A DNA stretch of 64,000 nt from an uncultured bacterium (GCA_963749495.1 CAVVMW010000024.1:32001-96000); one strand, 5' to 3'; shown: positions 1 to 64,000, numbered from the stretch's first letter. Numbers and translations are program-made. Notes: generated from the sequence alone by a model not told the origin.

Positions 1-669
1 TTGGCGGCAGTTGTCCAGCGGGTTCTTGCCGCCGCTGGGGCGGTAGTGGACGGCCGCCAGGCGCACCGCGCGGGCGGGCAGCGCGGCCGACTCGCTCAAC
101 GACACCTGGCTCCAGCGGACCTCGCCGCCGGGAGCCCATTGCAGGTGCAGCGAAACCACTGCCTGGCGCGCCCGGCTCGGGGCGTGATAGACATCCGAGA
201 CCTCGGTCCACCCCTGGCTGTCGGCCCCGCGTGTGGTGGGGAACTCGGTCTCCGCCGTGCCGATCGAGCCTCGCAGGTAGCCTGCCACCGTCGGTTCGTC
301 CAACGGCACGCTGCCGCTTTGGGCGTCGCGCCAATCCAGCTTCGCGACCACGCTCTGCCGCGGCACCGCCACCGAATTGGCCTGGTAGCGCGCAACAAAG
401 CGATAGGCCTTGCCGCCCTCGACCGGATAAGTCCGGGTCCACCAGCCATCCAGCCCCTCGCGCCCGTCGGCCCGTATGATGAAGCACCCCTGCCCGTCCG
501 CCCCGCCCTTGGGCTCGTAAGCGAAGGCGGGCCGGAGTTCCTCACGCGGGGCGCCCGTCTGCCAGCCCTCTGGGGTGCCAAAGGGAGGGGGAGAGGAGGA
601 GGAAGGGCTGCCCTCGCTGCGGCCGATGCCCAGACCGAAGGCGAGTAAAACGAAGAAGCGAGCATTCAT
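1..669 (-). CDS. Secreted carbon-nitrogen hydrolase (nitrilase-superfamily) protein, 5' part; runs off the window edge
   Basis: Not in the ORF track. Manual translation from ATG 669 gives MNARFFVLLAFGLGIGRSEG (signal-like), a beta-rich domain (GWWTRTYPVEGGKAYRF...WTEVSDVYHAP), then VRLAAVHYRPSGGKNPLDNCRQ, resembling the first strand/helix of a CN-hydrolase. Frame is open to position 1. Confidence 0.65.
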   Translation of the reverse strand, partial: MNARFFVLLAFGLGIGRSEGSPSSSSPPPFGTPEGWQTGAPREELRPAFAYEPKGGADGQGCFIIRADGREGLDGWWTRTYPVEGGKAYRFVARYQANSVAVPRQSVVAKLDWRDAQSGSVPLDEPTVAGYLRGSIGTAETEFPTTRGADSQGWTEVSDVYHAPSRARQAVVSLHLQWAPGGEVRWSQVSLSESAALPARAVRLAAVHYRPSGGKNPLDNCRQ

Positions 670-754
670 GGTCTGGAACCCTTAACATGGCAGCGCACAA
701 AGGGGAAGCTGAAAAGGGGCGTGGCCCCGCAGGTGGAAATAAGTGGACTCAAAG

Positions 755-856
755 AAAGGGACAAAAGGGACAGAAAGGACAAAAGCGACGCCAGGATGCG
801 GGTCCATCCTGCCGCATCTGGCCGCCTCTTCGTTTTCTTCGTTTCCTTCTGTTAAA
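755..856. repeat. Two short 9-mer tandem arrays, (AAAGGGACA)x3 and (CTTCGTTTT/C)x3
   Basis: aaagggaca aaagggaca gaaaggaca at 755-781; cctcttcgttttcttcgtttccttctgtt at 825-853. Confidence 0.7.
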
Positions 857-862
857 GGGCCC

Positions 863-3682
863 TCATCCCCCCGCCCCAAGCTGGGCCAGGGCCTCGAGCA
901 CGGGCTGGCAGGGGCGGGTTGCCTCGTTGGTGAAGGCACGCAGCAAGGGCAGGGCCTCCTTCCAGCAGGAGGCGAGCGGGGGCAGCAAGGCATCCTTGGG
1001 CGCCGCCGGTTCGGGCAGCCGATTTTGAATGGCCAGCGCGCAGCCCAGGGGCACGACGCCTTCGAGCAAGGCGGCGCGGGCCTCCTCGGCCAGCCCCGCT
1101 TCGTTGAGCACCCGGGCCATCTTGAGCTTGCGGGCCGCATGTTGGCGTTGGGCGGCCAGCTTCTCCAATTCCGCGGCAGAGAGCGCGGGCGGGGCCGATT
1201 CCGGGGCCTCGGCCGGCCAGAGCGGCAGGCTCGCCCGCATGGTCCGGGCGATCAAACCGGCGTCCATGAGCCGTTGCAGCGCCTCGTCGGTGGCTTGGTC
1301 AATGACCTCCAACCGCACCGGCGCCAGCGGGTCCCAGCGGCCCGGGCCGAAGTACTCCTCGTGGAGCGGGGCAAGCTGCTGCCGGTACTGGGCGGCGTCG
1401 CGCTCGACCACGACGTAAAGGACCGAATGGGGTGCGTCGTTCGGGTAACGCTCCTCGCAGCGGAGCAGGGCGGCGCTGAGGCGGCCATGGGCGGCGGCAG
1501 CGAACCCGCGCGCGCGGTCGGCCGGCAGGGGCGGTTTGGCCTCGGGCAATTCCGGCTTGGCCGCCACGGACGGGGTCAGGAGCTGGCGCAGCCGGGAGAC
1601 AAAGGCCTGCCGGCCACTGGTGAGTTTCAATTCCTTGAGATTGCCCTTGCGTTCGAGCACGCCGTCGGCCAGCGCCTGTTTGAGCGAGAGCTTGCCAATC
1701 ATCTCGTGCTCGATGGTCTTTTCGGAGACCAGGTTGATCACGGTGACCGAGCGGGTCTGGTGTTTGCGCCAGGCGCGGGCGATGCGCTGCTCGAGCTTGG
1801 CGGGGTTCCATGGGAGGTCGCAGTTGATCACGACGCTGGCGGCTTGCAGGTTCAGACCCGAGGCGCCCGAGTCGGTGCTCAGGAACACCCGGCATTTCGG
1901 GTCGGATTTGAAGGCATTGATCTCGGCCCGCCGGCGTTTCTGCGGGACGCTGCCGGTGTGCCAGGCGAAGCCCAGATCGAGACGGCGGCACAGCTCGCGC
2001 ACCAATTCGAGCATGCGCTCCCACTCGGAGAAGACCAGCACCTTGACCTCCGGATTGTCGCGGCATTCTTCGAGCAGCCTCCCCAGTTCCCCCAGTTTCG
2101 GACAGGCCCGCTGGTTGGGGTCCAGGATGTAGTTGGTGTCGCAGATCATGCGCATCATGGCCAGGTGGCGCAGCAGCTTCTCGGACTCCTGCTGGGTCAG
2201 GGGACGGCGTTCGGCAATCGAGACCAGCCGCGCCACCACCCCGGCATGGCTGTCATACTCGCCCTGCTGCTCGTCGCTGAGGCGGACGAAAAAATTGCGC
2301 TCGGTCCGCGCCGGCAGCTCGGTCTCCACGTCGGCCTTGCGCCGGCGCACCATGAAGGGGTGGATGAGATCGTGCAACTGGTCGAGGTTGCGATAGCCTA
2401 TGGGGCGGCCGCGGTCATCCAGTTCGTAGAATTGGCGGTTGAACCGGAAGAGCGGCCCCAGCACGGAGGGGTCCAGGAAATCCATCAGCGAGTGGATTTC
2501 ATCAATGCGGTTTTCGATCGGCGTGCCGGTGAGCACAAAGGCGTAACGGCTGCTCAGCCGCTTGATGGCCCGCGTGGTCTTGGTGTCCCAGTTTTTGATC
2601 CGTTGCGCCTCGTCCAGGATGACCACGTCGGGCCGCAGCCGCTGGTTGACCTCCAGCGAGTCGGCCAGCATCTGCTCGTAATTGACGATCGTGAAAAAGG
2701 GCAGGACCGGCCCGTTGCCGGCGGATGGAGCGGCCAAGGCGCCCGCGCCGTCGCGCTGGCCGGCGATGCCGTAGGCCCGCAGCCGCGCCCCCCGCCCCCC
2801 ATACACCAACTGATAAGGCAACTCGGTAAACTGCTGGATCTGCTCCTCCCACTCCGTTTTCAGCGAGGCGGGCGTGACGACCAGAATCCGCGCCGCCTGG
2901 CCGAGCCGGTTCAGCAGGGCGCACGCCGCAATGGCCTGGATGGTCTTGCCCAGCCCCATCTCATCCGCCAGCAGCGCCCGCTCCGTGAAGGCCAGGTGCA
3001 GCATCCCCTCCCGCTGATACGGAAAGAGGGCAACCTTGGTCTCATGCGCCGGCCAGGCCCCGCTCTGGACTTTCAACTCATACTCGCGCCGAAGCTCCTT
3101 GCGTTGCTCGGCGCGCCGCCGCGCCTCCAGCCACGGCCCCAGCTCCTGCGAGAGCCGCAGTTTGGGGACCTTTTCCCCGGCCAGCCGGCCCAGGGCCTCG
3201 ACCGCCTCCTCGGGCGAGCCGGCGCACAGGGCGCCGTCCTCGTCGAACCATTCCCGCAACGCTCCCGGCACCGGGGCGTCGTCCTTGGCCAGCCGAACCA
3301 ATCCGCTCGCCCCGTCAGGCACCACGTCCAGCCGTTGCGGACCGCTCCGCGCCGCCGCCGCGAACAGCCGCTTGAACCGCCCCTCCAACTGCAGCAGCAC
3401 CGCCTCCACGTGCTTGCACGTGCCCAGCCCGTTGATGCGAAAATCGACACAATCACAAGCAAAATGCCGCCCGCGCACGTCCCGGATCTCGACCGAATAG
3501 GTCAGGCCGCTGGTGGACTTGACACGGAAGTTGGAGCAGATCGGGTGCCGCGCGTCGGTGTTGGACACCGAGAACCCCTCCGTTTGGGCCCGGGCGCGGC
3601 GGCGGTTGATCTCGTCCTGGTCGGTCGTCCGCCAATTGTGCGGCGACGGCACTGCGATTTCGGGCGTTGCTTTGCTTCGCAT
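863..3682 (-). CDS. SWIM zinc finger + SNF2/SWI2 helicase-like ATPase
   Basis: SWIM CDCVDF...CKHVEA; motif I LADEMGLGKT; DEAQRIKN; LTGTPIENR; STDSGASGLNLQ; DLPWNPAKLEQRIARAWR. Start placed at ATG 3682. Confidence 0.9.
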   Translation of the reverse strand: MRSKATPEIAVPSPHNWRTTDQDEINRRRARAQTEGFSVSNTDARHPICSNFRVKSTSGLTYSVEIRDVRGRHFACDCVDFRINGLGTCKHVEAVLLQLEGRFKRLFAAAARSGPQRLDVVPDGASGLVRLAKDDAPVPGALREWFDEDGALCAGSPEEAVEALGRLAGEKVPKLRLSQELGPWLEARRRAEQRKELRREYELKVQSGAWPAHETKVALFPYQREGMLHLAFTERALLADEMGLGKTIQAIAACALLNRLGQAARILVVTPASLKTEWEEQIQQFTELPYQLVYGGRGARLRAYGIAGQRDGAGALAAPSAGNGPVLPFFTIVNYEQMLADSLEVNQRLRPDVVILDEAQRIKNWDTKTTRAIKRLSSRYAFVLTGTPIENRIDEIHSLMDFLDPSVLGPLFRFNRQFYELDDRGRPIGYRNLDQLHDLIHPFMVRRRKADVETELPARTERNFFVRLSDEQQGEYDSHAGVVARLVSIAERRPLTQQESEKLLRHLAMMRMICDTNYILDPNQRACPKLGELGRLLEECRDNPEVKVLVFSEWERMLELVRELCRRLDLGFAWHTGSVPQKRRRAEINAFKSDPKCRVFLSTDSGASGLNLQAASVVINCDLPWNPAKLEQRIARAWRKHQTRSVTVINLVSEKTIEHEMIGKLSLKQALADGVLERKGNLKELKLTSGRQAFVSRLRQLLTPSVAAKPELPEAKPPLPADRARGFAAAAHGRLSAALLRCEERYPNDAPHSVLYVVVERDAAQYRQQLAPLHEEYFGPGRWDPLAPVRLEVIDQATDEALQRLMDAGLIARTMRASLPLWPAEAPESAPPALSAAELEKLAAQRQHAARKLKMARVLNEAGLAEEARAALLEGVVPLGCALAIQNRLPEPAAPKDALLPPLASCWKEALPLLRAFTNEATRPCQPVLEALAQLGAGG

Positions 3683-3844
3683 CCGCCAAATTAGCCAACG
3701 CCCGCTCCGGAAAGTCAAAACCGAGTTGGGAAAAGTTGTTCACAGGATGTTCACTTGGCCCCTCTGCGTCGCTCCGCAACGCGCGCGCTACCGCCTCGGC
3801 TCGTGATGGTTTTGCCAGCAATGATTTCGCCCCGCCGTAACCGG

Positions 3845-3982
3845 TCACTGAAGGCGGAGGCAGAGTCCGCGGGGGACCCCTCACCCCGGCCCTCTCCCCT
3901 TCCCCGGTAGGATCGGGGCAAGGGGGCGGGGAGAGGACCGGGGTGAGGGCTCTGCCCGCGGTGCCGCTCCCGCCTCCACTGA
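3845..3982. repeat. REP-like doublet (CCCTCACCCCGGCCCTCTCCC family) enclosed by outer ~13-bp inverted ends
   Basis: Inner inverted pair 3877-3949; outer ends TCACTGAAGGCGG ... CCGCCTCCACTGA. Second copy at 36300-36489. Confidence 0.75.
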
Positions 3983-4049
3983 GGCCTTACCGTTGGGTCG
4001 CTCCTCTTGTTGACCGCATCGCCCATAGCCCATATTCTCCCCCATTCCG

Positions 4050-4619
4050 ATGCAGCTTCCGTTAGCCACGAGATTGGTCAACAGGGGTTCTGGAGAAAGC
4101 GTGCCCGGAATCATCCGGATCGCGATCGAAAGAGACCTGCTGTTGTGGACGGGTTGGCGATACAGGCAGACCGACGAGGACAGAGCCTGGGATTGGTGGG
4201 GCATCTACCGGGAATGCAGAGCGTCGCGCGGCCGGTACGAGTGTTATGCTGCGCTGGCCCTGGATGACCTCCAGGGGCTTGCGGTGCTGGATCTCAAAAC
4301 GAAAAAGACAAGCGTGGGTGGCGCCATCACTGTCGATTACCTCTCTACCAACCCGGCCAACCGGAAGCCGACTCACGGTCTCAAGCACGTTGGGGTGGCG
4401 CTCCTGGCTGCAGCCGTAGCCAGGAGCGTGGAAAGCGGTGCAAGAGGCAGCCTTTGGCTGGAGTCTCTGCCAGGCGCAGCAGGTTTTTATGAGAGTCTGG
4501 GGATGGCTAGGCGGCCTCGCAGGTCAGCAGAGGGGAACCTCGTCTACCTCCTTGATCCAGCAACGGCAGAACAATTGCTTGAAGAAATCAAAGGGCACGG
4601 CATAGTGGTACTACCATGA
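4050..4619 (+). CDS. GNAT-family N-acetyltransferase
   Basis: VDYLSTNPANR...KHVGVALLAAAV...LWLESLPGAAGFYESLGM. Promoter-like TTGACC-N17-TATTCT at 4010-4038. Confidence 0.75.
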   Translation: MQLPLATRLVNRGSGESVPGIIRIAIERDLLLWTGWRYRQTDEDRAWDWWGIYRECRASRGRYECYAALALDDLQGLAVLDLKTKKTSVGGAITVDYLSTNPANRKPTHGLKHVGVALLAAAVARSVESGARGSLWLESLPGAAGFYESLGMARRPRRSAEGNLVYLLDPATAEQLLEEIKGHGIVVLP

Positions 4620-4894
4620 AGCATCGAATTGACCTGGAGAAAGCCGCTGAGGTCGAGGCCTTCGGAGCGCTGGCCTTGCGCTCATGGCGTAAGCACCGTA
4701 GCGTCGGAGTTGCTGACGGGCCGTTCACGTCGGCTCAAAGCCGCGCGCTTTCCGACTTGGCTCGCTCAATGCTTCAGATCGCGAAGGAGGCGGGCGCCCA
4801 AGAGAGGCCTATTACCATCGGGGGCGTTTCCTTCGAGTTGCGGGAGAACGGAGTCGAGGAAGTCCTTTCAATTCGAACGGGTTCGCCCTCTTAA
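4616..4894 (+). CDS. Small hypothetical protein translationally coupled to the GNAT gene
   Basis: ATGA overlap with the GNAT stop; 92 aa. Confidence 0.6.
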   Translation: MKHRIDLEKAAEVEAFGALALRSWRKHRSVGVADGPFTSAQSRALSDLARSMLQIAKEAGAQERPITIGGVSFELRENGVEEVLSIRTGSPS

Positions 4895-4948
4895 CTCATT
4901 CAGTTTCAGTCATGTTGCCCGAGGCGTCTGAACCAATAGTGAAGACCA

Positions 4949-5977
4949 ATGGAAGCTTACGATACATTGCAGGCGGAACTGAAAGAGGCGCCGCGAACCT
5001 GGCTGGTGACCGGGGCGGCAGGGTTCATCGGCTCCCATTTGCTGGAGACGTTGTTGCGGCTGGAGCAGCACGTGACGGGGTTGGACAATTTCGCGACCGG
5101 CAAACGCGGCAATCTCGAGCAGGTGCGGGCGCAAGTGAGCCCCGGGCAATGGGCGCGGTTGCGGTTTATCGAGGCCGACATCGCGGAGGTGGAGGCCTGC
5201 CGGCGGGCGTGCGCCGGGGTGGACCTGGTGTTGCACCAAGCGGCGCTGGGTTCAGTGCCGCGCTCGCTGGAGGACCCGCTCGGCAGCCACCGCGCCAACG
5301 TGACCGGTTTTGCCAACATGCTGGTGGCCGCGCGCGCCGCTGGGGTCAAACGCCTGGTCTATGCCTCCAGCAGCTCGGTCTATGGCGATTCCCCGCGGCT
5401 GCCCAAAGTCGAGCAGGAGACCGGCTCGCCTCTGTCGCCTTACGCAGCGACCAAGGCGATGGACGAACTCTACGCCATGGTCTTCGCGCACGCATACGGG
5501 TTCCAGACCGTGGGCCTGCGCTATTTCAACGTATTCGGCCCGCGCCAGGACCCGGAGGGCGCCTATGCCGCGGTCATCCCCAAATGGATTGCAGCCCTGC
5601 TCCACCGGGAGCCGGTCTGCATCAACGGAGACGGCGCGACGAGCCGCGACTTTTGTTACGTGACGAACGTGGTCCAGGCCAACCTCCTGGCGGCAACCAC
5701 TCCCCGGCCCGAGGCGGTCAACCAGGTCTATAACATCGCTCTGGGGGACCGCACCACGTTGAACCAACTCTTCGGGCTCGTCCAGGGCGCATTGCGCAAG
5801 CTGGACCCGACCCTGCCCGAGCAAAAGCCGATCTACCGGGACTTCCGGCCCGGGGACGTCAAGCACTCCCTGGCCGACATCGCCAAGGCCCAGGGCCTGC
5901 TCGGCTACGCCCCCACCCACCGCATCGGCCAGGGCCTGGATCTGGCCATGGCCTGGTACAGAGCGAACTTGATATAG
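4949..5977 (+). CDS. NAD-dependent epimerase, UDP-GlcNAc/GlcNAcA C4-epimerase (WbpP/TviC type)
   Basis: [49 protein letters not shown]. Confidence 0.92.
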
Positions 5978-5990
5978 GCCCTCGGCCAAG

Positions 5991-6162
5991 GGCGCTTCCC
6001 GGCACTGCCCCCGGAGTGCGCCCGTCCCCGGGCGCAGCAGCGACGGAGCGGGCAGGCGCGATGGAGTGGTTGACCGCTGCCCTGGCTCCGGACGGCGCTG
6101 CGCCCGAGGACGGGCGCACTCCGGTCCGGCCCCCGGCGGTGGGGGCAGTGTCGGGATGCGCC
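5991..6162. repeat. GGAG-type REP doublet nested inside outer inverted ends
   Basis: Outer gggcgcttcccggcactgcccc / ggggcagtgtcgggatgcgcc; inner GGAGtgcgcccgtccccgggcgcagc ... gctgcgcccgaggacgggcgcaCTCC (6013-6122). The outer end recurs at 10293 and 43425. Confidence 0.8.
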
Positions 6163-6247
6163 GCGCAGCCATCAGGATTCGGACAAATCCAAGAATCAAA
6201 AGAAGGTCATGCGGGCAGACTCCTTCACCCGGGTCTGTGGTGCCCGA

Positions 6248-6808
6248 TCATTGCCCTGCTTTGGTTTCGGAGCGGAGGGCGTCGAGTTCCGGGCGGACCT
6301 GCTCCTTGATTTGCGCGCTCATGCGGTCGATGAAGAGGATGCCCTGGAGGTGATCGATTTCGTGCTGGATGACGCGCGCGAGCAAGCCCCCGCAACGGAA
6401 GCGGGCCGGCTCTCCCCGCGCATCCAGGGCGGTTACATCCACCATGTCCGGCCGGGCGATGTCGGCGTAGATCTCCGGGAAACTGAGGCAGCCTTCGGGG
6501 CCGGCCACCGGATCGCCGATGGGGGTGATTTGCGGGTTGATGAGCACCAGGGGCATGAATTGGGCCACGTCCGCTGGCCCTCCGTTTAGCTCGAGCGAGG
6601 AAGGGCGGTCGGTGGCCCCGCGCACATCGATGACCGTGAGTTGGACGGGCACGCCGACCTGTTGCGCGGCCAGGCCAATGCCCTTGTAGGCGTACATCGT
6701 TTCGAGCATGTCGGCGATCAGCCGCGTGATGGCGGGCGTGACGCTCTCGATGCGCGCCCCTTTCTGGCGCAGCACCGGCTCTCCGTATTTCACAATCATC
6801 AACACCAC
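6248..6808 (-). CDS. def: Peptide deformylase
   Basis: GIGLAAQQVG, EGCLS, QHEIDHLQG. Start approximate. Confidence 0.95.
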   Translation of the reverse strand: MVLMIVKYGEPVLRQKGARIESVTPAITRLIADMLETMYAYKGIGLAAQQVGVPVQLTVIDVRGATDRPSSLELNGGPADVAQFMPLVLINPQITPIGDPVAGPEGCLSFPEIYADIARPDMVDVTALDARGEPARFRCGGLLARVIQHEIDHLQGILFIDRMSAQIKEQVRPELDALRSETKAGQ

Positions 6809-6854
6809 ACGCCACACCCTGCCTTATCCGCGCCTGCTCCGCAACCTCCGGTGG

Positions 6855-7778
6855 TCATTCGGGCTTTACGCCGAGAATCTCGAGCACGCGCTCGAGCTCC
6901 GCGTCGCTGAAGAAGGAGATCTCCAGGGCGCCTTTGCCCTGCGCGTATCGCAAGTGGACTTTGGCGCCCAATCGCTGGCGAAGCCGGTCTTCGAGGCTGG
7001 CCAGGTGCGGGTCCTGATGGGGTTGGGGGCCGGGGCCCGGCTTTGCCAACCCAGCCTCGGTTTGGCGGGCCTGGAGGCGCGCGACCAGGACCTCGGTCTG
7101 GCGGACGTTGAGTCCATCCCTGACGATGCGCTCGGCCGCCAGCTTCTGCTGCGGCTCGGCGGGCAGGGCCAGGATGACTTTGCCATGGCCCGGCGAGAGC
7201 CGGCCTGCCCGGATGAGGTCCTGGATGGCGGGGGCCAGCTTCAACAGACGCAACGAGTTGGCCACCGCCGCCCGGCTCTTGCCCACCTGGGTGGCGACCT
7301 GCTCCTGGGTGAGCTGAAATTGCTCGATGAGCTGCGAGTAGCCCTGGGCCTCCTCGATGGCGTTGAGGTTTTCCCGCTGCAGGTTCTCGATGAGGGCCAA
7401 CTCGAGGGCCGCGCGGTCGTCGGCGGCGCGGACAATCACCGGCACTTCGGCCAGGCCGAGCAGTTGGGCGGCCCGCCAGCGGCGTTCGCCGGCAATCAAC
7501 TCGAGCCGCCCCTCGCGCTCGCGCACAATGAGGGGCTGAACGATGCCCTGCTCCTTGATCGAATCGGCCAGTTCGCGCAACGCCTCGGGGGAGAACTCCT
7601 TGCGGGGCTGGAAGGGGCTGGAGTGGACGCGCCCCAGGGGCACCTGTCGCACCTGCTCGAGCGTGTCGGGCGGGGCCGTTGCGGCCAAGGTTGTCGAGGA
7701 GGCCGGCGCGGGCGGCTTGGCGATGGAGTTGCCGCCGAGAAGCGCGCCCAAGCCCCGGCCCAGAGCTGGCTTTGCCAT
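6855..7778 (-). CDS. parB: Chromosome partitioning protein ParB/Spo0J
   Basis: MAKPALGRGLGALL, QPRKEF, IAGERRWRA, ENLQRENLN, HTH. No adjacent parA. Confidence 0.95.
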   Translation of the reverse strand: MAKPALGRGLGALLGGNSIAKPPAPASSTTLAATAPPDTLEQVRQVPLGRVHSSPFQPRKEFSPEALRELADSIKEQGIVQPLIVREREGRLELIAGERRWRAAQLLGLAEVPVIVRAADDRAALELALIENLQRENLNAIEEAQGYSQLIEQFQLTQEQVATQVGKSRAAVANSLRLLKLAPAIQDLIRAGRLSPGHGKVILALPAEPQQKLAAERIVRDGLNVRQTEVLVARLQARQTEAGLAKPGPGPQPHQDPHLASLEDRLRQRLGAKVHLRYAQGKGALEISFFSDAELERVLEILGVKPE

Positions 7779-7926
7779 GGCCCCAGAGTGTCGCAAGCCC
7801 GCCAGGTTGTCAATCCGGGGCCTACGCTCGGTAGTGTCCTAATTTGGGCAGTGGGGGCCTGTCAGGAGTGAGTCGGGGGATGATTTTTGGCTTTGGAAAC
7901 GCCCCGCCGGCTGGTATCTGAGGGGT

Positions 7927-8196
7927 GTGGAACTCCTATCCGCCAAAACGAAAGAAACGCTCAGAGATTCCGTTCAAATGTTTCTGCTGTGTTTTTGTCT
8001 CCTGGCCTTCGCAATTTGTTTCACCTATGTGGAAGATTGGCTTGTTAAAACAAACCGGCCCGCCTACCTGTGCTGGGGCGCGCAGTACTTGGCCCTGGTG
8101 TCATTCGGTGTCGATATTTGGATATTCACCGCCACCCTTGCAAAGCTCGCCATCCGGGCATATCGTGACTTTAGAAATGAAATCTCGAAAAAATAA
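7927..8196 (+). CDS. Small hypothetical membrane protein (AT-rich islet)
   Basis: Two hydrophobic segments; visibly lower GC; TATCTG box 6 nt before GTG. Confidence 0.5.
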   Translation: MELLSAKTKETLRDSVQMFLLCFCLLAFAICFTYVEDWLVKTNRPAYLCWGAQYLALVSFGVDIWIFTATLAKLAIRAYRDFRNEISKK

Positions 8197-8716
8197 TCTC
8201 TGGTCAAAATACAGGTTCGATTTTGCATTTTCTGTAGTCCTGGCCTGTGTGGCCGCTCCGGTGATTATTGCGCTCCGTTACAATGGTTGGGTTATTGGGG
8301 CGGTATTCGCTATTGGAGCCATAGTGATCATTGTCCATGAGCTGGCCTTATCATTTCAAGAAGACCCAGAGGATTATTGTTTCAGTGTTGACATCCAACA
8401 TACTCAAGTGTTAGATTGGCGTTGGAAATTTGGACAAAAAACGCTTATGTCAAAGATTATTGCTGCTGGGGCGGCTGGATTTGCGGCGCTGGCGGCTGGG
8501 GCTGGGTCGACGGAGTTTGTCGCACGCTCAACAGGAACGTTGCCGCCTCCATCCCATCAATCGCCAAGCCAAGCGAGTAGTCCCCAAAACTCGGTAACCG
8601 TAATTGCGGAATTACCATCACCATCTGCGTCGTGGCAGATGTTTCATTGGGTCCAATTTGAATCTGCGTCTGAGCGTCAAGCCGCGGCATTATCAGATGA
8701 CCGTCCGCATCGGTGA
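8177..8716 (+). CDS. Possible membrane protein; only the first ~75 codons look genuine
   Basis: MKSRKNNLWSKYRFDFAFSVVLACVAAPV... with two TM-like segments, but the 3' half overlaps the better-supported minus-strand gene 8457-8903. Confidence 0.3.
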   Translation: MKSRKNNLWSKYRFDFAFSVVLACVAAPVIIALRYNGWVIGAVFAIGAIVIIVHELALSFQEDPEDYCFSVDIQHTQVLDWRWKFGQKTLMSKIIAAGAAGFAALAAGAGSTEFVARSTGTLPPPSHQSPSQASSPQNSVTVIAELPSPSASWQMFHWVQFESASERQAAALSDDRPHR

Positions 8717-8903
8717 ATGAAATCCTGATCCGCTTTACGCCTTCCTCGATTTGGGTAAACCGGATTTTGATTGCCAGAGTGCAAAGGGGATAAATGGCCG
8801 GAGTCGCTTGGAGCCACATTCGGTCGAACGTTCCGAGGATATTGAGCTTACCAGATGCATCCACGGTCGCGGCATCGCAGAGGGTGAAGATTTCTACTTT
8901 CAT
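8457..8903 (-). CDS. Hypothetical protein, DUF6941-like
   Basis: MKVEIFTLCDAATVDASGKLNILGTFD...FGDYSLGLAIDG pattern. Confidence 0.7.
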   Translation of the reverse strand: MKVEIFTLCDAATVDASGKLNILGTFDRMWLQATPAIYPLCTLAIKIRFTQIEEGVKRIRISFTDADGHLIMPRLDAQTQIQIGPNETSATTQMVMVIPQLRLPSFGDYSLGLAIDGMEAATFLLSVRQTPSTQPQPPAPQIQPPQQQ

Positions 8904-8908
8904 TTCGG

Positions 8909-9220
8909 TTATTTTTTGCTTTTAGATTCACTGACAATTGCTGCCCGGAGTGCGCTTTGCGGCGAAGCCACTGGCGGCATTTCCAGCACCGCCACAAACT
9001 TCTCGTTCCGGTTCTGCGGCGCGTCTGGGTGCCTCCAGGCGAAGCAGCGTTTGGCTTTGGGGTGTGCGCTCAAATAAAAGACTTCAACCCGGCCCCGCCA
9101 AACGGTTTGGCCTCGAAAGACTTCATGCACCGGCACGGTTTCGCGCCAGACGGCCCCGCACTTGTGCAAGTTCTGGATCGCGACTTGCAGCCGGTCCACG
9201 TATTGCCGCTTACTCTCCAC
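8909..9220 (-). CDS. Hypothetical protein coupled to the IS1 transposase remnant
   Basis: GTG start overlaps the transposase stop; VPVHEVFRGQTVWRGRVEVF...HPKAKRCFAW. Confidence 0.6.
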   Translation of the reverse strand: MESKRQYVDRLQVAIQNLHKCGAVWRETVPVHEVFRGQTVWRGRVEVFYLSAHPKAKRCFAWRHPDAPQNRNEKFVAVLEMPPVASPQSALRAAIVSESKSKK

Positions 9221-9424
9221 AGGCTTCAACCAGATCGCCAAGGGTCCAAATGCTCTGCTCGACTCCGGCAGCTTGGGCCGGCGTGGTTCTCAGGGCAAGA
9301 TGAATCTTGCACAGGTTGTAGTAGCAGAAATGCAGGGCGATTGCGGCCCTGAAGTTCTCTAGCTTCTTGGAGAAAGCGTTTGTCAGCCTAGTAAGCCGCC
9401 GGACGTGCATCCTGACCGTGTGGT
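9210..9424 (-). pseudogene. IS1-family transposase C-terminal remnant
   Basis: TVRMHVRRLTRLTNAFSKKLENFRAAIALHFCYYNLCKIH..LRTTPAQAAGV....WTLGDLV; upstream catalytic part missing. Confidence 0.85.
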
Positions 9425-9443
9425 CCGAGGCCTTTGGGAGACT

Positions 9444-9499
9444 TTTCACGTTTCGCGTTTCACGCCTCACGTTTCGCGTTCACGGTTCACGGTTCACGT
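9444..9499. repeat. Heptamer tandem repeat (TTTCACG/TTTCGCG/TTCACGG) x8
   Basis: Read directly; lies next to the IS1 truncation point. Confidence 0.85.
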
Positions 9500-9559
9500 C
9501 AACTTTTCCCGGCGACAAAATCGGTTGCAAAGCGGTGCCGGGGCCTGCAATCTGGTCAC

Positions 9560-10135
9560 GTGCAATCGGTGATTACAGGACCAGTGTACGTGGTGCGGGA
9601 CCACATCGATACCGACCAGATCATTCCGGCCCAGTATTTGAACCTGGTGCCGACAATTCCCGAGGAGTATGAGAAGCTGGGCGCTTATGCGCTGAGCGGG
9701 CTGCCCGAGGCGCTGTATCCGGCGCGTTTCGTCAAGGAAGGCCAGGTGGACAGCGACTACGCCATCGTGGTGGCGGGGCGCAATTTCGGGTGCGGCAGTT
9801 CGCGCGAACACGCCCCCATCGCCCTGGGCTCAGCCGGGTGCAAGGTGGTCCTGGCCGAGAGCTTCGCCCGCATCTTTTTCCGCAACAGCGTTGCCACCGG
9901 CGAACTCTACCCGTGTGAATGTCTGGATCGGCTCTGCAACGTCCTGAAAACGGGCGAAGTGGTCGCGGTGGACTTGGACTCCCAGACCGTCACCGTGCAG
10001 AGCACCGGCCGGGTCCACAAGTTCAAACCGCTGGGAGACGTGCGGCCCGTGGTCGATGCGGGCGGGTTGTTCAATTACGCGCGCCAGACCGGGATGATGC
10101 CTGGCGCACCGGGCAAAACAGGGCCGCGGTCCTAA
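9560..10135 (+). CDS. leuD: 3-isopropylmalate dehydratase small subunit
   Basis: DHIDTDQIIPA, GRNFGCGSSREHAP, SFARIFFRN. GTG 9560 is 6 nt after a -10 box. Confidence 0.9.
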   Translation: MQSVITGPVYVVRDHIDTDQIIPAQYLNLVPTIPEEYEKLGAYALSGLPEALYPARFVKEGQVDSDYAIVVAGRNFGCGSSREHAPIALGSAGCKVVLAESFARIFFRNSVATGELYPCECLDRLCNVLKTGEVVAVDLDSQTVTVQSTGRVHKFKPLGDVRPVVDAGGLFNYARQTGMMPGAPGKTGPRS

Positions 10136-10337
10136 GCAGGAGTGCAAAGGAAATGTCGCAATGTGAATTGACGTTCGGGCCAGGCCCGGCATCCGTTGGT
10201 TCAGGCCGCAGGCCCGGAGATTCTGGTTTTCCCTGCCGGCGTGCAAGAGCCAAAGCCCATGCTCTTTCAGCCCGAGGAGGGGCGCGTTCGCTGGGCAGTG
10301 CCGGGATGGGCCCAGGGGCACCCGGGCCGGCTCCACA

Positions 10338-10468
10338 CCAATCCACTAATCCACCAATCCATCAATCCATCACTCCACCCCCCGCGCCCCCGGGGCGCCT
10401 GGCAATAGGCGATAGCCGATAGCCGATAGCCGGCAGCCGATAGCCGATAGCCAATAGCCAATAGCCGA
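10338..10468. repeat. Octamer (CCAATCCA-like) x5 followed by heptamer (GCCGATA/GCCAATA) x~10
   Basis: 10338-10377 and 10401-10468, between convergent leuD and GH27 genes. Confidence 0.9.
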
Positions 10469-10476
10469 GTGCCGGC

Positions 10477-12081
10477 TCACCGTTCGGGCCGGGTGCGCAC
10501 GAAGACCACGCCATGGCGCGGCACCTGGGCCTTGAACTGGCCCTCGCAAGTTTCCAGGTCCTGCTGCCGCCAGAGGTCGCGGACAACTTGTTGGCCCGCC
10601 AGGCCGAGGTCGGTCCACGTGGCAACGACCGTCGAGGCCATTTCGCCGCGGTTGAACAGGCCGAGGGCCTTGGTGCCGTCCTCGAGGTCCCTGGCCCAGA
10701 CCTCGCAATCGTCCTGCTTGGCCACGCGGCGGGCGGGCTTGCCCAGCGGGTCCTGATCGACATCGATGACCTCATCGTTGCTGAGCAGGCCCCGGGTGAA
10801 GTCATCGAGCCGGGTGATGTCGCCGCTGAAGATGAGGGGCGCGGCCACCAGGCACCAGAGGGAGACGTGCGAGTACTGTTCGTTGGGGGTGAGGGGCGTT
10901 GGGGCGGTCTGGCCCTTCCAGTTGCTCAAGTAACCGAGCAGGAGGTAATCCGGGTCGTTCCAGCCGCCCGGGCCGGCGAAGTTGTGGAGTTGGTTGCGGG
11001 CATAGACATCGAAGCCGTCGCGGAACAGGGCGGCGGGGATGCCCTCGAAGGAGCCGCCCAGGTCGCCGGCGGTGCGCCAACTGTGCCCCCCAACCTCCTT
11101 GCCCCAGGTCCAGACGTTGCCCATGCCGTATTGGCACAGGTTCAGGACCATGTCGCGGTCCAGCCGCCGCAGGATGTCCCCCATCAGCTTGTAGGGCTTC
11201 TGGAATTCGGGCAGGCTGTTGCCCTTGGCCTTCTCGCCGTAAGAGCACCAGTCGTATTTGAGGAAGTCGAAGCCCCACTCGGCAAACCGCGCAGCATCGG
11301 CCTCTTCGTGGCCGAAGGCGCCGGCGTGCCCGCCGCAGGTCAGCGGCCCGGGCGAGGTGTAAATCCCGGCCTTGAGACCCTTGGAGTGGATATAATCGGT
11401 GAGCGCCTTCATATCGGGGAAATGGCGATTGGCGTTGACCTTGCCCTGGGCATCGCGCGGCTCGCCGCCGAGCATCGGGTCGTTGGACCCGGGCTTGACC
11501 GCCCAGCAATCATCGATGTTCACGTACTGGTAACCGTGATCCATCAGGCCGCTGGACACCATCGCGTCGGCCGCCTCCCGCATGATCTTGTCGGTCACGT
11601 GGCTTTCCCAGACATACCAACTGTTCCAGCCCATGTGGGGCGTCAGGGCCAGGGTGTCGCCGCAGACGATGCGGAACTTGCGCGAGGCGGCGCCGAGGCT
11701 GTTCGAGGCGCGGAAGGTCACTGTGTAGTCGCCCGGCTTTTCGAGCCGGCCGGTGATCTGCCCGCTCCGGGCGTCCACGCCCAGGCCGGGTGGCAAGTCA
11801 TCCACCGCGAAGGCCATTGGCCGCTCCCCGGTGGCCGGGATGGTGAACAGGAAGGGGTGTCCGGGCCGGACACCGAAGATGCGGGCGCCGTTGATGCGCG
11901 GCGCGCTCGGCGGCTTGGGGGTGAGCACGACGGCCTCTTCGCGCGGCGGCTTGGCAACTGCCGGCTGCGCCGCCGGGGCCTGGAAAGCAAAGGCCGCGGC
12001 TGCCAGCAGGGCAGTGGCCAGCCCGGGTAGAGCAAGTGCGTGGGTCTTCATGGGCGTTCGCCTGGGGATTGAGTTTTTCAT
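10477..12081 (-). CDS. Secreted GH27 alpha-galactosidase-like glycosidase with N-terminal Ig-like domain
   Basis: Signal peptide; TPHMGWNSW, YVNIDDCW, FDFLKYDWC, SWRTAGD, WNDPDYL. Confidence 0.92.
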   Translation of the reverse strand: MKNSIPRRTPMKTHALALPGLATALLAAAAFAFQAPAAQPAVAKPPREEAVVLTPKPPSAPRINGARIFGVRPGHPFLFTIPATGERPMAFAVDDLPPGLGVDARSGQITGRLEKPGDYTVTFRASNSLGAASRKFRIVCGDTLALTPHMGWNSWYVWESHVTDKIMREAADAMVSSGLMDHGYQYVNIDDCWAVKPGSNDPMLGGEPRDAQGKVNANRHFPDMKALTDYIHSKGLKAGIYTSPGPLTCGGHAGAFGHEEADAARFAEWGFDFLKYDWCSYGEKAKGNSLPEFQKPYKLMGDILRRLDRDMVLNLCQYGMGNVWTWGKEVGGHSWRTAGDLGGSFEGIPAALFRDGFDVYARNQLHNFAGPGGWNDPDYLLLGYLSNWKGQTAPTPLTPNEQYSHVSLWCLVAAPLIFSGDITRLDDFTRGLLSNDEVIDVDQDPLGKPARRVAKQDDCEVWARDLEDGTKALGLFNRGEMASTVVATWTDLGLAGQQVVRDLWRQQDLETCEGQFKAQVPRHGVVFVRTRPER

Positions 12082-12169
12082 TGCAGACTTCTGGTGCCGT
12101 ATTCTCCACGCGCAGTGCGCGAAGTCAAACACGAAGCTCAGCCCCAAATCCTCGCGTGACCATTTTACG

Positions 12170-12231
12170 CCACGGAATACACGGAATACACGGAAAAGGG
12201 CCTTTTTCCGTGTATTCCGTGTATTCCGTGG
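12170..12231. repeat. Perfect 28-bp-arm hairpin built from 9-mer repeats (CACGGAATA)x3; possible terminator for tsf
   Basis: ccacggaatacacggaatacacggaaaa-gggcct-ttttccgtgtattccgtgtattccgtgg. Confidence 0.9.
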
Positions 12232-12285
12232 TTTATGTTTTCTGGATTGGCACGGAAGCTGAGAGGGCCTGGCCGGCCGATGGGT

Positions 12286-13134
12286 TCAGGCGGGCGCCGC
12301 TTCACCGACCTGAAAACGGGCGAAGCGCCGGATGGTGAGTTCGTCGCCCAACTGTTTGGCGACGGCGGCGATGTGCTCTTTGACCGAGATCTCGGAGTTC
12401 TTCTTGACGAACCCCTGATCCACCAGGCAATAGGCCTGGTAGAATTTCTCGAGCATCCCCTCGATGATCCTCGCGACGGCCTGGGGCGGTTTGCCCTTGA
12501 GGCGGTCGGACTGGGAGGCGATTTCGCGTTCCTTGGCGACGACGGCGGCGGGCACCTGGCCGCGCGCAATGGCCGAAGGATTGCCGGCGGCAATCTGGAG
12601 CGTGATGTCCTTGACCAACTGCTTGAAGTCGGCGTTGGCGACCGTGCTCTCCTTGCCGGCGCCGACCTCGACCAGGACGCCGACTTTTGCGCCGGTGTGG
12701 ATGTAGGCGGCGACCATGCCGTTGCCATCAACCTGCATGCGGGCGTGGCGGGGGACCTGGACGTTCTCGCGGATCTTCGCCACCAACTCGACGCGCTCGG
12801 CCTCGAAGTCCGCCTGGGGACCGGCGGCCAGCCGGCGGGCAACCTCGTCGGCAAAGGCCTTGAACAGGTCGTTGCGGGCGACAAAATCGGTTTGGCAATT
12901 GACCTCGACCAGCACGCCCAGCCGGCCATCGGGTGCGATATACTGGGCGATGACCCCTTCGCGGGCCTCGCGTCCGCCCTTGAGCACGGCCGTGGCGGCA
13001 CCCTTCTTGCGCAGAATATCCACGGCGCGGCTCATGTCGCCATTGGCCTCCTGGAGCGCCTTTTTGCAGTCCATCATGCCGGCGTTGGTCATTTCCCGGA
13101 GTCTGGCCACGGTGGCAGCAGTGATTTGAGCCAT
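12286..13134 (-). CDS. tsf: Elongation factor Ts
   Basis: LREMTNAGMMDCKKAL, EVNCQTDFVA. Confidence 0.97.
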   Translation of the reverse strand: MAQITAATVARLREMTNAGMMDCKKALQEANGDMSRAVDILRKKGAATAVLKGGREAREGVIAQYIAPDGRLGVLVEVNCQTDFVARNDLFKAFADEVARRLAAGPQADFEAERVELVAKIRENVQVPRHARMQVDGNGMVAAYIHTGAKVGVLVEVGAGKESTVANADFKQLVKDITLQIAAGNPSAIARGQVPAAVVAKEREIASQSDRLKGKPPQAVARIIEGMLEKFYQAYCLVDQGFVKKNSEISVKEHIAAVAKQLGDELTIRRFARFQVGEAAPA

Positions 13135-13205
13135 ATTGAAGAGTGGTTGGGGAGTTGGGAGCGGATGAGGCTATGGGGCGGGGGGCATCAGGGGCGCGGG
13201 CGCCG

Positions 13206-14024
13206 CTACCGGGGCCAGCGGCGGCAGCGGGGCGGAGCCGGCGCGGGCGCCGGGGCGGGGGCGGGGAGCGGTTCGGCGGCGGGGACAGGCTGGGCCGCGC
13301 CGGCCTCCTCGGCGGCCTTGCGGCGGGCAAACTTCGCCTCGAACTCCGCCTGGGACTGGGTGATGACCTGGCCCACGGTGGCCAGGACCATGCGAATGGA
13401 GCGGATGGCATCGTCATTGCCCGCAACCGGGTAGGCCACCAGGTCGGGGTCGCAGTTGGTATCGACAAGGGCCACGACGGGGATGTTGAGGCGGCGGGCT
13501 TCGGCCACGGCGTTGTGCTCGCGTTTGATGTCCACCACGAACATGGCCCCGGGCAGCTTGTCCATGGCCCGGATGCCGTCGAAGAACTTGACCAGCCGGG
13601 CGGCCTCGCGCCGGATCATCAACTGCTCCTGCTTGACGTAATTGTTGATGCTGCCATCGGTCTCCATCTTTTCGATCTGCTTGAGGCGGGCGATGGAGCG
13701 CTTGATGGTGGCAAAATTGGTCAGCGTGCCGCCCAGCCAGCGTTCGGTGACAAAGAACTGGCCGCACTCCTTGGCGGTGTCCCTGACCGCCTGCTGGGCT
13801 TGCTTCTTGGTGCCGACGAAGAGCACCTTGCCGCCCTTGGTCACCGTGTTGGCCAGAAAGGCGCAGGCGGCGTCCAATTGGTTGAGAGTCTTGCTGAGGT
13901 CAATGATATGAATGCCGTTGCGCGCGTCGAAGATGAACGGCTTCATCTTGGGGTTCCACCGTTTGGTTTGGTGCCCGAAATGGACGCCGGCATCCAGCAA
14001 TTCCTTTACGCCAATGCTAATCAC
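13206..14024 (-). CDS. rpsB: 30S ribosomal protein S2
   Basis: LLDAGVHFGHQTKRWNPKM, DTNCDPD, GNDDAIRS. Exact end in the GC-rich Pro/Ala tail is uncertain. Confidence 0.97.
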   Translation of the reverse strand: MISIGVKELLDAGVHFGHQTKRWNPKMKPFIFDARNGIHIIDLSKTLNQLDAACAFLANTVTKGGKVLFVGTKKQAQQAVRDTAKECGQFFVTERWLGGTLTNFATIKRSIARLKQIEKMETDGSINNYVKQEQLMIRREAARLVKFFDGIRAMDKLPGAMFVVDIKREHNAVAEARRLNIPVVALVDTNCDPDLVAYPVAGNDDAIRSIRMVLATVGQVITQSQAEFEAKFARRKAAEEAGAAQPVPAAEPLPAPAPAPAPAPPRCRRWPR

Positions 14025-14029
14025 AAGTT

Positions 14030-14233
14030 TCCTTTGGTTGAGAGTCCGCCTGCCGGGCGGACCATCCCGCGGAACACGGGATTCTGTTCAATGTTGTTAT
14101 GGCCCCCGGCGCCAACACAGCGCCGGCAATCAAATCCATTATGGCCGTGAACTCGCTCCATCCGCCGCCGGCCCCGGGGGCCGCCGCCCGGACAACGGGC
14201 GCAGAACCATACCAGACCCGGGCAGACAGGCAA
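14030..14233 (-). promoter_or_regulatory. rpsB promoter and structured 5' leader (probable S2 autoregulatory element)
   Basis: TTGCCT-N16-TATGGT with extended TG (14233-14206). Leader hairpins gccggcgc..gcgccgg, atcccg..cgggat, gtccgcc..ggcggac, and GGGGCCATAAC resembling the conserved rpsB-leader segment. Confidence 0.55.
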
Positions 14234-14273
14234 CTCTTATTTTGAGGGAAAGCAGAACCGCAGAACCGCTCTT

Positions 14274-14386
14274 GCAGAACCATGCGCGGCAAAATCATTG
14301 CTGGCAAAATCATGCAGAAAGAATTCCTTAGAAATGATTTTGCCAGCAATGATTTTGCTTCATGCCTGCTGCCTATGATTTTGCCT
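14274..14386. repeat. Inverted arrays of a ~15-nt unit containing GCAAAATCAT
   Basis: ggcaaaatcattgctggcaaaatcat ... atgattttgccagcaatgattttgc; related unit at 3806-3831. Confidence 0.8.
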
Positions 14387-14432
14387 CATTTTAGGATTCA
14401 TTTTTCAACCGCCTTTGCGCAACGTAACGGGG

Positions 14433-15173
14433 ATGGGCGCAGACACAGACCCGGTGAGAGGGGCCGAACCGCTGGCGGGCGACACCGCCCAGGGCGGCCC
14501 GGCGGCCCGGCTGCCCTGGCGCAAGCTCGTGCTCCTGGCGGGGATGGCCGGCGTCTTGCTGGCGGTGGTCTATCTGTCTCCAATGCGCGGCTATCTGGGC
14601 CGATTGCGCGTGAGCGAGCAGGTCCGGGGCCTGGGCATCCTGGGGCCGCTGGCGTTCATGCTCGGCATCGCGGCGCTGGTCGCCGTCGGGTTCCCGCGGC
14701 TGCTCCTCTGCGCCATCGCCGGCATGGCGTTGGGTTTCTGGTCCGGGCTGCTCTGGGCGCAACTGGGCACGTTGCTGGGCAACTACGCGACCTTTCTGGT
14801 TGCCCGTTTTGGCGCCAGGCACTGGGCCCAACGCTATCTCTGGAGGCATGCGCGGCTCCAGGGGTGGGTCCGGCGCGAGGGCATCGCCGGGGTCATCCTG
14901 GCACGGCAATTGCCCATGCCGGGCCTGCTGATCAACCTCGGGTTGGGCCTGCTCCCCATCCGCCAGCGGCATTTCCTGCTCGGGACAGCCCTGGGCCAGT
15001 TGCCCGAGGCAGTCCCCTGCACGCTCATTGGCGCCGGCGCCCTCCAGGCCTCTGCGGCACGGAGCGCGGGACTTGTCGGCCTGGGCGCGGCGGCAGCGGT
15101 CCTGGTTTGGGTGGGCCTGCGCCGGTTCCTGTGTCCCGAAAGCACGGATGAGAAGACGCAGGGCGGCCTTTAA
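14433..15173 (+). CDS. TVP38/TMEM64 (VTT/DedA superfamily) membrane protein
   Basis: AGMALGFWSG..WAQLGTLLG, ILARQLPMPG..INLGLG, FLLGTALGQLP. Confidence 0.85.
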   Translation: MGADTDPVRGAEPLAGDTAQGGPAARLPWRKLVLLAGMAGVLLAVVYLSPMRGYLGRLRVSEQVRGLGILGPLAFMLGIAALVAVGFPRLLLCAIAGMALGFWSGLLWAQLGTLLGNYATFLVARFGARHWAQRYLWRHARLQGWVRREGIAGVILARQLPMPGLLINLGLGLLPIRQRHFLLGTALGQLPEAVPCTLIGAGALQASAARSAGLVGLGAAAAVLVWVGLRRFLCPESTDEKTQGGL

Positions 15174-15279
15174 CAGTCTCGGAGGATTTGGGATTCAGGT
15201 AAATTGTTGACAACCTCACCGAATCTGAGAAAATGCCCGGGTTCTCCACCGAGTTGGCCAAGCAGAAGAACCAGCTTTT

Positions 15280-18200
15280 ATGAAAACCTCGAAGGTCCTC
15301 CCCACAACGCTCACGCTAGCCATCCTCTGTCTGGGCCTGGCCTGGCCGGCCACCACCAGGGCGGGTTTCAAGATCACGTTGAAACAGCCCCCGGACGGCG
15401 ACTACATCAGAGGGGGTCTGCCACCCATCGGGGGCTGCATCTACTCGTGGCCGGATCCCTGGGTGTGGCCGCTGACCGGCACATGGGTGGCGATTCAGCG
15501 CGATAGTGATGGGGCTTTTTGGAGCGGGTCCCAATGGCAGGGCTCCAGCGCCTGGATTACCGTCCTCGTCCCCGTCGGACTAATCTATAGCGGGCCTTGG
15601 ACCTTGCCGGTGCGGTTGCCTTCATACGCCGACCTGAGCGAGGGCAGTTACACGATCTCCGCCCACGCCGAAACGCTGGACGACAAGCGGGACGCACAAA
15701 CGCATTTCAAGGTCGATCGCACGCCGCCAGTCGTGAGTATCACGTCGCCAACCGATGGCGCAGGGTTGAGCAGTCTGACGCTGATAAGCGGCAGTGCCAC
15801 CGATACGGGGAGCGGAGTGGTCTCCTGCGATGTGGTGCTCCAGCGGCAGAGCGATCAACTTTGCTGGGACGGCCAGAATTGGAGCAGCGGGAATCCGATC
15901 AATACGTCGGGGCCTTCTCAGTTTACGGGTGACTATTGGAGCAATTGGAGCATCAGCGATAATCTACCCGGCGACTCTGACCTGCTCGAGGGGAACTATC
16001 TGATCACGGCGACCGCGCTCGACCGGATGGGCAACATCGGCACCGCCACCGTGACTTTTATCGTGGATCGGACTCCGCCCCTGGTGCCAGTCGTGAGTTC
16101 GCCCGCCGACGGAGCGACGATTCCAGCCCTGTTCAACATCTGGGGAACGACCGCCGATAATCCCGGCGGGGCTGGCATCGATCACGTCAACGTGCTGATC
16201 CAGCGAGCGCGTGACAATAGTACTTGGAACGGTTCGGATTGGGTGGCTAACCAGACCGAACTGCCCGCGACCTTGGGGGTTGTCCTAGTAAGAGTCCCGG
16301 TAAATGGGCATTGGGGGTCCATGCTGCAAACCTCATGGTCGCCCAGCGCCGGCCTGCCCACCGGCGACAAATTGGAGAACGGCGACTACGAGTTAATCGT
16401 CACCGCTTACGACGTGATGAACCTCCATACCGCAGCCACCAACACCTTCACAGTGAACAAGGTGGCGCCGACCATCACCATTGCCGCCCCCAGCAATGGC
16501 GGGACTTTCTCCAATGCCGCTTTCCCAGTCCTCTCAGGCACTGCCACCGTTACGTCCGGCCTCGGGATTGCCAAGGTGGTCCTTTATTTGGCGTACACGT
16601 ATATCAATGACTACAACGGACAGGAGGACGAAGACGACTGGAACGGAGTGGAATGGGTGAACCGGCAAACCACGGCTTTGACGGCCACGGTGTCCGGCAC
16701 TAATTGGACTTACAGCGCCGGGTTGCCCTCCGGAGGCAACCTGTCCGAGGGCCATTACCTGGTCCTGGCGTATGTCTATGACACAGGCGGCAATGACAAC
16801 TTCGCAGCTTGCCATGTGTACATTGACCGGACAGCCCCGCCTCCGCCCGTGATCCAAGTCCCCACCAGCGGCGCCGTGCTGAACGCCCTTTCGGGTATTC
16901 AGGGCACAGCAACCGACGACCCCAATGGCTACGGCCTCGATCACGTCGAACTCGCCCTGGTGGGGCAATTTCTCGATCCAGCGTCCCAGACGACGAAGAG
17001 TTACTACTGGGATGGCTCGGTCTGGCAGCCCAATGCGGTTTATCTGCGGGCCTTGTGCTCGGATACCAATTGGTTCTGCACCAACGCCCTGCCGGCGGGC
17101 ACGAACCTATACGACGCTTCCTATGTCATTCAGGCCCACGCCATCAATTTGGCGACCAATGTCGGTCCCGATGCCACCTGCAACTTCACGATCGATACCG
17201 TGCCGCCGGTGGTGACCATCACCTCGCCCACCAATGGCGAGGCGCTCTTGGATCTGAGCGGCTGTGCCGGGACGGTGACGGACAGCAGTCCGATTCGGAG
17301 CGTGACGCTCAATCTGTGGCGCGACAGCGATCTTCGCAGTTGGAATGGCGCTGCTTGGGCGAACGGCTACGCGGTGATCACGGCCACCGTCTCGGGGGCG
17401 ACCTGGACCTGCAATACCAGCCTGCCGCACGGGGACGATCTGCCGCCGGGAAGCTATTACTTGAATGCCGAGGGCGATGACACGGTGGGCAACAGCGGCA
17501 GCGCAACGGTGCTTATCACGGTCCTGGCCCCGAACCCGCTTCCCGCTCTTTCCTGGTTGGACCCCAGCGCCGGTTTTGCCGGTGATCCGGGCTTCACCTT
17601 GGCCGTGGTCGGCTCCAACTTCGTCCAGGGCGCCACCGTGCTCTGGAATGGAGCGGATCGAACTACTTACTACGTGGACGACCAGGAACTCCTGGCTCAA
17701 ATTAACGCGGCCGATGTCGCCTCCGCGGGCACGGTGGCTGTCTCCGTGTTCAATCCCGCCCCGGGCGGGGGGACTTCGACCAGTCTTGGCTTTGCCGTTC
17801 AAACCCGCCCTGTAGTGCCGAACGACAATTTCAGCGACCGTATCGTCCTGGGCGGCTATTCGGCGTCGGCAACGGGCAGCAATGCGGGGGCCACCCTCGA
17901 GAATGGCGAGCCCAACCCTGTGAGTGGCATGACGGGCGGGCGCTCGGTTTGGTGGTCCTGGACCGCCCCGGGCTCGGGCACGGTCACGACCGACACCAAG
18001 GGCAGCAGTTTCGATACCCTCCTGGGCGTATATACCGGCAACTCCCTGGCCAGCCTGACGCTTGTGGCCAGCGATAACAACAGCGGCGGCAATTTCACGA
18101 GCCAGGTCGTTTTTCAAGGCGAGGCGGGAACCCAGTACCAAATACAGGTGGATGGCGTGGCGGGTGCGTACGGGACGATTCAATTGAACATCAACGAAAG

Positions 18201-20652
18201 CCTCTCTGAGGAAAACCCGCACCTCACGAGCCTGGTTCCCCCTTCCGCTGTTGCCGGCGGGCCGTCCTTTACCCTGCAGGCAATCGGGTGGAATTTTGAC
18301 ATGAACTGCATCCTTCGCTGGAATGGCTCCAACCAGATGACCACCCTGGTCAGCGGCACGGAGTTGACCGCGACAATCCCCGCCGACTACATCGCGGTGC
18401 CCGCCACCTGCCACGTGGACGTGTTGATTCCCGGCTCGGGCGGTCTCCCGCCCCCGGGCATGAGCAATCCTCCTGTGACTGGGACCTTTTCCGAGGTCGT
18501 CAATTTTGTTATCCAACCGGGCAATCCGACCCCGGCCATCTCCAGCCTGAGTCCCGGCTTCGCGTTTGCGGGCGGGCCGCCCTTCACGCTCACGGTCAAT
18601 GGCAGCAACTTTATGAGCAGCGCGGTGGTGGCATGGAACGGCGTCAACCAATCCACAACCTTCATCAACAGCAACCAGTTGATGGCCATCATTTCGCCGA
18701 CACTTATCGCCTCCGCTGGCACCGCCGCGGTAACGGTGACGCAACCAGGCGCCCAGCCTTCGGCTTCAGTGACGTTCACAATCAACCCACCGAACCCAGT
18801 CCCTGCCTTGACGAGTCTGAGTCCTCTCTCCACTTGTGCAGGTGGGCCGGCCTTAACGCTGACGCTTGGTGGGAGCAACTTCATGGGCGCCTCCGTCGTC
18901 CGATGGAACGGCGCTGATCTTGCCACCACTTTCGGCTCGTCAACCCAGTTGACCGCCACGGTCACCGCTTCGGCTATTGCCGCGACTGGAGCCGTCCAGA
19001 TAGCTGTCTTCAACCCGCCGCCGGGCGGCGGCCTATCCGGTCCCCTCGACTTTGCGGTCCTGCCACCCAAGCCCGTCCCGCTTCTGGTCAGCCTCAACCC
19101 AAGCTCGGCGCTCGCCGGAGCCGATTCGTTGATGCTGACGGCTAACGGGAGCAACTTCGTGCAGAGCGCAATAATTCAATGGAATGGGACCGGTCTGGCG
19201 ACCACATTCGTGGACAACACTCAACTCATCGCCCTCGTGCCCAAGACCTTATTGGCTTTGGCCGGTTCAGTGAACATCATCGTATCCCAGGACGGAGTGC
19301 CTTCGCAGCCGCTTGCATTTGTGATTGGGAGTCCCAATCCCGTGCCGGTGATCAGCCAGTTGATTCCCAATTCGGCCACCGCCGGCGACCCAGCCTTCAT
19401 CCTCTCGGTGACGGGCACCAATTTCCTCACCAACTCGGTCGTGCGGTGGAATGGGGCGGACCGGGAGACCCTTTCTGGCTCGATCACTCAATTGATGGCG
19501 AAGATCACCGCCGCCGATGTCGCCTCCACCGGCACGGTGGCCGTCTCCGTGTTTAACCCCGCCCCGGGAGGCGGGCTCGCCGACGCCCTGGATTTTGTCA
19601 TCCAGCCTCCCAAGCCGGTGCCCACTCTAAGCACGTTGAGCCCGAACTCCGCGGTCGTGGGCGGCAACCTGTTCGTCCTGACCGTTTCCGGGAGCAATTT
19701 TACTGCCAGTGCCAGTATCCTCTGGAACGGAACGGCTTTGGCCACCACTTTTGTCGGCAGCGGACAACTCATGGCCATCATTCCGAAGACCCTCCTTACG
19801 ACCGCTGGCACGGCAACGGTGACGGTGGTCCAGGACGGCGTCGCCTCCAATCCGTTGAGCTTTGCGGTCGTGGCGCCAAACCCGGTGCCCTCTGTCGCGG
19901 CCCTCAGCCCCAATTCAGCCTACGCCGGGGGAACAGGGACCACCGTGACGGTCAGCGGGACGAATTTCATCCCGGCCTCGGTTGTCCGTTGGAACGGGGC
20001 GGATCGGCCGACAACGTTTAATTCCTCGACGCAGTTGGTGGCGCAGTTCAGCGCCGCAGACCTTGCCAGCGCCGGGACAGCCAGTGTGAGCGTGTTCAAT
20101 CCGAGCCCGGGCGGGGGCGGCTCGACCGCGCTGGTCTTCACTGTCCAGCAGGGCAATGCAACGCCCGCACTCTTCTCGTTGCAGCCGAGCTCGGCCACTG
20201 CCGGCGCCGGGGTCTTCTTGTTGACTGTCAACGGCACCAATTTCGTGAATGGCGCCACGATTCGTTGGAACAACGCGGACCAATCGACGAGTTTCATAAA
20301 CAGCAACCAGCTCTGCACTCTCATCCTGCCGGCCCTGGTGGCTGCGCCCGGCACTGCAACGGTCACGGTGTCCAACCCACCGCCCGGCGGTGGCATCTCC
20401 GGTCCTTTGCCTTTCGCCATCGCCGGCCAGCAAGTCCTGCTGACGTTGGCGCCCTTGCGCCTGCAAGGCGGGGGCTTCTACTACCGCGTGACAGGGCCAC
20501 CCGGTTCTCGCGTGATTATTGAGACGTCCACGAATCTGTTGAATTGGACGGTGGCGAGCACCAACGATCTGACCGGCGGCCAGACCGATTTATCGGACCC
20601 CAGTGTCGCGACTTCCAAGCGCCGATTTTTCAGGGGCGTGTTGTCCCAGTGA
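15280..20652 (+). CDS. 1790-aa secreted/surface protein with Ig-like (Big) repeats, a PPC-like domain, IPT/TIG repeats and a C-terminal putative sorting domain
   Basis: Signal peptide; repeated DRTPPVVSITSPTDG; PNDNFSDR...SVWWSWTAP...FDTLLGVY; repeated PNPVP.LSSLSP..A.AGG..FTLTVNGSNF; tail IETSTNLLNW...KRRFFRGVL. Confidence 0.9.
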   Translation: MKTSKVLPTTLTLAILCLGLAWPATTRAGFKITLKQPPDGDYIRGGLPPIGGCIYSWPDPWVWPLTGTWVAIQRDSDGAFWSGSQWQGSSAWITVLVPVGLIYSGPWTLPVRLPSYADLSEGSYTISAHAETLDDKRDAQTHFKVDRTPPVVSITSPTDGAGLSSLTLISGSATDTGSGVVSCDVVLQRQSDQLCWDGQNWSSGNPINTSGPSQFTGDYWSNWSISDNLPGDSDLLEGNYLITATALDRMGNIGTATVTFIVDRTPPLVPVVSSPADGATIPALFNIWGTTADNPGGAGIDHVNVLIQRARDNSTWNGSDWVANQTELPATLGVVLVRVPVNGHWGSMLQTSWSPSAGLPTGDKLENGDYELIVTAYDVMNLHTAATNTFTVNKVAPTITIAAPSNGGTFSNAAFPVLSGTATVTSGLGIAKVVLYLAYTYINDYNGQEDEDDWNGVEWVNRQTTALTATVSGTNWTYSAGLPSGGNLSEGHYLVLAYVYDTGGNDNFAACHVYIDRTAPPPPVIQVPTSGAVLNALSGIQGTATDDPNGYGLDHVELALVGQFLDPASQTTKSYYWDGSVWQPNAVYLRALCSDTNWFCTNALPAGTNLYDASYVIQAHAINLATNVGPDATCNFTIDTVPPVVTITSPTNGEALLDLSGCAGTVTDSSPIRSVTLNLWRDSDLRSWNGAAWANGYAVITATVSGATWTCNTSLPHGDDLPPGSYYLNAEGDDTVGNSGSATVLITVLAPNPLPALSWLDPSAGFAGDPGFTLAVVGSNFVQGATVLWNGADRTTYYVDDQELLAQINAADVASAGTVAVSVFNPAPGGGTSTSLGFAVQTRPVVPNDNFSDRIVLGGYSASATGSNAGATLENGEPNPVSGMTGGRSVWWSWTAPGSGTVTTDTKGSSFDTLLGVYTGNSLASLTLVASDNNSGGNFTSQVVFQGEAGTQYQIQVDGVAGAYGTIQLNINESLSEENPHLTSLVPPSAVAGGPSFTLQAIGWNFDMNCILRWNGSNQMTTLVSGTELTATIPADYIAVPATCHVDVLIPGSGGLPPPGMSNPPVTGTFSEVVNFVIQPGNPTPAISSLSPGFAFAGGPPFTLTVNGSNFMSSAVVAWNGVNQSTTFINSNQLMAIISPTLIASAGTAAVTVTQPGAQPSASVTFTINPPNPVPALTSLSPLSTCAGGPALTLTLGGSNFMGASVVRWNGADLATTFGSSTQLTATVTASAIAATGAVQIAVFNPPPGGGLSGPLDFAVLPPKPVPLLVSLNPSSALAGADSLMLTANGSNFVQSAIIQWNGTGLATTFVDNTQLIALVPKTLLALAGSVNIIVSQDGVPSQPLAFVIGSPNPVPVISQLIPNSATAGDPAFILSVTGTNFLTNSVVRWNGADRETLSGSITQLMAKITAADVASTGTVAVSVFNPAPGGGLADALDFVIQPPKPVPTLSTLSPNSAVVGGNLFVLTVSGSNFTASASILWNGTALATTFVGSGQLMAIIPKTLLTTAGTATVTVVQDGVASNPLSFAVVAPNPVPSVAALSPNSAYAGGTGTTVTVSGTNFIPASVVRWNGADRPTTFNSSTQLVAQFSAADLASAGTASVSVFNPSPGGGGSTALVFTVQQGNATPALFSLQPSSATAGAGVFLLTVNGTNFVNGATIRWNNADQSTSFINSNQLCTLILPALVAAPGTATVTVSNPPPGGGISGPLPFAIAGQQVLLTLAPLRLQGGGFYYRVTGPPGSRVIIETSTNLLNWTVASTNDLTGGQTDLSDPSVATSKRRFFRGVLSQ

Positions 20653-20726
20653 CCAGCGAGCCTTTACCCGCGTAGCGTCAAAAAGCAATCGCCTGTCAGT
20701 TATTCCTCAGAACTCGCCCTTAAAGT

Positions 20727-20797
20727 GGCCGCTTGACGGCCTTGAGGTTTTCCGGGCAGAGTCGCGCCATGTACAAGATCATCGGAACAGACGGCAA
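20727..20797 (+). repeat. Left 71-bp direct repeat (attL-like): promoter plus truncated start of the GYF_2 gene
   Basis: 70/71 identical to 29969-30039; mismatch A20787 vs G30029. Confidence 0.95.
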
Positions 20798-20994
20798 TAT
20801 GTCACAATAATATGTCCCTGGCAGGCAAAAAGTGAGTTTCTGGCGGCAAAAGGGGCCGGTGCCGGGAAGGACCGACCCTTCGTTCACGCAGCCGGTTGAG
20901 GACGGCCCGGTGCAACCCCTACGGCGTCCTCAGAGGGGCACCGGCTTCCGTGCGGGCAATCAGCGCACGCCGAGCCAACGAGGACGAGCCTGTA

Positions 20995-21578
20995 TCAACT
21001 GGCCATGCTCAACACCTTGCCGACCGAGGACACCGGCATTTTCAACTCCCGCGCTATGGCCCGGACCCCCAGGCCCTTCTTCTTCAGTGCCAGCACATCG
21101 CCGCGCTTCTCGGCCAAGGTGCCGGGCCTGCGCCCAACTTCACGCCCTTCTCGCGGGCCGCACCCAGGCCGGAATTGACGCGCTCTTTGATTATCTCCCT
21201 CTCAAATTCCGCGAGTGCCATCAAGACGGCCATCTGGAATTTGGCACATGGATTGGACTCTGAGGTATCGATGCCCTGGGTGGTGCAAATCAACGGCACC
21301 TTCAACCGGGCCATCTCGTCAATGATGAACGCCAGGTGCGTCAGGCTGCGGCCCATGCGGTCCAACTTGTAGCAAACCACGCGCGCTATCTTGCCTGCAC
21401 GCATGTCCTTGAGCAGCCGGTCGAGCGCCGGGCGCGTGGTGGACGCGCCGGACATCTTCTCGGTGTAGAAGACCAGGTTCTTCCAGCCGCGCATTTTGCC
21501 GCAGCGCTTCAACTCCAGTTCCTGGGAATCCAACTTCTGGTCCTTCGTCGAGACTCGCATGTAAACGGCGGTGTCCAT
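20995..21578 (-). CDS. Small serine recombinase (resolvase/invertase) with C-terminal HTH; frameshift near 21131
   Basis: AVYMRVSTKDQ (catalytic Ser), SGASTTRPAL, KLDRMGRS, AEFEREII.ER. After GVKLG a shifted frame gives RPGTLAEKRGDVLALKKKGLGVRAIARELKMPVSSVGKVL (HTH) ending at 20995. Confidence 0.88.
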
Positions 21579-21599
21579 AAAACTGATGTTATATGGACA
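21572..21599. promoter_or_regulatory. res site I-like 28-bp imperfect palindrome overlapping the resolvase -10 box and start codon
   Basis: TGTCCATAAAAC-TGAT-GTTATATGGACA; arms match 11/12; 12-4-12 geometry. Confidence 0.7.
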
Positions 21600-21720
21600 T
21601 TGGGCCATGTCAATCGAAACCAGTGAAATTGGCAGAATTTAAGGGCCTGGATTGAGGGGGGATTTGTGGACACCCCTTGCGGGCGTTGAAGGGGCTGGGG
21701 GTGTCGAAGCTGCTGCCCGT

Positions 21721-21797
21721 CGTCCACGACCACGTCCACGACCACGTCCAGGGCCACGATCACGACCACGACCATGTCCACGACCACGACCACGACC
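21721..21797. repeat. Hexamer tandem repeat (CACGAC/CACGTC) x~13
   Basis: Read directly. Confidence 0.85.
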
Positions 21798-21897
21798 AAC
21801 CGAGCGCGAATTTCCCCGCCTGGTGCTGGGTTGCCGGGGTTGGTGCCCGGCTGGGCGCTTCAATGTGGCAGAGCAACCCTTCACCCTGGGTTGCGGC

Positions 21898-22338
21898 TCA
21901 GACTTCGATGTGCGGTGCCCCGTGCTCGCATATTTCGGCCACGGGGCCCGTCAGCGTTTCGCCGGAAATGAACTTGCCCTCCACATCGGCCACGCCGACC
22001 TCAGCGAAGCCAACTCGAAAACCCGCCGATCGGAGTGCCGTAATCCACGACCGCAGGAGAGCGCCGTTGTCCTCCGCGAAGACCCGCTCGGTCAGCCGCA
22101 TCTTGAACGAGAATCGTTCCCGGTCGGCACTGAGCTGAAGATCGATGTCGTTGAACCCGGCTTTGGCCAACTCACCGCGAAGCCGGTTGAGGTCTGGGCA
22201 ACCGTGGACCGGCTGATCTTGCGCCCAAGCAATCTCCTCCGGGGAAAGCCTGCTACGGGCGACAAACTCCGCGATCGTTTCACCCTTGGCCCGCTCGTTC
22301 GCGCCGAACCTGCCAGACTGGATGTGCGGCAGCCGCAT
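21898..22338 (-). CDS. Hypothetical protein (island)
   Basis: Globular-looking 146-aa ORF (MRLPHIQSGRF...) just downstream of 22347-22763 on the same strand. Confidence 0.5.
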   Translation of the reverse strand: MRLPHIQSGRFGANERAKGETIAEFVARSRLSPEEIAWAQDQPVHGCPDLNRLRGELAKAGFNDIDLQLSADRERFSFKMRLTERVFAEDNGALLRSWITALRSAGFRVGFAEVGVADVEGKFISGETLTGPVAEICEHGAPHIEV

Positions 22339-22346
22339 CGGTTTTG

Positions 22347-22763
22347 TCAACCCTCGTTCGCGGGCGCGTTTACCTGCTGCTGCTGCTGCGGGGTTGGCCG
22401 CTCCTGGCCGAGCATCACAAAATACAACGTGCTTTCGACCAATTCGACCGTCACGGCGTCGCAGCCTTCGTAGTCGAGCCGGATCAGCGGATTCACCATC
22501 CGAGCCGCCTGGGCGAAGTCGGCCTGGCGAACGCGCCGGCAATACTGGGCCACTTCGTCGGGGCGTTCCCCAGTCAAGCCTTCGGGCGGCAGCCCTGGAG
22601 GCTGCTGCCGGGCTGCTGCCTGTTGCCGCTGTCGCGACACGCGCTGCAAAAAGGCTTTCGGGTCTTCGCCCCTTGCCGCTGCTTGCTTGCGCGGCATTTG
22701 GTGCAGGAAGAAATCCTTCGGGTCTTCACCCCGGATAATTTGCCGGCCAGCGGGTAGATTCAT
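22347..22763 (-). CDS. Hypothetical protein with internal repeat (RGEDPK x2, QAAAR x2)
   Basis: ORF track; internal duplication visible. Confidence 0.5.
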   Translation of the reverse strand: MNLPAGRQIIRGEDPKDFFLHQMPRKQAAARGEDPKAFLQRVSRQRQQAAARQQPPGLPPEGLTGERPDEVAQYCRRVRQADFAQAARMVNPLIRLDYEGCDAVTVELVESTLYFVMLGQERPTPQQQQQVNAPANEG

Positions 22764-23188
22764 GGCCCGACGTTAGCCGTCGAAGCCACGTCTGTCCATT
22801 CCCACTACTCCCGCTAAAGCCGCTGGAGGACGCCCTCCACGGCCGCGTGACCGGCCCTTGACTCGACCTGGCCCGGACGGCGGGCGGGAACAGGGCACCA
22901 CGGACGGCAAGGCCCGGTGCCGCGCCGCAAACCGGCCTCGGCCAGGCCGCGAACCAGTGGAACGCCTTCCTGGCCTGCTTGGCGGATGAACGGAGCGCGA
23001 TCGGGCTTAGGTCGGGACGCTGCCCGCTGATACGGGCACCTGCGCAGGCCCATCGGGAATGGCGGCGTCGAGAAGCAGCGGAACCAGTGCCGGGCGCTGC
23101 TCCGGTGGGCCATGCGGCATAAGACCACGAACCCGAAGGCCAGCCGTTGCCACGCGCCTTGACCGGCCTGTTATACTGATGCCGCAAT

Positions 23189-23683
23189 ATGCAGAGCGAA
23201 TACAACTATACGTGTCCGAATTGCTCCAAGGAATGCTCTGTGCCTGAATCCATGACCGGGCAAAATCTAATCTGTCCGAACTGCTCACAGGAGTTTTTCG
23301 CTACGCCGCCCGTCCTCGAAGAACCATATGAAACATTGATGCAAAAACCTACCGTCCCATCTGTGAACGATGTGGAAGGCTTTGTGAAGTGGATGGTGAA
23401 GTATGGCCAAGACTTCGCTCTCTTGAGAGAGCTTTACGCAGGGGCACTCGATAGATTCCTCGAGGCACTCTGGGTGGACATTAGGAATGAAATCATGCAG
23501 AGGAATCTCACTTCATCGGACGCGCTGATGACGCGGGCAGGTGAGCTTTCCGAGTATTATACCGCAAATCTTGAAAAGCCGGTTAACGCTAGTGGGGGCA
23601 TCATGGGGTGCCGGGCGGACCTTCGACTCGTCGCCACAGTTATCCAGGCGAAGATGATGGTGATGTTTCGGCTGGCAAAGTAA
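23189..23683 (+). CDS. Zinc-ribbon domain protein
   Basis: CPNCSKEC...CPNCSQEF; extended TGTTATACT box upstream. Confidence 0.65.
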   Translation: MQSEYNYTCPNCSKECSVPESMTGQNLICPNCSQEFFATPPVLEEPYETLMQKPTVPSVNDVEGFVKWMVKYGQDFALLRELYAGALDRFLEALWVDIRNEIMQRNLTSSDALMTRAGELSEYYTANLEKPVNASGGIMGCRADLRLVATVIQAKMMVMFRLAK

Positions 23684-23742
23684 AAGTATGGCGCGCCAAT
23701 CTCAGATTGGGTCCTCGGCCCCCTCCGCTAGCGGGTCAGTAG

Positions 23743-23919
23743 CTCTGGGAAGAGCGCGGCAAGCAGGTGCTGGCCATCATCCCCCTCGACCTGGACGGCT
23801 ACCTGTTCGACCCGCAGTGGCAGGACTGGAGCAAGCAGCACCTGACTGACCGTCTGGGAGCCGACTTCAGAGGCTGGGAAGCCGACAAAGCGAAATTCGA
23901 GGAGCAGTTTCAGTGCTGA
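23743..23919 (+). pseudogene. Fragment resembling the C-terminal part of a TIR-domain protein
   Basis: Manual translation: LWEERGKQVLAIIPLDLDGYLFDPQWQDWSKQHLTDRLGADFRGWEADKAKFEEQF. Preceded by an in-frame TAG; no start. Confidence 0.55.
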
Positions 23920-23987
23920 TTAAGGCCGGTCCGAGGGAGTAGCCTCAACTACGAATCCAGTTGTCCCTTCCACGTCCTAGCTTCGAG

Positions 23988-24683
23988 TCATTCCTCGCTG
24001 GGATTCTCATGGAGGAGTTTGTTCACGGTCCTTAATCCCTCCTCGACCGTATGGCAAGCCATGTCGCCGCGACAACTAAGCCATCTCTCGAAAATAAGCA
24101 GCAACAACAACTCCTGATCACACTTTGGTGAGAACCCTTCCTGCGTCCTTTGGTCAGCCTGTCTAAACTGCCCCGCCGTACGCAGCAAATCTGCACAGAT
24201 CAAAAAGTTAACGCCGGGGCGGTCTGCCGTGCCCTGTCCCTTACTTATGGCGCGCCCAAGAATGTGCTCCCCACGCAAGCGGCATGTTTTCGCGGCTTCG
24301 GTCTCTCCGGCGTCGTCGCAAGCCCATGCCCCGTAAACACAAGCCCATCCTGCTTCGTTAAGGCGACCGAGGGTCTCCAAAATCAGGGAGGAGCAAAGAA
24401 AACGGTTCGCCAACTCTGGATACTCCTTGGACTTCAGTTGTAGGCGATACTCATTACTGGCCAAGATAGCCGATATGTCAGGCAGCGGGGCCGTGATGCT
24501 GGGCATACAGTAGCCGCAATGTGGACAGACTTGAACCTGTTGGGGCAATGTGGAACGTATTACCTCCGCAGGGCGAGTGTCCAGGTCCGGCGACCCCCAA
24601 GCACTCGTGGACCCGATTATCGCCTGTTCGCTCAACCCCTGGCACTGGGAGCATCGAATTTGCTCTTTATACAGCATCGTCAT
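23988..24683 (-). CDS. DUF2225-like protein (Zn-binding N-terminus + TPR-like helices)
   Basis: CSQC...GSPDLDTRP...VQVCPHCGY...AWACDD...ADLLRTAGQF. Confidence 0.7.
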   Translation of the reverse strand: MTMLYKEQIRCSQCQGLSEQAIIGSTSAWGSPDLDTRPAEVIRSTLPQQVQVCPHCGYCMPSITAPLPDISAILASNEYRLQLKSKEYPELANRFLCSSLILETLGRLNEAGWACVYGAWACDDAGETEAAKTCRLRGEHILGRAISKGQGTADRPGVNFLICADLLRTAGQFRQADQRTQEGFSPKCDQELLLLLIFERWLSCRGDMACHTVEEGLRTVNKLLHENPSEE

Positions 24684-24687
24684 ACGC

Positions 24688-25101
24688 TCACCATGTCCCC
24701 AGTTGACGCTCCAGATATTTGCCGAGGACTGCCCGCGCTCCGGCCAATTGCTCAGGAGTATATAATGGATGGAAATAATCCTGGACTGCTTGGGCGTTGG
24801 TGATTTTGTTGACCAGGGTTCTGTCGCCCAAGTCGAAGCGCATCTCGTCAACGCTCCTGAACCCTTTAACGTCTCGCGCCTCTCCATCTATACGCACGAA
24901 CACGTGAGCAAACGCTGTCGCCTCTCGGTTCGTCAGTCGCCACAATTCCGCTTGGGGAAATCTCAGCTTTAACAATTGAGGGACCAAGAAGCAGAAGCCT
25001 CCGGCCCCTAACTCCTCTGGGCTAGAATTGCTAATCTCGTCGGGCGAGAGACGGCTGAATGGAGTCTTGCGCAGGTCGCCTGTCTGGTTCTTGTCATCCA
25101 T
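24688..25101 (-). CDS. Hypothetical protein (island)
   Basis: 137 aa; GGFC...HVFVRIDGEARDVKG; operon-like spacing with the downstream gene. Confidence 0.55.
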   Translation of the reverse strand: MDDKNQTGDLRKTPFSRLSPDEISNSSPEELGAGGFCFLVPQLLKLRFPQAELWRLTNREATAFAHVFVRIDGEARDVKGFRSVDEMRFDLGDRTLVNKITNAQAVQDYFHPLYTPEQLAGARAVLGKYLERQLGTW

Positions 25102-25221
25102 AAGTATTTTATCGCTGCGTTCTCTGATTCTAAGCGACGGCCTCTGGTCACGACTGATTCAGGTCAAGAACTGCGAGCAAGTCCGGGATTTCATCTACGT
25201 GGTGCAAGTGGAGCAATCCCG

Positions 25222-25824
25222 TTACCAGAGCTTACAGTGCTCTGGAAAGGCGGTCTGGAACGGAACCCACCCGCCCAGCCCTTCGCGCCAGACCAACGAA
25301 GTGGATGCGACCTCGCCGTAGTGGAATAGCCTTAATAGGTCGGACTCGGACACAGGCCCACGCCGATTGTCCCACCGGTCATAGTAGAGCCAGTCGTGCG
25401 TTTGGTGCTCAGGTTTTGCGGCTCCTAGCGGGCTAGGCGGGGTTTCGGTATTGGCAGATTTGGTGATGAAGGCCCAGTAATCCGCCAGGGACTTCTTGTC
25501 CGAGCCTTTCAAAAACAGTAGTCCCGCTGCGGTCACGAACGCCACGCTTAACCACTGGATAAGCAGGCGGTCGGAAGCTATTGAAACACTCTCATAAAAC
25601 TCACCTGGCGCGGCGAATGGAGGATTAGCCAACTGATGCGCTGGCGGCGGTTCAAAGAGGAACGCGTATCCGGCAAATTCCTGGGTTTCGGTCTGCATGA
25701 CGGGCTGCCCCCGAGTGGCCCCCAAAATAACCTGATGCCTGGCCTTCGTCCAAGGGGGATAGATGAGCATCGCGGCCATCACCGCAACCATGAGCACCAA
25801 CCACTGTTTTTGTATCGCGTTCAT
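25222..25824 (-). CDS. Membrane protein with C-terminal GYF_2 (DUF4339) domain
   Basis: Two TM segments; WLYY....RRGPVSESDLLRLF..GEVASTSLVWREGLGGWVP. Confidence 0.75.
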   Translation of the reverse strand: MNAIQKQWLVLMVAVMAAMLIYPPWTKARHQVILGATRGQPVMQTETQEFAGYAFLFEPPPAHQLANPPFAAPGEFYESVSIASDRLLIQWLSVAFVTAAGLLFLKGSDKKSLADYWAFITKSANTETPPSPLGAAKPEHQTHDWLYYDRWDNRRGPVSESDLLRLFHYGEVASTSLVWREGLGGWVPFQTAFPEHCKLW

Positions 25825-25918
25825 ACTATTGAGTTTTCATTTTTCCATTCCGCTTTGGGTGGTGCCATCGCGACTATGGACCGGCCATGCGGCAGGGCAA
25901 GCGAAAAGCGTCCACAAC

Positions 25919-26035
25919 CAGGCCCTCCCGCCGTCCGCCAGCCTGCTCCTGGTCGGCGACGTGCACCAGTTGCCCTCGGTCGGGCTGGGCATTGTCCTGC
26001 GGAGCCTCATCGAGAGCGGCCTGGTGCCGGTGGTA
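25919..26035 (+). pseudogene. RecD2/TraA-like SF1 helicase fragment (motif III region)
   Basis: ALPPSASLLLVGDVHQLPSVGLGIVLRSLIESGLVPVV; flanks unrelated. Confidence 0.7.
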
Positions 26036-26104
26036 GGCAGCCTGCCGGGCACCCTGCTGGCCAGGGGCGTAATGGCACGTGGTGCACTGGTCTCGCACCG
26101 TGAC

Positions 26105-26629
26105 CTATCCGGCTGGATCGTCGGTGTCAACTGCCTCATCAGCATTCTGAACCCTGTTCAGCCCTACAAGCCACGCTTTCTGTCCGCCAGCCCGGTCGTT
26201 GGCCGTCGTGGAGACGAGGTATCGAATTGGAAACTGCGTGAGCATCGACGCAGGTTCGTCCGTCTTGTCCTGCGGGACCACCTTGACCTCGTAGGTATGC
26301 CCTCTCTCGACTCTTCCGTGGTGCCGATAGTGAATCTCGTAGTCTCCCGCATCTGGCCTTTCCGGGCAAAAGCGGAGCATCACCGTAAAAGCAGGTGTAG
26401 ATGTTTCGATAACGAACAGCCCATCTCGGCAGATGGCATGAGAAACCCTTGGCCAGTCACCAAGGCAACTCGGAGGTGACTCGCGAGCTTCATCGTTTAG
26501 GAGAGCAAGAAATCTCTCCTTGAGTCTTTCACGTTGCTCAGGACGACTCAAGCCCCAATTTGGGTCCTCGAAGCTTTCCTGTGGCATGAACTTAATGACG
26601 CCGAGATTCGCGTCGCGTCCATTCGACAT
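26105..26629 (-). CDS. Hypothetical protein (island)
   Basis: 174-aa ORF with globular composition in a lower-GC region. Confidence 0.5.
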   Translation of the reverse strand: MSNGRDANLGVIKFMPQESFEDPNWGLSRPEQRERLKERFLALLNDEARESPPSCLGDWPRVSHAICRDGLFVIETSTPAFTVMLRFCPERPDAGDYEIHYRHHGRVERGHTYEVKVVPQDKTDEPASMLTQFPIRYLVSTTANDRAGGQKAWLVGLNRVQNADEAVDTDDPAG

Positions 26630-27314
26630 AACGTATTACATATTCATCCACGTCTTTTCGTTCAATGGCCAGGAATGCTGAAGGATTAGAGGTTGGGAGG
26701 CAAGCCAAGGCTTACTCGACTTCGACAGGCTTATGAGGCCACACTCGGCTGATTGTGAGCACTGCGGCCAGGGAAGCTCGAACGACTGCTCGTCGCTGGC
26801 GGCGAGCACGTTGACAAGCGCGTCAAATGTGCCCCGCAGCGCCCTTGCTAAGGTTTTACCGGTAGTTGCGCCGGTCGCCAGCGTCAAAATACCCTCCACG
26901 GCACCGGCAGGCGTCAAATTTGACAGGTCAAAAGCCGCCCCGGAGCGCCCGTCAAGGGCACACGCTGCGCGGTCTTCCAACATGTCGTCATCGTCGTTCA
27001 CAGCACGCCAGGCTTCTGGGCCATGATGAGCCGATGGTGCTTTTGAATCAACATATTTGACATCGGTTTGACGGCGCAACCCTCCGTGACCACGGCGCTT
27101 GCGCGGGTGCCCTGTGTTGGCAAATGGACCTCTGCTACCGGTGCCGGTCAAGCGGGTGGAGTGCGCCAGGCAAAAAATTTGTATTGACCGAATGGGTCTG
27201 CCGGGTCCACTGGCGGCAAGTTAAGCGCAAGTCCAGTGCCAGCGAGACTTTCGCCTTCGGTCTGCCGGGTTCTTGCGGACCAGCGAGTCTTGGGCTGACC
27301 GTCGTTCGCACCGC

Positions 27315-28064
27315 ATGGCCACGCCCTCGATTTCGAACCTGGCCCGCTGGCTGGCCGAGAAGTTCCACAAGGTGACATCGACCTGGGCGCACGACTGGCC
27401 GAAGGCGCTGACGGTAATGCCGGGCAGCGCGGTGGGACGCGTTCAGCTACATCGAGGCCCTGGCCGCCTGAAGCGCAAGGCCGAGCAGTTTGAACTGGAC
27501 TGGGGCGAGCCGCAAGCGTTCGCCCTGGTCCAGCAGGAAACACTCGACGGCGAGCAGCACGCCGGAGAAAAAACAGCAAAAGGAGGACGACGAGAAACAA
27601 GCAGAGCGGAACCAAAAGCCCCTGATATGACAGACGACTTCGATCCATTCATCCTGTTCTCCCGAGAGTCGGCACCGCCGCCCGCGATTGAGTCGCCGCG
27701 GACTCCACCACCACCCAAGCCGCCGCTCAAACCCGAGACCAAGGAGTTGCCCTACACCATCTGCACCCTCATCGCGCAGTGCAGCGGGTTTAGGATCAGA
27801 GGCGTGTTCGGTTACACCGGTGCGGACATTTTCACATACAGGTAGGGGCCTGTGCCAGACCACGAATGCCGCTCAGGCTATCGCTCCCGCGTTACTGAGC
27901 AGGGCGCGATTGACTACGACGTTGGCCTGGCCTTTCTGGTCAACGGAAAGCGTGGTCAGAACTGGACCACGGTGATCGCTTACGAGCCGGACGACACCTG
28001 CTGCGCCTCGCACGGCGTCTGGAGGCGCACCGCAAGATTCCCGAAGAGCGTGCAGGGCGTGTGA
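27315..28064 (+). pseudogene. Degraded hypothetical gene(s); frame continues across TAG 27843-27845
   Basis: ORFs 27273-27845 and 27852-28064 share a frame and are separated by one stop. Confidence 0.4.
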
Positions 28065-28642
28065 CCGAGCCAAACGTCATCGAGGGCGTCACGGTCCTGG
28101 ACGGCAGGAGCCAGCCCCAAGCCTTGCACAAAGACCTGGGCTGCAGCCGAGCCCGTCATCGCGGTAGCGCCGCCGAGTACGCCACAAGGGCGCTCCAAGA
28201 CACTGTCGCTGCCGGCGCGCCCGAGGAGCTGAGGAACGATCTGGAGCAGGTCCTGGCGCGCCCGTACACCAACGGTGCCCGGTTCGGCCTCTTCCTGGCA
28301 AGCCGCCCCACATCCAATCCGCCCACGGTCGAGAGTCCCCAGCGCCACAATGTCGCGGCAGTTCCGAGGGGGTGCGGCCCGCTAAAATCGAGCGGCGGGC
28401 GTTCGAAAAACTTCGGTGTCATCCGGTTCTACGAGATTTCTGGCGCGAACAGGAGACTGGCGAAATCAAGGAGGCTGCGCTGCCCACCCCCAGAGCGTGG
28501 GCATTGAGCCAGGCGGAAATCGCTGCTGTTTACACTCTCGCCGAGACGCCCGCAGAGCGGCGGGCGCTGCGAAAGTCCCTGGCTCTGACCCATCTGGTAT
28601 TACCCCGCCAGGGGCCAGGCCCCGACCAGCTCGTAGCGCAGC

Positions 28643-28966
28643 GTGACCGTACATGCCCAGGCTCATGCCTTTGTCACGGACTCGAAGTCAAGCGCCGAGC
28701 GATCCGGTGGGCGGGTCACCGCGGTGGACTTCATCGCTCAGATTGCGTTCGGCGGAACGAATGCCATGACCTTCGCCGTTTCGGGCTTCGTGAGCGAGAC
28801 ACTCACGGACATCATGCGCGGCCGCGAGTGCCTGGAGTCTGCCGGCGATTTCCGGGCAACCGTCTCCGGCTCCGGCACGGCCATCGTGGGGGGCGTTGCC
28901 TGCCCGGCCCTTTACACCGGCACCATCATGGCGACGGGACGCAACTACGAAGAGGACGAGGATTAG
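28643..28966 (+). CDS. Hypothetical protein or fragment (island)
   Basis: 107-aa ORF, beta-rich, acidic tail; start uncertain. Confidence 0.35.
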   Translation: MTVHAQAHAFVTDSKSSAERSGGRVTAVDFIAQIAFGGTNAMTFAVSGFVSETLTDIMRGRECLESAGDFRATVSGSGTAIVGGVACPALYTGTIMATGRNYEEDED

Positions 28967-29028
28967 ACGTTGCATCAATAGTGTAGTGGCCGGATTTCCA
29001 GAAAAATCCACGATGGCACAGAAAAGAC

Positions 29029-29066
29029 TACCATTTCAATTCTCCAAATGGTATTATGAGATGGTA
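29029..29066 (+). promoter_or_regulatory. Palindromic operator of the vapBC operon
   Basis: TACCATTT-N9-AAATGGTA (29029-29053) overlapping TGGTATTAT; extra ATGGTA half-site at 29061. Confidence 0.6.
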
Positions 29067-29356
29067 TGAGCACAGGAACGATTCAGATCGACAAAGCCGG
29101 GCGGGTGGTGCTGCCCAAGCTGCTTCGGCAACAGTTCAACCTTGAGCCCGGGGACAAGCTGCGCCTTTCGGTCGAAGGCAACAGCATCAAGCTCGAGCCG
29201 GCTGACACGGGCGGGAAGCTGGTCCGCAAAGGCAGTGTGCTCGTGTTTGTCGGGGATTTCGTCGAGCCCGTCACAACCGCCTCGGTCGAGAATTTGCTTT
29301 CCGGGCAACGCGAGGCCTGTTTATCCGACGCCGCTGGAAAGCTGCAAAAGAAATGA
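29066..29356 (+). CDS. AbrB/MazE/SpoVT-family antitoxin (VapB-like)
   Basis: IQIDKAGRVVLPKLLRQQFNLEPGDKL. Confidence 0.9.
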   Translation: MSTGTIQIDKAGRVVLPKLLRQQFNLEPGDKLRLSVEGNSIKLEPADTGGKLVRKGSVLVFVGDFVEPVTTASVENLLSGQREACLSDAAGKLQKK

Positions 29357-29787
29357 AGGTTTTTTTGGACACCAATCTGCTGGTGGCGGCCTGTGTCGAA
29401 GAGCACGAACATCATGCGCGCGCGCTTCCGGTGGTCGAGGCAGTCCACCAAGGCAAAACCGACGGTTATGTGAGCGCGCACAGTCTGCTCGAAACCTACG
29501 CGGTTTTGACGCGCCTGCCGCGTTCCCCGCGTATTACGCCCATGCAGGCAGCGAAGCTGGTGGAACAAAATATCGGCAGCCATTTTACCGTCGTCGCGCT
29601 CACCGCAAAAGAATACGGCCAGCTCGCGCACAAATTGGCCGAAGAGAATATCCTGGGCGGGCAGGCGTTCGACGCTTTGCACCTGGAGTGCGCGGCGAAA
29701 AGCGGAGCAGAACGCATCTACACGTTTAATGTGCGACATTTCGGGCCATTGGGCCGTCATCTGCGGGCCGCAATTTGCGCGCCGTGA
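29353..29787 (+). CDS. PIN-domain toxin (VapC-like)
   Basis: VFLDTNLLV, SLLETYAVL, FDALHLECA, IYTFN; ATGA overlap with the antitoxin. Confidence 0.9.
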   Translation: MKVFLDTNLLVAACVEEHEHHARALPVVEAVHQGKTDGYVSAHSLLETYAVLTRLPRSPRITPMQAAKLVEQNIGSHFTVVALTAKEYGQLAHKLAEENILGGQAFDALHLECAAKSGAERIYTFNVRHFGPLGRHLRAAICAP

Positions 29788-29826
29788 ATCGTCCATACTG
29801 GTTCGAAACGCTCCCACCTTCACTGA

Positions 29827-29944
29827 GAAGGTGTGAAAAAATTGATTTCTGGCGCCAAGGAGCGAAAAGAATCTTCAAAATCCCCAGGAAAACAGAGGGG
29901 TGTTTTCGAGTATGATGCCCGTTTTGGCATTTTTTCACACCTTC
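29827..29944. mobile_element. 118-bp MITE with perfect 16-bp terminal inverted repeats and TGA target duplication
   Basis: TGA|GAAGGTGTGAAAAAAT ... ATTTTTTCACACCTTC|TGA; reconstructed empty site CTGAG. Confidence 0.8.
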
Positions 29945-29968
29945 TGAGGCCTTACCTCGAAGGCAACA

Positions 29969-30039
29969 GGCCGCTTGACGGCCTTGAGGTTTTCCGGGCA
30001 GAGTCGCGCCATGTACAAGATCATCGGAGCAGACGGCAA
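29969..30039 (+). repeat. Right 71-bp direct repeat (attR-like) supplying promoter and start of the intact GYF_2 gene
   Basis: Matches 20727-20797; contains TTGACG-N18-CAGAGT-N6-ATG. Confidence 0.95.
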
Positions 30040-30529
30040 GGAGTATGGCCCGATTCCTGGCGAGGTTTTGCGCCAGTGGATCGTCGAGGGGCGAGCCGAT
30101 GCGCGGACTCGAGTGCTTGCCGAGGGGAGTGCCGAATGGAGGCCGTTGGCGGAGGTGCCGGAGGTCTCCGGGATGCTGGCAGCGGCACCGGCACCGGCGC
30201 CGGCCGCCCCCGCCGCCGCCGCGCCGGCGGGGCCGGCGCCGAGGACCAACCCGATGGCGGTGAGCGGGCTGATCATGGGCATCCTGGCGCTGACTTGCGC
30301 GGCGTGTTGCTGCTATGGGTTGCCGTTCAATGTGCTCGGCGTCGTCTTTTCGAGCATCGCCTTGTCCCAGATCAAACAAGACCCCGCTGGGCAAAAGGGC
30401 CGCGGCATGGCCGTGGCAGGGCTGGTCCTTTCGATCCTGAGCATTCTGCTGACCCTGCTGGTCCTGATCCTGGGCCTGGGTGTCGCGTTCAGCGCCTTCG
30501 ATATCATGCGCCGCTTCCAGAACTATTGA
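30011..30529 (+). CDS. GYF_2 (DUF4339) + DUF4190 membrane protein
   Basis: MYKIIGADGKEYGP..LRQWIVEGR; TNPMAVSGLIMGIL...ALSQIK...KGRGMAVAGLVL. Confidence 0.85.
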   Translation: MYKIIGADGKEYGPIPGEVLRQWIVEGRADARTRVLAEGSAEWRPLAEVPEVSGMLAAAPAPAPAAPAAAAPAGPAPRTNPMAVSGLIMGILALTCAACCCYGLPFNVLGVVFSSIALSQIKQDPAGQKGRGMAVAGLVLSILSILLTLLVLILGLGVAFSAFDIMRRFQNY

Positions 30530-30563
30530 CCCGCTTGCGCGGGGAAATGCGATTGAGCCACCC

Positions 30564-30971
30564 ATGAACACGGATCGACACGGATTTGCGGCGTCCAGGC
30601 CCCCAGTGGCGTTGCTGGTCGCAGTGCTCGCCGCGCTCGCGGTGTTGGCGGGCAGCGTCATCCTTTTCGAGTTCGACCCGGACCGCTCCTGGTTCTATCC
30701 GGCCTGCCAGTTTCACCGGGTCACCGGGTTGCTTTGCCCGGGCTGCGGTTCACTGCGCGCCCTGCACCACTTGCTGCACGGCCGGATCGCGCTGGCTTTG
30801 CATTTCAACGCCTTGCTGGTGCTCTGCCTGCCTTGGGCGGCCTGGTTTGCCGCGCGCGCGCTGCTGCGCTTTCTGAGGAGCCAGCCGCTGCCCTCGGGCA
30901 TTCGTCCGGCCTGGCTCTGGTGCGCCGTGGCGGCAACGCTCTGCTTCGGGGTCCTGCGCAACGTCTTCTAG
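30564..30971 (+). CDS. DUF2752 membrane protein
   Basis: PACQFHRVTGLLCPGCGSLRALHHLLHG...GVLRN. Confidence 0.88.
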   Translation: MNTDRHGFAASRPPVALLVAVLAALAVLAGSVILFEFDPDRSWFYPACQFHRVTGLLCPGCGSLRALHHLLHGRIALALHFNALLVLCLPWAAWFAARALLRFLRSQPLPSGIRPAWLWCAVAATLCFGVLRNVF

Positions 30972-31029
30972 CTTGCGCCCCGGCCCGCAATCCCCTACAA
31001 GCAGCCTCGATCCGTGAACCGGACAAGCT

Positions 31030-32028
31030 ATGTATAAAATCATCGGTGGAGACCATAGGGAGTACGGACCGGCAACCGCCGAGGAGTTGCGCCGCTGGAT
31101 TGCCGAGGGCCGGCTCAGCGGCCAGAGCCTGGTCCAGGCTGAGGGCACGGGGCAATGGAAGCCGGTGTCGGCATACCCGGAGTTGGCCGACGCCCTTCGG
31201 GCGCAAGCCCGCTCTGCCCCGGAGGCGGGCGTGGCAGCGCCCGTGCCGGACGCCGCCGCCTGGTCGGCGGACCTGCGGGCGCGCCGCCCCGAGGTGCGAA
31301 TAGGGGAGTGCCTGGCGCTTTCCTGGGACCTGCTGCGCGACAACTTTGGCCTGCTCCTGGGCGCCACGTTCCTGGTCTGGTCTATCGAGACGCTCTGCCA
31401 GTATCGCTGGTCAACGGGGCTGTTCTATATGCTGCTGCAGGGGGTGTTATACGGCGGCCTCTCGATGGTTTTTCTCAACCGGATTCGGGGCGAACCGGCG
31501 GCCGTCACGGACGTTTTTGCGGGCTTCAGGGTGGCTTTTGGGCAATTGCTGCTGGTGGGCTTTATCAGCCACCTGTTGACCTTTCTGGCGGGCCTTTGCT
31601 TCCTGATCGTGCCTGGCATCTACCTGTTCGTGGCCTGGCTCTTCAGTGTGCCGCTGGTCATCGACAAGCGCCTGGAATTCTGGTCGGCCATGGAGACCAG
31701 CCGGCGGGTGGTCACGCGCGCCTGGTTCGAGGTCTTCGCCCTGTTCCTGATCGCCCTTCTGCCGACGCTGGCCATGGGCGTGTTCATCCAGGGCAAAGTG
31801 GCCGTGGCCATGCTGCCGATGCTGCACGGCGCCTTTCCCCCGGGCGCGCCTCCGGACTTCGGCCGTCTGAGCGAACTGCTCAACCAGGCCGGGCAAACCG
31901 CCCGCATCACGCCAATGCTCCAACTCGCCTCGAGGCTGGTCTTTCTGGTCAACCTGCCCTTCGCCCTGGGCGCCCTGTTGCACGCCTATGAAAATCTCTT
32001 TGGCACTCGGCGCGCGCCAACCCCTTAG
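31030..32028 (+). CDS. GYF_2 (DUF4339) domain multi-pass membrane protein
   Basis: MYKIIGGDHREYGP; LIVPGIYLFVAWLFSVPLVIDKRLEFWSAMETSR. Confidence 0.85.
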   Translation: MYKIIGGDHREYGPATAEELRRWIAEGRLSGQSLVQAEGTGQWKPVSAYPELADALRAQARSAPEAGVAAPVPDAAAWSADLRARRPEVRIGECLALSWDLLRDNFGLLLGATFLVWSIETLCQYRWSTGLFYMLLQGVLYGGLSMVFLNRIRGEPAAVTDVFAGFRVAFGQLLLVGFISHLLTFLAGLCFLIVPGIYLFVAWLFSVPLVIDKRLEFWSAMETSRRVVTRAWFEVFALFLIALLPTLAMGVFIQGKVAVAMLPMLHGAFPPGAPPDFGRLSELLNQAGQTARITPMLQLASRLVFLVNLPFALGALLHAYENLFGTRRAPTP

Positions 32029-32383
32029 CCGCCAGACCGCCTGGGGTTGCCTGACCACCAACGTGGCCCTGCCCGGGTTCGGCTCGCTCCTGGCCGGGCG
32101 GCCCTCCGGCTACCCCCAGGCCGCCCTGGCGCTAGGCGGCATGGCCCTGACGGTGTGCTTCGGCCTGCGCTTTCTCCTCTGGTACTCCCAAAATGCCGCC
32201 CACATCCGCAGCCCCGAGGCCGACCCGGCCGAGGTGCTGCTGAGCATGTGGGTGGAGGTGCGTTGGGCGGTGCTGGGTATCGCCCTCTTCGCCATCGGCT
32301 GGCTCTGGGCCCTGGCCACAAGCCGCGCCATCCTCCGCGCCGCCCGGGAAGCGGAGACGCAGAGAGTGCCTCCGCGTCTCTGA
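31988..32383 (+). CDS. Hypothetical membrane protein
   Basis: AWGCLTTNVALPGFGSLLAGR plus TM segments; overlaps the upstream gene. Confidence 0.65.
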   Translation: MKISLALGARQPLSRQTAWGCLTTNVALPGFGSLLAGRPSGYPQAALALGGMALTVCFGLRFLLWYSQNAAHIRSPEADPAEVLLSMWVEVRWAVLGIALFAIGWLWALATSRAILRAAREAETQRVPPRL

Positions 32384-32422
32384 ACCGGGCTCCGACAGCG
32401 GCGGCGGTGATCCGCTCGAGCT

Positions 32423-32632
32423 GCGTCGCGTAGCGACGCTGTGAAGGTAGCCGTGGACCTCGGTCCACGGTTTGGCGCAGCGGAAGAATCATGCGCCGCG
32501 TAGCGACGCCTGAGAGCCTCGGATCGGCGGATCGAACCGCCCGTTCGAGCGTCGCTACGCGACGCTGATGATCCCAGGGCCGGCGTCCGTGGACTGAAGT
32601 CCACGGCTACCATCAAACACCGCTACGCGGTG
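32423..32632. repeat. Gene-less tri-hairpin REPIN-like element
   Basis: gcgtcgcgtagcgacgc / GTAGccgtggacctcggtccacgg / cgccgcgtagcgacg, then the inverted set cgtcgctacgcgacg / ccgtggactgaagtccacggCTAC / caccgctacgcggtg. Confidence 0.85.
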
Positions 32633-32860
32633 AAATGCCCAGACGCGTCCAGCGCCGCCCCCGCCTGACCCGCCAGGTCCGCGTTGAACACCAGGCGGCA
32701 CGGCCAGCCCCAGCCGCTCGAAAAAGGACATCCTCTTGGGTGAATTGCTCTCGTCCATCCACGGGAAATAGCGCCATTCTGCGCCCGCGCAACATGGAAT
32801 CTCATCGGTTGAGGCTTGTGGCCGGGATTGGATTCGGCTAGACTGGACAAAAGAAAGAAT

Positions 32861-33664
32861 ATGATGAAAGTATCTCAAAGTTTGTCGCAACGGAGCTTAT
32901 CGCTGTCCTTGGTGGTTGGTCTGGCCGCTGGGGTGCTGGCGCTGGGGTCCCGGCCCGCGGCGGCTGCCGATTCCTCGAGCCCCGGCCAGGTCAAGCCGGC
33001 GGCTGCCGCTCCCGGCAACCTGGTGCCCCTGATGCTCAACATCCCCGCCGCTGCGTTCAAAGGAACGCCCAAGGACCTCAATGTCGGCCCCAATGTCGAG
33101 CCGATCTCGGACAAGCCGCGTCCGCCCATGTTGGTGCCCCCGGAGTTGAAGAATGTGGCCCTCAACACCAAGGTGACCTGCAGCGACAAGAATGCCTCCG
33201 CCGACATGCTGGCCAAGATCGTCAACGGCAACAAAGACGCCTCGGATGACAGCATCATCTTCCTGCGCAAAGGCACGCAATGGGTGCAGGTGGACCTGGG
33301 CAGCGTCAACGAGGTCTTCGCCATCGTCATCTGGCACGCCCACAACACCGCCAAGGTCTATCACGACGTCATCGTCCAGGCAGCCGACGACCCCGATTTC
33401 ATCCAGAACGTTCGCACGGTCTTCAACAATGACATCAACAACACCTCCGGCCAGGGCGTGGGCAGCGACCGCGAGTACTTCGAGACCAACGAGGGCAAGC
33501 TCATCAACGCCAAGGGCGTCAAGGCCCGCTACTTCCGCTTTTACTCCAAGGGCAGCACCGAGAGCGTCATGAACGAATACACCGAGATCGAGATCTACGG
33601 CCGCTCCCCCGCCGTGGCCGTTCATGGCCAGCAACCCACCCTCTCCGCCGCGGCATCCAAGTAG
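32861..33664 (+). CDS. Secreted protein with discoidin/F5-8 type C-like domain, copy 1
   Basis: Signal peptide; NVALNTKVT, WVQVDLG, ARYFRFYS, YTEIEIYG. Confidence 0.8.
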   Translation: MMKVSQSLSQRSLSLSLVVGLAAGVLALGSRPAAAADSSSPGQVKPAAAAPGNLVPLMLNIPAAAFKGTPKDLNVGPNVEPISDKPRPPMLVPPELKNVALNTKVTCSDKNASADMLAKIVNGNKDASDDSIIFLRKGTQWVQVDLGSVNEVFAIVIWHAHNTAKVYHDVIVQAADDPDFIQNVRTVFNNDINNTSGQGVGSDREYFETNEGKLINAKGVKARYFRFYSKGSTESVMNEYTEIEIYGRSPAVAVHGQQPTLSAAASK

Positions 33665-33674
33665 CCCAAAGAAC

Positions 33675-34511
33675 ATGATGAAGATGACTCAAAGGCTGTC
33701 TGAACGATGCGTATGGCTGTCGTTGCCCGTTTGCCTGGCCGTCGGCGCGCTGGCGCTCGGGCCACAGTCTGTGGCGGCTGCCGATTCGTCGAGCCCTGGC
33801 CAGGCCAAGCCGGCGGCTGCCGCTGCCGGCGCCCTGGTGCCGCTCAAGCTCGACCTCCCCAAACCTGCGTTCAAGGGAACCCCCAAGGACATCCCAGCCG
33901 GCCCCGATATCGAGCCCTACCCCGACCTCGACAAGCCGGCCCCGACGATCTTTGTGCCCGCCGACCTGAAGAATCTGGCCCTCAACGCCAAGCTGACCTG
34001 CAGTGACAAGAACGCCACGGCCGAAATGCTGGCCAAGATCATTGACGGCAACAAGGACCCCTCGGATGACAGCATCATCTTCATCCGCAAAGGCACGCAA
34101 TGGGTGCAGTTGGACCTCGGCAGCCCCAACGAGGTCTTCGCCATCGTCATCTGGCACGCCCATAATACCCCCAAGATCTATCACGATGTCATTGTGCAGG
34201 CAGCCGATGATCCGGGGTTCACCCAGAACGTCCGCACCATCTTCAACAATGACATCGACAACACCTCCGGCCAGGGCGTGGGCAGCGACCGCGAGTACTT
34301 CGAGACCCTCCGCGGCAAGCCCATCGACGCCAAGGGCATCAAGGCCCGCTGCTTCCGCTTCTACTCCAAGGGCAGCACCGAGAGCGCCCTGAACGAATAC
34401 ACCGAGATCGAGATCTACGGCCGCGCTCCCGCCGTGGCCGTGAATGGCGAGAAACCGACCCTCTCGGCCGCGGCATCGAAAACGGCGCAATCATCTGCCG
34501 GCGGGCGATGA
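33675..34511 (+). CDS. Secreted protein with discoidin/F5-8 type C-like domain, copy 2 (tandem paralog)
   Basis: Long DNA-identical stretches shared with copy 1. Confidence 0.8.
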   Translation: MMKMTQRLSERCVWLSLPVCLAVGALALGPQSVAAADSSSPGQAKPAAAAAGALVPLKLDLPKPAFKGTPKDIPAGPDIEPYPDLDKPAPTIFVPADLKNLALNAKLTCSDKNATAEMLAKIIDGNKDPSDDSIIFIRKGTQWVQLDLGSPNEVFAIVIWHAHNTPKIYHDVIVQAADDPGFTQNVRTIFNNDIDNTSGQGVGSDREYFETLRGKPIDAKGIKARCFRFYSKGSTESALNEYTEIEIYGRAPAVAVNGEKPTLSAAASKTAQSSAGGR

Positions 34512-34536
34512 AGACTCTCGATGAACCTGCGAAGCC

Positions 34537-34639
34537 CGCAAGGTTTTGGACTGCGGCAGTCCTCTGCCGCTTTCGCTTCCCCCTCCCCACGGGTCCGGAA
34601 AAGCGGCAGAGGACTGCCGCAGTCCAAAGCGCTGCGCGC
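34537..34639. repeat. REP doublet of the GGA(C/G)TGCGGCAGTCCTCTGCCGCTTT family
   Basis: Inverted pair; other copies at 38142-38241, 44691-44784 and 50226-50320. Confidence 0.9.
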
Positions 34640-34677
34640 GGCGCATGTACGATTGCAATACCACTGAGACCCCCACG

Positions 34678-34701
34678 TAGCCTTTAGCCTTTAGCCTTTA
34701 G
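34678..34701. repeat. Heptamer repeat (TAGCCTT) x3
   Basis: Read directly, just before ATG 34707. Confidence 0.7.
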
Positions 34702-34706
34702 ACACC

Positions 34707-36287
34707 ATGCCCCGTTGGGTCCTGCTCGGTCTGCTAACCGCTCTGGTCGCAGCGGCGGTCCTGCGCGCCCCCAGGCTCGGCGAGCGCCCCCTCCACAACG
34801 ACGAGGCCGTCAACGGCATCAAGTTCGGCCAACTCTGGGACACACGGCTCGCGCAGGTGTATGGCCCCTTCAAATACGACCCCGACGAGCACCACGGCCC
34901 ATCGCTCTTTTACTCGACCTACGCCCTGGCGGGGCTCACCGGCGCGCCTGACATCGCCCATTTCTCCGAGGCGCGCCTCCGGCTGATCGACCTGCTTTTC
35001 GGCCTGGGGCTGATTCTGCTCCTGCCGCTGGTGGCTGACGGCGTCGGGCGCCGGCCCGTCATCTGGGCCGGGTTCTTCACTGCGCTCTCGCCAGCCATGG
35101 TTTTCTACAGCCGCTATTTCATTCACGAGATGCCGCTGGTCTTTTTCAGTTTTCTGGCCCTGGCGGCGGGCTGGCGCTATTGGCGCTCGCGCAAATTGGG
35201 GTGGGCCGTCCTGGCCGGGACTGCCCTGGGCCTCATGCACTCGACCAAAGAGACCTTCGTCCTTGTCCTGGCCGCCGCGGCATTCGCCCTGGCCCTGAAC
35301 CGGGCCTGGAACCGATGGCTCGATGCCAGCGGCCTGCCGGTCAAAGCCCCGGCACTGAATCCCCTCCACCTGACCGCCGCACTCGCCGCTTGGCTCGTAG
35401 TCGCTGTGGTCCTCTTCTCGTCATTTTTCACCAATGCCGCAGGTCCGCTCGACTCACTGCGGAGCTATGGCGCTTGGCTGGGACGCGCCGGCGGCAAGTC
35501 CGAGCACATTTATCCGTGGACATTCTATTTCCACCGGCTCCTGTGGTTCCAGGCCGCCAAGGGGCCGGTGTGGAGCGAGGCGCTGATCCTGGCGTTGGCG
35601 GTGATCGGGGCCGCCTCCGGGTTCAAGCGCAAGCAACTGGGCCGCGCCAATGCCGGCTTTATCCGGTTTTTGGCCCTCTACACCCTGGCGCTCACCGTGG
35701 TCTATAGCCTGATCTCCTACAAGACGCCCTGGTGCCTCCTGGGCTTCTGGCACGGCATGATCCTCCTGGCGGGCGTCGGCGCCGTGGTGCTGCTCCGCAG
35801 CCTGAGACGGCGCACCCTGAAAAGGGCGGTCACACTGGCTCTGGTCGCCGGCGCCGCACACCTCGGCTGGCAGGCCCGGCGCTCGAGCTTCCCCTTCGCG
35901 TCCGACCCCCGGAATCCCTACGTCTTTGCCCAAACGCTCCCCAATTTCCTGCTCCTGGTCCAGAACGTCAGGGCCCTGGCCCAGACACACCCGCTCGGCC
36001 TGGAAGTGCCAGTCAAAGTCATTGCGCCCAAAGGAGATTATTGGCCATTGCCCTGGTACCTCCGCGACTTCAGCCACGTCCTCTGGTCCGAGGCGGTGCC
36101 CCCGGACCCCTACGCCCCCGTCATGGTCGTCTCCAGCAGCTTCGACGCCCGCCTGGACGGGGCCAAGACCCACACCATGATCGGCTACTACCAGATGCGC
36201 CCCCGGACCTTCTTCGAACTCTATGTCCAGTCCGACTTCTGGCGGGCCTACATCGAGAAGCACCCGCCGCCCAAGGATGAGGAGTAA
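34707..36287 (+). CDS. GT-C fold membrane glycosyltransferase (TIGR03663/PMT-like)
   Basis: RPLHNDEAVN, YDPDEHHGP, SPAMVFYSRYFIHE, TKET, YKTPW, YWPLPWYLR; many TM segments. Confidence 0.8.
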   Translation: MPRWVLLGLLTALVAAAVLRAPRLGERPLHNDEAVNGIKFGQLWDTRLAQVYGPFKYDPDEHHGPSLFYSTYALAGLTGAPDIAHFSEARLRLIDLLFGLGLILLLPLVADGVGRRPVIWAGFFTALSPAMVFYSRYFIHEMPLVFFSFLALAAGWRYWRSRKLGWAVLAGTALGLMHSTKETFVLVLAAAAFALALNRAWNRWLDASGLPVKAPALNPLHLTAALAAWLVVAVVLFSSFFTNAAGPLDSLRSYGAWLGRAGGKSEHIYPWTFYFHRLLWFQAAKGPVWSEALILALAVIGAASGFKRKQLGRANAGFIRFLALYTLALTVVYSLISYKTPWCLLGFWHGMILLAGVGAVVLLRSLRRRTLKRAVTLALVAGAAHLGWQARRSSFPFASDPRNPYVFAQTLPNFLLLVQNVRALAQTHPLGLEVPVKVIAPKGDYWPLPWYLRDFSHVLWSEAVPPDPYAPVMVVSSSFDARLDGAKTHTMIGYYQMRPRTFFELYVQSDFWRAYIEKHPPPKDEE

Positions 36288-36299
36288 TCGGGCAGGGCC

Positions 36300-36489
36300 T
36301 CAGTGAAGGTGGGAGCAGCGCCACGGCCACACCCCTCACCCCGGCCCTCTCCCCTTCCGAAGGGGAGAGGGAGAAGCGTCGGCAGTCTCTGGGAATTCCA
36401 GGCGCGTCCGCTTGCTCAAGCCGCTGCCGAGAATTCTCCCTCTCCCCTCCGAGGGGAGAGGGCCGGGGTGAGGGGTCCGCCTCCACTGA
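36300..36489. repeat. REP-like doublet (CCCTCACCCCGGCCCTCTCCC family) with outer inverted ends
   Basis: Inner 36332-36475; outer TCAGTGAAGGTGG ... CCGCCTCCACTGA as at 3845-3982. Confidence 0.8.
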
Positions 36490-36552
36490 CAGATTACATG
36501 ATCGGGATTTCCAGACTGGCACAGGGGAGCCTTTGCTGCCATAATCTGGCCG

Positions 36553-38076
36553 ATGACGACGATGAACCTTAATCTAAAAGAACTGGAGGTCTGGTTTGTG
36601 ACGGGGAGCCAGCATTTGTACGGGCCGGAGACGCTCAAACAGGTGGCGGCCAACTCGCGGGAAATAGCGCAGGCCCTCGGGGCCTCGCCCGCCATCCCGG
36701 TAAAGGTGGCCTTCAAACCCGTCGTCAAGACCCCCGCCGAGGCCACCGCTCTGTGCCAGGAGGCAAGCCGCCAGCCCAACTGCATCGGCCTGATTACCTG
36801 GTGCCACACCTTCTCGCCATCGAAGATGTGGATCAACGGCCTGAAACTGCTCCGCAAACCGCTGGCGCACCTTCACACCCAGCACAACCGCGACATCCCC
36901 TGGGCCTCGATCGATATGGATTTCATGAACCTGAACCAGGCGGCCCACGGTGACCGCGAGCACGGGTTCATCATGAGCCGCATGCGGCTGGAACGGAAGG
37001 TGGTGGCCGGTTACTGGCAGGACCCTGCGGTCCAGGCCCAACTGGGCGCCTGGAGCCGCGCGGCGGCGGCCTGGCACGATTGGCAGGAGGCCAAATTCTG
37101 CAGGTTCGGCGACAACATGCGCGAGGTGGCCGTGACCGAAGGCGACAAGGTCTCCGCCCAGCTCCAGTTCGGCTACTCGGTCAACGGCTACGGCGTGGGC
37201 GACCTGGCCCAATGCGTCCAGCAGGCAAAGCAGTCCGATGTGGACCGCCTGGTCGAGGAGTACCAGGCCAATTACGTTTTGCAGCCTGGCCTGGTCAAAA
37301 ACGGCGAAGTGGCGCGCTCGTTGCGGGAGGGCGCGCGGATCGAAGCCGGCCTGCGCGCCTTCCTGGCCGCAGGCGGGTTCAAGGGCTTCACCACCACGTT
37401 CGAGGACCTGCACAACCTGGGGCAACTGCCGGGCCTGGCTGTGCAGCGGCTCATGGCCGAAGGCTACGGCTTTGGCGCCGAAGGCGACTGGAAGACCTGC
37501 GCCCTGGTGCGCGCCCTCAAGGTCATGGCCTGCGGGTTGAAGGGGGGCACTTCCTTCATGGAAGACTACACCTATCATCTGGACCCCAAAGGGATGAAGG
37601 TGCTGGGCGCCCACATGCTCGAAATCTGCCCGAGCATCGCCGCCGGCAAGCCCGCCCTCGAAGTCCATCCCCTGGGCATCGGCGGCAAGGCCGACCCCGC
37701 GCGCCTGGTCTTCGAGGCCGCTCAAGGGCCAGCCCTCAACGCCTCGATCATCAACCTCGGCAACCGGTTCCGCCTCCTGGCCAACGAGGTGGACGTGGTC
37801 GCGCCGGACAGGCCGCTGCCCCGGCTGCCCGTGGCCCGCGCCATCTGGGTGCCCAAGCCCAACCTGCCTGTGGCGGCCACGGCCTGGATCTACGCCGGCG
37901 GCGCGCACCACACCGCCTTCAGCCACGCCGTGACCATCGAGATGATGGAGGACTTCGCCGCCATGGCCGGGGTCGAACTGGCGGTCATCAACAAGGAGAC
38001 CCAACTGCGCCGGTTCAAGCAGGAACTGAATTGGAACGAGGCCTACTACGCCCTGCGCAAAGGGTGGAACTCGTAG
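36553..38076 (+). CDS. araA: L-arabinose isomerase
   Basis: [59 protein letters not shown]. Confidence 0.97.
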
Positions 38077-38141
38077 GGGGCGCACCTCACCTTTGCCGGC
38101 CCTGGGCAAGCCGGGCAATTGGAGCGCAACGCCGGGAAGTC

Positions 38142-38241
38142 CGCAAGGTTTTGGACTGCGCCAGTCCTCTGGCGCTGTCGCGTCCCCAGGGTCCGAAAAG
38201 CGGTCCCGATCCATCGGGACCGCAGTCCAAAACGCTTCGCG
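38142..38241. repeat. REP doublet, GGACTGCG family, with altered stems
   Basis: gcgccagtcctctggcgc and gcggtcccgatccatcgggaccgc keep pairing despite sequence changes. Confidence 0.85.
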
Positions 38242-38381
38242 AGTTCGGACGCGCTCTCTCACCCTGTGCCCATCCCCGATTGGATCGGGGCAAGCGGGCG
38301 GGGGAGATGGAGCATGGTTGGCCGCCACGCCCTGTAGGGCAACGTGACGACCGCGCAGTAGATCCCTTTTGTCCCTCGCGC

Positions 38382-39618
38382 TTAGTCAATTGTGTAAAGC
38401 GTCAGCGAGTCCTGGTCCCTGATGAAAAGGCGATTGCCTGCCGGGCACCGGGTAAGCGTAGGTCTGTTTCTCTTTCTCGGCCACCTTGATGCTGGCGACT
38501 TCCTTGTACTCCTTGTCGGTGGGCTCGAAGGCCACCAGCGTGGACTTAGAGGTCAGCCCGAGCAGGACGTCTCCGGCGTCCACGACCGAGCCAAACTGGC
38601 CGCGCCCGCCGTTGGACTCCGCCCAGGCCGTCTTGCCAGTCTTGGCGTCGATGCAAAAGAAGTTGCCCCGTTGGGACAGGCCGAAGACCAGGCCGTTCTT
38701 GAGCACCGGGGAGTCGAACTGGACCGCGTTGTCCGGGTTGCTCCAGAGTTCCTTGCTGACAAAGGAATCCCCTTGCTTTTCGATCTTCACGGCCTTGGCG
38801 CCACGGCCGGAGCCGCAGTAGATCACCGTTTGCCCGTCCACAATCGGGGTGGCGGCATTGTAATTCATCCCTATCGGCGCAAAAGACGCCTGCCACAACA
38901 GCTTGCCGTCCGCCAGCCCCAGGCCCACCACGCTCTTGGCTGTCAGGGTAACGATCATCCGCGTGCCGGCGACCGTCATCACCACCGGCGACGCATAGCC
39001 GGGGCCTTCATCGGTCCACTTCCATTTCACGTCACCGCTGGCAAGGTCATAGGCCACCACCGCGCCTTCACTCTCTTTGCCGACCTGCACGATGCACAGG
39101 CCGTCCACTATAAGCGGCGAGGTCGCCGTGTGAAATCGAGGCCATCCCGGAAAATCGTTCTTCCGCCACTTCACCGCCCCGCTGGCCGCGTCCAGGCACG
39201 AAACGGTGCCGGAGACCCCCAGCGTGACGACCTTGCCCTCGGCCACGGCGGGCGAACTTCGCGGCCCGCTGTGTACCGACAAGTCCGGCCCGCTGATGCC
39301 GGCCACGGCGTTCTTGTCCGACCAGACCTCCTTGCCGTCGGCGGCGTTGAGGCACGAAGTGACCTCGTTGCCCTCCTGGCGCGCGAAGACAAACACCTTG
39401 TCGCCCACCACCGCGGGCGTGGCATCGCCCAAACCGACGGTGATCTTCCACTTTTGCGTCAGTTCCTTGGGCCAGGTCTTGGGACAGTTGAAACCGGCGG
39501 CCTTGGCATCGCGATTGGCCCCGCGCCATTGCGGCCAATCCTGCGCCGACGCCGCGCTCGCGCCTGACACCACGACACATCCGGCCACCAGCACTATGAT
39601 TCGATTGGTATTTTTCAT
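38382..39618 (-). CDS. Secreted PQQ-like beta-propeller protein; 1-nt frameshift near 38445
   Basis: DWPQWRGANRD, repeated SPAV/SPLIV blades. Removing one C restores YPVPAGNRLFIRDQDSLTLYTID*. Confidence 0.88.
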
Positions 39619-39796
39619 TCCAAATCCTTCCTAATCTTTTTCGCTGTCGTCTTGGTTGTTGAGAAACGATGAGTGCGTTCCGGCCTCGAGAATACACCGG
39701 CCCAGCCTGTGAGCGGAAGCGAAAAAAGGGACAAAAGAGCGTGGCCCGAGGCGCGCCCTTGCACCCGGGGGCGGCGGACTCTACCTTGCGGCTGCC

Positions 39797-42700
39797 ATGT
39801 TGAAGTCGTCCGTGCCGCCTGCGATTCGCCTGCGAGGCGTGCGCCACAACAACTTGAAGAATTTCGACCTGGACCTGCCGCTCAACCGGCTTGTGGTCAT
39901 CACGGGCCTGAGCGGTTCGGGCAAGAGCTCGCTGGCGTTCGACACGCTCTTTGCCGAGGGGCAGCGGCGCTATATCGAGACATTCTCCCCGTATGCCCGG
40001 CAGTTTTTCGACCGGATGGACAAGCCGCAGGTGGATAGCATCGAGGGGATCCCGCCCGCCATCGCCATCGAGCAACGCAACGCGGTCAAGACCACGCGCT
40101 CGACGGTAGGAACGATGACCGAGGTTTGCGATTACATGAAGATGCTTTGGCCCCACATTGCCCAGCTCCATTGCCGGCAGTGCGGGCAGCCGGTCCGCAA
40201 AGAGTCCCCGCGCCGGATTTGGGAGGCCCTCCAACTGCGCCCGGCTTCACCCGAGCCCGCGAATCGAGCCCTCGCCCATCGCCCCGCGTCCCCCGTCGAG
40301 CCGCCCGAGCAGCTCATCACGTTCACGGTTCCGCTGACCGAGAAGCTCTCGGTGGAAGAGTGCCTGGCGCTGGTGGCCAGGCAGGGCTACCAGCGCCTGC
40401 TGCTCGATGGGCAGGTCGTCCGGCTGGATGCCCTCGCATCGAGCCCCTCCGGGCCGGCGGCGCGCCCCGCCTCGCTCACGGTCATTCAGGACCGGTTGCG
40501 CCCCACCGAGTCCAACCGCGCCCGGTTCGTCGAGGCCTGCGAGCAGGCCTACCACTTCGGCAAGGGCAAGCTGGCTCTTTGCGAACTCGACCCGGCCAGC
40601 GCCGCCCCCGGCCGCGCGCGCCGGTTTTCCAACCGCCTGCACTGCGCCGCCTGCGACCTGGACTATCGCGAGCCGACCCCTGCCTTGTTCAGCTTCAACC
40701 ACCCGGTGGGCGCCTGCCCCGCCTGCCGCGGCTTCGGGCGCATCATCAGCATCGATTACAACCTGGTCATGCCGGACCGTTCCAGGACGCTCTCCCAGTG
40801 CGTCGTCAGGCCCTGGCAGACCGGCACCGGCGCCGAAAGCCAGGCCGACCTCCTGCGCGCCTGCCGGCAATTCAACATCCCGACCGATGTCCCCTTCGAG
40901 CGCCTGCCCAGGAAATGGCAGGACTTCGTCATCGAAGGTGAGCCGGGCTACGGCAAGGACGAGGCCCACCATTGGCCCCGGTGCTGGTATGGAGTCAAAG
41001 GTTACTTCCGCTGGCTGGAATCCAAGGCCTACAAGATGCACGTGCGCGTGTTGCTCTCCCGATACCGGGCCTATACGCCCTGCCCGGATTGCCAGGGCAA
41101 ACGCTTTCAACCCGAGGCGCTGCTCTACCGGGTTGGCGCGCCGCCCGGCACGGAGGACGGGCGCACTCCGTCCGCCCCCTCGCTGAGCCTGGCGGACTTT
41201 TATCAACTGCCCATCCGCGATGCCCTGCGATTCATCGAGCAGATCGGCGCTCAGCACCGCGTGCGGCCGGCTGACCCGCTGGGCCTCATTCTGGGCGAGG
41301 TGCGCTCGCGCCTCGGATACCTGGACCAGGTTGGCTTGGGCTATCTCACGTTGGATCGCCCTACGCGCTCGCTCTCCGGGGGCGAGACCGAGCGGGTGAA
41401 CCTCACCACCTGCCTGGGCACCCGGTTGGTGAACACCCTCTTCGTATTGGACGAGCCCAGCGTGGGGCTGCACCCGCGCGACACCGAACGCCTGGTCCGC
41501 ATCGTCGAGCAGTTGCGCGACTCCGGAAACACCGTCGTCGTCGTCGAACACGAAGCCAGCGTCATGCGCGCCGCTGACCAGATCGTCGACCTCGGCCCCG
41601 GCCACGGCGCCACGGGCGGACAAGTGGTCTTCCAGGGAAGCTTCCGGGAAATCCTGAACTCACCCGCCTCGCTCACGGGCCAGTACCCTGAGCGGACGGC
41701 GCACGATCGAGGTCCCGGCGCGCCGGCCCGTGCGGACGGCCCTGGCGCAGGTCGCCTGCCTGCGCGCCCCGGGTGCCCGGACCGGCGCGCGCCCGTCCTC
41801 GGGGGCAGCGAGGTCCCCGGGCGGCTCAGCGGCAAGGGACTCCAGCGCGCTGGCCCGGCCGGGGCCTGCTGCGCCCGGGGACGGGCGCACTCCGGCGGCG
41901 TCTTCCGTGGCGCTGGTGTTCAGAGAGGCCTCCCGTCCGTTCGGCGCCGAGCCGGCCCGGTGCAACGTCCTAAGGCTCTCCCACGCCACCCGTCACAACC
42001 TCAAGGACCTGGCCGTGGAAATCCCCTTGAACCGGTTTGTGTGCGTGACCGGCGTGAGCGGTTCGGGCAAGACCACCCTGGTGCGCGAGGTCCTGCTGCC
42101 GGCCCTGGCTGCCAGGCTCAAGACCCAGGCCCGGACGCTCAACTCTCCGGTGCAGGCCTCCTGCCTGCGCGCGGCCGTCAAGGCCTCCGAGCGTTTTGCC
42201 CAAGAGCCCAACGGCGGAGAGGAGAACGGGGACTCGGCGCCCGGCGCGCCACCGGAGGCGCTGCTCGAAGGGGCCGAGCCGCTCGGGGGCGTGGTCCTGG
42301 TGGACCAGTCCATCCTCGGCAAGACGCCCCGCTCGAATCCCGCCGTGTATATCGGCGCATTCGATGACATCCGCGAGGTCTTCGCCCAATCCGATGCCGC
42401 CCGGCAGCGCGGGCTCAACGCCAGCGCGTTCAGCTTCAACTCCAGCCAGGGCCAGTGCCAGCGCTGCCGCGGGGCCGGGTTCGAGAAGATCGAGATGCAG
42501 TTCCTGAGCGACGTCTTTATCCGTTGCCCGGAGTGCGGTGGCCGCCGCTACCGGCCCCATATTCTCGAGGTGAGGATTAGTCCACAGTCCACAGTCCAGA
42601 GTCCACAGTCCACAGTCCGCAGTCCACAGTCCACAGTCCGCAGTCCACAGTCCACAGTCCACAGTCCACAGTCCACAGTCCACAGTCCACCGCCTGCGCT

Positions 42701-43325
42701 CCGCCTTCATCATTCGTCATTCGTCATTCGTCATTCGTCATTGTCCATCGCCGATCTGCTCGAATCCACGGTCGAGGAGGCGGTCCAATTCCTGTCGGGC
42801 TTTGCCGAATCGCGTCCTGCGCGGCGCGCGGTTCGGGGCCTGGAGTTGCTCGAGGAGGTCGGCTTGGGCTACGTCAAGCTCGGCCAGCCCATCAATACTC
42901 TGTCGGGTGGCGAGAGCCAGCGCCTCAAACTGGTCAGGCATCTGGCCGAAGTGGAGGCGGGGCCCGAGTCGCCCGCCGGCCTCGCCAAGCTCAACATCTT
43001 CCTTTTCGATGAGCCGACCACCGGCCTGCACTTCGAGGACGTGCGCCTGCTCCTGCGGGTGTTCGGGCGCCTGGTGGACGCCGGCCATTCGGTAGTCGTC
43101 ATCGAGCACAACCTGGACGTCATCAAGTGCGCCGACTGGCTTATCGATCTCGGTCCCGAGGCGGGCGACCTGGGCGGACGCGTCGTTGCTGTGGGCACCC
43201 CGGAGGACGTGGCCGCCTGCGTGGACAGCCACACCGGCCGGGCGCTGAGGGAGGTGCTGGGAGCGCATCCCGACACTGCCCCCGTAGCGCAGACTTCCAA
43301 GTCTGCTGTATCGCGGGTTTCCTAA
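39797..43325 (+). CDS. uvrA: Excinuclease ABC subunit A, unit 1 (1-nt frameshift near 41687; several repeat-derived insertions)
   Basis: GLSGSGKSS, LFSFN, LSGGE, LDEPSVGLH; second GVSGSGKTT, KTPRSNP, FDEPTTGLH. Removing one C joins ORFs 39797-42367 and 41730-43325. Confidence 0.9.
41785..41893. repeat. Degenerate GGAG-type REP doublet in frame within uvrA unit 1
   Basis: gcgcccgtcctcgggggcagc ... gctgcgcccggggacgggcgcactcc, same family as 6013-6122; half copy at 41151-41169. Confidence 0.7.
42579..42742. repeat. (AGTCCAC)x16 + (CATTCGT)x4.5 heptamer arrays in frame within uvrA unit 1
   Basis: 42579-42690 and 42711-42742; translate as (SPQSTVx)n and [11 protein letters not shown]. Confidence 0.95.
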
Positions 43326-43400
43326 CCCGCAGGCGCCGCGATTTCAGGCGCCCTGCCGACTGGAAGTCGGCGATACAGCAGGTTTGGAAACCTGCGCTAC
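43284..43400. repeat. GTAG-type REPIN (four hairpins) containing the uvrA unit 1 stop codon
   Basis: GTAGcgcagacttccaagtctgc...gcgggtttcctaacccgc...gccgactggaagtcggc...gcaggtttggaaacctgcgCTAC. Confidence 0.85.
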
Positions 43401-43462
43401 AAACTGCTGTGCCCCGCCAAATGGGGGCAGTGCCGGGATGCGCCCGCGTTCCGGAACCCGGA

Positions 43463-43497
43463 TTGACGCGGCGAGCCAAGGCGGATAGAGTGCGGTG
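43463..43497 (+). promoter_or_regulatory. Sigma70-type promoter, probably leaderless, for the Uma2 gene
   Basis: TTGACG-N17-TAGAGT-N6-ATG. Confidence 0.7.
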
Positions 43498-44043
43498 ATG
43501 GCAATGCTGTCGCTTGAACTGCAGCCCCAGGAGACTCAGCGGGCCTTTAACCTGAGCCGCTGGGCTGAATTGTTAGAGGACCCGGAACTGGCCAGGTTCG
43601 AGGGCCGCATCGAAACCGATCGCCACGGCCATATAATCATGAGCCCTCCCGCTGCTGCAACTCACGGAAGTTTTCAGGCCGAGATCGCGTACTTGCTGAG
43701 GACTCTCCTGCCAAAGGGCCGTGTCTTAACCGAGTGTCCGGTCTCCACCGCTGACGGCGTGAAAATAACTGATGTGGCCTGGGCGTCGCCTGCGTGCCTG
43801 AGGGAGCTGGCCGGGGGCGTTTGCTTTCCGCGCGCGCCGGAAATCTGCGTCGAGGTCATTTCCCCGAGCAACACCGAGGGCGAAATCCGGGAGAAAACCG
43901 CCCTCTACTTCGATGCGGGCGCCAGCGAAGTGTGGCTCTGTGCCCAGGACGGGCAGATGAGTTTTCTCGGCCGGGCGGCGGGCGCCCCGCTCCGGGCCTC
44001 AAAGCTGTGCCCGCGATTTCCGAACCTGATTCAGTTGCGTTGA
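43498..44043 (+). CDS. Uma2-family (DUF820) PD-(D/E)xK endonuclease
   Basis: GHIIMSPPA...[41 protein letters not shown]. Confidence 0.9.
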
Positions 44044-47000
44044 GCAGCGCAGCCATTGCCATTCACGGGGCGCGCGAGCACAACCTGAAGAACATCTCGC
44101 TGGAGGTGCCGCGCGGCCGATTGGTGGTGGTGACCGGTGTGAGCGGTTCGGGCAAGAGCACGCTGGCGTTTGACCTGCTCTTTGCCGAGGGCCAGCGCCG
44201 GTTCCTGGATTCGATGAACGTCTATGCCCGCCAGTTCGTCGAGCAACTCTCCCGCCCGGACGTGGACGTGATCACGGGCATTCCGCCCACGGTGAGCATC
44301 GAGCAGCGGACCAGCCGCGGGGGCGGCAAGAGCACCGTGGCCACCGTCACCGAGGTCTTTCATTTCGTGCGCCTGCTCTTTGCCCGGTTGGGGACACAAT
44401 ACTGTCCCGATTGCCAGGTGGCGGTCGAGGCCCAGACCCGCGACGAGTTGGGCCGCCGCCTCCAGGCTGAGGCGCGCCGCCGGGGCCAGTTGGTGCTCCT
44501 GGCGCCGGTGGTCAAGAACCGCAAAGGCTTTCACACCGACGTGGCCGAATGGGCCGCCAAGCACGGCTATGGCCAGGTCCGGGCGGACGGCCGGCTCTAT
44601 CCCACCAGCGAGCGGCTTCGGCTGGATCGATTCCGCGAACACAACGTGGAGATCGTCGTCGGCGTCCTTTCCCCGAACCGGACGACGAGCCGCAAGGTTT
44701 TGGAGTGCGGCAGTCCTCTGCCGCTTTCGCGTCCCCAGGGTTCGAAAAGCGGCAGAGGACTGCCGCAGTCCAAAACGCTTCGCGTCGGGCCACACCCCCC
44801 GGTTCACGGTCCCAAAGCGCGCTTCCAGGAGCGTGGGGGCTTTCCATGAACCGGGGCCAAAGCCGCCAGTCCAAAGCGCTTCGCGCACAACGAGGCCCGC
44901 TCAGAGGCGGCCCCAAGACACCCCAGCAATTGGTCGATGAGACGCTGGAGCTGGGCAAGGGGACGCTCCTGGCCTGCGACAGCGCCGGCCGGGTCTCCGT
45001 GCACTCAACCGAACGCGCCTGTCCCCATTGCGGCCGCTCGTTCGAGCCGCTCGACCCGAAGAACTTCAGCTACAACTCGCCCCAGGGTTGGTGCCCGCGC
45101 TGCCGCGGGTTTGGCGAGCTGTTCTACCTGCCGGACGTGGACCGGGGCGCGCGCGCCGATGCCATCGAAGAGTCCTGGTACGAATGGCAGGAGGGCAACC
45201 GGGAGACTTGCCCGGAATGCCGCGGGGCGCGGTTGAACCCGGTGGCGCGGGCCGTCAGGCTGGACCTGGAGCAGGGCCGGGGGCGGGCGGTCCGCAGGCA
45301 GTCTGCCACGATCGAGGACCTCTCACAATTGTCCGTCGAGGCGGCGGCCAGGCTCTTCAGCGGCGTGAGACTCAAAGGCCGCGCCGGCCTCATTGCCCGG
45401 GACATCCTCCCGGAAATTCGCGAGCGGCTCAAATTCCTGTGCGAGGTCGGCCTGGGCTACTTGCAACTGGGCCGCGGCGTTCCCACCCTTTCCGGCGGTG
45501 AAGGCCAGCGCATCCGGTTGGCCGCCCAACTCGGCTCCAACCTGAGCGGCGTGCTCTATATCCTGGACGAACCGACGATCGGCCTGCACCCCCGCGACAA
45601 CGAGCAATTGCTGGCGGCGCTCCAGAAACTCAAGTCGCGTGGCAACTCCGTCCTGGTCGTGGAGCACGATGAAGAGACGATGCGGCGGGCGGACTACATC
45701 ATCGATCTGGTCGGGGCCGGCAGCCACGGCGGCCAGGTTGTCGCCGCCGGCACCCTGCAGCAACTGCTGGGCCACCCGGACTCCATTACCGGCCAGTGCC
45801 TCCGAGCCCGGAGGACCTTTCCCACACGCGGCTATAGGCGGACGGTCAGTCCACAGTCCACAGTCCACAGTCCACAGTCCACGGTCCACGGTCCACAGTC
45901 CACAGCCCAGAGTCCGGATGTCAAATCCCAGAGTCCGCCGTCCGGGGCAAACAGGAGTCATTCGTCATTCGTCATTCGTCATTCGTCATTGCCCACTCCC
46001 CCCTCGCCAGGCTGGCTCACCCTCGCGGGTGCGTGCCGGAACAACCTCAAGGGCCTCACGGTCCGTTTTCCGCTCGGACGTTTGGTCCTGGTGACGGGCG
46101 TGAGCGGCTCGGGCAAGAGCACGCTGATACGCGAATGCCTGCTCCCGGCGCTGACCGAGGCGCTCAAGGCCTCGAGGCACGCGCACCCAGCCTGGCGCAA
46201 CCGCCCTCACGCCTCGCTTCTGCCCCTGGCCGGCTACGAATCCATCCAGGCGGTCTATGAAGTGGACCAGGCCCCGATTGGGCGCACCCCGCGCTCGGTC
46301 CCGGCAACTTACGTCGGTTTCTTCGACATCATCCGCCAGTTGTTCGCGCAGGTGCCCGAGGCGCGATTGCGCGGGTATTCTCCGAGCCGGTTCTCGTTCA
46401 ACAGCGCGCAGGGCCGCTGCCCGGAGTGCGAGGGGGCCGGGACGATCAAGCTGGAGATGAGTTTTCTGCCGCCGGCGTTCGTGCGCTGCGAGGTGTGCGG
46501 CGGCACGCGGTTCGACCGGGAGACGCTCGACATCGAGTATCATGGCCGGAACATCGCGCAGGTGCTCGAGATGCCGGTGGAAGAGGCGATGCAGTTCTTC
46601 AGCAGCATTCCCAGGCTGCGGCGCGCCTTGCAGGCGCTGTGCGACACCGGCCTGGGCTACCTCAAGCTGGGCCAGACCAGCCCCACCTTGAGCGGGGGCG
46701 AGGCACAGCGGGTCAAGCTCGTGACGCACCTGCTCGCGGGCTTGAGAGGGCCCGAGGAGTCGGGCCGCCTTCTCAAACCCAACCTCTTCATCCTCGAAGA
46801 GCCCACCATCGGCCTCCACATCGCAGACGTCCAGCGCCTGGTGGACGTGCTCCAGCGCCTGGTCGATGCCGGCCATTGCGTCATCGTCATCGAGCACAAC
46901 GTCGACGTCATCGCCGAGGCTGACTGGGTGATTGACCTGGGGCCGGAGGGGGGCGAGGGCGGCGGGCGCATCGTGGCCCAAGGCACGCCCGAGCAGATCG

Positions 47001-47062
47001 CCCGCAATAAACGCTCCCACACCGGCCGGTTCCTGGCCACTGCCCTGGGGCGGGGGCGGTGA
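44040..47062 (+). CDS. uvrA: Excinuclease ABC subunit A, unit 2 (frameshift near 44795-44840 within a repeat insertion)
   Basis: TTG start overlapping the Uma2 stop; [39 protein letters not shown]; second [18 protein letters not shown]. Confidence 0.88.
44691..44885. repeat. GGAG REP doublet plus GGTTCA(C/T)GG...CCATGAACC element inside uvrA unit 2
   Basis: Same family as 34537 and 50226; followed by ggttcacggt...ccatgaacc and a partial REP. Confidence 0.8.
45848..45990. repeat. (AGTCCAC)x8-10 + (CATTCGT)x4.5 heptamer arrays in frame within uvrA unit 2
   Basis: 45848-45917 and 45959-45990. Confidence 0.95.
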
Positions 47063-47113
47063 GATTTCAGATTTCAGACTTGAGACCTCAGATTTGAAAT
47101 CTGAAATTTGAAA
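47062..47113. repeat. Heptamer array (AGATTTC...AAATTTG), partly self-complementary
   Basis: agatttc agatttc agacttg agacctc agatttg aaatctg aaatttg. Confidence 0.75.
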
Positions 47114-47154
47114 ATGGACTCGGCACTGTCCACGGCTTATTCTAGCGGTTGAAT

Positions 47155-47760
47155 ATGATCCAGGCCGTGGTTTTCGACTTGGGCAAAGTGCTCGTCGAGT
47201 TCGATTACAGGATTGCCGCGCGGCGAATTGCCGCGCGCAGCAGGATGTCCGCCGAGCAACTCATGGATTTGATGGTCCGCTCGCCCCTGTTTGTGGAATA
47301 CGAGAAGGGCCGCGTGACGCGCGGGCATGTCTTCGATGAAATCCGCGGCGCCACTGGTTTCGAGGGCAGTCTCGAGGAGTTCGCCCGTTCCTTCGGCGAC
47401 ATCTTCACGGAGATCCCGCCCATGGTCCAACTCCAGGCGGCCCTGCGCCGGCGCAGTCTGCCCACCTACATCTTTTCGAACACCAACGACCTGGCCATCG
47501 AGCATCTCCGGAGCGCCTTCCCGTTCTTCGCCAATTTTGACGGCTATGTGTTCTCCTACGAGCACGGTGTGATGAAACCCGACGCCCGGCTCTACGAGGT
47601 GCTCGAACGGCAATCCGGCAGGCGCGACGGTGAGCTGCTTTACCTGGATGACCGGCCGGAAAACACCGCCGCGGCCGCCGCGCGCGGCTGGCAAGTAATC
47701 CTCCATGAATCACCCGAGAAATCCCGAACCGCAATCCGGAACCTGGGCCTGTTGCCCTAA
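47155..47760 (+). CDS. HAD-family phosphatase
   Basis: [26 protein letters not shown]. Confidence 0.9.
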
Positions 47761-48538
47761 GACCGCGCGCAAGCCGCAGCCCGGTGGCTTTACGCTCATC
47801 GAACTGCTGGTCGTCATTGCCATCCTGGGCATCCTGGCCGCGCTGTTGCTGCCGGCCCTGGCCCGTTCCAAGAGCAAAGCCGAGGCCGCCACGTGCGCCA
47901 ACAACCTCAAGCAACTCCACCTGGCCTGGGTCCTCTATGCCGAGGACAACGCGGACCTCCTGGTCAACAATCACGGTGTGCCCGAGACCCTGGCCCGGCG
48001 CCAGACCTGGGCCAATAACGTCGAGGACTGGATGGCCGACGACGACAACACGAACCTGGTCTTCCTGACGGACTCGAAGCTGGGGCCGTTCGCCAGCCGC
48101 TCCGCCAGGATCTACAAGTGCCCGGCCGACCGCGTGCCGGCGCCCAACGGGGACCGCATCCGCAGCATGTCCATGAACTCATTGGTGGGCAACCCGGGCG
48201 AGTTGACCAACCGCTTCAATCCCGCTTATGTCCAGTTCTACAAGAACACCGACATCCGAAACCCTTCCGGCATCTTTGTCTTCCTCGACGAGCACGCCGA
48301 CACCATCAACGACGGGTTCTTCGTGAATGTCCTGGACCAGATGGCCTGGGGCAACCTGCCCGCCTCCTACCACAACGGCGCCGGCAACTTTACTTTCGCC
48401 GACGGCCACCTCGAACGGCACCGCTGGCAGGTCGGGTCCACTATCCGCCCCGTCCAAAAGGCCCGCATCCCCTCCTTCGCCGCAAACCCGTCCACGGATT
48501 TCGATTGGCTCAAGGCCCGGGCCAGTTACAGGAAATAG
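47705..48538 (+). CDS. Prepilin-type N-terminal cleavage/methylation domain protein with H-X9-DG motif
   Basis: [44 protein letters not shown]. Confidence 0.9.
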
Positions 48539-48896
48539 GGGCCAGCAGGTTGGCCTGGCCAGGCACCACGCAGCGGGCCCGCTCCGCGCGCGCAAATTCC
48601 GAGAGCACTTCCGCCACGTAATCTGCCACCGCCCGCTCCCGGATGTCCGAGCGCCGGAAGACGTGCCGCACCAGGATGTAAAAGTAAAAACGGGTCGAGA
48701 CCCGCAGACAGCCCCGGCGCTCGAGTAACGCGTGGAAGAGGGCCTCATCGTCCAGAATCACATCCCGTGACTCCTCCTCTGCCAACAGCTTCACCAGACA
48801 CTCCGCCGTCCCCGTCTTCGGGCCAAGCACCGACAGGATAAAATCGATGTCTTCAGCCGCGAACTGGACCCGGCAGTTCGGTTGAATCATTTTCAT
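48510..48896 (-). CDS. Conserved hypothetical protein, possibly 3'-truncated
   Basis: [10 protein letters not shown]...[11 protein letters not shown]...[12 protein letters not shown]; last codons overlap the convergent prepilin gene. Confidence 0.6.
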
Positions 48897-50131
48897 CGTC
48901 TGCTCTGCTGCGATTTCGACGAATCACCCGGTTGCGCCTGCCTGCCGGCGCCCTGCCCGCCCTGATTCGGGTTATGCCGAGTGTATCGCACCGCCTGGTC
49001 CATGAAAAGTCCATCTTTTCGCCCGATTGTCCATGGGGCGCATCGCGACATTGCTGCAGGGCTGCAGCCGCTGCCTGCCACGAGCAGTTTCCGCTGCCAG
49101 ACCATGAGGTCGTCCTGGTGTTTGTCCCAATTGTGGGCCAGGTCGGAGAGCATGGCGCGGCTGGCGATGAGAGTGGGGTCGATGCCGAGTCTGGCGGCCT
49201 GGGCATCCCGGCGGGCCTGGAGGTCCAGGAAACGGCGCCGTTCCCCCTCGCTGGGGCGGCGGCTGATCGAGCGGAGGATTTTCGGGTGTTGTTCGGGGGA
49301 AAGGCCCAGGCCGGCGGCCACTGCCTTGAGCAACCCGCGCCGGCGCCGCTCGCTCAGGTGCCGGGGCAGGAACGGCTCGACGGGCCGGGCGGTGGCGGCC
49401 GCGGCGGCGATGTCCACCAGTGCCTGGTGGCTCAGGATGAAAAAGGGCGGCTTGTTGGCGGCCAGGGCCTCGGTCTGCCGCCACCGCCATGACTCGCGCA
49501 AGATGGCCAGGGCAGGCCGGCCCAGCAGGTGGCTGCCCTTGATGCGCCAGACCGAGTCCATGTCTGCCGGGCGCTCGCGAGTGGAATCCGCGATGAGCCG
49601 GGCGCAGGATTCCTGGTGCCAGTTCAGCCGCCCCATCGTTTGCAATTCCGCCCTGAGCCGGTCTGCCAGCGGTTTGAGATAGCGGGTGTCATTGCGCGCA
49701 TACCGCTCCATGCGTTCGGTCAGCGGGCGCAAGGCCCAATTGGCCTTTTGCGGCCCTTTCTCGAGCCTGGCGCCCAGGTATTTCTCGACCAGGCAGCTCA
49801 GGCCGAACTGGCGGTGGCCCAGGAGGCGGGCCGCCAGCATGGTGTCGAAGATGGAGGCGGGGACGAAGTCATGGTGTTTGCGCAGCAACCGCAGATCGTA
49901 ATCCGCCCCGTGCACGAGCAATTCGTGCCCGGTGAGCGTCTCCAGCAACTCCCCCAGGTCCAGCCCTGCCAGAGGGTCGATAAGCCGGTCCCCGGAAACG
50001 GTGCTGATCTGTATCAGGCATACCTTTTCCGGGTAAGCGTGCAGGCTGTCTGCCTCGGTGTCCACCGCCACCCACGTTGCCGCCCGCAAGACCGGCAGAA
50101 AAGCAGCCAGCCTCTCTTGCGTATCAACCAC
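48893..50131 (-). CDS. rnd: Ribonuclease D-like 3'-5' exonuclease with HRDC domain
   Basis: AVDTEADSLH, HGADYD, FDTMLAA, NWALRPL...YARND; GTG 50131 is 6 nt after TATAAT. Confidence 0.88.
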   Translation of the reverse strand: MVDTQERLAAFLPVLRAATWVAVDTEADSLHAYPEKVCLIQISTVSGDRLIDPLAGLDLGELLETLTGHELLVHGADYDLRLLRKHHDFVPASIFDTMLAARLLGHRQFGLSCLVEKYLGARLEKGPQKANWALRPLTERMERYARNDTRYLKPLADRLRAELQTMGRLNWHQESCARLIADSTRERPADMDSVWRIKGSHLLGRPALAILRESWRWRQTEALAANKPPFFILSHQALVDIAAAAATARPVEPFLPRHLSERRRRGLLKAVAAGLGLSPEQHPKILRSISRRPSEGERRRFLDLQARRDAQAARLGIDPTLIASRAMLSDLAHNWDKHQDDLMVWQRKLLVAGSGCSPAAMSRCAPWTIGRKDGLFMDQAVRYTRHNPNQGGQGAGRQAQPGDSSKSQQSRR

Positions 50132-50225
50132 GAGAAAATTATAGGGGTGCTGCTCTAAAAGAGCCATAGGAAAAGCGGGGCAGCCCGAACCGGGCGGCAA
50201 ATCGAACCGGGCGAGGCCCGCCTGG

Positions 50226-50320
50226 CGCGAAGCGTTTTGGACTGCGCCAGTCCTCTGCCGCTTTTCCAACCCCAGCGCGCACGAAAGCGGCAGAGGACTG
50301 CCGCAGTCCAAAACCTTGCG
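50226..50320. repeat. REP doublet, GGACTGCG family (opposite orientation)
   Basis: Between divergent rnd and acyl-CoA ligase genes; followed by CGGTTCATGG. Confidence 0.9.
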
Positions 50321-50413
50321 GGCTTGGCGACGGTTCATGGAGAGGGGAAACCCGGCGGTCAAATCCGCGCTGGGTCTTGCGGATGGGCCGGTCTTATCCG
50401 TAATATGCCGGGG

Positions 50414-51901
50414 ATGAATCTAGCCGGCGCCTTTGCAGAATCTGTCCAACGGCATCCGGGGAAGAGCGCGTTATGCTGGGGCGAGCGCGAATACTCGTAT
50501 TCGGAGTTGTGGGACCTGACGTGCTTGGTCTCCGGCCAACTGAAGCGGCACTACGCGGTCAAGCCGGGGGATCGGGTGGGGCTCTGGCTCAAGAACTGCC
50601 CCGAGTTCATCCCGGCCTTGCTGGGAATCCTCCATGCCGGCGCTGTGGCCGTGCCCATCAACAACTTTCTCAAGACCGACGAGGTGAACTTTATCGTGGG
50701 CGATGCCGGCATCGATGTGCTCATCACCGACGAGGAGTTGGGTTCCCATTTCCGGGCCCTGGCCGCCGCGCGCCCGCAATTGCGGCTGCTCCAGGCCCAG
50801 GAGGCGGCAATCCGGGGACACGCCCCCGGCGGCAGGAGCCAACCCCGGCACACGGGGGACCTGGCCGTGCTGATTTACACCTCCGGCACCACCGGGCGTC
50901 CCAAGGGGGCGATGCTCTCCCACGGCAACCTCCTGCACAACGTCGAGAGCTGCCGTATCGTGCTGCAGACGGTGGAGGCCGACCGTTTTGTGGTCCTGCT
51001 GCCGTTGTTTCACAGCTACATGCTGACGGTGGGGCTGCTGTTGCCTTTGGTGGTGGGGGGCTCGATCGTCCTGGTCAAGTCGGTCCACCCCGTCAGGAAC
51101 GTCCTCCAGGAGATCCTCCAGCGGCAGGCCACGGTCCTGCCTGCCATACCGCAATTTTACCGGAGCATGGCCAACGCCCCCATCCAGGGTCCTTTGCCCT
51201 TGCGCGTCTGCGTGAGCGGGGCAGCCCCGCTGCCGAGGCAGATCCTCCACGATTTCGAGGCCCGGTTTCAAATCCCGCTCATCGAGGGCTATGGGCTGAG
51301 CGAGGCCAGCCCCGTGGTCACCAAGAACCCCTTGGACCGCACTCGCAAGGCGGGGTCCATCGGCTTGCCCATCGCCCATGTCGAGGTCAGCATCCAGGAC
51401 GATGCCGGGCGGTTGCTGGAGGACTACCAGGTGGGGGAACTCTGCGTGAGGGGCGGCAACGTCATGCTCGGCTATTGGAACCAGCCCGAGGAGACCGCCA
51501 AGGCCATGCGCGGGGACTGGCTCCTGACCGGCGACCTCGGCTACCGCGATGCCGAGGGCTACTATTTCATCACCGACCGCAAGAAGGACATGCTCCTGGT
51601 CAATGGCATCAACGTCTATCCCCGCGAGATCGAGGAGGTCCTCTACCAGTTTCCGGGCGTCAAAGAGGCCGCCGTCATCGGCAAGGCCGATTCCCGCAGG
51701 GGCGAACAACCGGTGGCTTTCGTCGCGCCCGAGGAGGGGACGCTCCTGGAGGAAAAGACCCTCCTCCAGTTCGTGCGCAAGCGGTTGGCCGACTATAAAG
51801 TCCCTCGAAAGGTCCTCTTTCTGCCCGCCTTGCCCCGGAACGCCACGGGCAAGATCCTCAAGACCTCGCTGAGACTGATGCCGGTGCCGACAGAGGGCTA
51901 A
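50414..51901 (+). CDS. Long-chain fatty-acid--CoA ligase (FadD-like)
   Basis: YTSGTTGRPKG, EGYGLSE, TGDLG, YKVPR, RNATGK. Confidence 0.92.
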   Translation: MNLAGAFAESVQRHPGKSALCWGEREYSYSELWDLTCLVSGQLKRHYAVKPGDRVGLWLKNCPEFIPALLGILHAGAVAVPINNFLKTDEVNFIVGDAGIDVLITDEELGSHFRALAAARPQLRLLQAQEAAIRGHAPGGRSQPRHTGDLAVLIYTSGTTGRPKGAMLSHGNLLHNVESCRIVLQTVEADRFVVLLPLFHSYMLTVGLLLPLVVGGSIVLVKSVHPVRNVLQEILQRQATVLPAIPQFYRSMANAPIQGPLPLRVCVSGAAPLPRQILHDFEARFQIPLIEGYGLSEASPVVTKNPLDRTRKAGSIGLPIAHVEVSIQDDAGRLLEDYQVGELCVRGGNVMLGYWNQPEETAKAMRGDWLLTGDLGYRDAEGYYFITDRKKDMLLVNGINVYPREIEEVLYQFPGVKEAAVIGKADSRRGEQPVAFVAPEEGTLLEEKTLLQFVRKRLADYKVPRKVLFLPALPRNATGKILKTSLRLMPVPTEG

Positions 51902-52185
51902 ATCGAGACAACCAACTTTGCGACAAAGGATGTGCCGATCTTGCAAGGCTGGGCGTAAGCGCAGGGCAAGATCCGGTCCACAAGCGCCGTCCTGGCATTG
52001 GTTTTGCCTCGGATTTGATCAAGAATCGGTCTTTTGGCCTGGCTTTGGCCGGATTATTGCTCTCGGGGAGGGCGGTTCAGGTCCTGGGCCTGCCTTTTCG
52101 CTGTTGACGCTGATTGGAGCGGCCCCCTAAGCTAATGCCAGTAACTGCTCCGGCGCATGAAGCCCCGGCGCGGCAAATGTTTTCT

Positions 52186-52413
52186 ATGCCTGAAGGATAC
52201 TGCGTCAAGTGCAAGGCCAAGAAGGAAATCGTGAACGGCGTCGAAGAGACGATGAAGAACGGGCGCAAGGCCATCAAGGGCAAGTGCCCGACCTGCGGCA
52301 CGGTGATGTTCAAGATCCTCGGGGGCAAGGCCGCCGCTGCCCCTAGCGCGCCGGAGCCCGTTGCGCCGCAGCCGGCCACGACAGAACCGGCCAAGCCCAC
52401 GACAATGCCATGA
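52186..52413 (+). CDS. Small Zn-ribbon protein (DUF5679-like)
   Basis: YCVKCKAKKE...MKNGR.A.KGKCPTCGT.MFKI; TTGACG-N17-TAAGCT upstream. Confidence 0.85.
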   Translation: MPEGYCVKCKAKKEIVNGVEETMKNGRKAIKGKCPTCGTVMFKILGGKAAAAPSAPEPVAPQPATTEPAKPTTMP

Positions 52414-52419
52414 TGTGCT

Positions 52420-53592
52420 ATGTCTGAGGAACTTGCCTATGTCATCATTACCCCCTACTCGCTGCACAAGTCGCGGACCGGGGGGATACTGAGCCGGCTG
52501 ATTACGCGGACGGGCCTCGAGTTGGCGGGGGCGCGGATGTTCGGGCCGAGCGCCGAGCTGGTCAAACGTTACTCGGATGAGACGATTTCGGCCAACGACC
52601 CGCAGGACCGGCGCATCCAGGAGTTGATCTACCAGGTACATCCTGCGCAACCTGAGCCCGGACCCCAAGAGCGGCCGCAGACGGCGCGTCATGATGCTGC
52701 TGTTCCGGGGGGAAGACGCGGTGCGCAAGACCCGCTCGGTCATCGGCAATATCAGCGCCGAGCGGCGGGGCGGCGAGACTATCCGCGATACCTACGGCGA
52801 CCTGATGATTGACGAAAACGACCAGGTCCGTTACTTCGAACCAGCGGTCCTGGCCGCCCCCACCCCGGCGGAGGCTGAATCCAAGCTCAAGCTCTGGGCG
52901 CACTACTCGGACACCGACGGCGGTGTGCTGGAAAACGTCATCGCCTATCAGCCCGGCGAGAAGCCCCAGCGCACCCTGGTCCTCATCAAACCGGAGAACT
53001 TCCGTTTCCCCACGGGCCTGCCCGGGAACATGATCGATTTCTTTTCCCGCTCCGGCCTGTTCATCGTGGCCGTCAAGGTCCATCGCATGAGCGTGGCCGA
53101 GGCCGTCGAGTTCTACGGTCCCGTCCGCGAGACCCTGCGGACCAAGCTCAAGGACGTGGTTGCCGCCAAGGCCAAATCCGCCATCGAGAAAGAACTGGGC
53201 TTCAAGCTCGGCCCCGGCAGGAACAACAATTGGGCGACCTCCTTGGCCCCTCGTTTGGGGACAACCAGTTCGAGAACATCGTCCGCTTCATGTCCGGCCG
53301 CGCCCCCTCCGAATGCCCCCGGGGCGAGCAGGGCCGTCCAGGTTCCGAGAAGTGCATCGCCCTGGTCTATGAAGGCGTCGAGGCCGTCCGCAAAATCCGC
53401 GATATCCTCGGTCCCACCGACCCCTCCAAGGCGCCCCCTGGCTCGATCCGGCGCGAGTTCGGCCAGACCGTCATGGTCAACGCCGCCCACGCCAGCGACT
53501 CGCAGGACAACGCCCGCCGCGAAATGGACATTATCAAGGTCGGCGAGAACCACTTCCGCCAGATCGTCGAGGAGTTTTACGGGAAGGTGTAG
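52420..53592 (+). CDS. ndk: Long-form nucleoside diphosphate kinase with duplicated NDK fold; compensating frameshifts near 52635 and 53216
   Basis: Three ORFs join: GGETIRDTYG; QRTLVLIKP; LGPTDPSKAPPGSIRREFG...NAAHASDS. Confidence 0.8.
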
Positions 53593-53622
53593 CGCGGCTC
53601 CGGCCCTTTGGGCCGGCAGAAC

Positions 53623-53728
53623 CTAGCCCAGGGCTGAGGCCGCCAGGCCGATGCCCTGGGACCATGCCCCCGGAAGATTCGGCGCCCCTGAAGGGGCGCC
53701 AGAGCCCTCTGGCGCCCCTTCAGGGCGC
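53623..53728. repeat. Partial tri-hairpin REP cluster (CGCCCTGAAGGGGCG family)
   Basis: tagcccagggc...gccctggg; cgcccctgaaggggcg; cgccccttcagggcg. Confidence 0.65.
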
Positions 53729-53774
53729 ACGGCCCCGGTTTGACGTGAATGTTCATGCGGGGTCAACGTTGAGC

Positions 53775-54413
53775 TTTGTCCCGGAGGGACATCCCGAGAA
53801 TAGCCCGGCGCTTCAGCGCCGGGTACGATGCCCAAAAAACCCGCGTCCCGAAAGGGACGCCTGAAGCTCAGTCCCATAAATACCGCTCATCGTACTCGAT
53901 GCGATGCTTCTTGAGCATGGCCAGAAATTCCTCCTGGAATGTCCTGCGCCGATGGTGCTGCTCCTGGCCTTGGATGTAGCGAATAGTTTTGTCCAATACC
54001 GACACGCTCACGCTGAAGGCGCCAGACTTCTCCTGCCATTGGAAGCGCCGGTGCTCCGGGAAGCTCTCATGCACCCATCTTGAGGAGGCGCCCTTAAGGA
54101 GTTGGAGGGCTTGGGCCATCGAGAGGGTCGCGGGAAGCGACAGCAGGATATGGACGTGATCGGGCGTGCCGCCAATCTCGATGGCTTTCATCCGGTTCTG
54201 ACGGGCGATGCCGCCCAGGAAGGGCCAGAGCCGTTCCCGTAGCTCGGGCGTGATCAGGGGGCGCCGTTCCTTCGTGCTGAAAACGCAATGCAGCCAGGAG
54301 CTGATGTATGACACGCGGCTGATTCAACCGTCCCTTCGGGACGGAAGCAACACTAAAGGGGCTGTCCCGGCGCTGAAGCGCCGGGCTATTTTCAGGTGTC
54401 CCTCCGGGACAAA
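53775..54413. mobile_element. REP-flanked Y1 transposase locus (RAYT/IS200-like)
   Basis: Inverted tri-hairpin arms 53775-53859 and 54329-54413 flanking the transposase. Confidence 0.85.
53868..54314 (-). CDS. tnpA: IS200/IS605-superfamily Y1 (HUH) transposase, REP-associated type
   Basis: HCVFSTKERRP, DHVHILL (HUH), LKGASS, WQ...GAFSVS, YIQGQEQHH. Confidence 0.9.
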   Translation of the reverse strand: MSYISSWLHCVFSTKERRPLITPELRERLWPFLGGIARQNRMKAIEIGGTPDHVHILLSLPATLSMAQALQLLKGASSRWVHESFPEHRRFQWQEKSGAFSVSVSVLDKTIRYIQGQEQHHRRRTFQEEFLAMLKKHRIEYDERYLWD

Positions 54414-54523
54414 ATCCCCTAGTCGCACGTCCGACACTTTTAATCGCACCCGCTCCTGGCACATCATGAACCAAGCATGAAGCGTTGGACGACTGCGGTA
54501 CGGCGGTGGCGGAAACTACTTTG

Positions 54524-54946
54524 TCAACAGCCCTCCCTCCAGAGGCGGGGATCGGCGCGGAGCGTCTCGATCAGCCTGGCATCGGCGGCGGGAAAGGCGT
54601 AGTTGGCTAGTTCGTCGGGGCCAATCCATCTGAAATCGGAGCAATCCAGCGGCTGCGGCTCGCGGGCCGTCAGGGTGCAGCGATAGAACCGCAGGTGCAC
54701 GGTCTTGCCGGGGTAGGCATGGGTCAGGCTCTGGACCAACTCCCCGACGGCGACCTCGATGCCCAGTTCCTCCCGCAACTCGCGTCCCAGGCAGGCCTCG
54801 AAGGTCTCGCCCGCCTCGCGTTTGCCGCCCGGGAATTCCCACAGCCAGCCCAAGTGCGCCTCCCGGTGGCGCTGCGTGATGAGCAGCTTGCCGCGGCGGA
54901 AGACCAGGCCGGCGGCGACCTGGATGGGCTGGGGAGAAGATGGCAT
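54524..54946 (-). CDS. mutT: MutT/NUDIX 8-oxo-dGTP diphosphatase
   Basis: LWEFPGGKREAGETFEACLGRELREELGI; FPAAD. Confidence 0.88.
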   Translation of the reverse strand: MPSSPQPIQVAAGLVFRRGKLLITQRHREAHLGWLWEFPGGKREAGETFEACLGRELREELGIEVAVGELVQSLTHAYPGKTVHLRFYRCTLTAREPQPLDCSDFRWIGPDELANYAFPAADARLIETLRADPRLWREGC

Positions 54947-55019
54947 TGTGTTGAATTCCTTAACTGCTGCGACCAAGCTGCTTGCCGGCCGCCAAGACCC
55001 TCGGGCGCGGCAAATCGAA

Positions 55020-55047
55020 AATAGCCAATGGCCAATAGCCAATGGCC
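55020..55047. repeat. Heptamer repeat (AATAGCC/AATGGCC) x4
   Basis: Same unit family as 10401-10468. Confidence 0.8.
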
Positions 55048-55073
55048 GAGGGGCGCACGTCAGTCCTTGGGGT

Positions 55074-56369
55074 TCAGGCGCCTCGCCCGATGCTCTTGTA
55101 AATGAAGCCCAACCGCTCCATCTCGGCGGGGTCGAAGAGGTTGCGTCCGTCAAAGAGGATCGGGTGGGTCAGTGTCTTGCGGGCGCGCTCCAGGTCGAGT
55201 TTCTTGAACTGTTCCCACTCCGTTGCGATGACCAGGGCATCGCAGCCCTCGGCGACCTGGTTCATGTCCGGGACAAAGGTGACCTCGCGCAGGAGGGTCC
55301 TGGCCTTGTCCATGGCCTTGGGGTCGTGGACGCGCAGGTGGGCGCCCTCCTTTTGGAGGCGGTGGCAAAGCTCGACGGCGGGGGACATCCGGATGTCGTC
55401 GGTGTTTTGCTTGAACGCCAGGCCCAGGACGCCGAGGGTTTTGTCCTTGAGCACCCAGAGTGTGTCGGCGATCTTCTTGACGAACCGGTCCATTTGCTGG
55501 GCGTTGACTTTCTGGACCTCTTTGAGCAGCCCGAAATCGTAGCCGACCTGCTCGGCGATCTTGACGAAGGCGCACAAGTCCTTGGGAAAACAGCTCCCGC
55601 CAAACCCCAGCGAGGCCTCCAGGAACCGCCGCCCGATGCGCTCGTCCATGCCCATGCCGTTGGCCACCTCCTGCACATTGGCCCCGGTCGCCTCGCACAG
55701 GACCGAGATCGCGTTGATATAGGAGATTTTCAGCGCCAGGAAGGAGTTGGAGGCGTGCTTGATCAATTCGGCGGAGTTGATATCGGTGACGATAATCGGG
55801 GCCTTGAAGGGGGCGTAGATCTCCTTCATCGCGGGCACCGGCCGCTCCGAACGCACCCCGATCACCACCCGGTCCGGCCGCATCAGGTCCTCGACAGCGA
55901 ACCCTTCCCGGAGAAATTCCGGGTTGCTCACCACATCAAACTCCACCCGGACCTTGCAGTAGCGTTTGATGGTCTCGGCCACCTTGTCGCCGGTGCTGAC
56001 CGGCACGGTGCTCTTGTCCACCACGACCTTGTAGCTCGTCATGGCCCCGGCGATCTCACGGGCGACCTTTTCGATGAAACTCAAATCCACCGAGCCGTCC
56101 GGCATCGGCGGGGTGGGAACCGCGATGAACACCACGTCGGACCTGGCGACGCCCTCGGCGGTGCTGGTGGTGAAACTCAAACGGCCCTCGGCCGTGTTCC
56201 GTTTCACCAACTCCTCGAGGCCGGGCTCGTAAATCGGGATGGCCCCGGCCTGGAGCACGCTCACCTTCTCCGGGTCGTTGTCCACGCACACCACCTGGTG
56301 GCCCACCTCGGCGAAGCAGGCGCCGGTGACCAGACCCACATAACCTGTTCCGATGATCGTCAGTTTCAT
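55074..56369 (-). CDS. ugd: UDP-glucose 6-dehydrogenase
   Basis: GTGYVGL, KSTVPV, NPEFLREG, GFGGSCFPKD, AFKQNTDD. Confidence 0.95.
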   Translation of the reverse strand: MKLTIIGTGYVGLVTGACFAEVGHQVVCVDNDPEKVSVLQAGAIPIYEPGLEELVKRNTAEGRLSFTTSTAEGVARSDVVFIAVPTPPMPDGSVDLSFIEKVAREIAGAMTSYKVVVDKSTVPVSTGDKVAETIKRYCKVRVEFDVVSNPEFLREGFAVEDLMRPDRVVIGVRSERPVPAMKEIYAPFKAPIIVTDINSAELIKHASNSFLALKISYINAISVLCEATGANVQEVANGMGMDERIGRRFLEASLGFGGSCFPKDLCAFVKIAEQVGYDFGLLKEVQKVNAQQMDRFVKKIADTLWVLKDKTLGVLGLAFKQNTDDIRMSPAVELCHRLQKEGAHLRVHDPKAMDKARTLLREVTFVPDMNQVAEGCDALVIATEWEQFKKLDLERARKTLTHPILFDGRNLFDPAEMERLGFIYKSIGRGA

Positions 56370-56401
56370 CCTAAATACAGGTGTGAGGATTTGCGCCTGG
56401 G

Positions 56402-57277
56402 CTACTTCTTCCCGGTTGGCTGGGCGGTGTTGGTGGGGGTGATGGCCAGCACCTTGACCGGGGCGTTGGAGACTGGCTTGGTCAGGAGGTTGGCCGGAGC
56501 GTTGGTGGTGGAGGCCCGCTGGAGGGCATTGCTGAGGGCGTTGGGGACAGTGTTGCTGCTGGAGAAGACGTTGAGCGCCGGGCTGGGCGAGGCGGGAACC
56601 GCGGCCGGCGGTGGAGCGGGCGCGAGTTCCGGGTGTTGGTGGAACAGTTCCTGGAGGCGGAGGCCGGCCTCGGAGCTGATTACGCTGCCCCGGACGCGGA
56701 CCAGGTCCTCGTAGATGTTGCGGGCCAGCTCGAGCCGGTTTTGGCCTTCGTAAAGCCGGGCCATCCCGAACTTGGCCTGCAGCGTGACGGGATCGTTGGG
56801 ATGCTGGTTGATGAGGCTATTGTAAGCGGTTATCGCCTCGTTGGTCTTGTGCTGGGCATCCAGGCAGGAGGCAATCCCCAGCAAGGCGCCCGTTTCCATG
56901 GGGCCGCGGCGATGCTCGCGCACGAACCTCTCGAAATCCGCCCTGGCCTCGTCATACTTGCCATCCATAAAAAGATGCGCCGCCCCCAGCAGCATGGCCT
57001 CTGCGCCCCCTTGATAGCCGGGATACCTGGCCGCCACATTCAAATACTGCTGCGCCACCTGCGGCCCTGCCTCCCTCTGGCTGATGAGTTGGGAGACAAA
57101 GACCTCGGACAGCGCCTCGCCGGCCCTGACTTGCTGCTCGCCGTGGCGCCACGCCAGGAACCAGACCACCAGACCCAGCGCCGCCACGGCGGTGCCGCCC
57201 CATAGAGCTTGCTTCTTATTCGTTTCCAGCCAGGCCCACATCCGGAGCAGGCTGGCCATCTGCGTAGCTTCTTGCAT
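56402..57277 (-). CDS. Membrane-anchored TPR protein (YfgM-like)
   Basis: N-terminal TM, TPR helices, low-complexity tail. Confidence 0.8.
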   Translation of the reverse strand: MQEATQMASLLRMWAWLETNKKQALWGGTAVAALGLVVWFLAWRHGEQQVRAGEALSEVFVSQLISQREAGPQVAQQYLNVAARYPGYQGGAEAMLLGAAHLFMDGKYDEARADFERFVREHRRGPMETGALLGIASCLDAQHKTNEAITAYNSLINQHPNDPVTLQAKFGMARLYEGQNRLELARNIYEDLVRVRGSVISSEAGLRLQELFHQHPELAPAPPPAAVPASPSPALNVFSSSNTVPNALSNALQRASTTNAPANLLTKPVSNAPVKVLAITPTNTAQPTGKK

Positions 57278-57346
57278 ATATCGGGCCGTCAATGTCCCGG
57301 CCCCAGGCCAAAAAGGCAAGCGAATACTCAAGCGGACGGTTCAGCC

Positions 57347-57751
57347 TCAGTGGCGCTGGCGCCGCTTGGCTTTGAGCATCGCCAGGGAGTGGGCCAGGGC
57401 GGCGCTCACCATCGCCGCCTGCTCGTCGTCCAGGTGCTCTGCCAGGCGGGCTTCGGCGCGTTGCCGGGCCTCCTCGGCCTTGGCCTCGTCAATGTTCTCC
57501 GCCCGGATGGCCATGTCGGTCAGGATGGCAACGCGCTGGCCCGTGATTTCCACGAACCCCTCGCCGACGGCCAGGGAATAGTCGCGCCCGCCCCTGCGGG
57601 CGATGATTTCCCCCGGAACCAATTGGGTGAGCAGCGGGACGTGCTGCGGGTAAATGCCCATCTCCCCCTCGATGCCCGGCAGCGAGACCATCTCCACGTC
57701 CTCCGAGTAGGCCGTTCCGTCCGGCGTCACGATTTCCAGTCGCAGTGTCAT
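57347..57751 (-). CDS. atpC: ATP synthase epsilon subunit
   Basis: LEIVTPDG, PGIEGEMGIYPQH. Confidence 0.96.
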   Translation of the reverse strand: MTLRLEIVTPDGTAYSEDVEMVSLPGIEGEMGIYPQHVPLLTQLVPGEIIARRGGRDYSLAVGEGFVEITGQRVAILTDMAIRAENIDEAKAEEARQRAEARLAEHLDDEQAAMVSAALAHSLAMLKAKRRQRH

Positions 57752-57766
57752 CGTCTGGATTGCAGT

Positions 57767-60071
<2,305 letters not shown>

Positions 60072-60079
<8 letters not shown>

Positions 60080-61616
60080 GAGTCCGATAGGAGGTCTGCT
60101 TAAACTCCATCACCGCCGCCTTGAGGTCGGCGATGAGGGGGTCGCTGAGGGCTCTTTCCTTGGCGATGCGCGCCAGCAGCTCCGTCTTGCGGCTGGTCAG
60201 GTAGTCGGTGAGTTTGGCCTGGAGGTCCTTGATGCGGTCCACCGGGACGTCGTCCATGAACCCGTTTTGGACGGTCCAGAGCAGGGCGACCTGGACCTCG
60301 ACGAGGATGGGGTTGTATTGGGGCTGTTTGAAGACCTCGACGATGCGCTTGCCGCGCTCGATCTGGGACTGGGTCTTGGCATCGAGGTCGGAGCCGAACT
60401 GGGCGAAGGCGGCCAGTTCGCGGAACTGGGCCAGTTCGAGCTTGGTGCGGCCGGCGACCTGTTTCATGGCCTTGACCTGGGCGGCGGAGCCCACGCGCGA
60501 GACCGAGATGCCCACCGAGATGGCAGGGCGGATGCCCTGGTAGAAGAGGTCGGTCTCCAGGAAGATTTGGCCGTCGGTGATCGAGATGACATTGGTGGGG
60601 ATGTAGGCCGAGACGTCGCCCGCCTGCGTCTCGATGATCGGCAGGGCGGTGAGCGAGCCGTTGCCGTACTTCTCGTTGAGCCGGGCGGCCCGCTCCAGCA
60701 ACCGGCTGTGGAGGTAAAAGACGTCGCCCGGATAGGCCTCGCGGCCCGAAGGGCGCCTGAGGATGAGCGAGACCTGGCGATAGGCGACGGCGTGCTTGGA
60801 CAGGTCGTCGTAAATGATCAGGGCGTCCATGCCGTTGTCCATGAACCACTCGCCCATGGCGGCGCCGGCGAAGGGGGCCAGGTACTGGTTGGTGGCCGAT
60901 TCGGCGGCGGTGGCCGAGACGACAATGGTGTAGGGCATGGCGTTGGCCTCCTCCAGCACGCTGATGACCCGCGCGACATTGGACTGTTTCTGGCCCACGG
61001 CAACATAGATGCAGTAAAGCGGGCGGTAGTCTTTGTCCTTGGCCTCCTCGGCCGCGCGGTTCAGGCGGGCCTGGCTCAGAACCGTGTCAATCCCCAGCGT
61101 CGTCTTGCCGGTCGAGCGGTCGCCGATAATCAGCTCGCGCTGGCCGCGGCCAATCGGGATCATGGCATCCACTGCCATAATGCCCGTTTGCACCGGCTGG
61201 TTCACCGGCTGGCGCTTGATGATGCCCGGGGCGATCTTCTCGACCGGGTAGGCCACCTCGCTGCGGACCGGTCCCTTGCCATCGAGCGGCTGGCCCAGGG
61301 CGTTGACCACCCGGCCCAGCAAACCCTTGCCCACCGGCACCTGCAAGAGCTTGCCGGTCGTCCGCACCTCGTCCCCTTCCTGGATCGCCGTGTAGTCGCC
61401 CAGGATAATGGCGCCCACCTCGGTCTCCTCCAGGTTCAACGCCAACCCCACCACCCCCTTGCCGAAGTCGAGCATCTCGTTCAGCATGGCATCGGTCAGA
61501 CCCTCGACGCGGGCGACACCATCGCCAATCTCGCGCACCACCCCGACGTTCTGCCGGACGGTGCCGGCCTTGACCCCGGCGATTTGGGCTTCAATTTCCT
61601 GCAGTAGGTTGCTCAT
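60072..61616 (-). CDS. atpA: ATP synthase alpha subunit
   Basis: [27 protein letters not shown]. Confidence 0.98.
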
Positions 61617-61626
61617 AATATCTGAG

Positions 61627-62034
61627 TTAAGCGGCCTCCTGATCGAACCGCTCCTGGACCTGCGCCAGCCGGGCCTTGATGCTCCCGTCATAGACGTCGC
61701 TGCCCACCCTGATGCGCAGGCCGCCGATGAGGGCCGGGTTGCGAGCGAAGGTGAAAGACAAACCGGGTCCGTAGGCGCGGCCGAGTGCGGCCTGGACGCG
61801 GTCCTGCAAATCGGGGGGCAAGGGGGCCGCGCTCTCGATGCGGGCGGTCCGGCGCTCGACTTCGAGTTTCACCAGGCGCTGAAAATGGCTCAGGATTGCA
61901 AGGTACCGCCGCGCGTGGGTCTGGAGCAGGCGCCGCACGCCCGCCCGGGCGCGCTCCGGGTCCAGCAACCCGTCGGTCAGGCAACTGCGAAACAGATCTT
62001 TGGCCTCGCGCCTGGATTGTTTGGAAATCTTCAT
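61627..62034 (-). CDS. atpH: ATP synthase delta subunit (short form)
   Basis: [25 protein letters not shown]; operon position. Confidence 0.9.
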
Positions 62035-62570
62035 GCGACGGAGCGGGCTGTCTCTTCGGCCAGCCGGCGCTCATCCTCAGGGGTGAGAATCTTGCCGGTG
62101 ACGGTGGCGGTCGTTTGGAGGACCAGCCGTCCCACCTCGCGTTTGAGTTCGGCCAGCATGCGGGCATGGTCCAGGGCGGCGGCCTCGCGCGCCTTGGCGA
62201 GGATCTGCTCGGCGGCGGCGATGGCCTTCTGGGTTTCCCGCTCCTGCACGCGCGCCGCCGCCTGGCGGGCCTCCTGGATGAGGCGGGTCGCCTGCTCATT
62301 GGCCTGGGCCATGACCTGGAGGCGCTGGGCCTCGGTGCGGGCCAGTTCGGCCTTGATCTTCTCGGCATCGGCCAGGCCCTCGGCGATGCGCTGGCGGCGC
62401 TCCTCCAGCATCGCCAGCACACGGCGGTAGGCCAGGAAGTAAAGAGCGACGCAGACGATAACGAAACTGATTGTCTGGGCGATGAGGTGGGCCATGTCCA
62501 CCCCGAAGGTCCTGGCAATCTGTTCGACGGGCCCTTCGCCCGCCTGAGCCAACACAATGAGTTGATTCAT
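62031..62570 (-). CDS. atpF: ATP synthase b subunit
   Basis: N-terminal TM then LEERRQRI coiled coil. Confidence 0.93.
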   Translation of the reverse strand: MNQLIVLAQAGEGPVEQIARTFGVDMAHLIAQTISFVIVCVALYFLAYRRVLAMLEERRQRIAEGLADAEKIKAELARTEAQRLQVMAQANEQATRLIQEARQAAARVQERETQKAIAAAEQILAKAREAAALDHARMLAELKREVGRLVLQTTATVTGKILTPEDERRLAEETARSVA

Positions 62571-62908
62571 ATCAATAGTATGCCGGAGTTCATCCGGGCG
62601 GCAGCGCCAGGCGCAAGGCCCAACCGGCCTTGCGCCCGGCGTCGTTGACTCGGTTCAGACGCCGGCGCTCCATCTTCGTTTAGGGCGTTGCCCTTGACCA
62701 GGAACAAGGCGTAGAACACGATGGCCTCGGCGAAGGCGATGGCCAGGATCGACTGGACCAGGATCTTGGTGGCCGCGCCGGGATTGCGCCCCACCGCCTC
62801 CGAGGCCTTCATGCCGATGAACCCCACGCCGAGGGCCGCGCCCAGCGCCGCCAGGCCCACGTGCAGGTTGCCGGTCAGTCCCTGTGCCAACATTGGCATT
62901 AACGACAT
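62567..62908 (-). CDS. atpE: ATP synthase c subunit; true stop may be TAA 62680-62682
   Basis: GAALGVG, AVGRNP, AFAEAIVFY. Confidence 0.9.
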   Translation of the reverse strand: MSLMPMLAQGLTGNLHVGLAALGAALGVGFIGMKASEAVGRNPGAATKILVQSILAIAFAEAIVFYALFLVKGNALNEDGAPASEPSQRRRAQGRLGLAPGAAARMNSGILLI

Positions 62909-62988
62909 ATATGTTTTCCTTTCTGTTCTATTGCCCGGCGGCTCCCGCGAGTGAACACGGTCCAGCCGCCGAAATTGTGAGTCTCAAT

Positions 62989-63933
62989 TCAATGGTGCGC
63001 CGCCTCGGCGCCCTCTTCGTGGGCGCAAATGAGCATCGTGAAGACGGCCGTCAGCAGCATGAAAACCAGCGCCTGGACGAACCCGACCAGTAATTCCATG
63101 AAATAGAACGGGATGGGCAGCAGCCAGCCCAGGCCGGGCACCAGCTTCGACATCGCCTCGAGCATGTTCTCACCGGCAAAGATATTGCCAAAGAGACGGA
63201 AGCTCAGCGAGACCGGGCGGAACAGGATCGAGATGACCTCGAGCCATCCCACCACGAAGAACACAATCACCATGAGGAGCTTGAGCGGGCCCCGGGTCTC
63301 GCCCTTGGGCGCGAACAGGTGCATCAGGAAGCCGATGGGGCCGATCTCCCGCAGCGCCCAGAAGACCCAGCAGGCGAAAAAAACCAGGGCCATGGCAAGG
63401 GTCATGTTCAAATCCGCGTTGGCGCCGCGCAACCAAGGGTCATCCACGACAAAGCCGCGCGGCGTTTGGTGGCCCCAGCCCACGCTGCCCACCCCGGGCA
63501 CCAGGCTCAGCCAGTTGGCCGCCAGGATGAATATGAAGATCGTCGCGAAAAACCAGAATGTCCGCTTCACCAGGTGCCCTCCGATGATCCCCTCTAGAAA
63601 TCCGTAAAGGTCCTCCACCATCCATTCCCAGAAGTTCTGCAAGCCGTCGGGCACGCGCTTCATCCTCCGCGTGGCGGCCTGGGCGAAGAGGATCAGCCCC
63701 GCCGCAACCACCCAGGTCACCACCATCGAGTTGGTGATGGGAAAATCGCCCCAGGGCATGGGGATGCGTGCAATCTCGACCGCGCGCTGGGGCAGGGCGT
63801 GCTCCTCCCGCTCCGCCGTGCCAGCCGCCGCCGCTCCCGCCTGGGACGCCGCAACGGGCGGTTCGGCGCTCCAGCCCAATCGAGGCGCTCCTGCCAGAAG
63901 GACCCACACCATTATGATTCTGAGTAATCGCAT
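62989..63933 (-). CDS. atpB: ATP synthase a subunit with signal-peptide-like N-terminus
   Basis: RPVSLSFRLFGNIFAGE, VQALVFMLLT. Confidence 0.95.
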   Translation of the reverse strand: MRLLRIIMVWVLLAGAPRLGWSAEPPVAASQAGAAAAGTAEREEHALPQRAVEIARIPMPWGDFPITNSMVVTWVVAAGLILFAQAATRRMKRVPDGLQNFWEWMVEDLYGFLEGIIGGHLVKRTFWFFATIFIFILAANWLSLVPGVGSVGWGHQTPRGFVVDDPWLRGANADLNMTLAMALVFFACWVFWALREIGPIGFLMHLFAPKGETRGPLKLLMVIVFFVVGWLEVISILFRPVSLSFRLFGNIFAGENMLEAMSKLVPGLGWLLPIPFYFMELLVGFVQALVFMLLTAVFTMLICAHEEGAEAAHH

Positions 63934-64000
63934 GTGCGCAAACAAACCGCCAAAGCTGTTCGAGGGGGAGACCCTGGCCTCGATCCACTGCCGACCCGGG

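Follow-up and report, generated by a model that had tools for sequence, protein, structure and literature searches.

Two copies of a 71-nt direct repeat are present in the 64,000-nucleotide stretch of DNA analysed here (the window), located at 20727–20797 (left copy) and 29969–30039 (right copy) on the plus strand. Repeat search identified them as a two-copy family with a spacing of 9242 nt. The copies are 70/71 identical, the longest exactly matching run comprising 60 letters and the sole mismatch being located at repeat position 61 (A at 20787, G at 30029), i.e., on that side of the left copy which faces the enclosed DNA segment (hereafter, the island). This single mismatch may stem equally well from a diverged copy brought in from outside or from drift thereafter. 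Within the 12-kb region, the second-longest direct repeat in two copies has 31 nt and 74 % identity, and blastn of 20500–30300 against the whole 11.37-Mb genome retrieved the 71-mer at these two sites only, confirming the originally predicted pair of 71-bp repeats with one mismatch, 9.24 kb apart.

Each repeat copy contains (i) TTGACG from position 7 onwards, (ii) an ATG at position 43 (20769 and 30011, respectively) and (iii) the first codons of a GYF_2/DUF4190 gene, ending two bases into codon 10. The right copy has island DNA upstream and opens the reading frame of a protein of 172 aa that combines a GYF_2 and a DUF4190 domain. It heads an intact membrane-protein operon (30011–32383, plus strand) encoding the GYF_2/DUF4190 protein (30011–30529), a DUF2752 protein (30480–30971), a GYF_2 protein (31030–32028) and a small ORF (31988–32383), which is conserved in 3/3 congeners. 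The left copy, with the same promoter-like block, ATG and codons 1–10, is preceded by the native upstream edge AAGTG (20722–20726) and translates into MYKIIGTDGNMSQ followed by a stop codon (20769–20810), representing an orphan 13-codon ORF. The block CTTGAC-N18/19-GGCAGAGTC-N5-ATG is kept in every orthologous locus seen, and a sigma-70 scan called no promoter at the repeat block. Since no Shine-Dalgarno sequence is found upstream of the ATG, a leaderless start is plausible; judged from sequence features, the block may provide promoter activity as well as leaderless translation. The left flank is formed by a gene for a 1790-aa bacterial Ig-like repeat protein (15280–20652, plus strand), the end of which lies 75 bp upstream of the left repeat. 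This gene has matches in none of the 44 other genomes of the family, indicating that the left flank is itself accessory and that any pre-insertion state is therefore a reconstruction.

The island (20798–29968; 9,171 bp) has a GC content of 59.5 % and resides on contig C24 of an 11.4-Mb Verrucomicrobiota genome. Next to a small serine recombinase pseudogene at its left end (see below), it contains a hypothetical ORF of 214 aa with no family assigned (21898–22542, minus strand), a 45 %-identical homolog of which also adjoins the recombinase gene in a genome of another genus (G052). This is followed by genes for (i) a hypothetical protein with two CxxC zinc-ribbon motifs and weak, below-cut-off Pfam matches (23189–23683, plus strand), (ii) a hypothetical protein without Pfam hit, for which language-model features provide a DUF2225-like lead (23988–24683, minus strand), (iii) a weak phage YunG-like match (24688–25101, minus strand; 25 bits vs. 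a cut-off of 27) and (iv) a membrane protein whose C-terminus bears a GYF_2 domain (25222–25824, minus strand), so that the island possesses its own paralog of this target-operon domain. For a remnant of an AAA_30 helicase gene (~120 bp; 25898–26034, plus strand), more complete copies occur at other sites of the genome, including an intact ORF of 791 aa on contig C7. The right part harbours a VapBC toxin-antitoxin pair (29066–29787, plus strand) composed of VapB (AbrB/MazE-type antitoxin, 29066–29356) and VapC (PIN toxin, 29353–29787). A copy of a genome-wide non-coding repeat (29809–29962) extends to within 6 bp of the right 71-bp repeat; it belongs to a ~90-copy family, the head of which harbours a nested MITE of ~126 bp with AAGGTGTGAAAAAAT as inverted ends and a duplicated TCAG. 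Thus, at least this part of the island, holding genome-native repeats, is not recently foreign. A six-frame Pfam scan covering 100 of the 111 stop-to-stop ORFs added only the helix-turn-helix (HTH) domain of the recombinase, the YunG-like match and the AAA_30 fragment. No phage or ICE backbone, restriction-modification genes or recognisable replication gene were found in the island.

The GC content of the island core (23200–27199) amounts to 56.3 % and thereby falls within the lowest 1.1 % of the genome's 4-kb windows, the genomic average being 63.1 % (sd 2.5). As a unit, the island is absent from the 44 other family genomes, which contain fragments only: the recombinase and its neighbour (82 %, G052), a 643-bp segment (85 %, G003) and VapBC (67 %). 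The prediction of an island between the repeats was thereby borne out, insofar as the segment represents accessory DNA of foreign composition.

Comparison with three congeners reveals homology that begins at the first bases of the repeat and extends to 32374, and 10000–29945 has no match at their respective loci. In congeners and metagenome relatives, a single promoter/start is present, to which either of the 71-bp copies can be aligned. AAGTG precedes the left copy but not the right one, and it likewise precedes the orthologous segment in 4 of the 7 distinct lineages. Searches of genomes and metagenome contigs retrieved no conspecific or syntenic relative and hence no empty site, due to scrambled synteny in the genus: within 1–15150 of the window, each 1–3-kb block maps to a different congener contig. 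In agreement with such scrambling, one may envisage an old chromosomal region without any insertion, the left copy having arisen by local duplication of the promoter or by rearrangement. Gene order at the locus indeed differs in every congener, the gene located upstream of the operon in one of them (G002) is here found inverted on the same contig at a distance of 75 kb, and the right end of the island holds the genome-native repeats mentioned above. However, the core is low in GC, mobile-element debris and toxin-antitoxin pair suggest an origin by import, the 70/71 identity implies a comparatively recent event given that congeners diverge by 28 %, and a clean attL/attR-like geometry is not expected of random rearrangement, rendering this explanation very unlikely. 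From composition and geometry, we infer that the segment was inserted.

The small serine recombinase (resolvase/invertase) gene at the left end of the island (20998–21608, minus strand) is a pseudogene. Its catalytic domain (21084–21608) is complete (PF00239, 136 bits), but a 2-bp insertion near 21132 places the HTH domain (20998–21130) out of frame, as is evident from the intact, 79 %-identical ortholog in G052. This 174-aa protein provides the only PF00239 match in the island; the original prediction correctly regarded it as the island's sole recombinase, yet missed the frameshift. A perfect 28-bp dyad (TGTCCATA-N12-TATGGACA; 21572–21599) overlaps the start codon of the recombinase gene, is conserved in the G052 ortholog and likely represents the cognate site of the enzyme. 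The dyad is perfect at this position only; the other match in the window (24500–24527) has 3 mismatches and a different central dinucleotide. Mobilisation of the element by this recombinase via integration and excision at the 71-bp repeats, as had also been proposed, could be assumed from its position 200 bp (3′ end) from the left repeat, from its being the island's only recombinase, and from the 82 % DNA identity to G052, indicating a module of recombinase and neighbour that is mobile between genera. This proposal is largely refuted and hardly tenable: besides the disrupted HTH domain, neither repeat contains a match to the conserved dyad at ≤3 mismatches, and no NCBIfam equivalog cut-off is reached. 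Moreover, Gin invertase and Tn3/γδ resolvase, its closest relatives of solved structure, act within one molecule at short dyad sites with a 2-bp crossover. The locus provides a negative example in that a recombinase gene inside an island need not encode the enzyme that inserted it.

No trace of a tyrosine integrase was detected in the island, neither by PF00589 profile search nor by the six-frame scan (100/111 ORFs). Among the 45 PF00589 matches in the genome (E ≤ 1), none is located on contig C24. These findings bear on the possibility of a classical island of the type known from dusA, i.e., an element with its own attP, comprising surrogate promoter and gene start, whose tyrosine or large serine integrase has since been deleted. 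According to Farrugia et al. (2015, PMC4482086), dusA islands and prophages replace the 5′ end and putative promoter of the gene upon insertion, have a dedicated tyrosine integrase beside the site and 21-bp semi-conserved repeats, and occupy the same site in >200 genomes, the replacing 5′ end being the island's own diverged sequence. The present locus has in common with them the insertion into the 5′ end of a protein gene, the flanking direct repeats, and a new 5′ end with putative promoter that adjoins island DNA and leaves the gene expressible. The geometry is exactly that of attL/attR with the element supplying the new upstream DNA of the operon, loss of the integrase gene would be plausible in a decayed island (frameshifted recombinase, helicase remnant), and the genome is rich in integrases. 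However, the locus has no phage or ICE backbone, and in contrast to dusA islands as described there, it lacks an integrase or remnant thereof, its 71-bp repeats are near-identical and carry lineage-specific variants, and no other genome is occupied: the suggested survey for further islands at the same gene start found the promoter single-copy in 3/3 congeners, 11/11 metagenome loci and 2/2 genome-collection loci.

The lineage-specific variants are particularly informative. Orthologous 71-nt segments (11 full-length sequences representing 7 distinct lineages; one 60-nt locus dropped) differ from the right copy at 5–15 freely varying positions, whereas the left copy differs at 1. Both copies thus carry the variants of this lineage, and an element-borne surrogate would have to originate from the same species. 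This favours integrase-independent insertion-duplication over an island of the dusA type with its own surrogate start, which is therefore considered rather unlikely.

Taken together, the preferred reading (probability of roughly 0.55) is an integrase-independent insertion-duplication of 9.2 kb of foreign, decaying DNA at the beginning of the GYF_2/DUF4190 operon, with target duplication or single crossover both fitting as putative mechanism. In such a scenario, the already decaying DNA would have entered just inside the operon start, leaving the recipient lineage's own 71-bp segment of promoter and first ten codons on each side. The right junction (island DNA, repeat, gene) would keep the operon expressed, while at the left junction (native upstream edge, repeat, island DNA), an orphan promoter and its ORF of 13 codons would face the island. 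The island encodes no enzyme that can now move it, leaving host recombination across the two repeats as the only way of deleting, amplifying or circularising it. Such an event would show how a gene start can receive imported DNA and the operon still remain active, since promoter and first codons then flank the insert at either end.

A textbook route to insertion-duplication is the Campbell-type single crossover of circular DNA with a short homologous segment. Its product would have the same geometry as the present locus, namely native edge, repeat, insert, repeat and gene, with both copies near-identical to the recipient. On the other hand, 71 bp are short for a RecA-dependent crossover, and foreign DNA bearing the recipient's promoter requires a prior step, e.g., a previous stay of the DNA at this locus in a conspecific. 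Preservation of the target gene is also known from phage 21 and e14 at icd of E. coli, where the element carries a copy of the displaced gene end and the host gene stays functional; insertion there concerns the 3′ end, involves a tyrosine integrase, and the element-borne surrogate is diverged from the host copy. As at icd, the host gene would be functional after insertion, but the 5′ end is affected here, no integrase is present and the copies are near-identical. Insertion with long target duplication (Nobusato/Furuta/Kobayashi; Furuta et al. 2010, PMC2853133) proceeds, in the cases described, without a working mobility gene and yields repeats of 46–420 bp, a range that includes the 71 bp observed here; these cases carry restriction-modification genes and were proven by the empty site in a conspecific genome. 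The present locus resembles them in the size of the insert (9,171 bp, i.e., <20 kb), in direct repeats >30 bp that align to a single copy in related genomes, and in having no working mobility gene (recombinase frameshifted, its dyad not in the repeats), but differs in its cargo without restriction-modification genes and in being known without a conspecific empty site. The original notion of an unusual att site is not supported, since replacement of 5′ end and promoter has been described for dusA (PMC4482086) and long target duplications without mobility gene have been described as well (PMC2853133). The locus is a tidy case of a type of insertion scar already described rather than a new integration system. 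If integrase-less cassettes bracketed by duplicated gene starts share a mechanism, be it long target duplication or recombination of a looped-out circle, this route would be under-appreciated as compared to integrase-driven islands.

A public sequencing run of the same strain (X1; 0 differences) contains a 275-nt contig joining 29917–29968 to 20727–20949, i.e., island right end, repeat and island left end, at a depth of 3.66 (2–4.5 elsewhere). This contig could represent the junction of a circle or tandem, or else a false 31-mer path through the repeat. X1 consists of contigs built from 31-letter words with low, patchy cover (11 % of words), and in combination with the 60-letter exact repeat, a false path would give the same contig. 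The junction would allow for the integrated assembly being wrong or incomplete, with the 9.2 kb existing as a free plasmid-like circle or tandem array that shares 71 bp with an unoccupied chromosomal site. In favour of this, X1 provides no cover of 30175–30641, and no listed piece spans either assembled junction. An empty-site contig was not seen in X1. Resolvase plus toxin-antitoxin pair would also agree with a free circle, as both are typical of plasmid maintenance. However, the resolvase is broken, no replication gene is recognised, and the genome assembly resolves IS copies of 2.7–3.1 kb with 99 % identity inside contigs, which implies that it is probably based on long reads easily spanning 71 bp and not confused by the repeat. 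A free circle or array is therefore regarded as quite unlikely.

If real, the X1 junction would not be expected of a scar that is fixed and immobile, and it would correspond to the one-repeat circle resulting from reversal of a Campbell-type crossover. One may thus speculate, albeit tentatively and as an unlikely case, that the 9.2 kb represent a still-mobile, integrase-less element passing between circle and chromosome by host recombination across the 71-bp homology of promoter plus gene start. The operon would then be expressed in either state of the element, which would consequently need no recombinase of its own, and the circle-type junction at chromosomal depth would reflect its free or tandem form.

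A repeat search over 19500–31500 returned one two-copy family of 71 nt, at 20727–20797 and 29969–30039 (spacing 9,242 bp, identity 70/71); the second-longest two-copy direct repeat in this interval has 31 nt at 74 % identity. By blastn of 20500–30300, the 71-mer occurs at two places only in the 11.37-Mb, 31-contig genome. Within the repeat, TTGACG occupies positions 7–12 and ATG positions 43–45, and the end coincides with the second base of codon 10. In the left copy, MYKIIGTDGNMSQ is terminated by a stop; the right copy starts a protein of 172 aa with GYF_2 and DUF4190 domains, and DUF2752 and GYF_2 genes come next on that strand (Pfam). Thus, the original prediction is confirmed with respect to two 71-bp direct repeats about 9.24 kb apart with one mismatch, to their extent from 6 bp before a −35-like box into codon 10, and to a short ORF on the left as opposed to an intact gene and operon on the right. 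Owing to the sole mismatch (A at 20787 versus G at 30029), the left copy has Thr in place of the native Ala7; G occupies this position in every relative.

A sigma-70 scan gave no promoter call for the conserved block in the repeat, and the best −10 candidate (CAGAGT) has 3 of 6 consensus bases. The arrangement CTTGAC-N18/19-GGCAGAGTC-N5-ATG is kept in every orthologous locus seen, i.e., in 3 congeners, 11 metagenome contigs and 2 genome-collection contigs (both titled Verrucomicrobiota MAGs). No Shine-Dalgarno motif is present upstream of the ATG. Conservation of the block and lack of this motif together make it plausible that the repeat holds a compact and probably leaderless start module, and it may contain a promoter. 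A tRNA-type att site was rejected, because the window contains no tRNA or tmRNA genes and 19000–32000 has no match to Rfam families at E ≤ 1.

The left copy is preceded by AAGTG, the right copy by AACAG. AAGTG also precedes the conserved block in four of seven distinct orthologous lineages, indicating that the left copy retains the native upstream edge and that island DNA abuts the right one. Judged from the sequence, the two copies have the attL/attR geometry of an insertion. Compared to the right copy, the orthologous 71-nt segments of the seven lineages show 5, 8, 10, 11, 14, 14 and 15 differences (counted on 11 full-length sequences, with one 60-nt locus dropped) versus one difference between the left and right copies, which therefore both carry the lineage's own variants at positions freely variable among congeners. 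An element that, like dusA islands, brings along a surrogate gene start of its own would be expected to match one species less exactly. The near-identity of the copies agrees with the recipient's sequence having been duplicated during insertion; re-entry of DNA earlier looped out from the same locus in a conspecific would fit too.

The best reading of the locus is an integrase-independent insertion-duplication, with a probability of roughly 0.55. Foreign DNA would have entered at the operon start, so that it is now flanked on either side by the lineage's own promoter/start module of 71 bp. The operon would be kept running by the right copy, and the left copy would be an orphan from which transcription may proceed into the island, in antisense direction to the defunct recombinase gene. 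Now devoid of an enzyme of its own, the element could be deleted, amplified or circularised only if the host recombines the two repeats. Restriction-modification cassettes are known to occur as insertions that have long target duplications (repeats of 46 to ~420 bp) but lack a working mobility gene (PMC2853133). The present locus agrees with them in the repeat criteria and differs in having no R-M genes and no conspecific empty site.

A second reading, namely a classical island that has lost its integrase, would have its closest parallel in dusA, where islands sit in the 5′ end of a protein gene and provide it with both a new 5′ end and a putative promoter (PMC4482086). The geometry is common to both, but the two defining features of dusA islands, an integrase and recurrent site occupancy, are absent here. 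PF00589 yielded 45 genome matches at E ≤ 1, none of them on the contig carrying the window (C24), and among the 11 genome matches to PF00239 the small recombinase is the only one within the island. The nearest large serine recombinase resides outside the window at ~65,093 (window-equivalent) and forms part of a 3.1-kb multi-copy element. A search with a degenerate promoter/start pattern for islands at this gene in other genomes yielded 11 metagenome and 2 genome-collection loci; all of them are single-copy, up to 10 kb of flank being free of another copy. Loss of an integrase from a classical island is accordingly considered unlikely. Literature on prophages duplicating gene starts offered nothing directly usable.

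The small serine recombinase gene of the island (21084–21608, minus strand) was originally proposed, as one of two alternatives, to mobilise the element. Its 174-aa ORF encodes a complete resolvase catalytic domain (136 bits), the HTH following in a different frame. Alignment with the intact ortholog of G052, a family member of another genus (82 % DNA and 79 % protein identity), revealed a 2-bp insertion near 21132, outside any homopolymer. The homology to G052 comprises the recombinase gene, ~80 bp upstream and a neighbouring ORF, and ends at the stop codon. The nearest solved relatives are the Gin invertase and the Tn3/gamma-delta resolvase, and no NCBIfam equivalog cut-off was reached. A perfect 28-bp dyad (8+12+8), TGTCCATA-N12-TATGGACA, spans the recombinase start codon at 21572–21599 and is conserved in G052; it is probably the recombination or autoregulation site of this enzyme, for which it is the obvious candidate. 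The dyad has no match in either 71-bp repeat at ≤3 mismatches. With the gene broken, the enzyme of the wrong kind and its own candidate site located elsewhere, mobility driven by the resolvase is not supported and highly improbable. A dyad look-alike at 24500–24527 (3 mismatches) was dismissed as chance or relic, since its central dinucleotide is different.

A 12-bp tandem repeat (CGTCCACGACCA-like, ~8 units) at 21709–21810 codes, on the plus strand, for a stretch rich in His and Asp. Its hundreds-fold depth from unrelated soil runs points to low-complexity sequence common to other organisms.

The 9,171-bp island has a GC content of 59.5 %, decreasing to 56.3 % in its core (23200–27199). The 4-kb windows of the genome average 63.1 % (sd 2.5), and no more than 1.1 % of them fall below the core. 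Besides the recombinase, a Pfam scan of 24 ORFs recognised a VapB/VapC pair (29066–29787), a weak YunG-like match and a GYF_2-domain membrane protein. When 100 of the 111 stop-to-stop ORFs of ≥55 aa were scanned in all six frames, the sole additions were the recombinase HTH, which lies in a different frame, and a fragment (40 aa) of an AAA_30 helicase; of the other 11 ORFs, 7 were covered by the 24-ORF scan and 4 overlap the right repeat and the target gene. The helicase piece (Walker-B/motif region, ~120 bp, 25898–26034) recurs at 72–87 % DNA identity in many family genomes and in at least 7 places of the genome under study, where the copies are mostly truncated and a single ORF, of 791 aa on contig C7, is intact. 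These paralogs were identified by family search, the longest ORFs being wrong frames in this high-GC DNA. The fragment is a remnant of a multi-copy gene. For 15 island ORFs, PHROGs matches were limited to two weak families besides the recombinase and the antitoxin, and PADLOC gave zero matches. Viral contigs contained no relatives of the two island proteins searched, and one ORF is DUF2225-like by language-model features only. Based on gene content, composition, remnants and a genome-native repeat, the island is a patchwork of imported and decayed DNA with no recognisable phage, ICE or plasmid backbone.

The genome-native repeat lies directly left of the right 71-bp copy (29809–29962) and belongs to a family of ~90 copies. 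A MITE of ~126 bp (29823–29948) interrupts it in the head of this family (GTAAGGCCTCAGTGAAGGCGGGAGC..., then a GC-rich hairpin); the inverted ends of the MITE read AAGGTGTGAAAAAAT, and TCAG is duplicated at its target. About 14 further MITE copies occur genome-wide (e.g., C6:20824–20948 and C12:544319–544443 on two other contigs), 3 of 14 having one orientation relative to the host repeat. Considered as an invertible switch, with its middle inverted against conserved outer ends in these 3 of 14 copies, the 126-bp element was rejected: ~90 copies of the outer sequence without interruption indicate that the MITE inserted in either orientation into another repeat family, duplicating TCAG.

In the three congeners, homology to the target locus (70–72 % DNA identity) extends from the first repeat bases to 32374, and 10000–29945 of the window has no match at these loci. 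As a unit, the island is absent from 44 other family genomes, a DNA search of the 45 family genomes having yielded fragments only; the intervening genes are thus not retained as core in relatives. A stretch of 643 bp (26128–26770) is 85 % identical to a segment of one congener (G003:C28:91038–91681), compared to only 70–72 % for the core operon. Its best reading frame reaches 75 % versus 67–69 % in the others, none being clearly better conserved; the stretch looks like recently shared, non-constrained DNA.

The left flank is the gene of a 1790-aa Ig-like repeat protein, and 18200–20726 has matches in 0 of 44 other family genomes. The gene upstream of the promoter is different in each of the three congeners. 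That of congener G002 has its ortholog in the genome under study 75 kb downstream on the same contig, inverted (C24:136930–138015), a position compatible with an inversion having one breakpoint at the promoter edge. Further left, the genes of 1–18200 map individually to different contigs of the three congeners: core genes (ribosomal protein S2, a VTT-domain protein and others) lie one by one on different contigs, as do consecutive 1–3-kb gene blocks of 1–15150 in all three. Gene order is extremely scrambled in this genus, with no syntenic relative among the genomes compared. A local rearrangement with nothing imported would suit such mobility of gene order and the possible breakpoint at the promoter; set against the imported DNA of the island, it is regarded as improbable.

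The region was found in one public DNA sequencing run only (X1, same strain; share of words 0.11), stored as contigs, and in no listed RNA run. Eight listed pieces on 18500–32500 cover both flanks and the island at a depth of 2–4.5; seven match the window exactly, and the eighth departs from it only by C>T at 29627. A 275-nt contig (depth 3.66) joins 29917–29968 to 20727–20949, i.e., the island right end, the repeat and the island left end, in the order of an excised circle or tandem copy. Such a form, mis-threaded in the assembly or co-existing with the integrated one, would account for this contig. With patchy cover, contigs built from 31-letter words and a repeat with 60 identical letters, a false path entering via one copy and leaving via the other would yield the same contig. 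Cover is missing at 30175–30641, so the competing exit from the repeat may simply be absent, and the patchily covered X1 contigs include none of the empty site. It is therefore doubtful that the junction is real, and a circle or tandem form as explanation of the locus is rated rather unlikely.

Short-read assemblies do not resolve repeats of 2.7–3.1 kb with 99 % identity, and 71 bp would not mislead a long-read assembly. Copies of this kind are resolved inside long contigs of the genome under study, suggesting a long-read assembly that is sound across the 71-bp repeat. The 2.7-kb unit carries a 352-aa tyrosine recombinase (95–99.4 % identity; C19:51.0–53.8 kb and at least 14 other places), and the 3.1-kb unit a 768-aa large serine recombinase (99.0–99.3 % identity; C24:96.1–99.2 kb, immediately beyond the right end of the window, plus 5 further places). 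Several contigs of the genome terminate in these elements.
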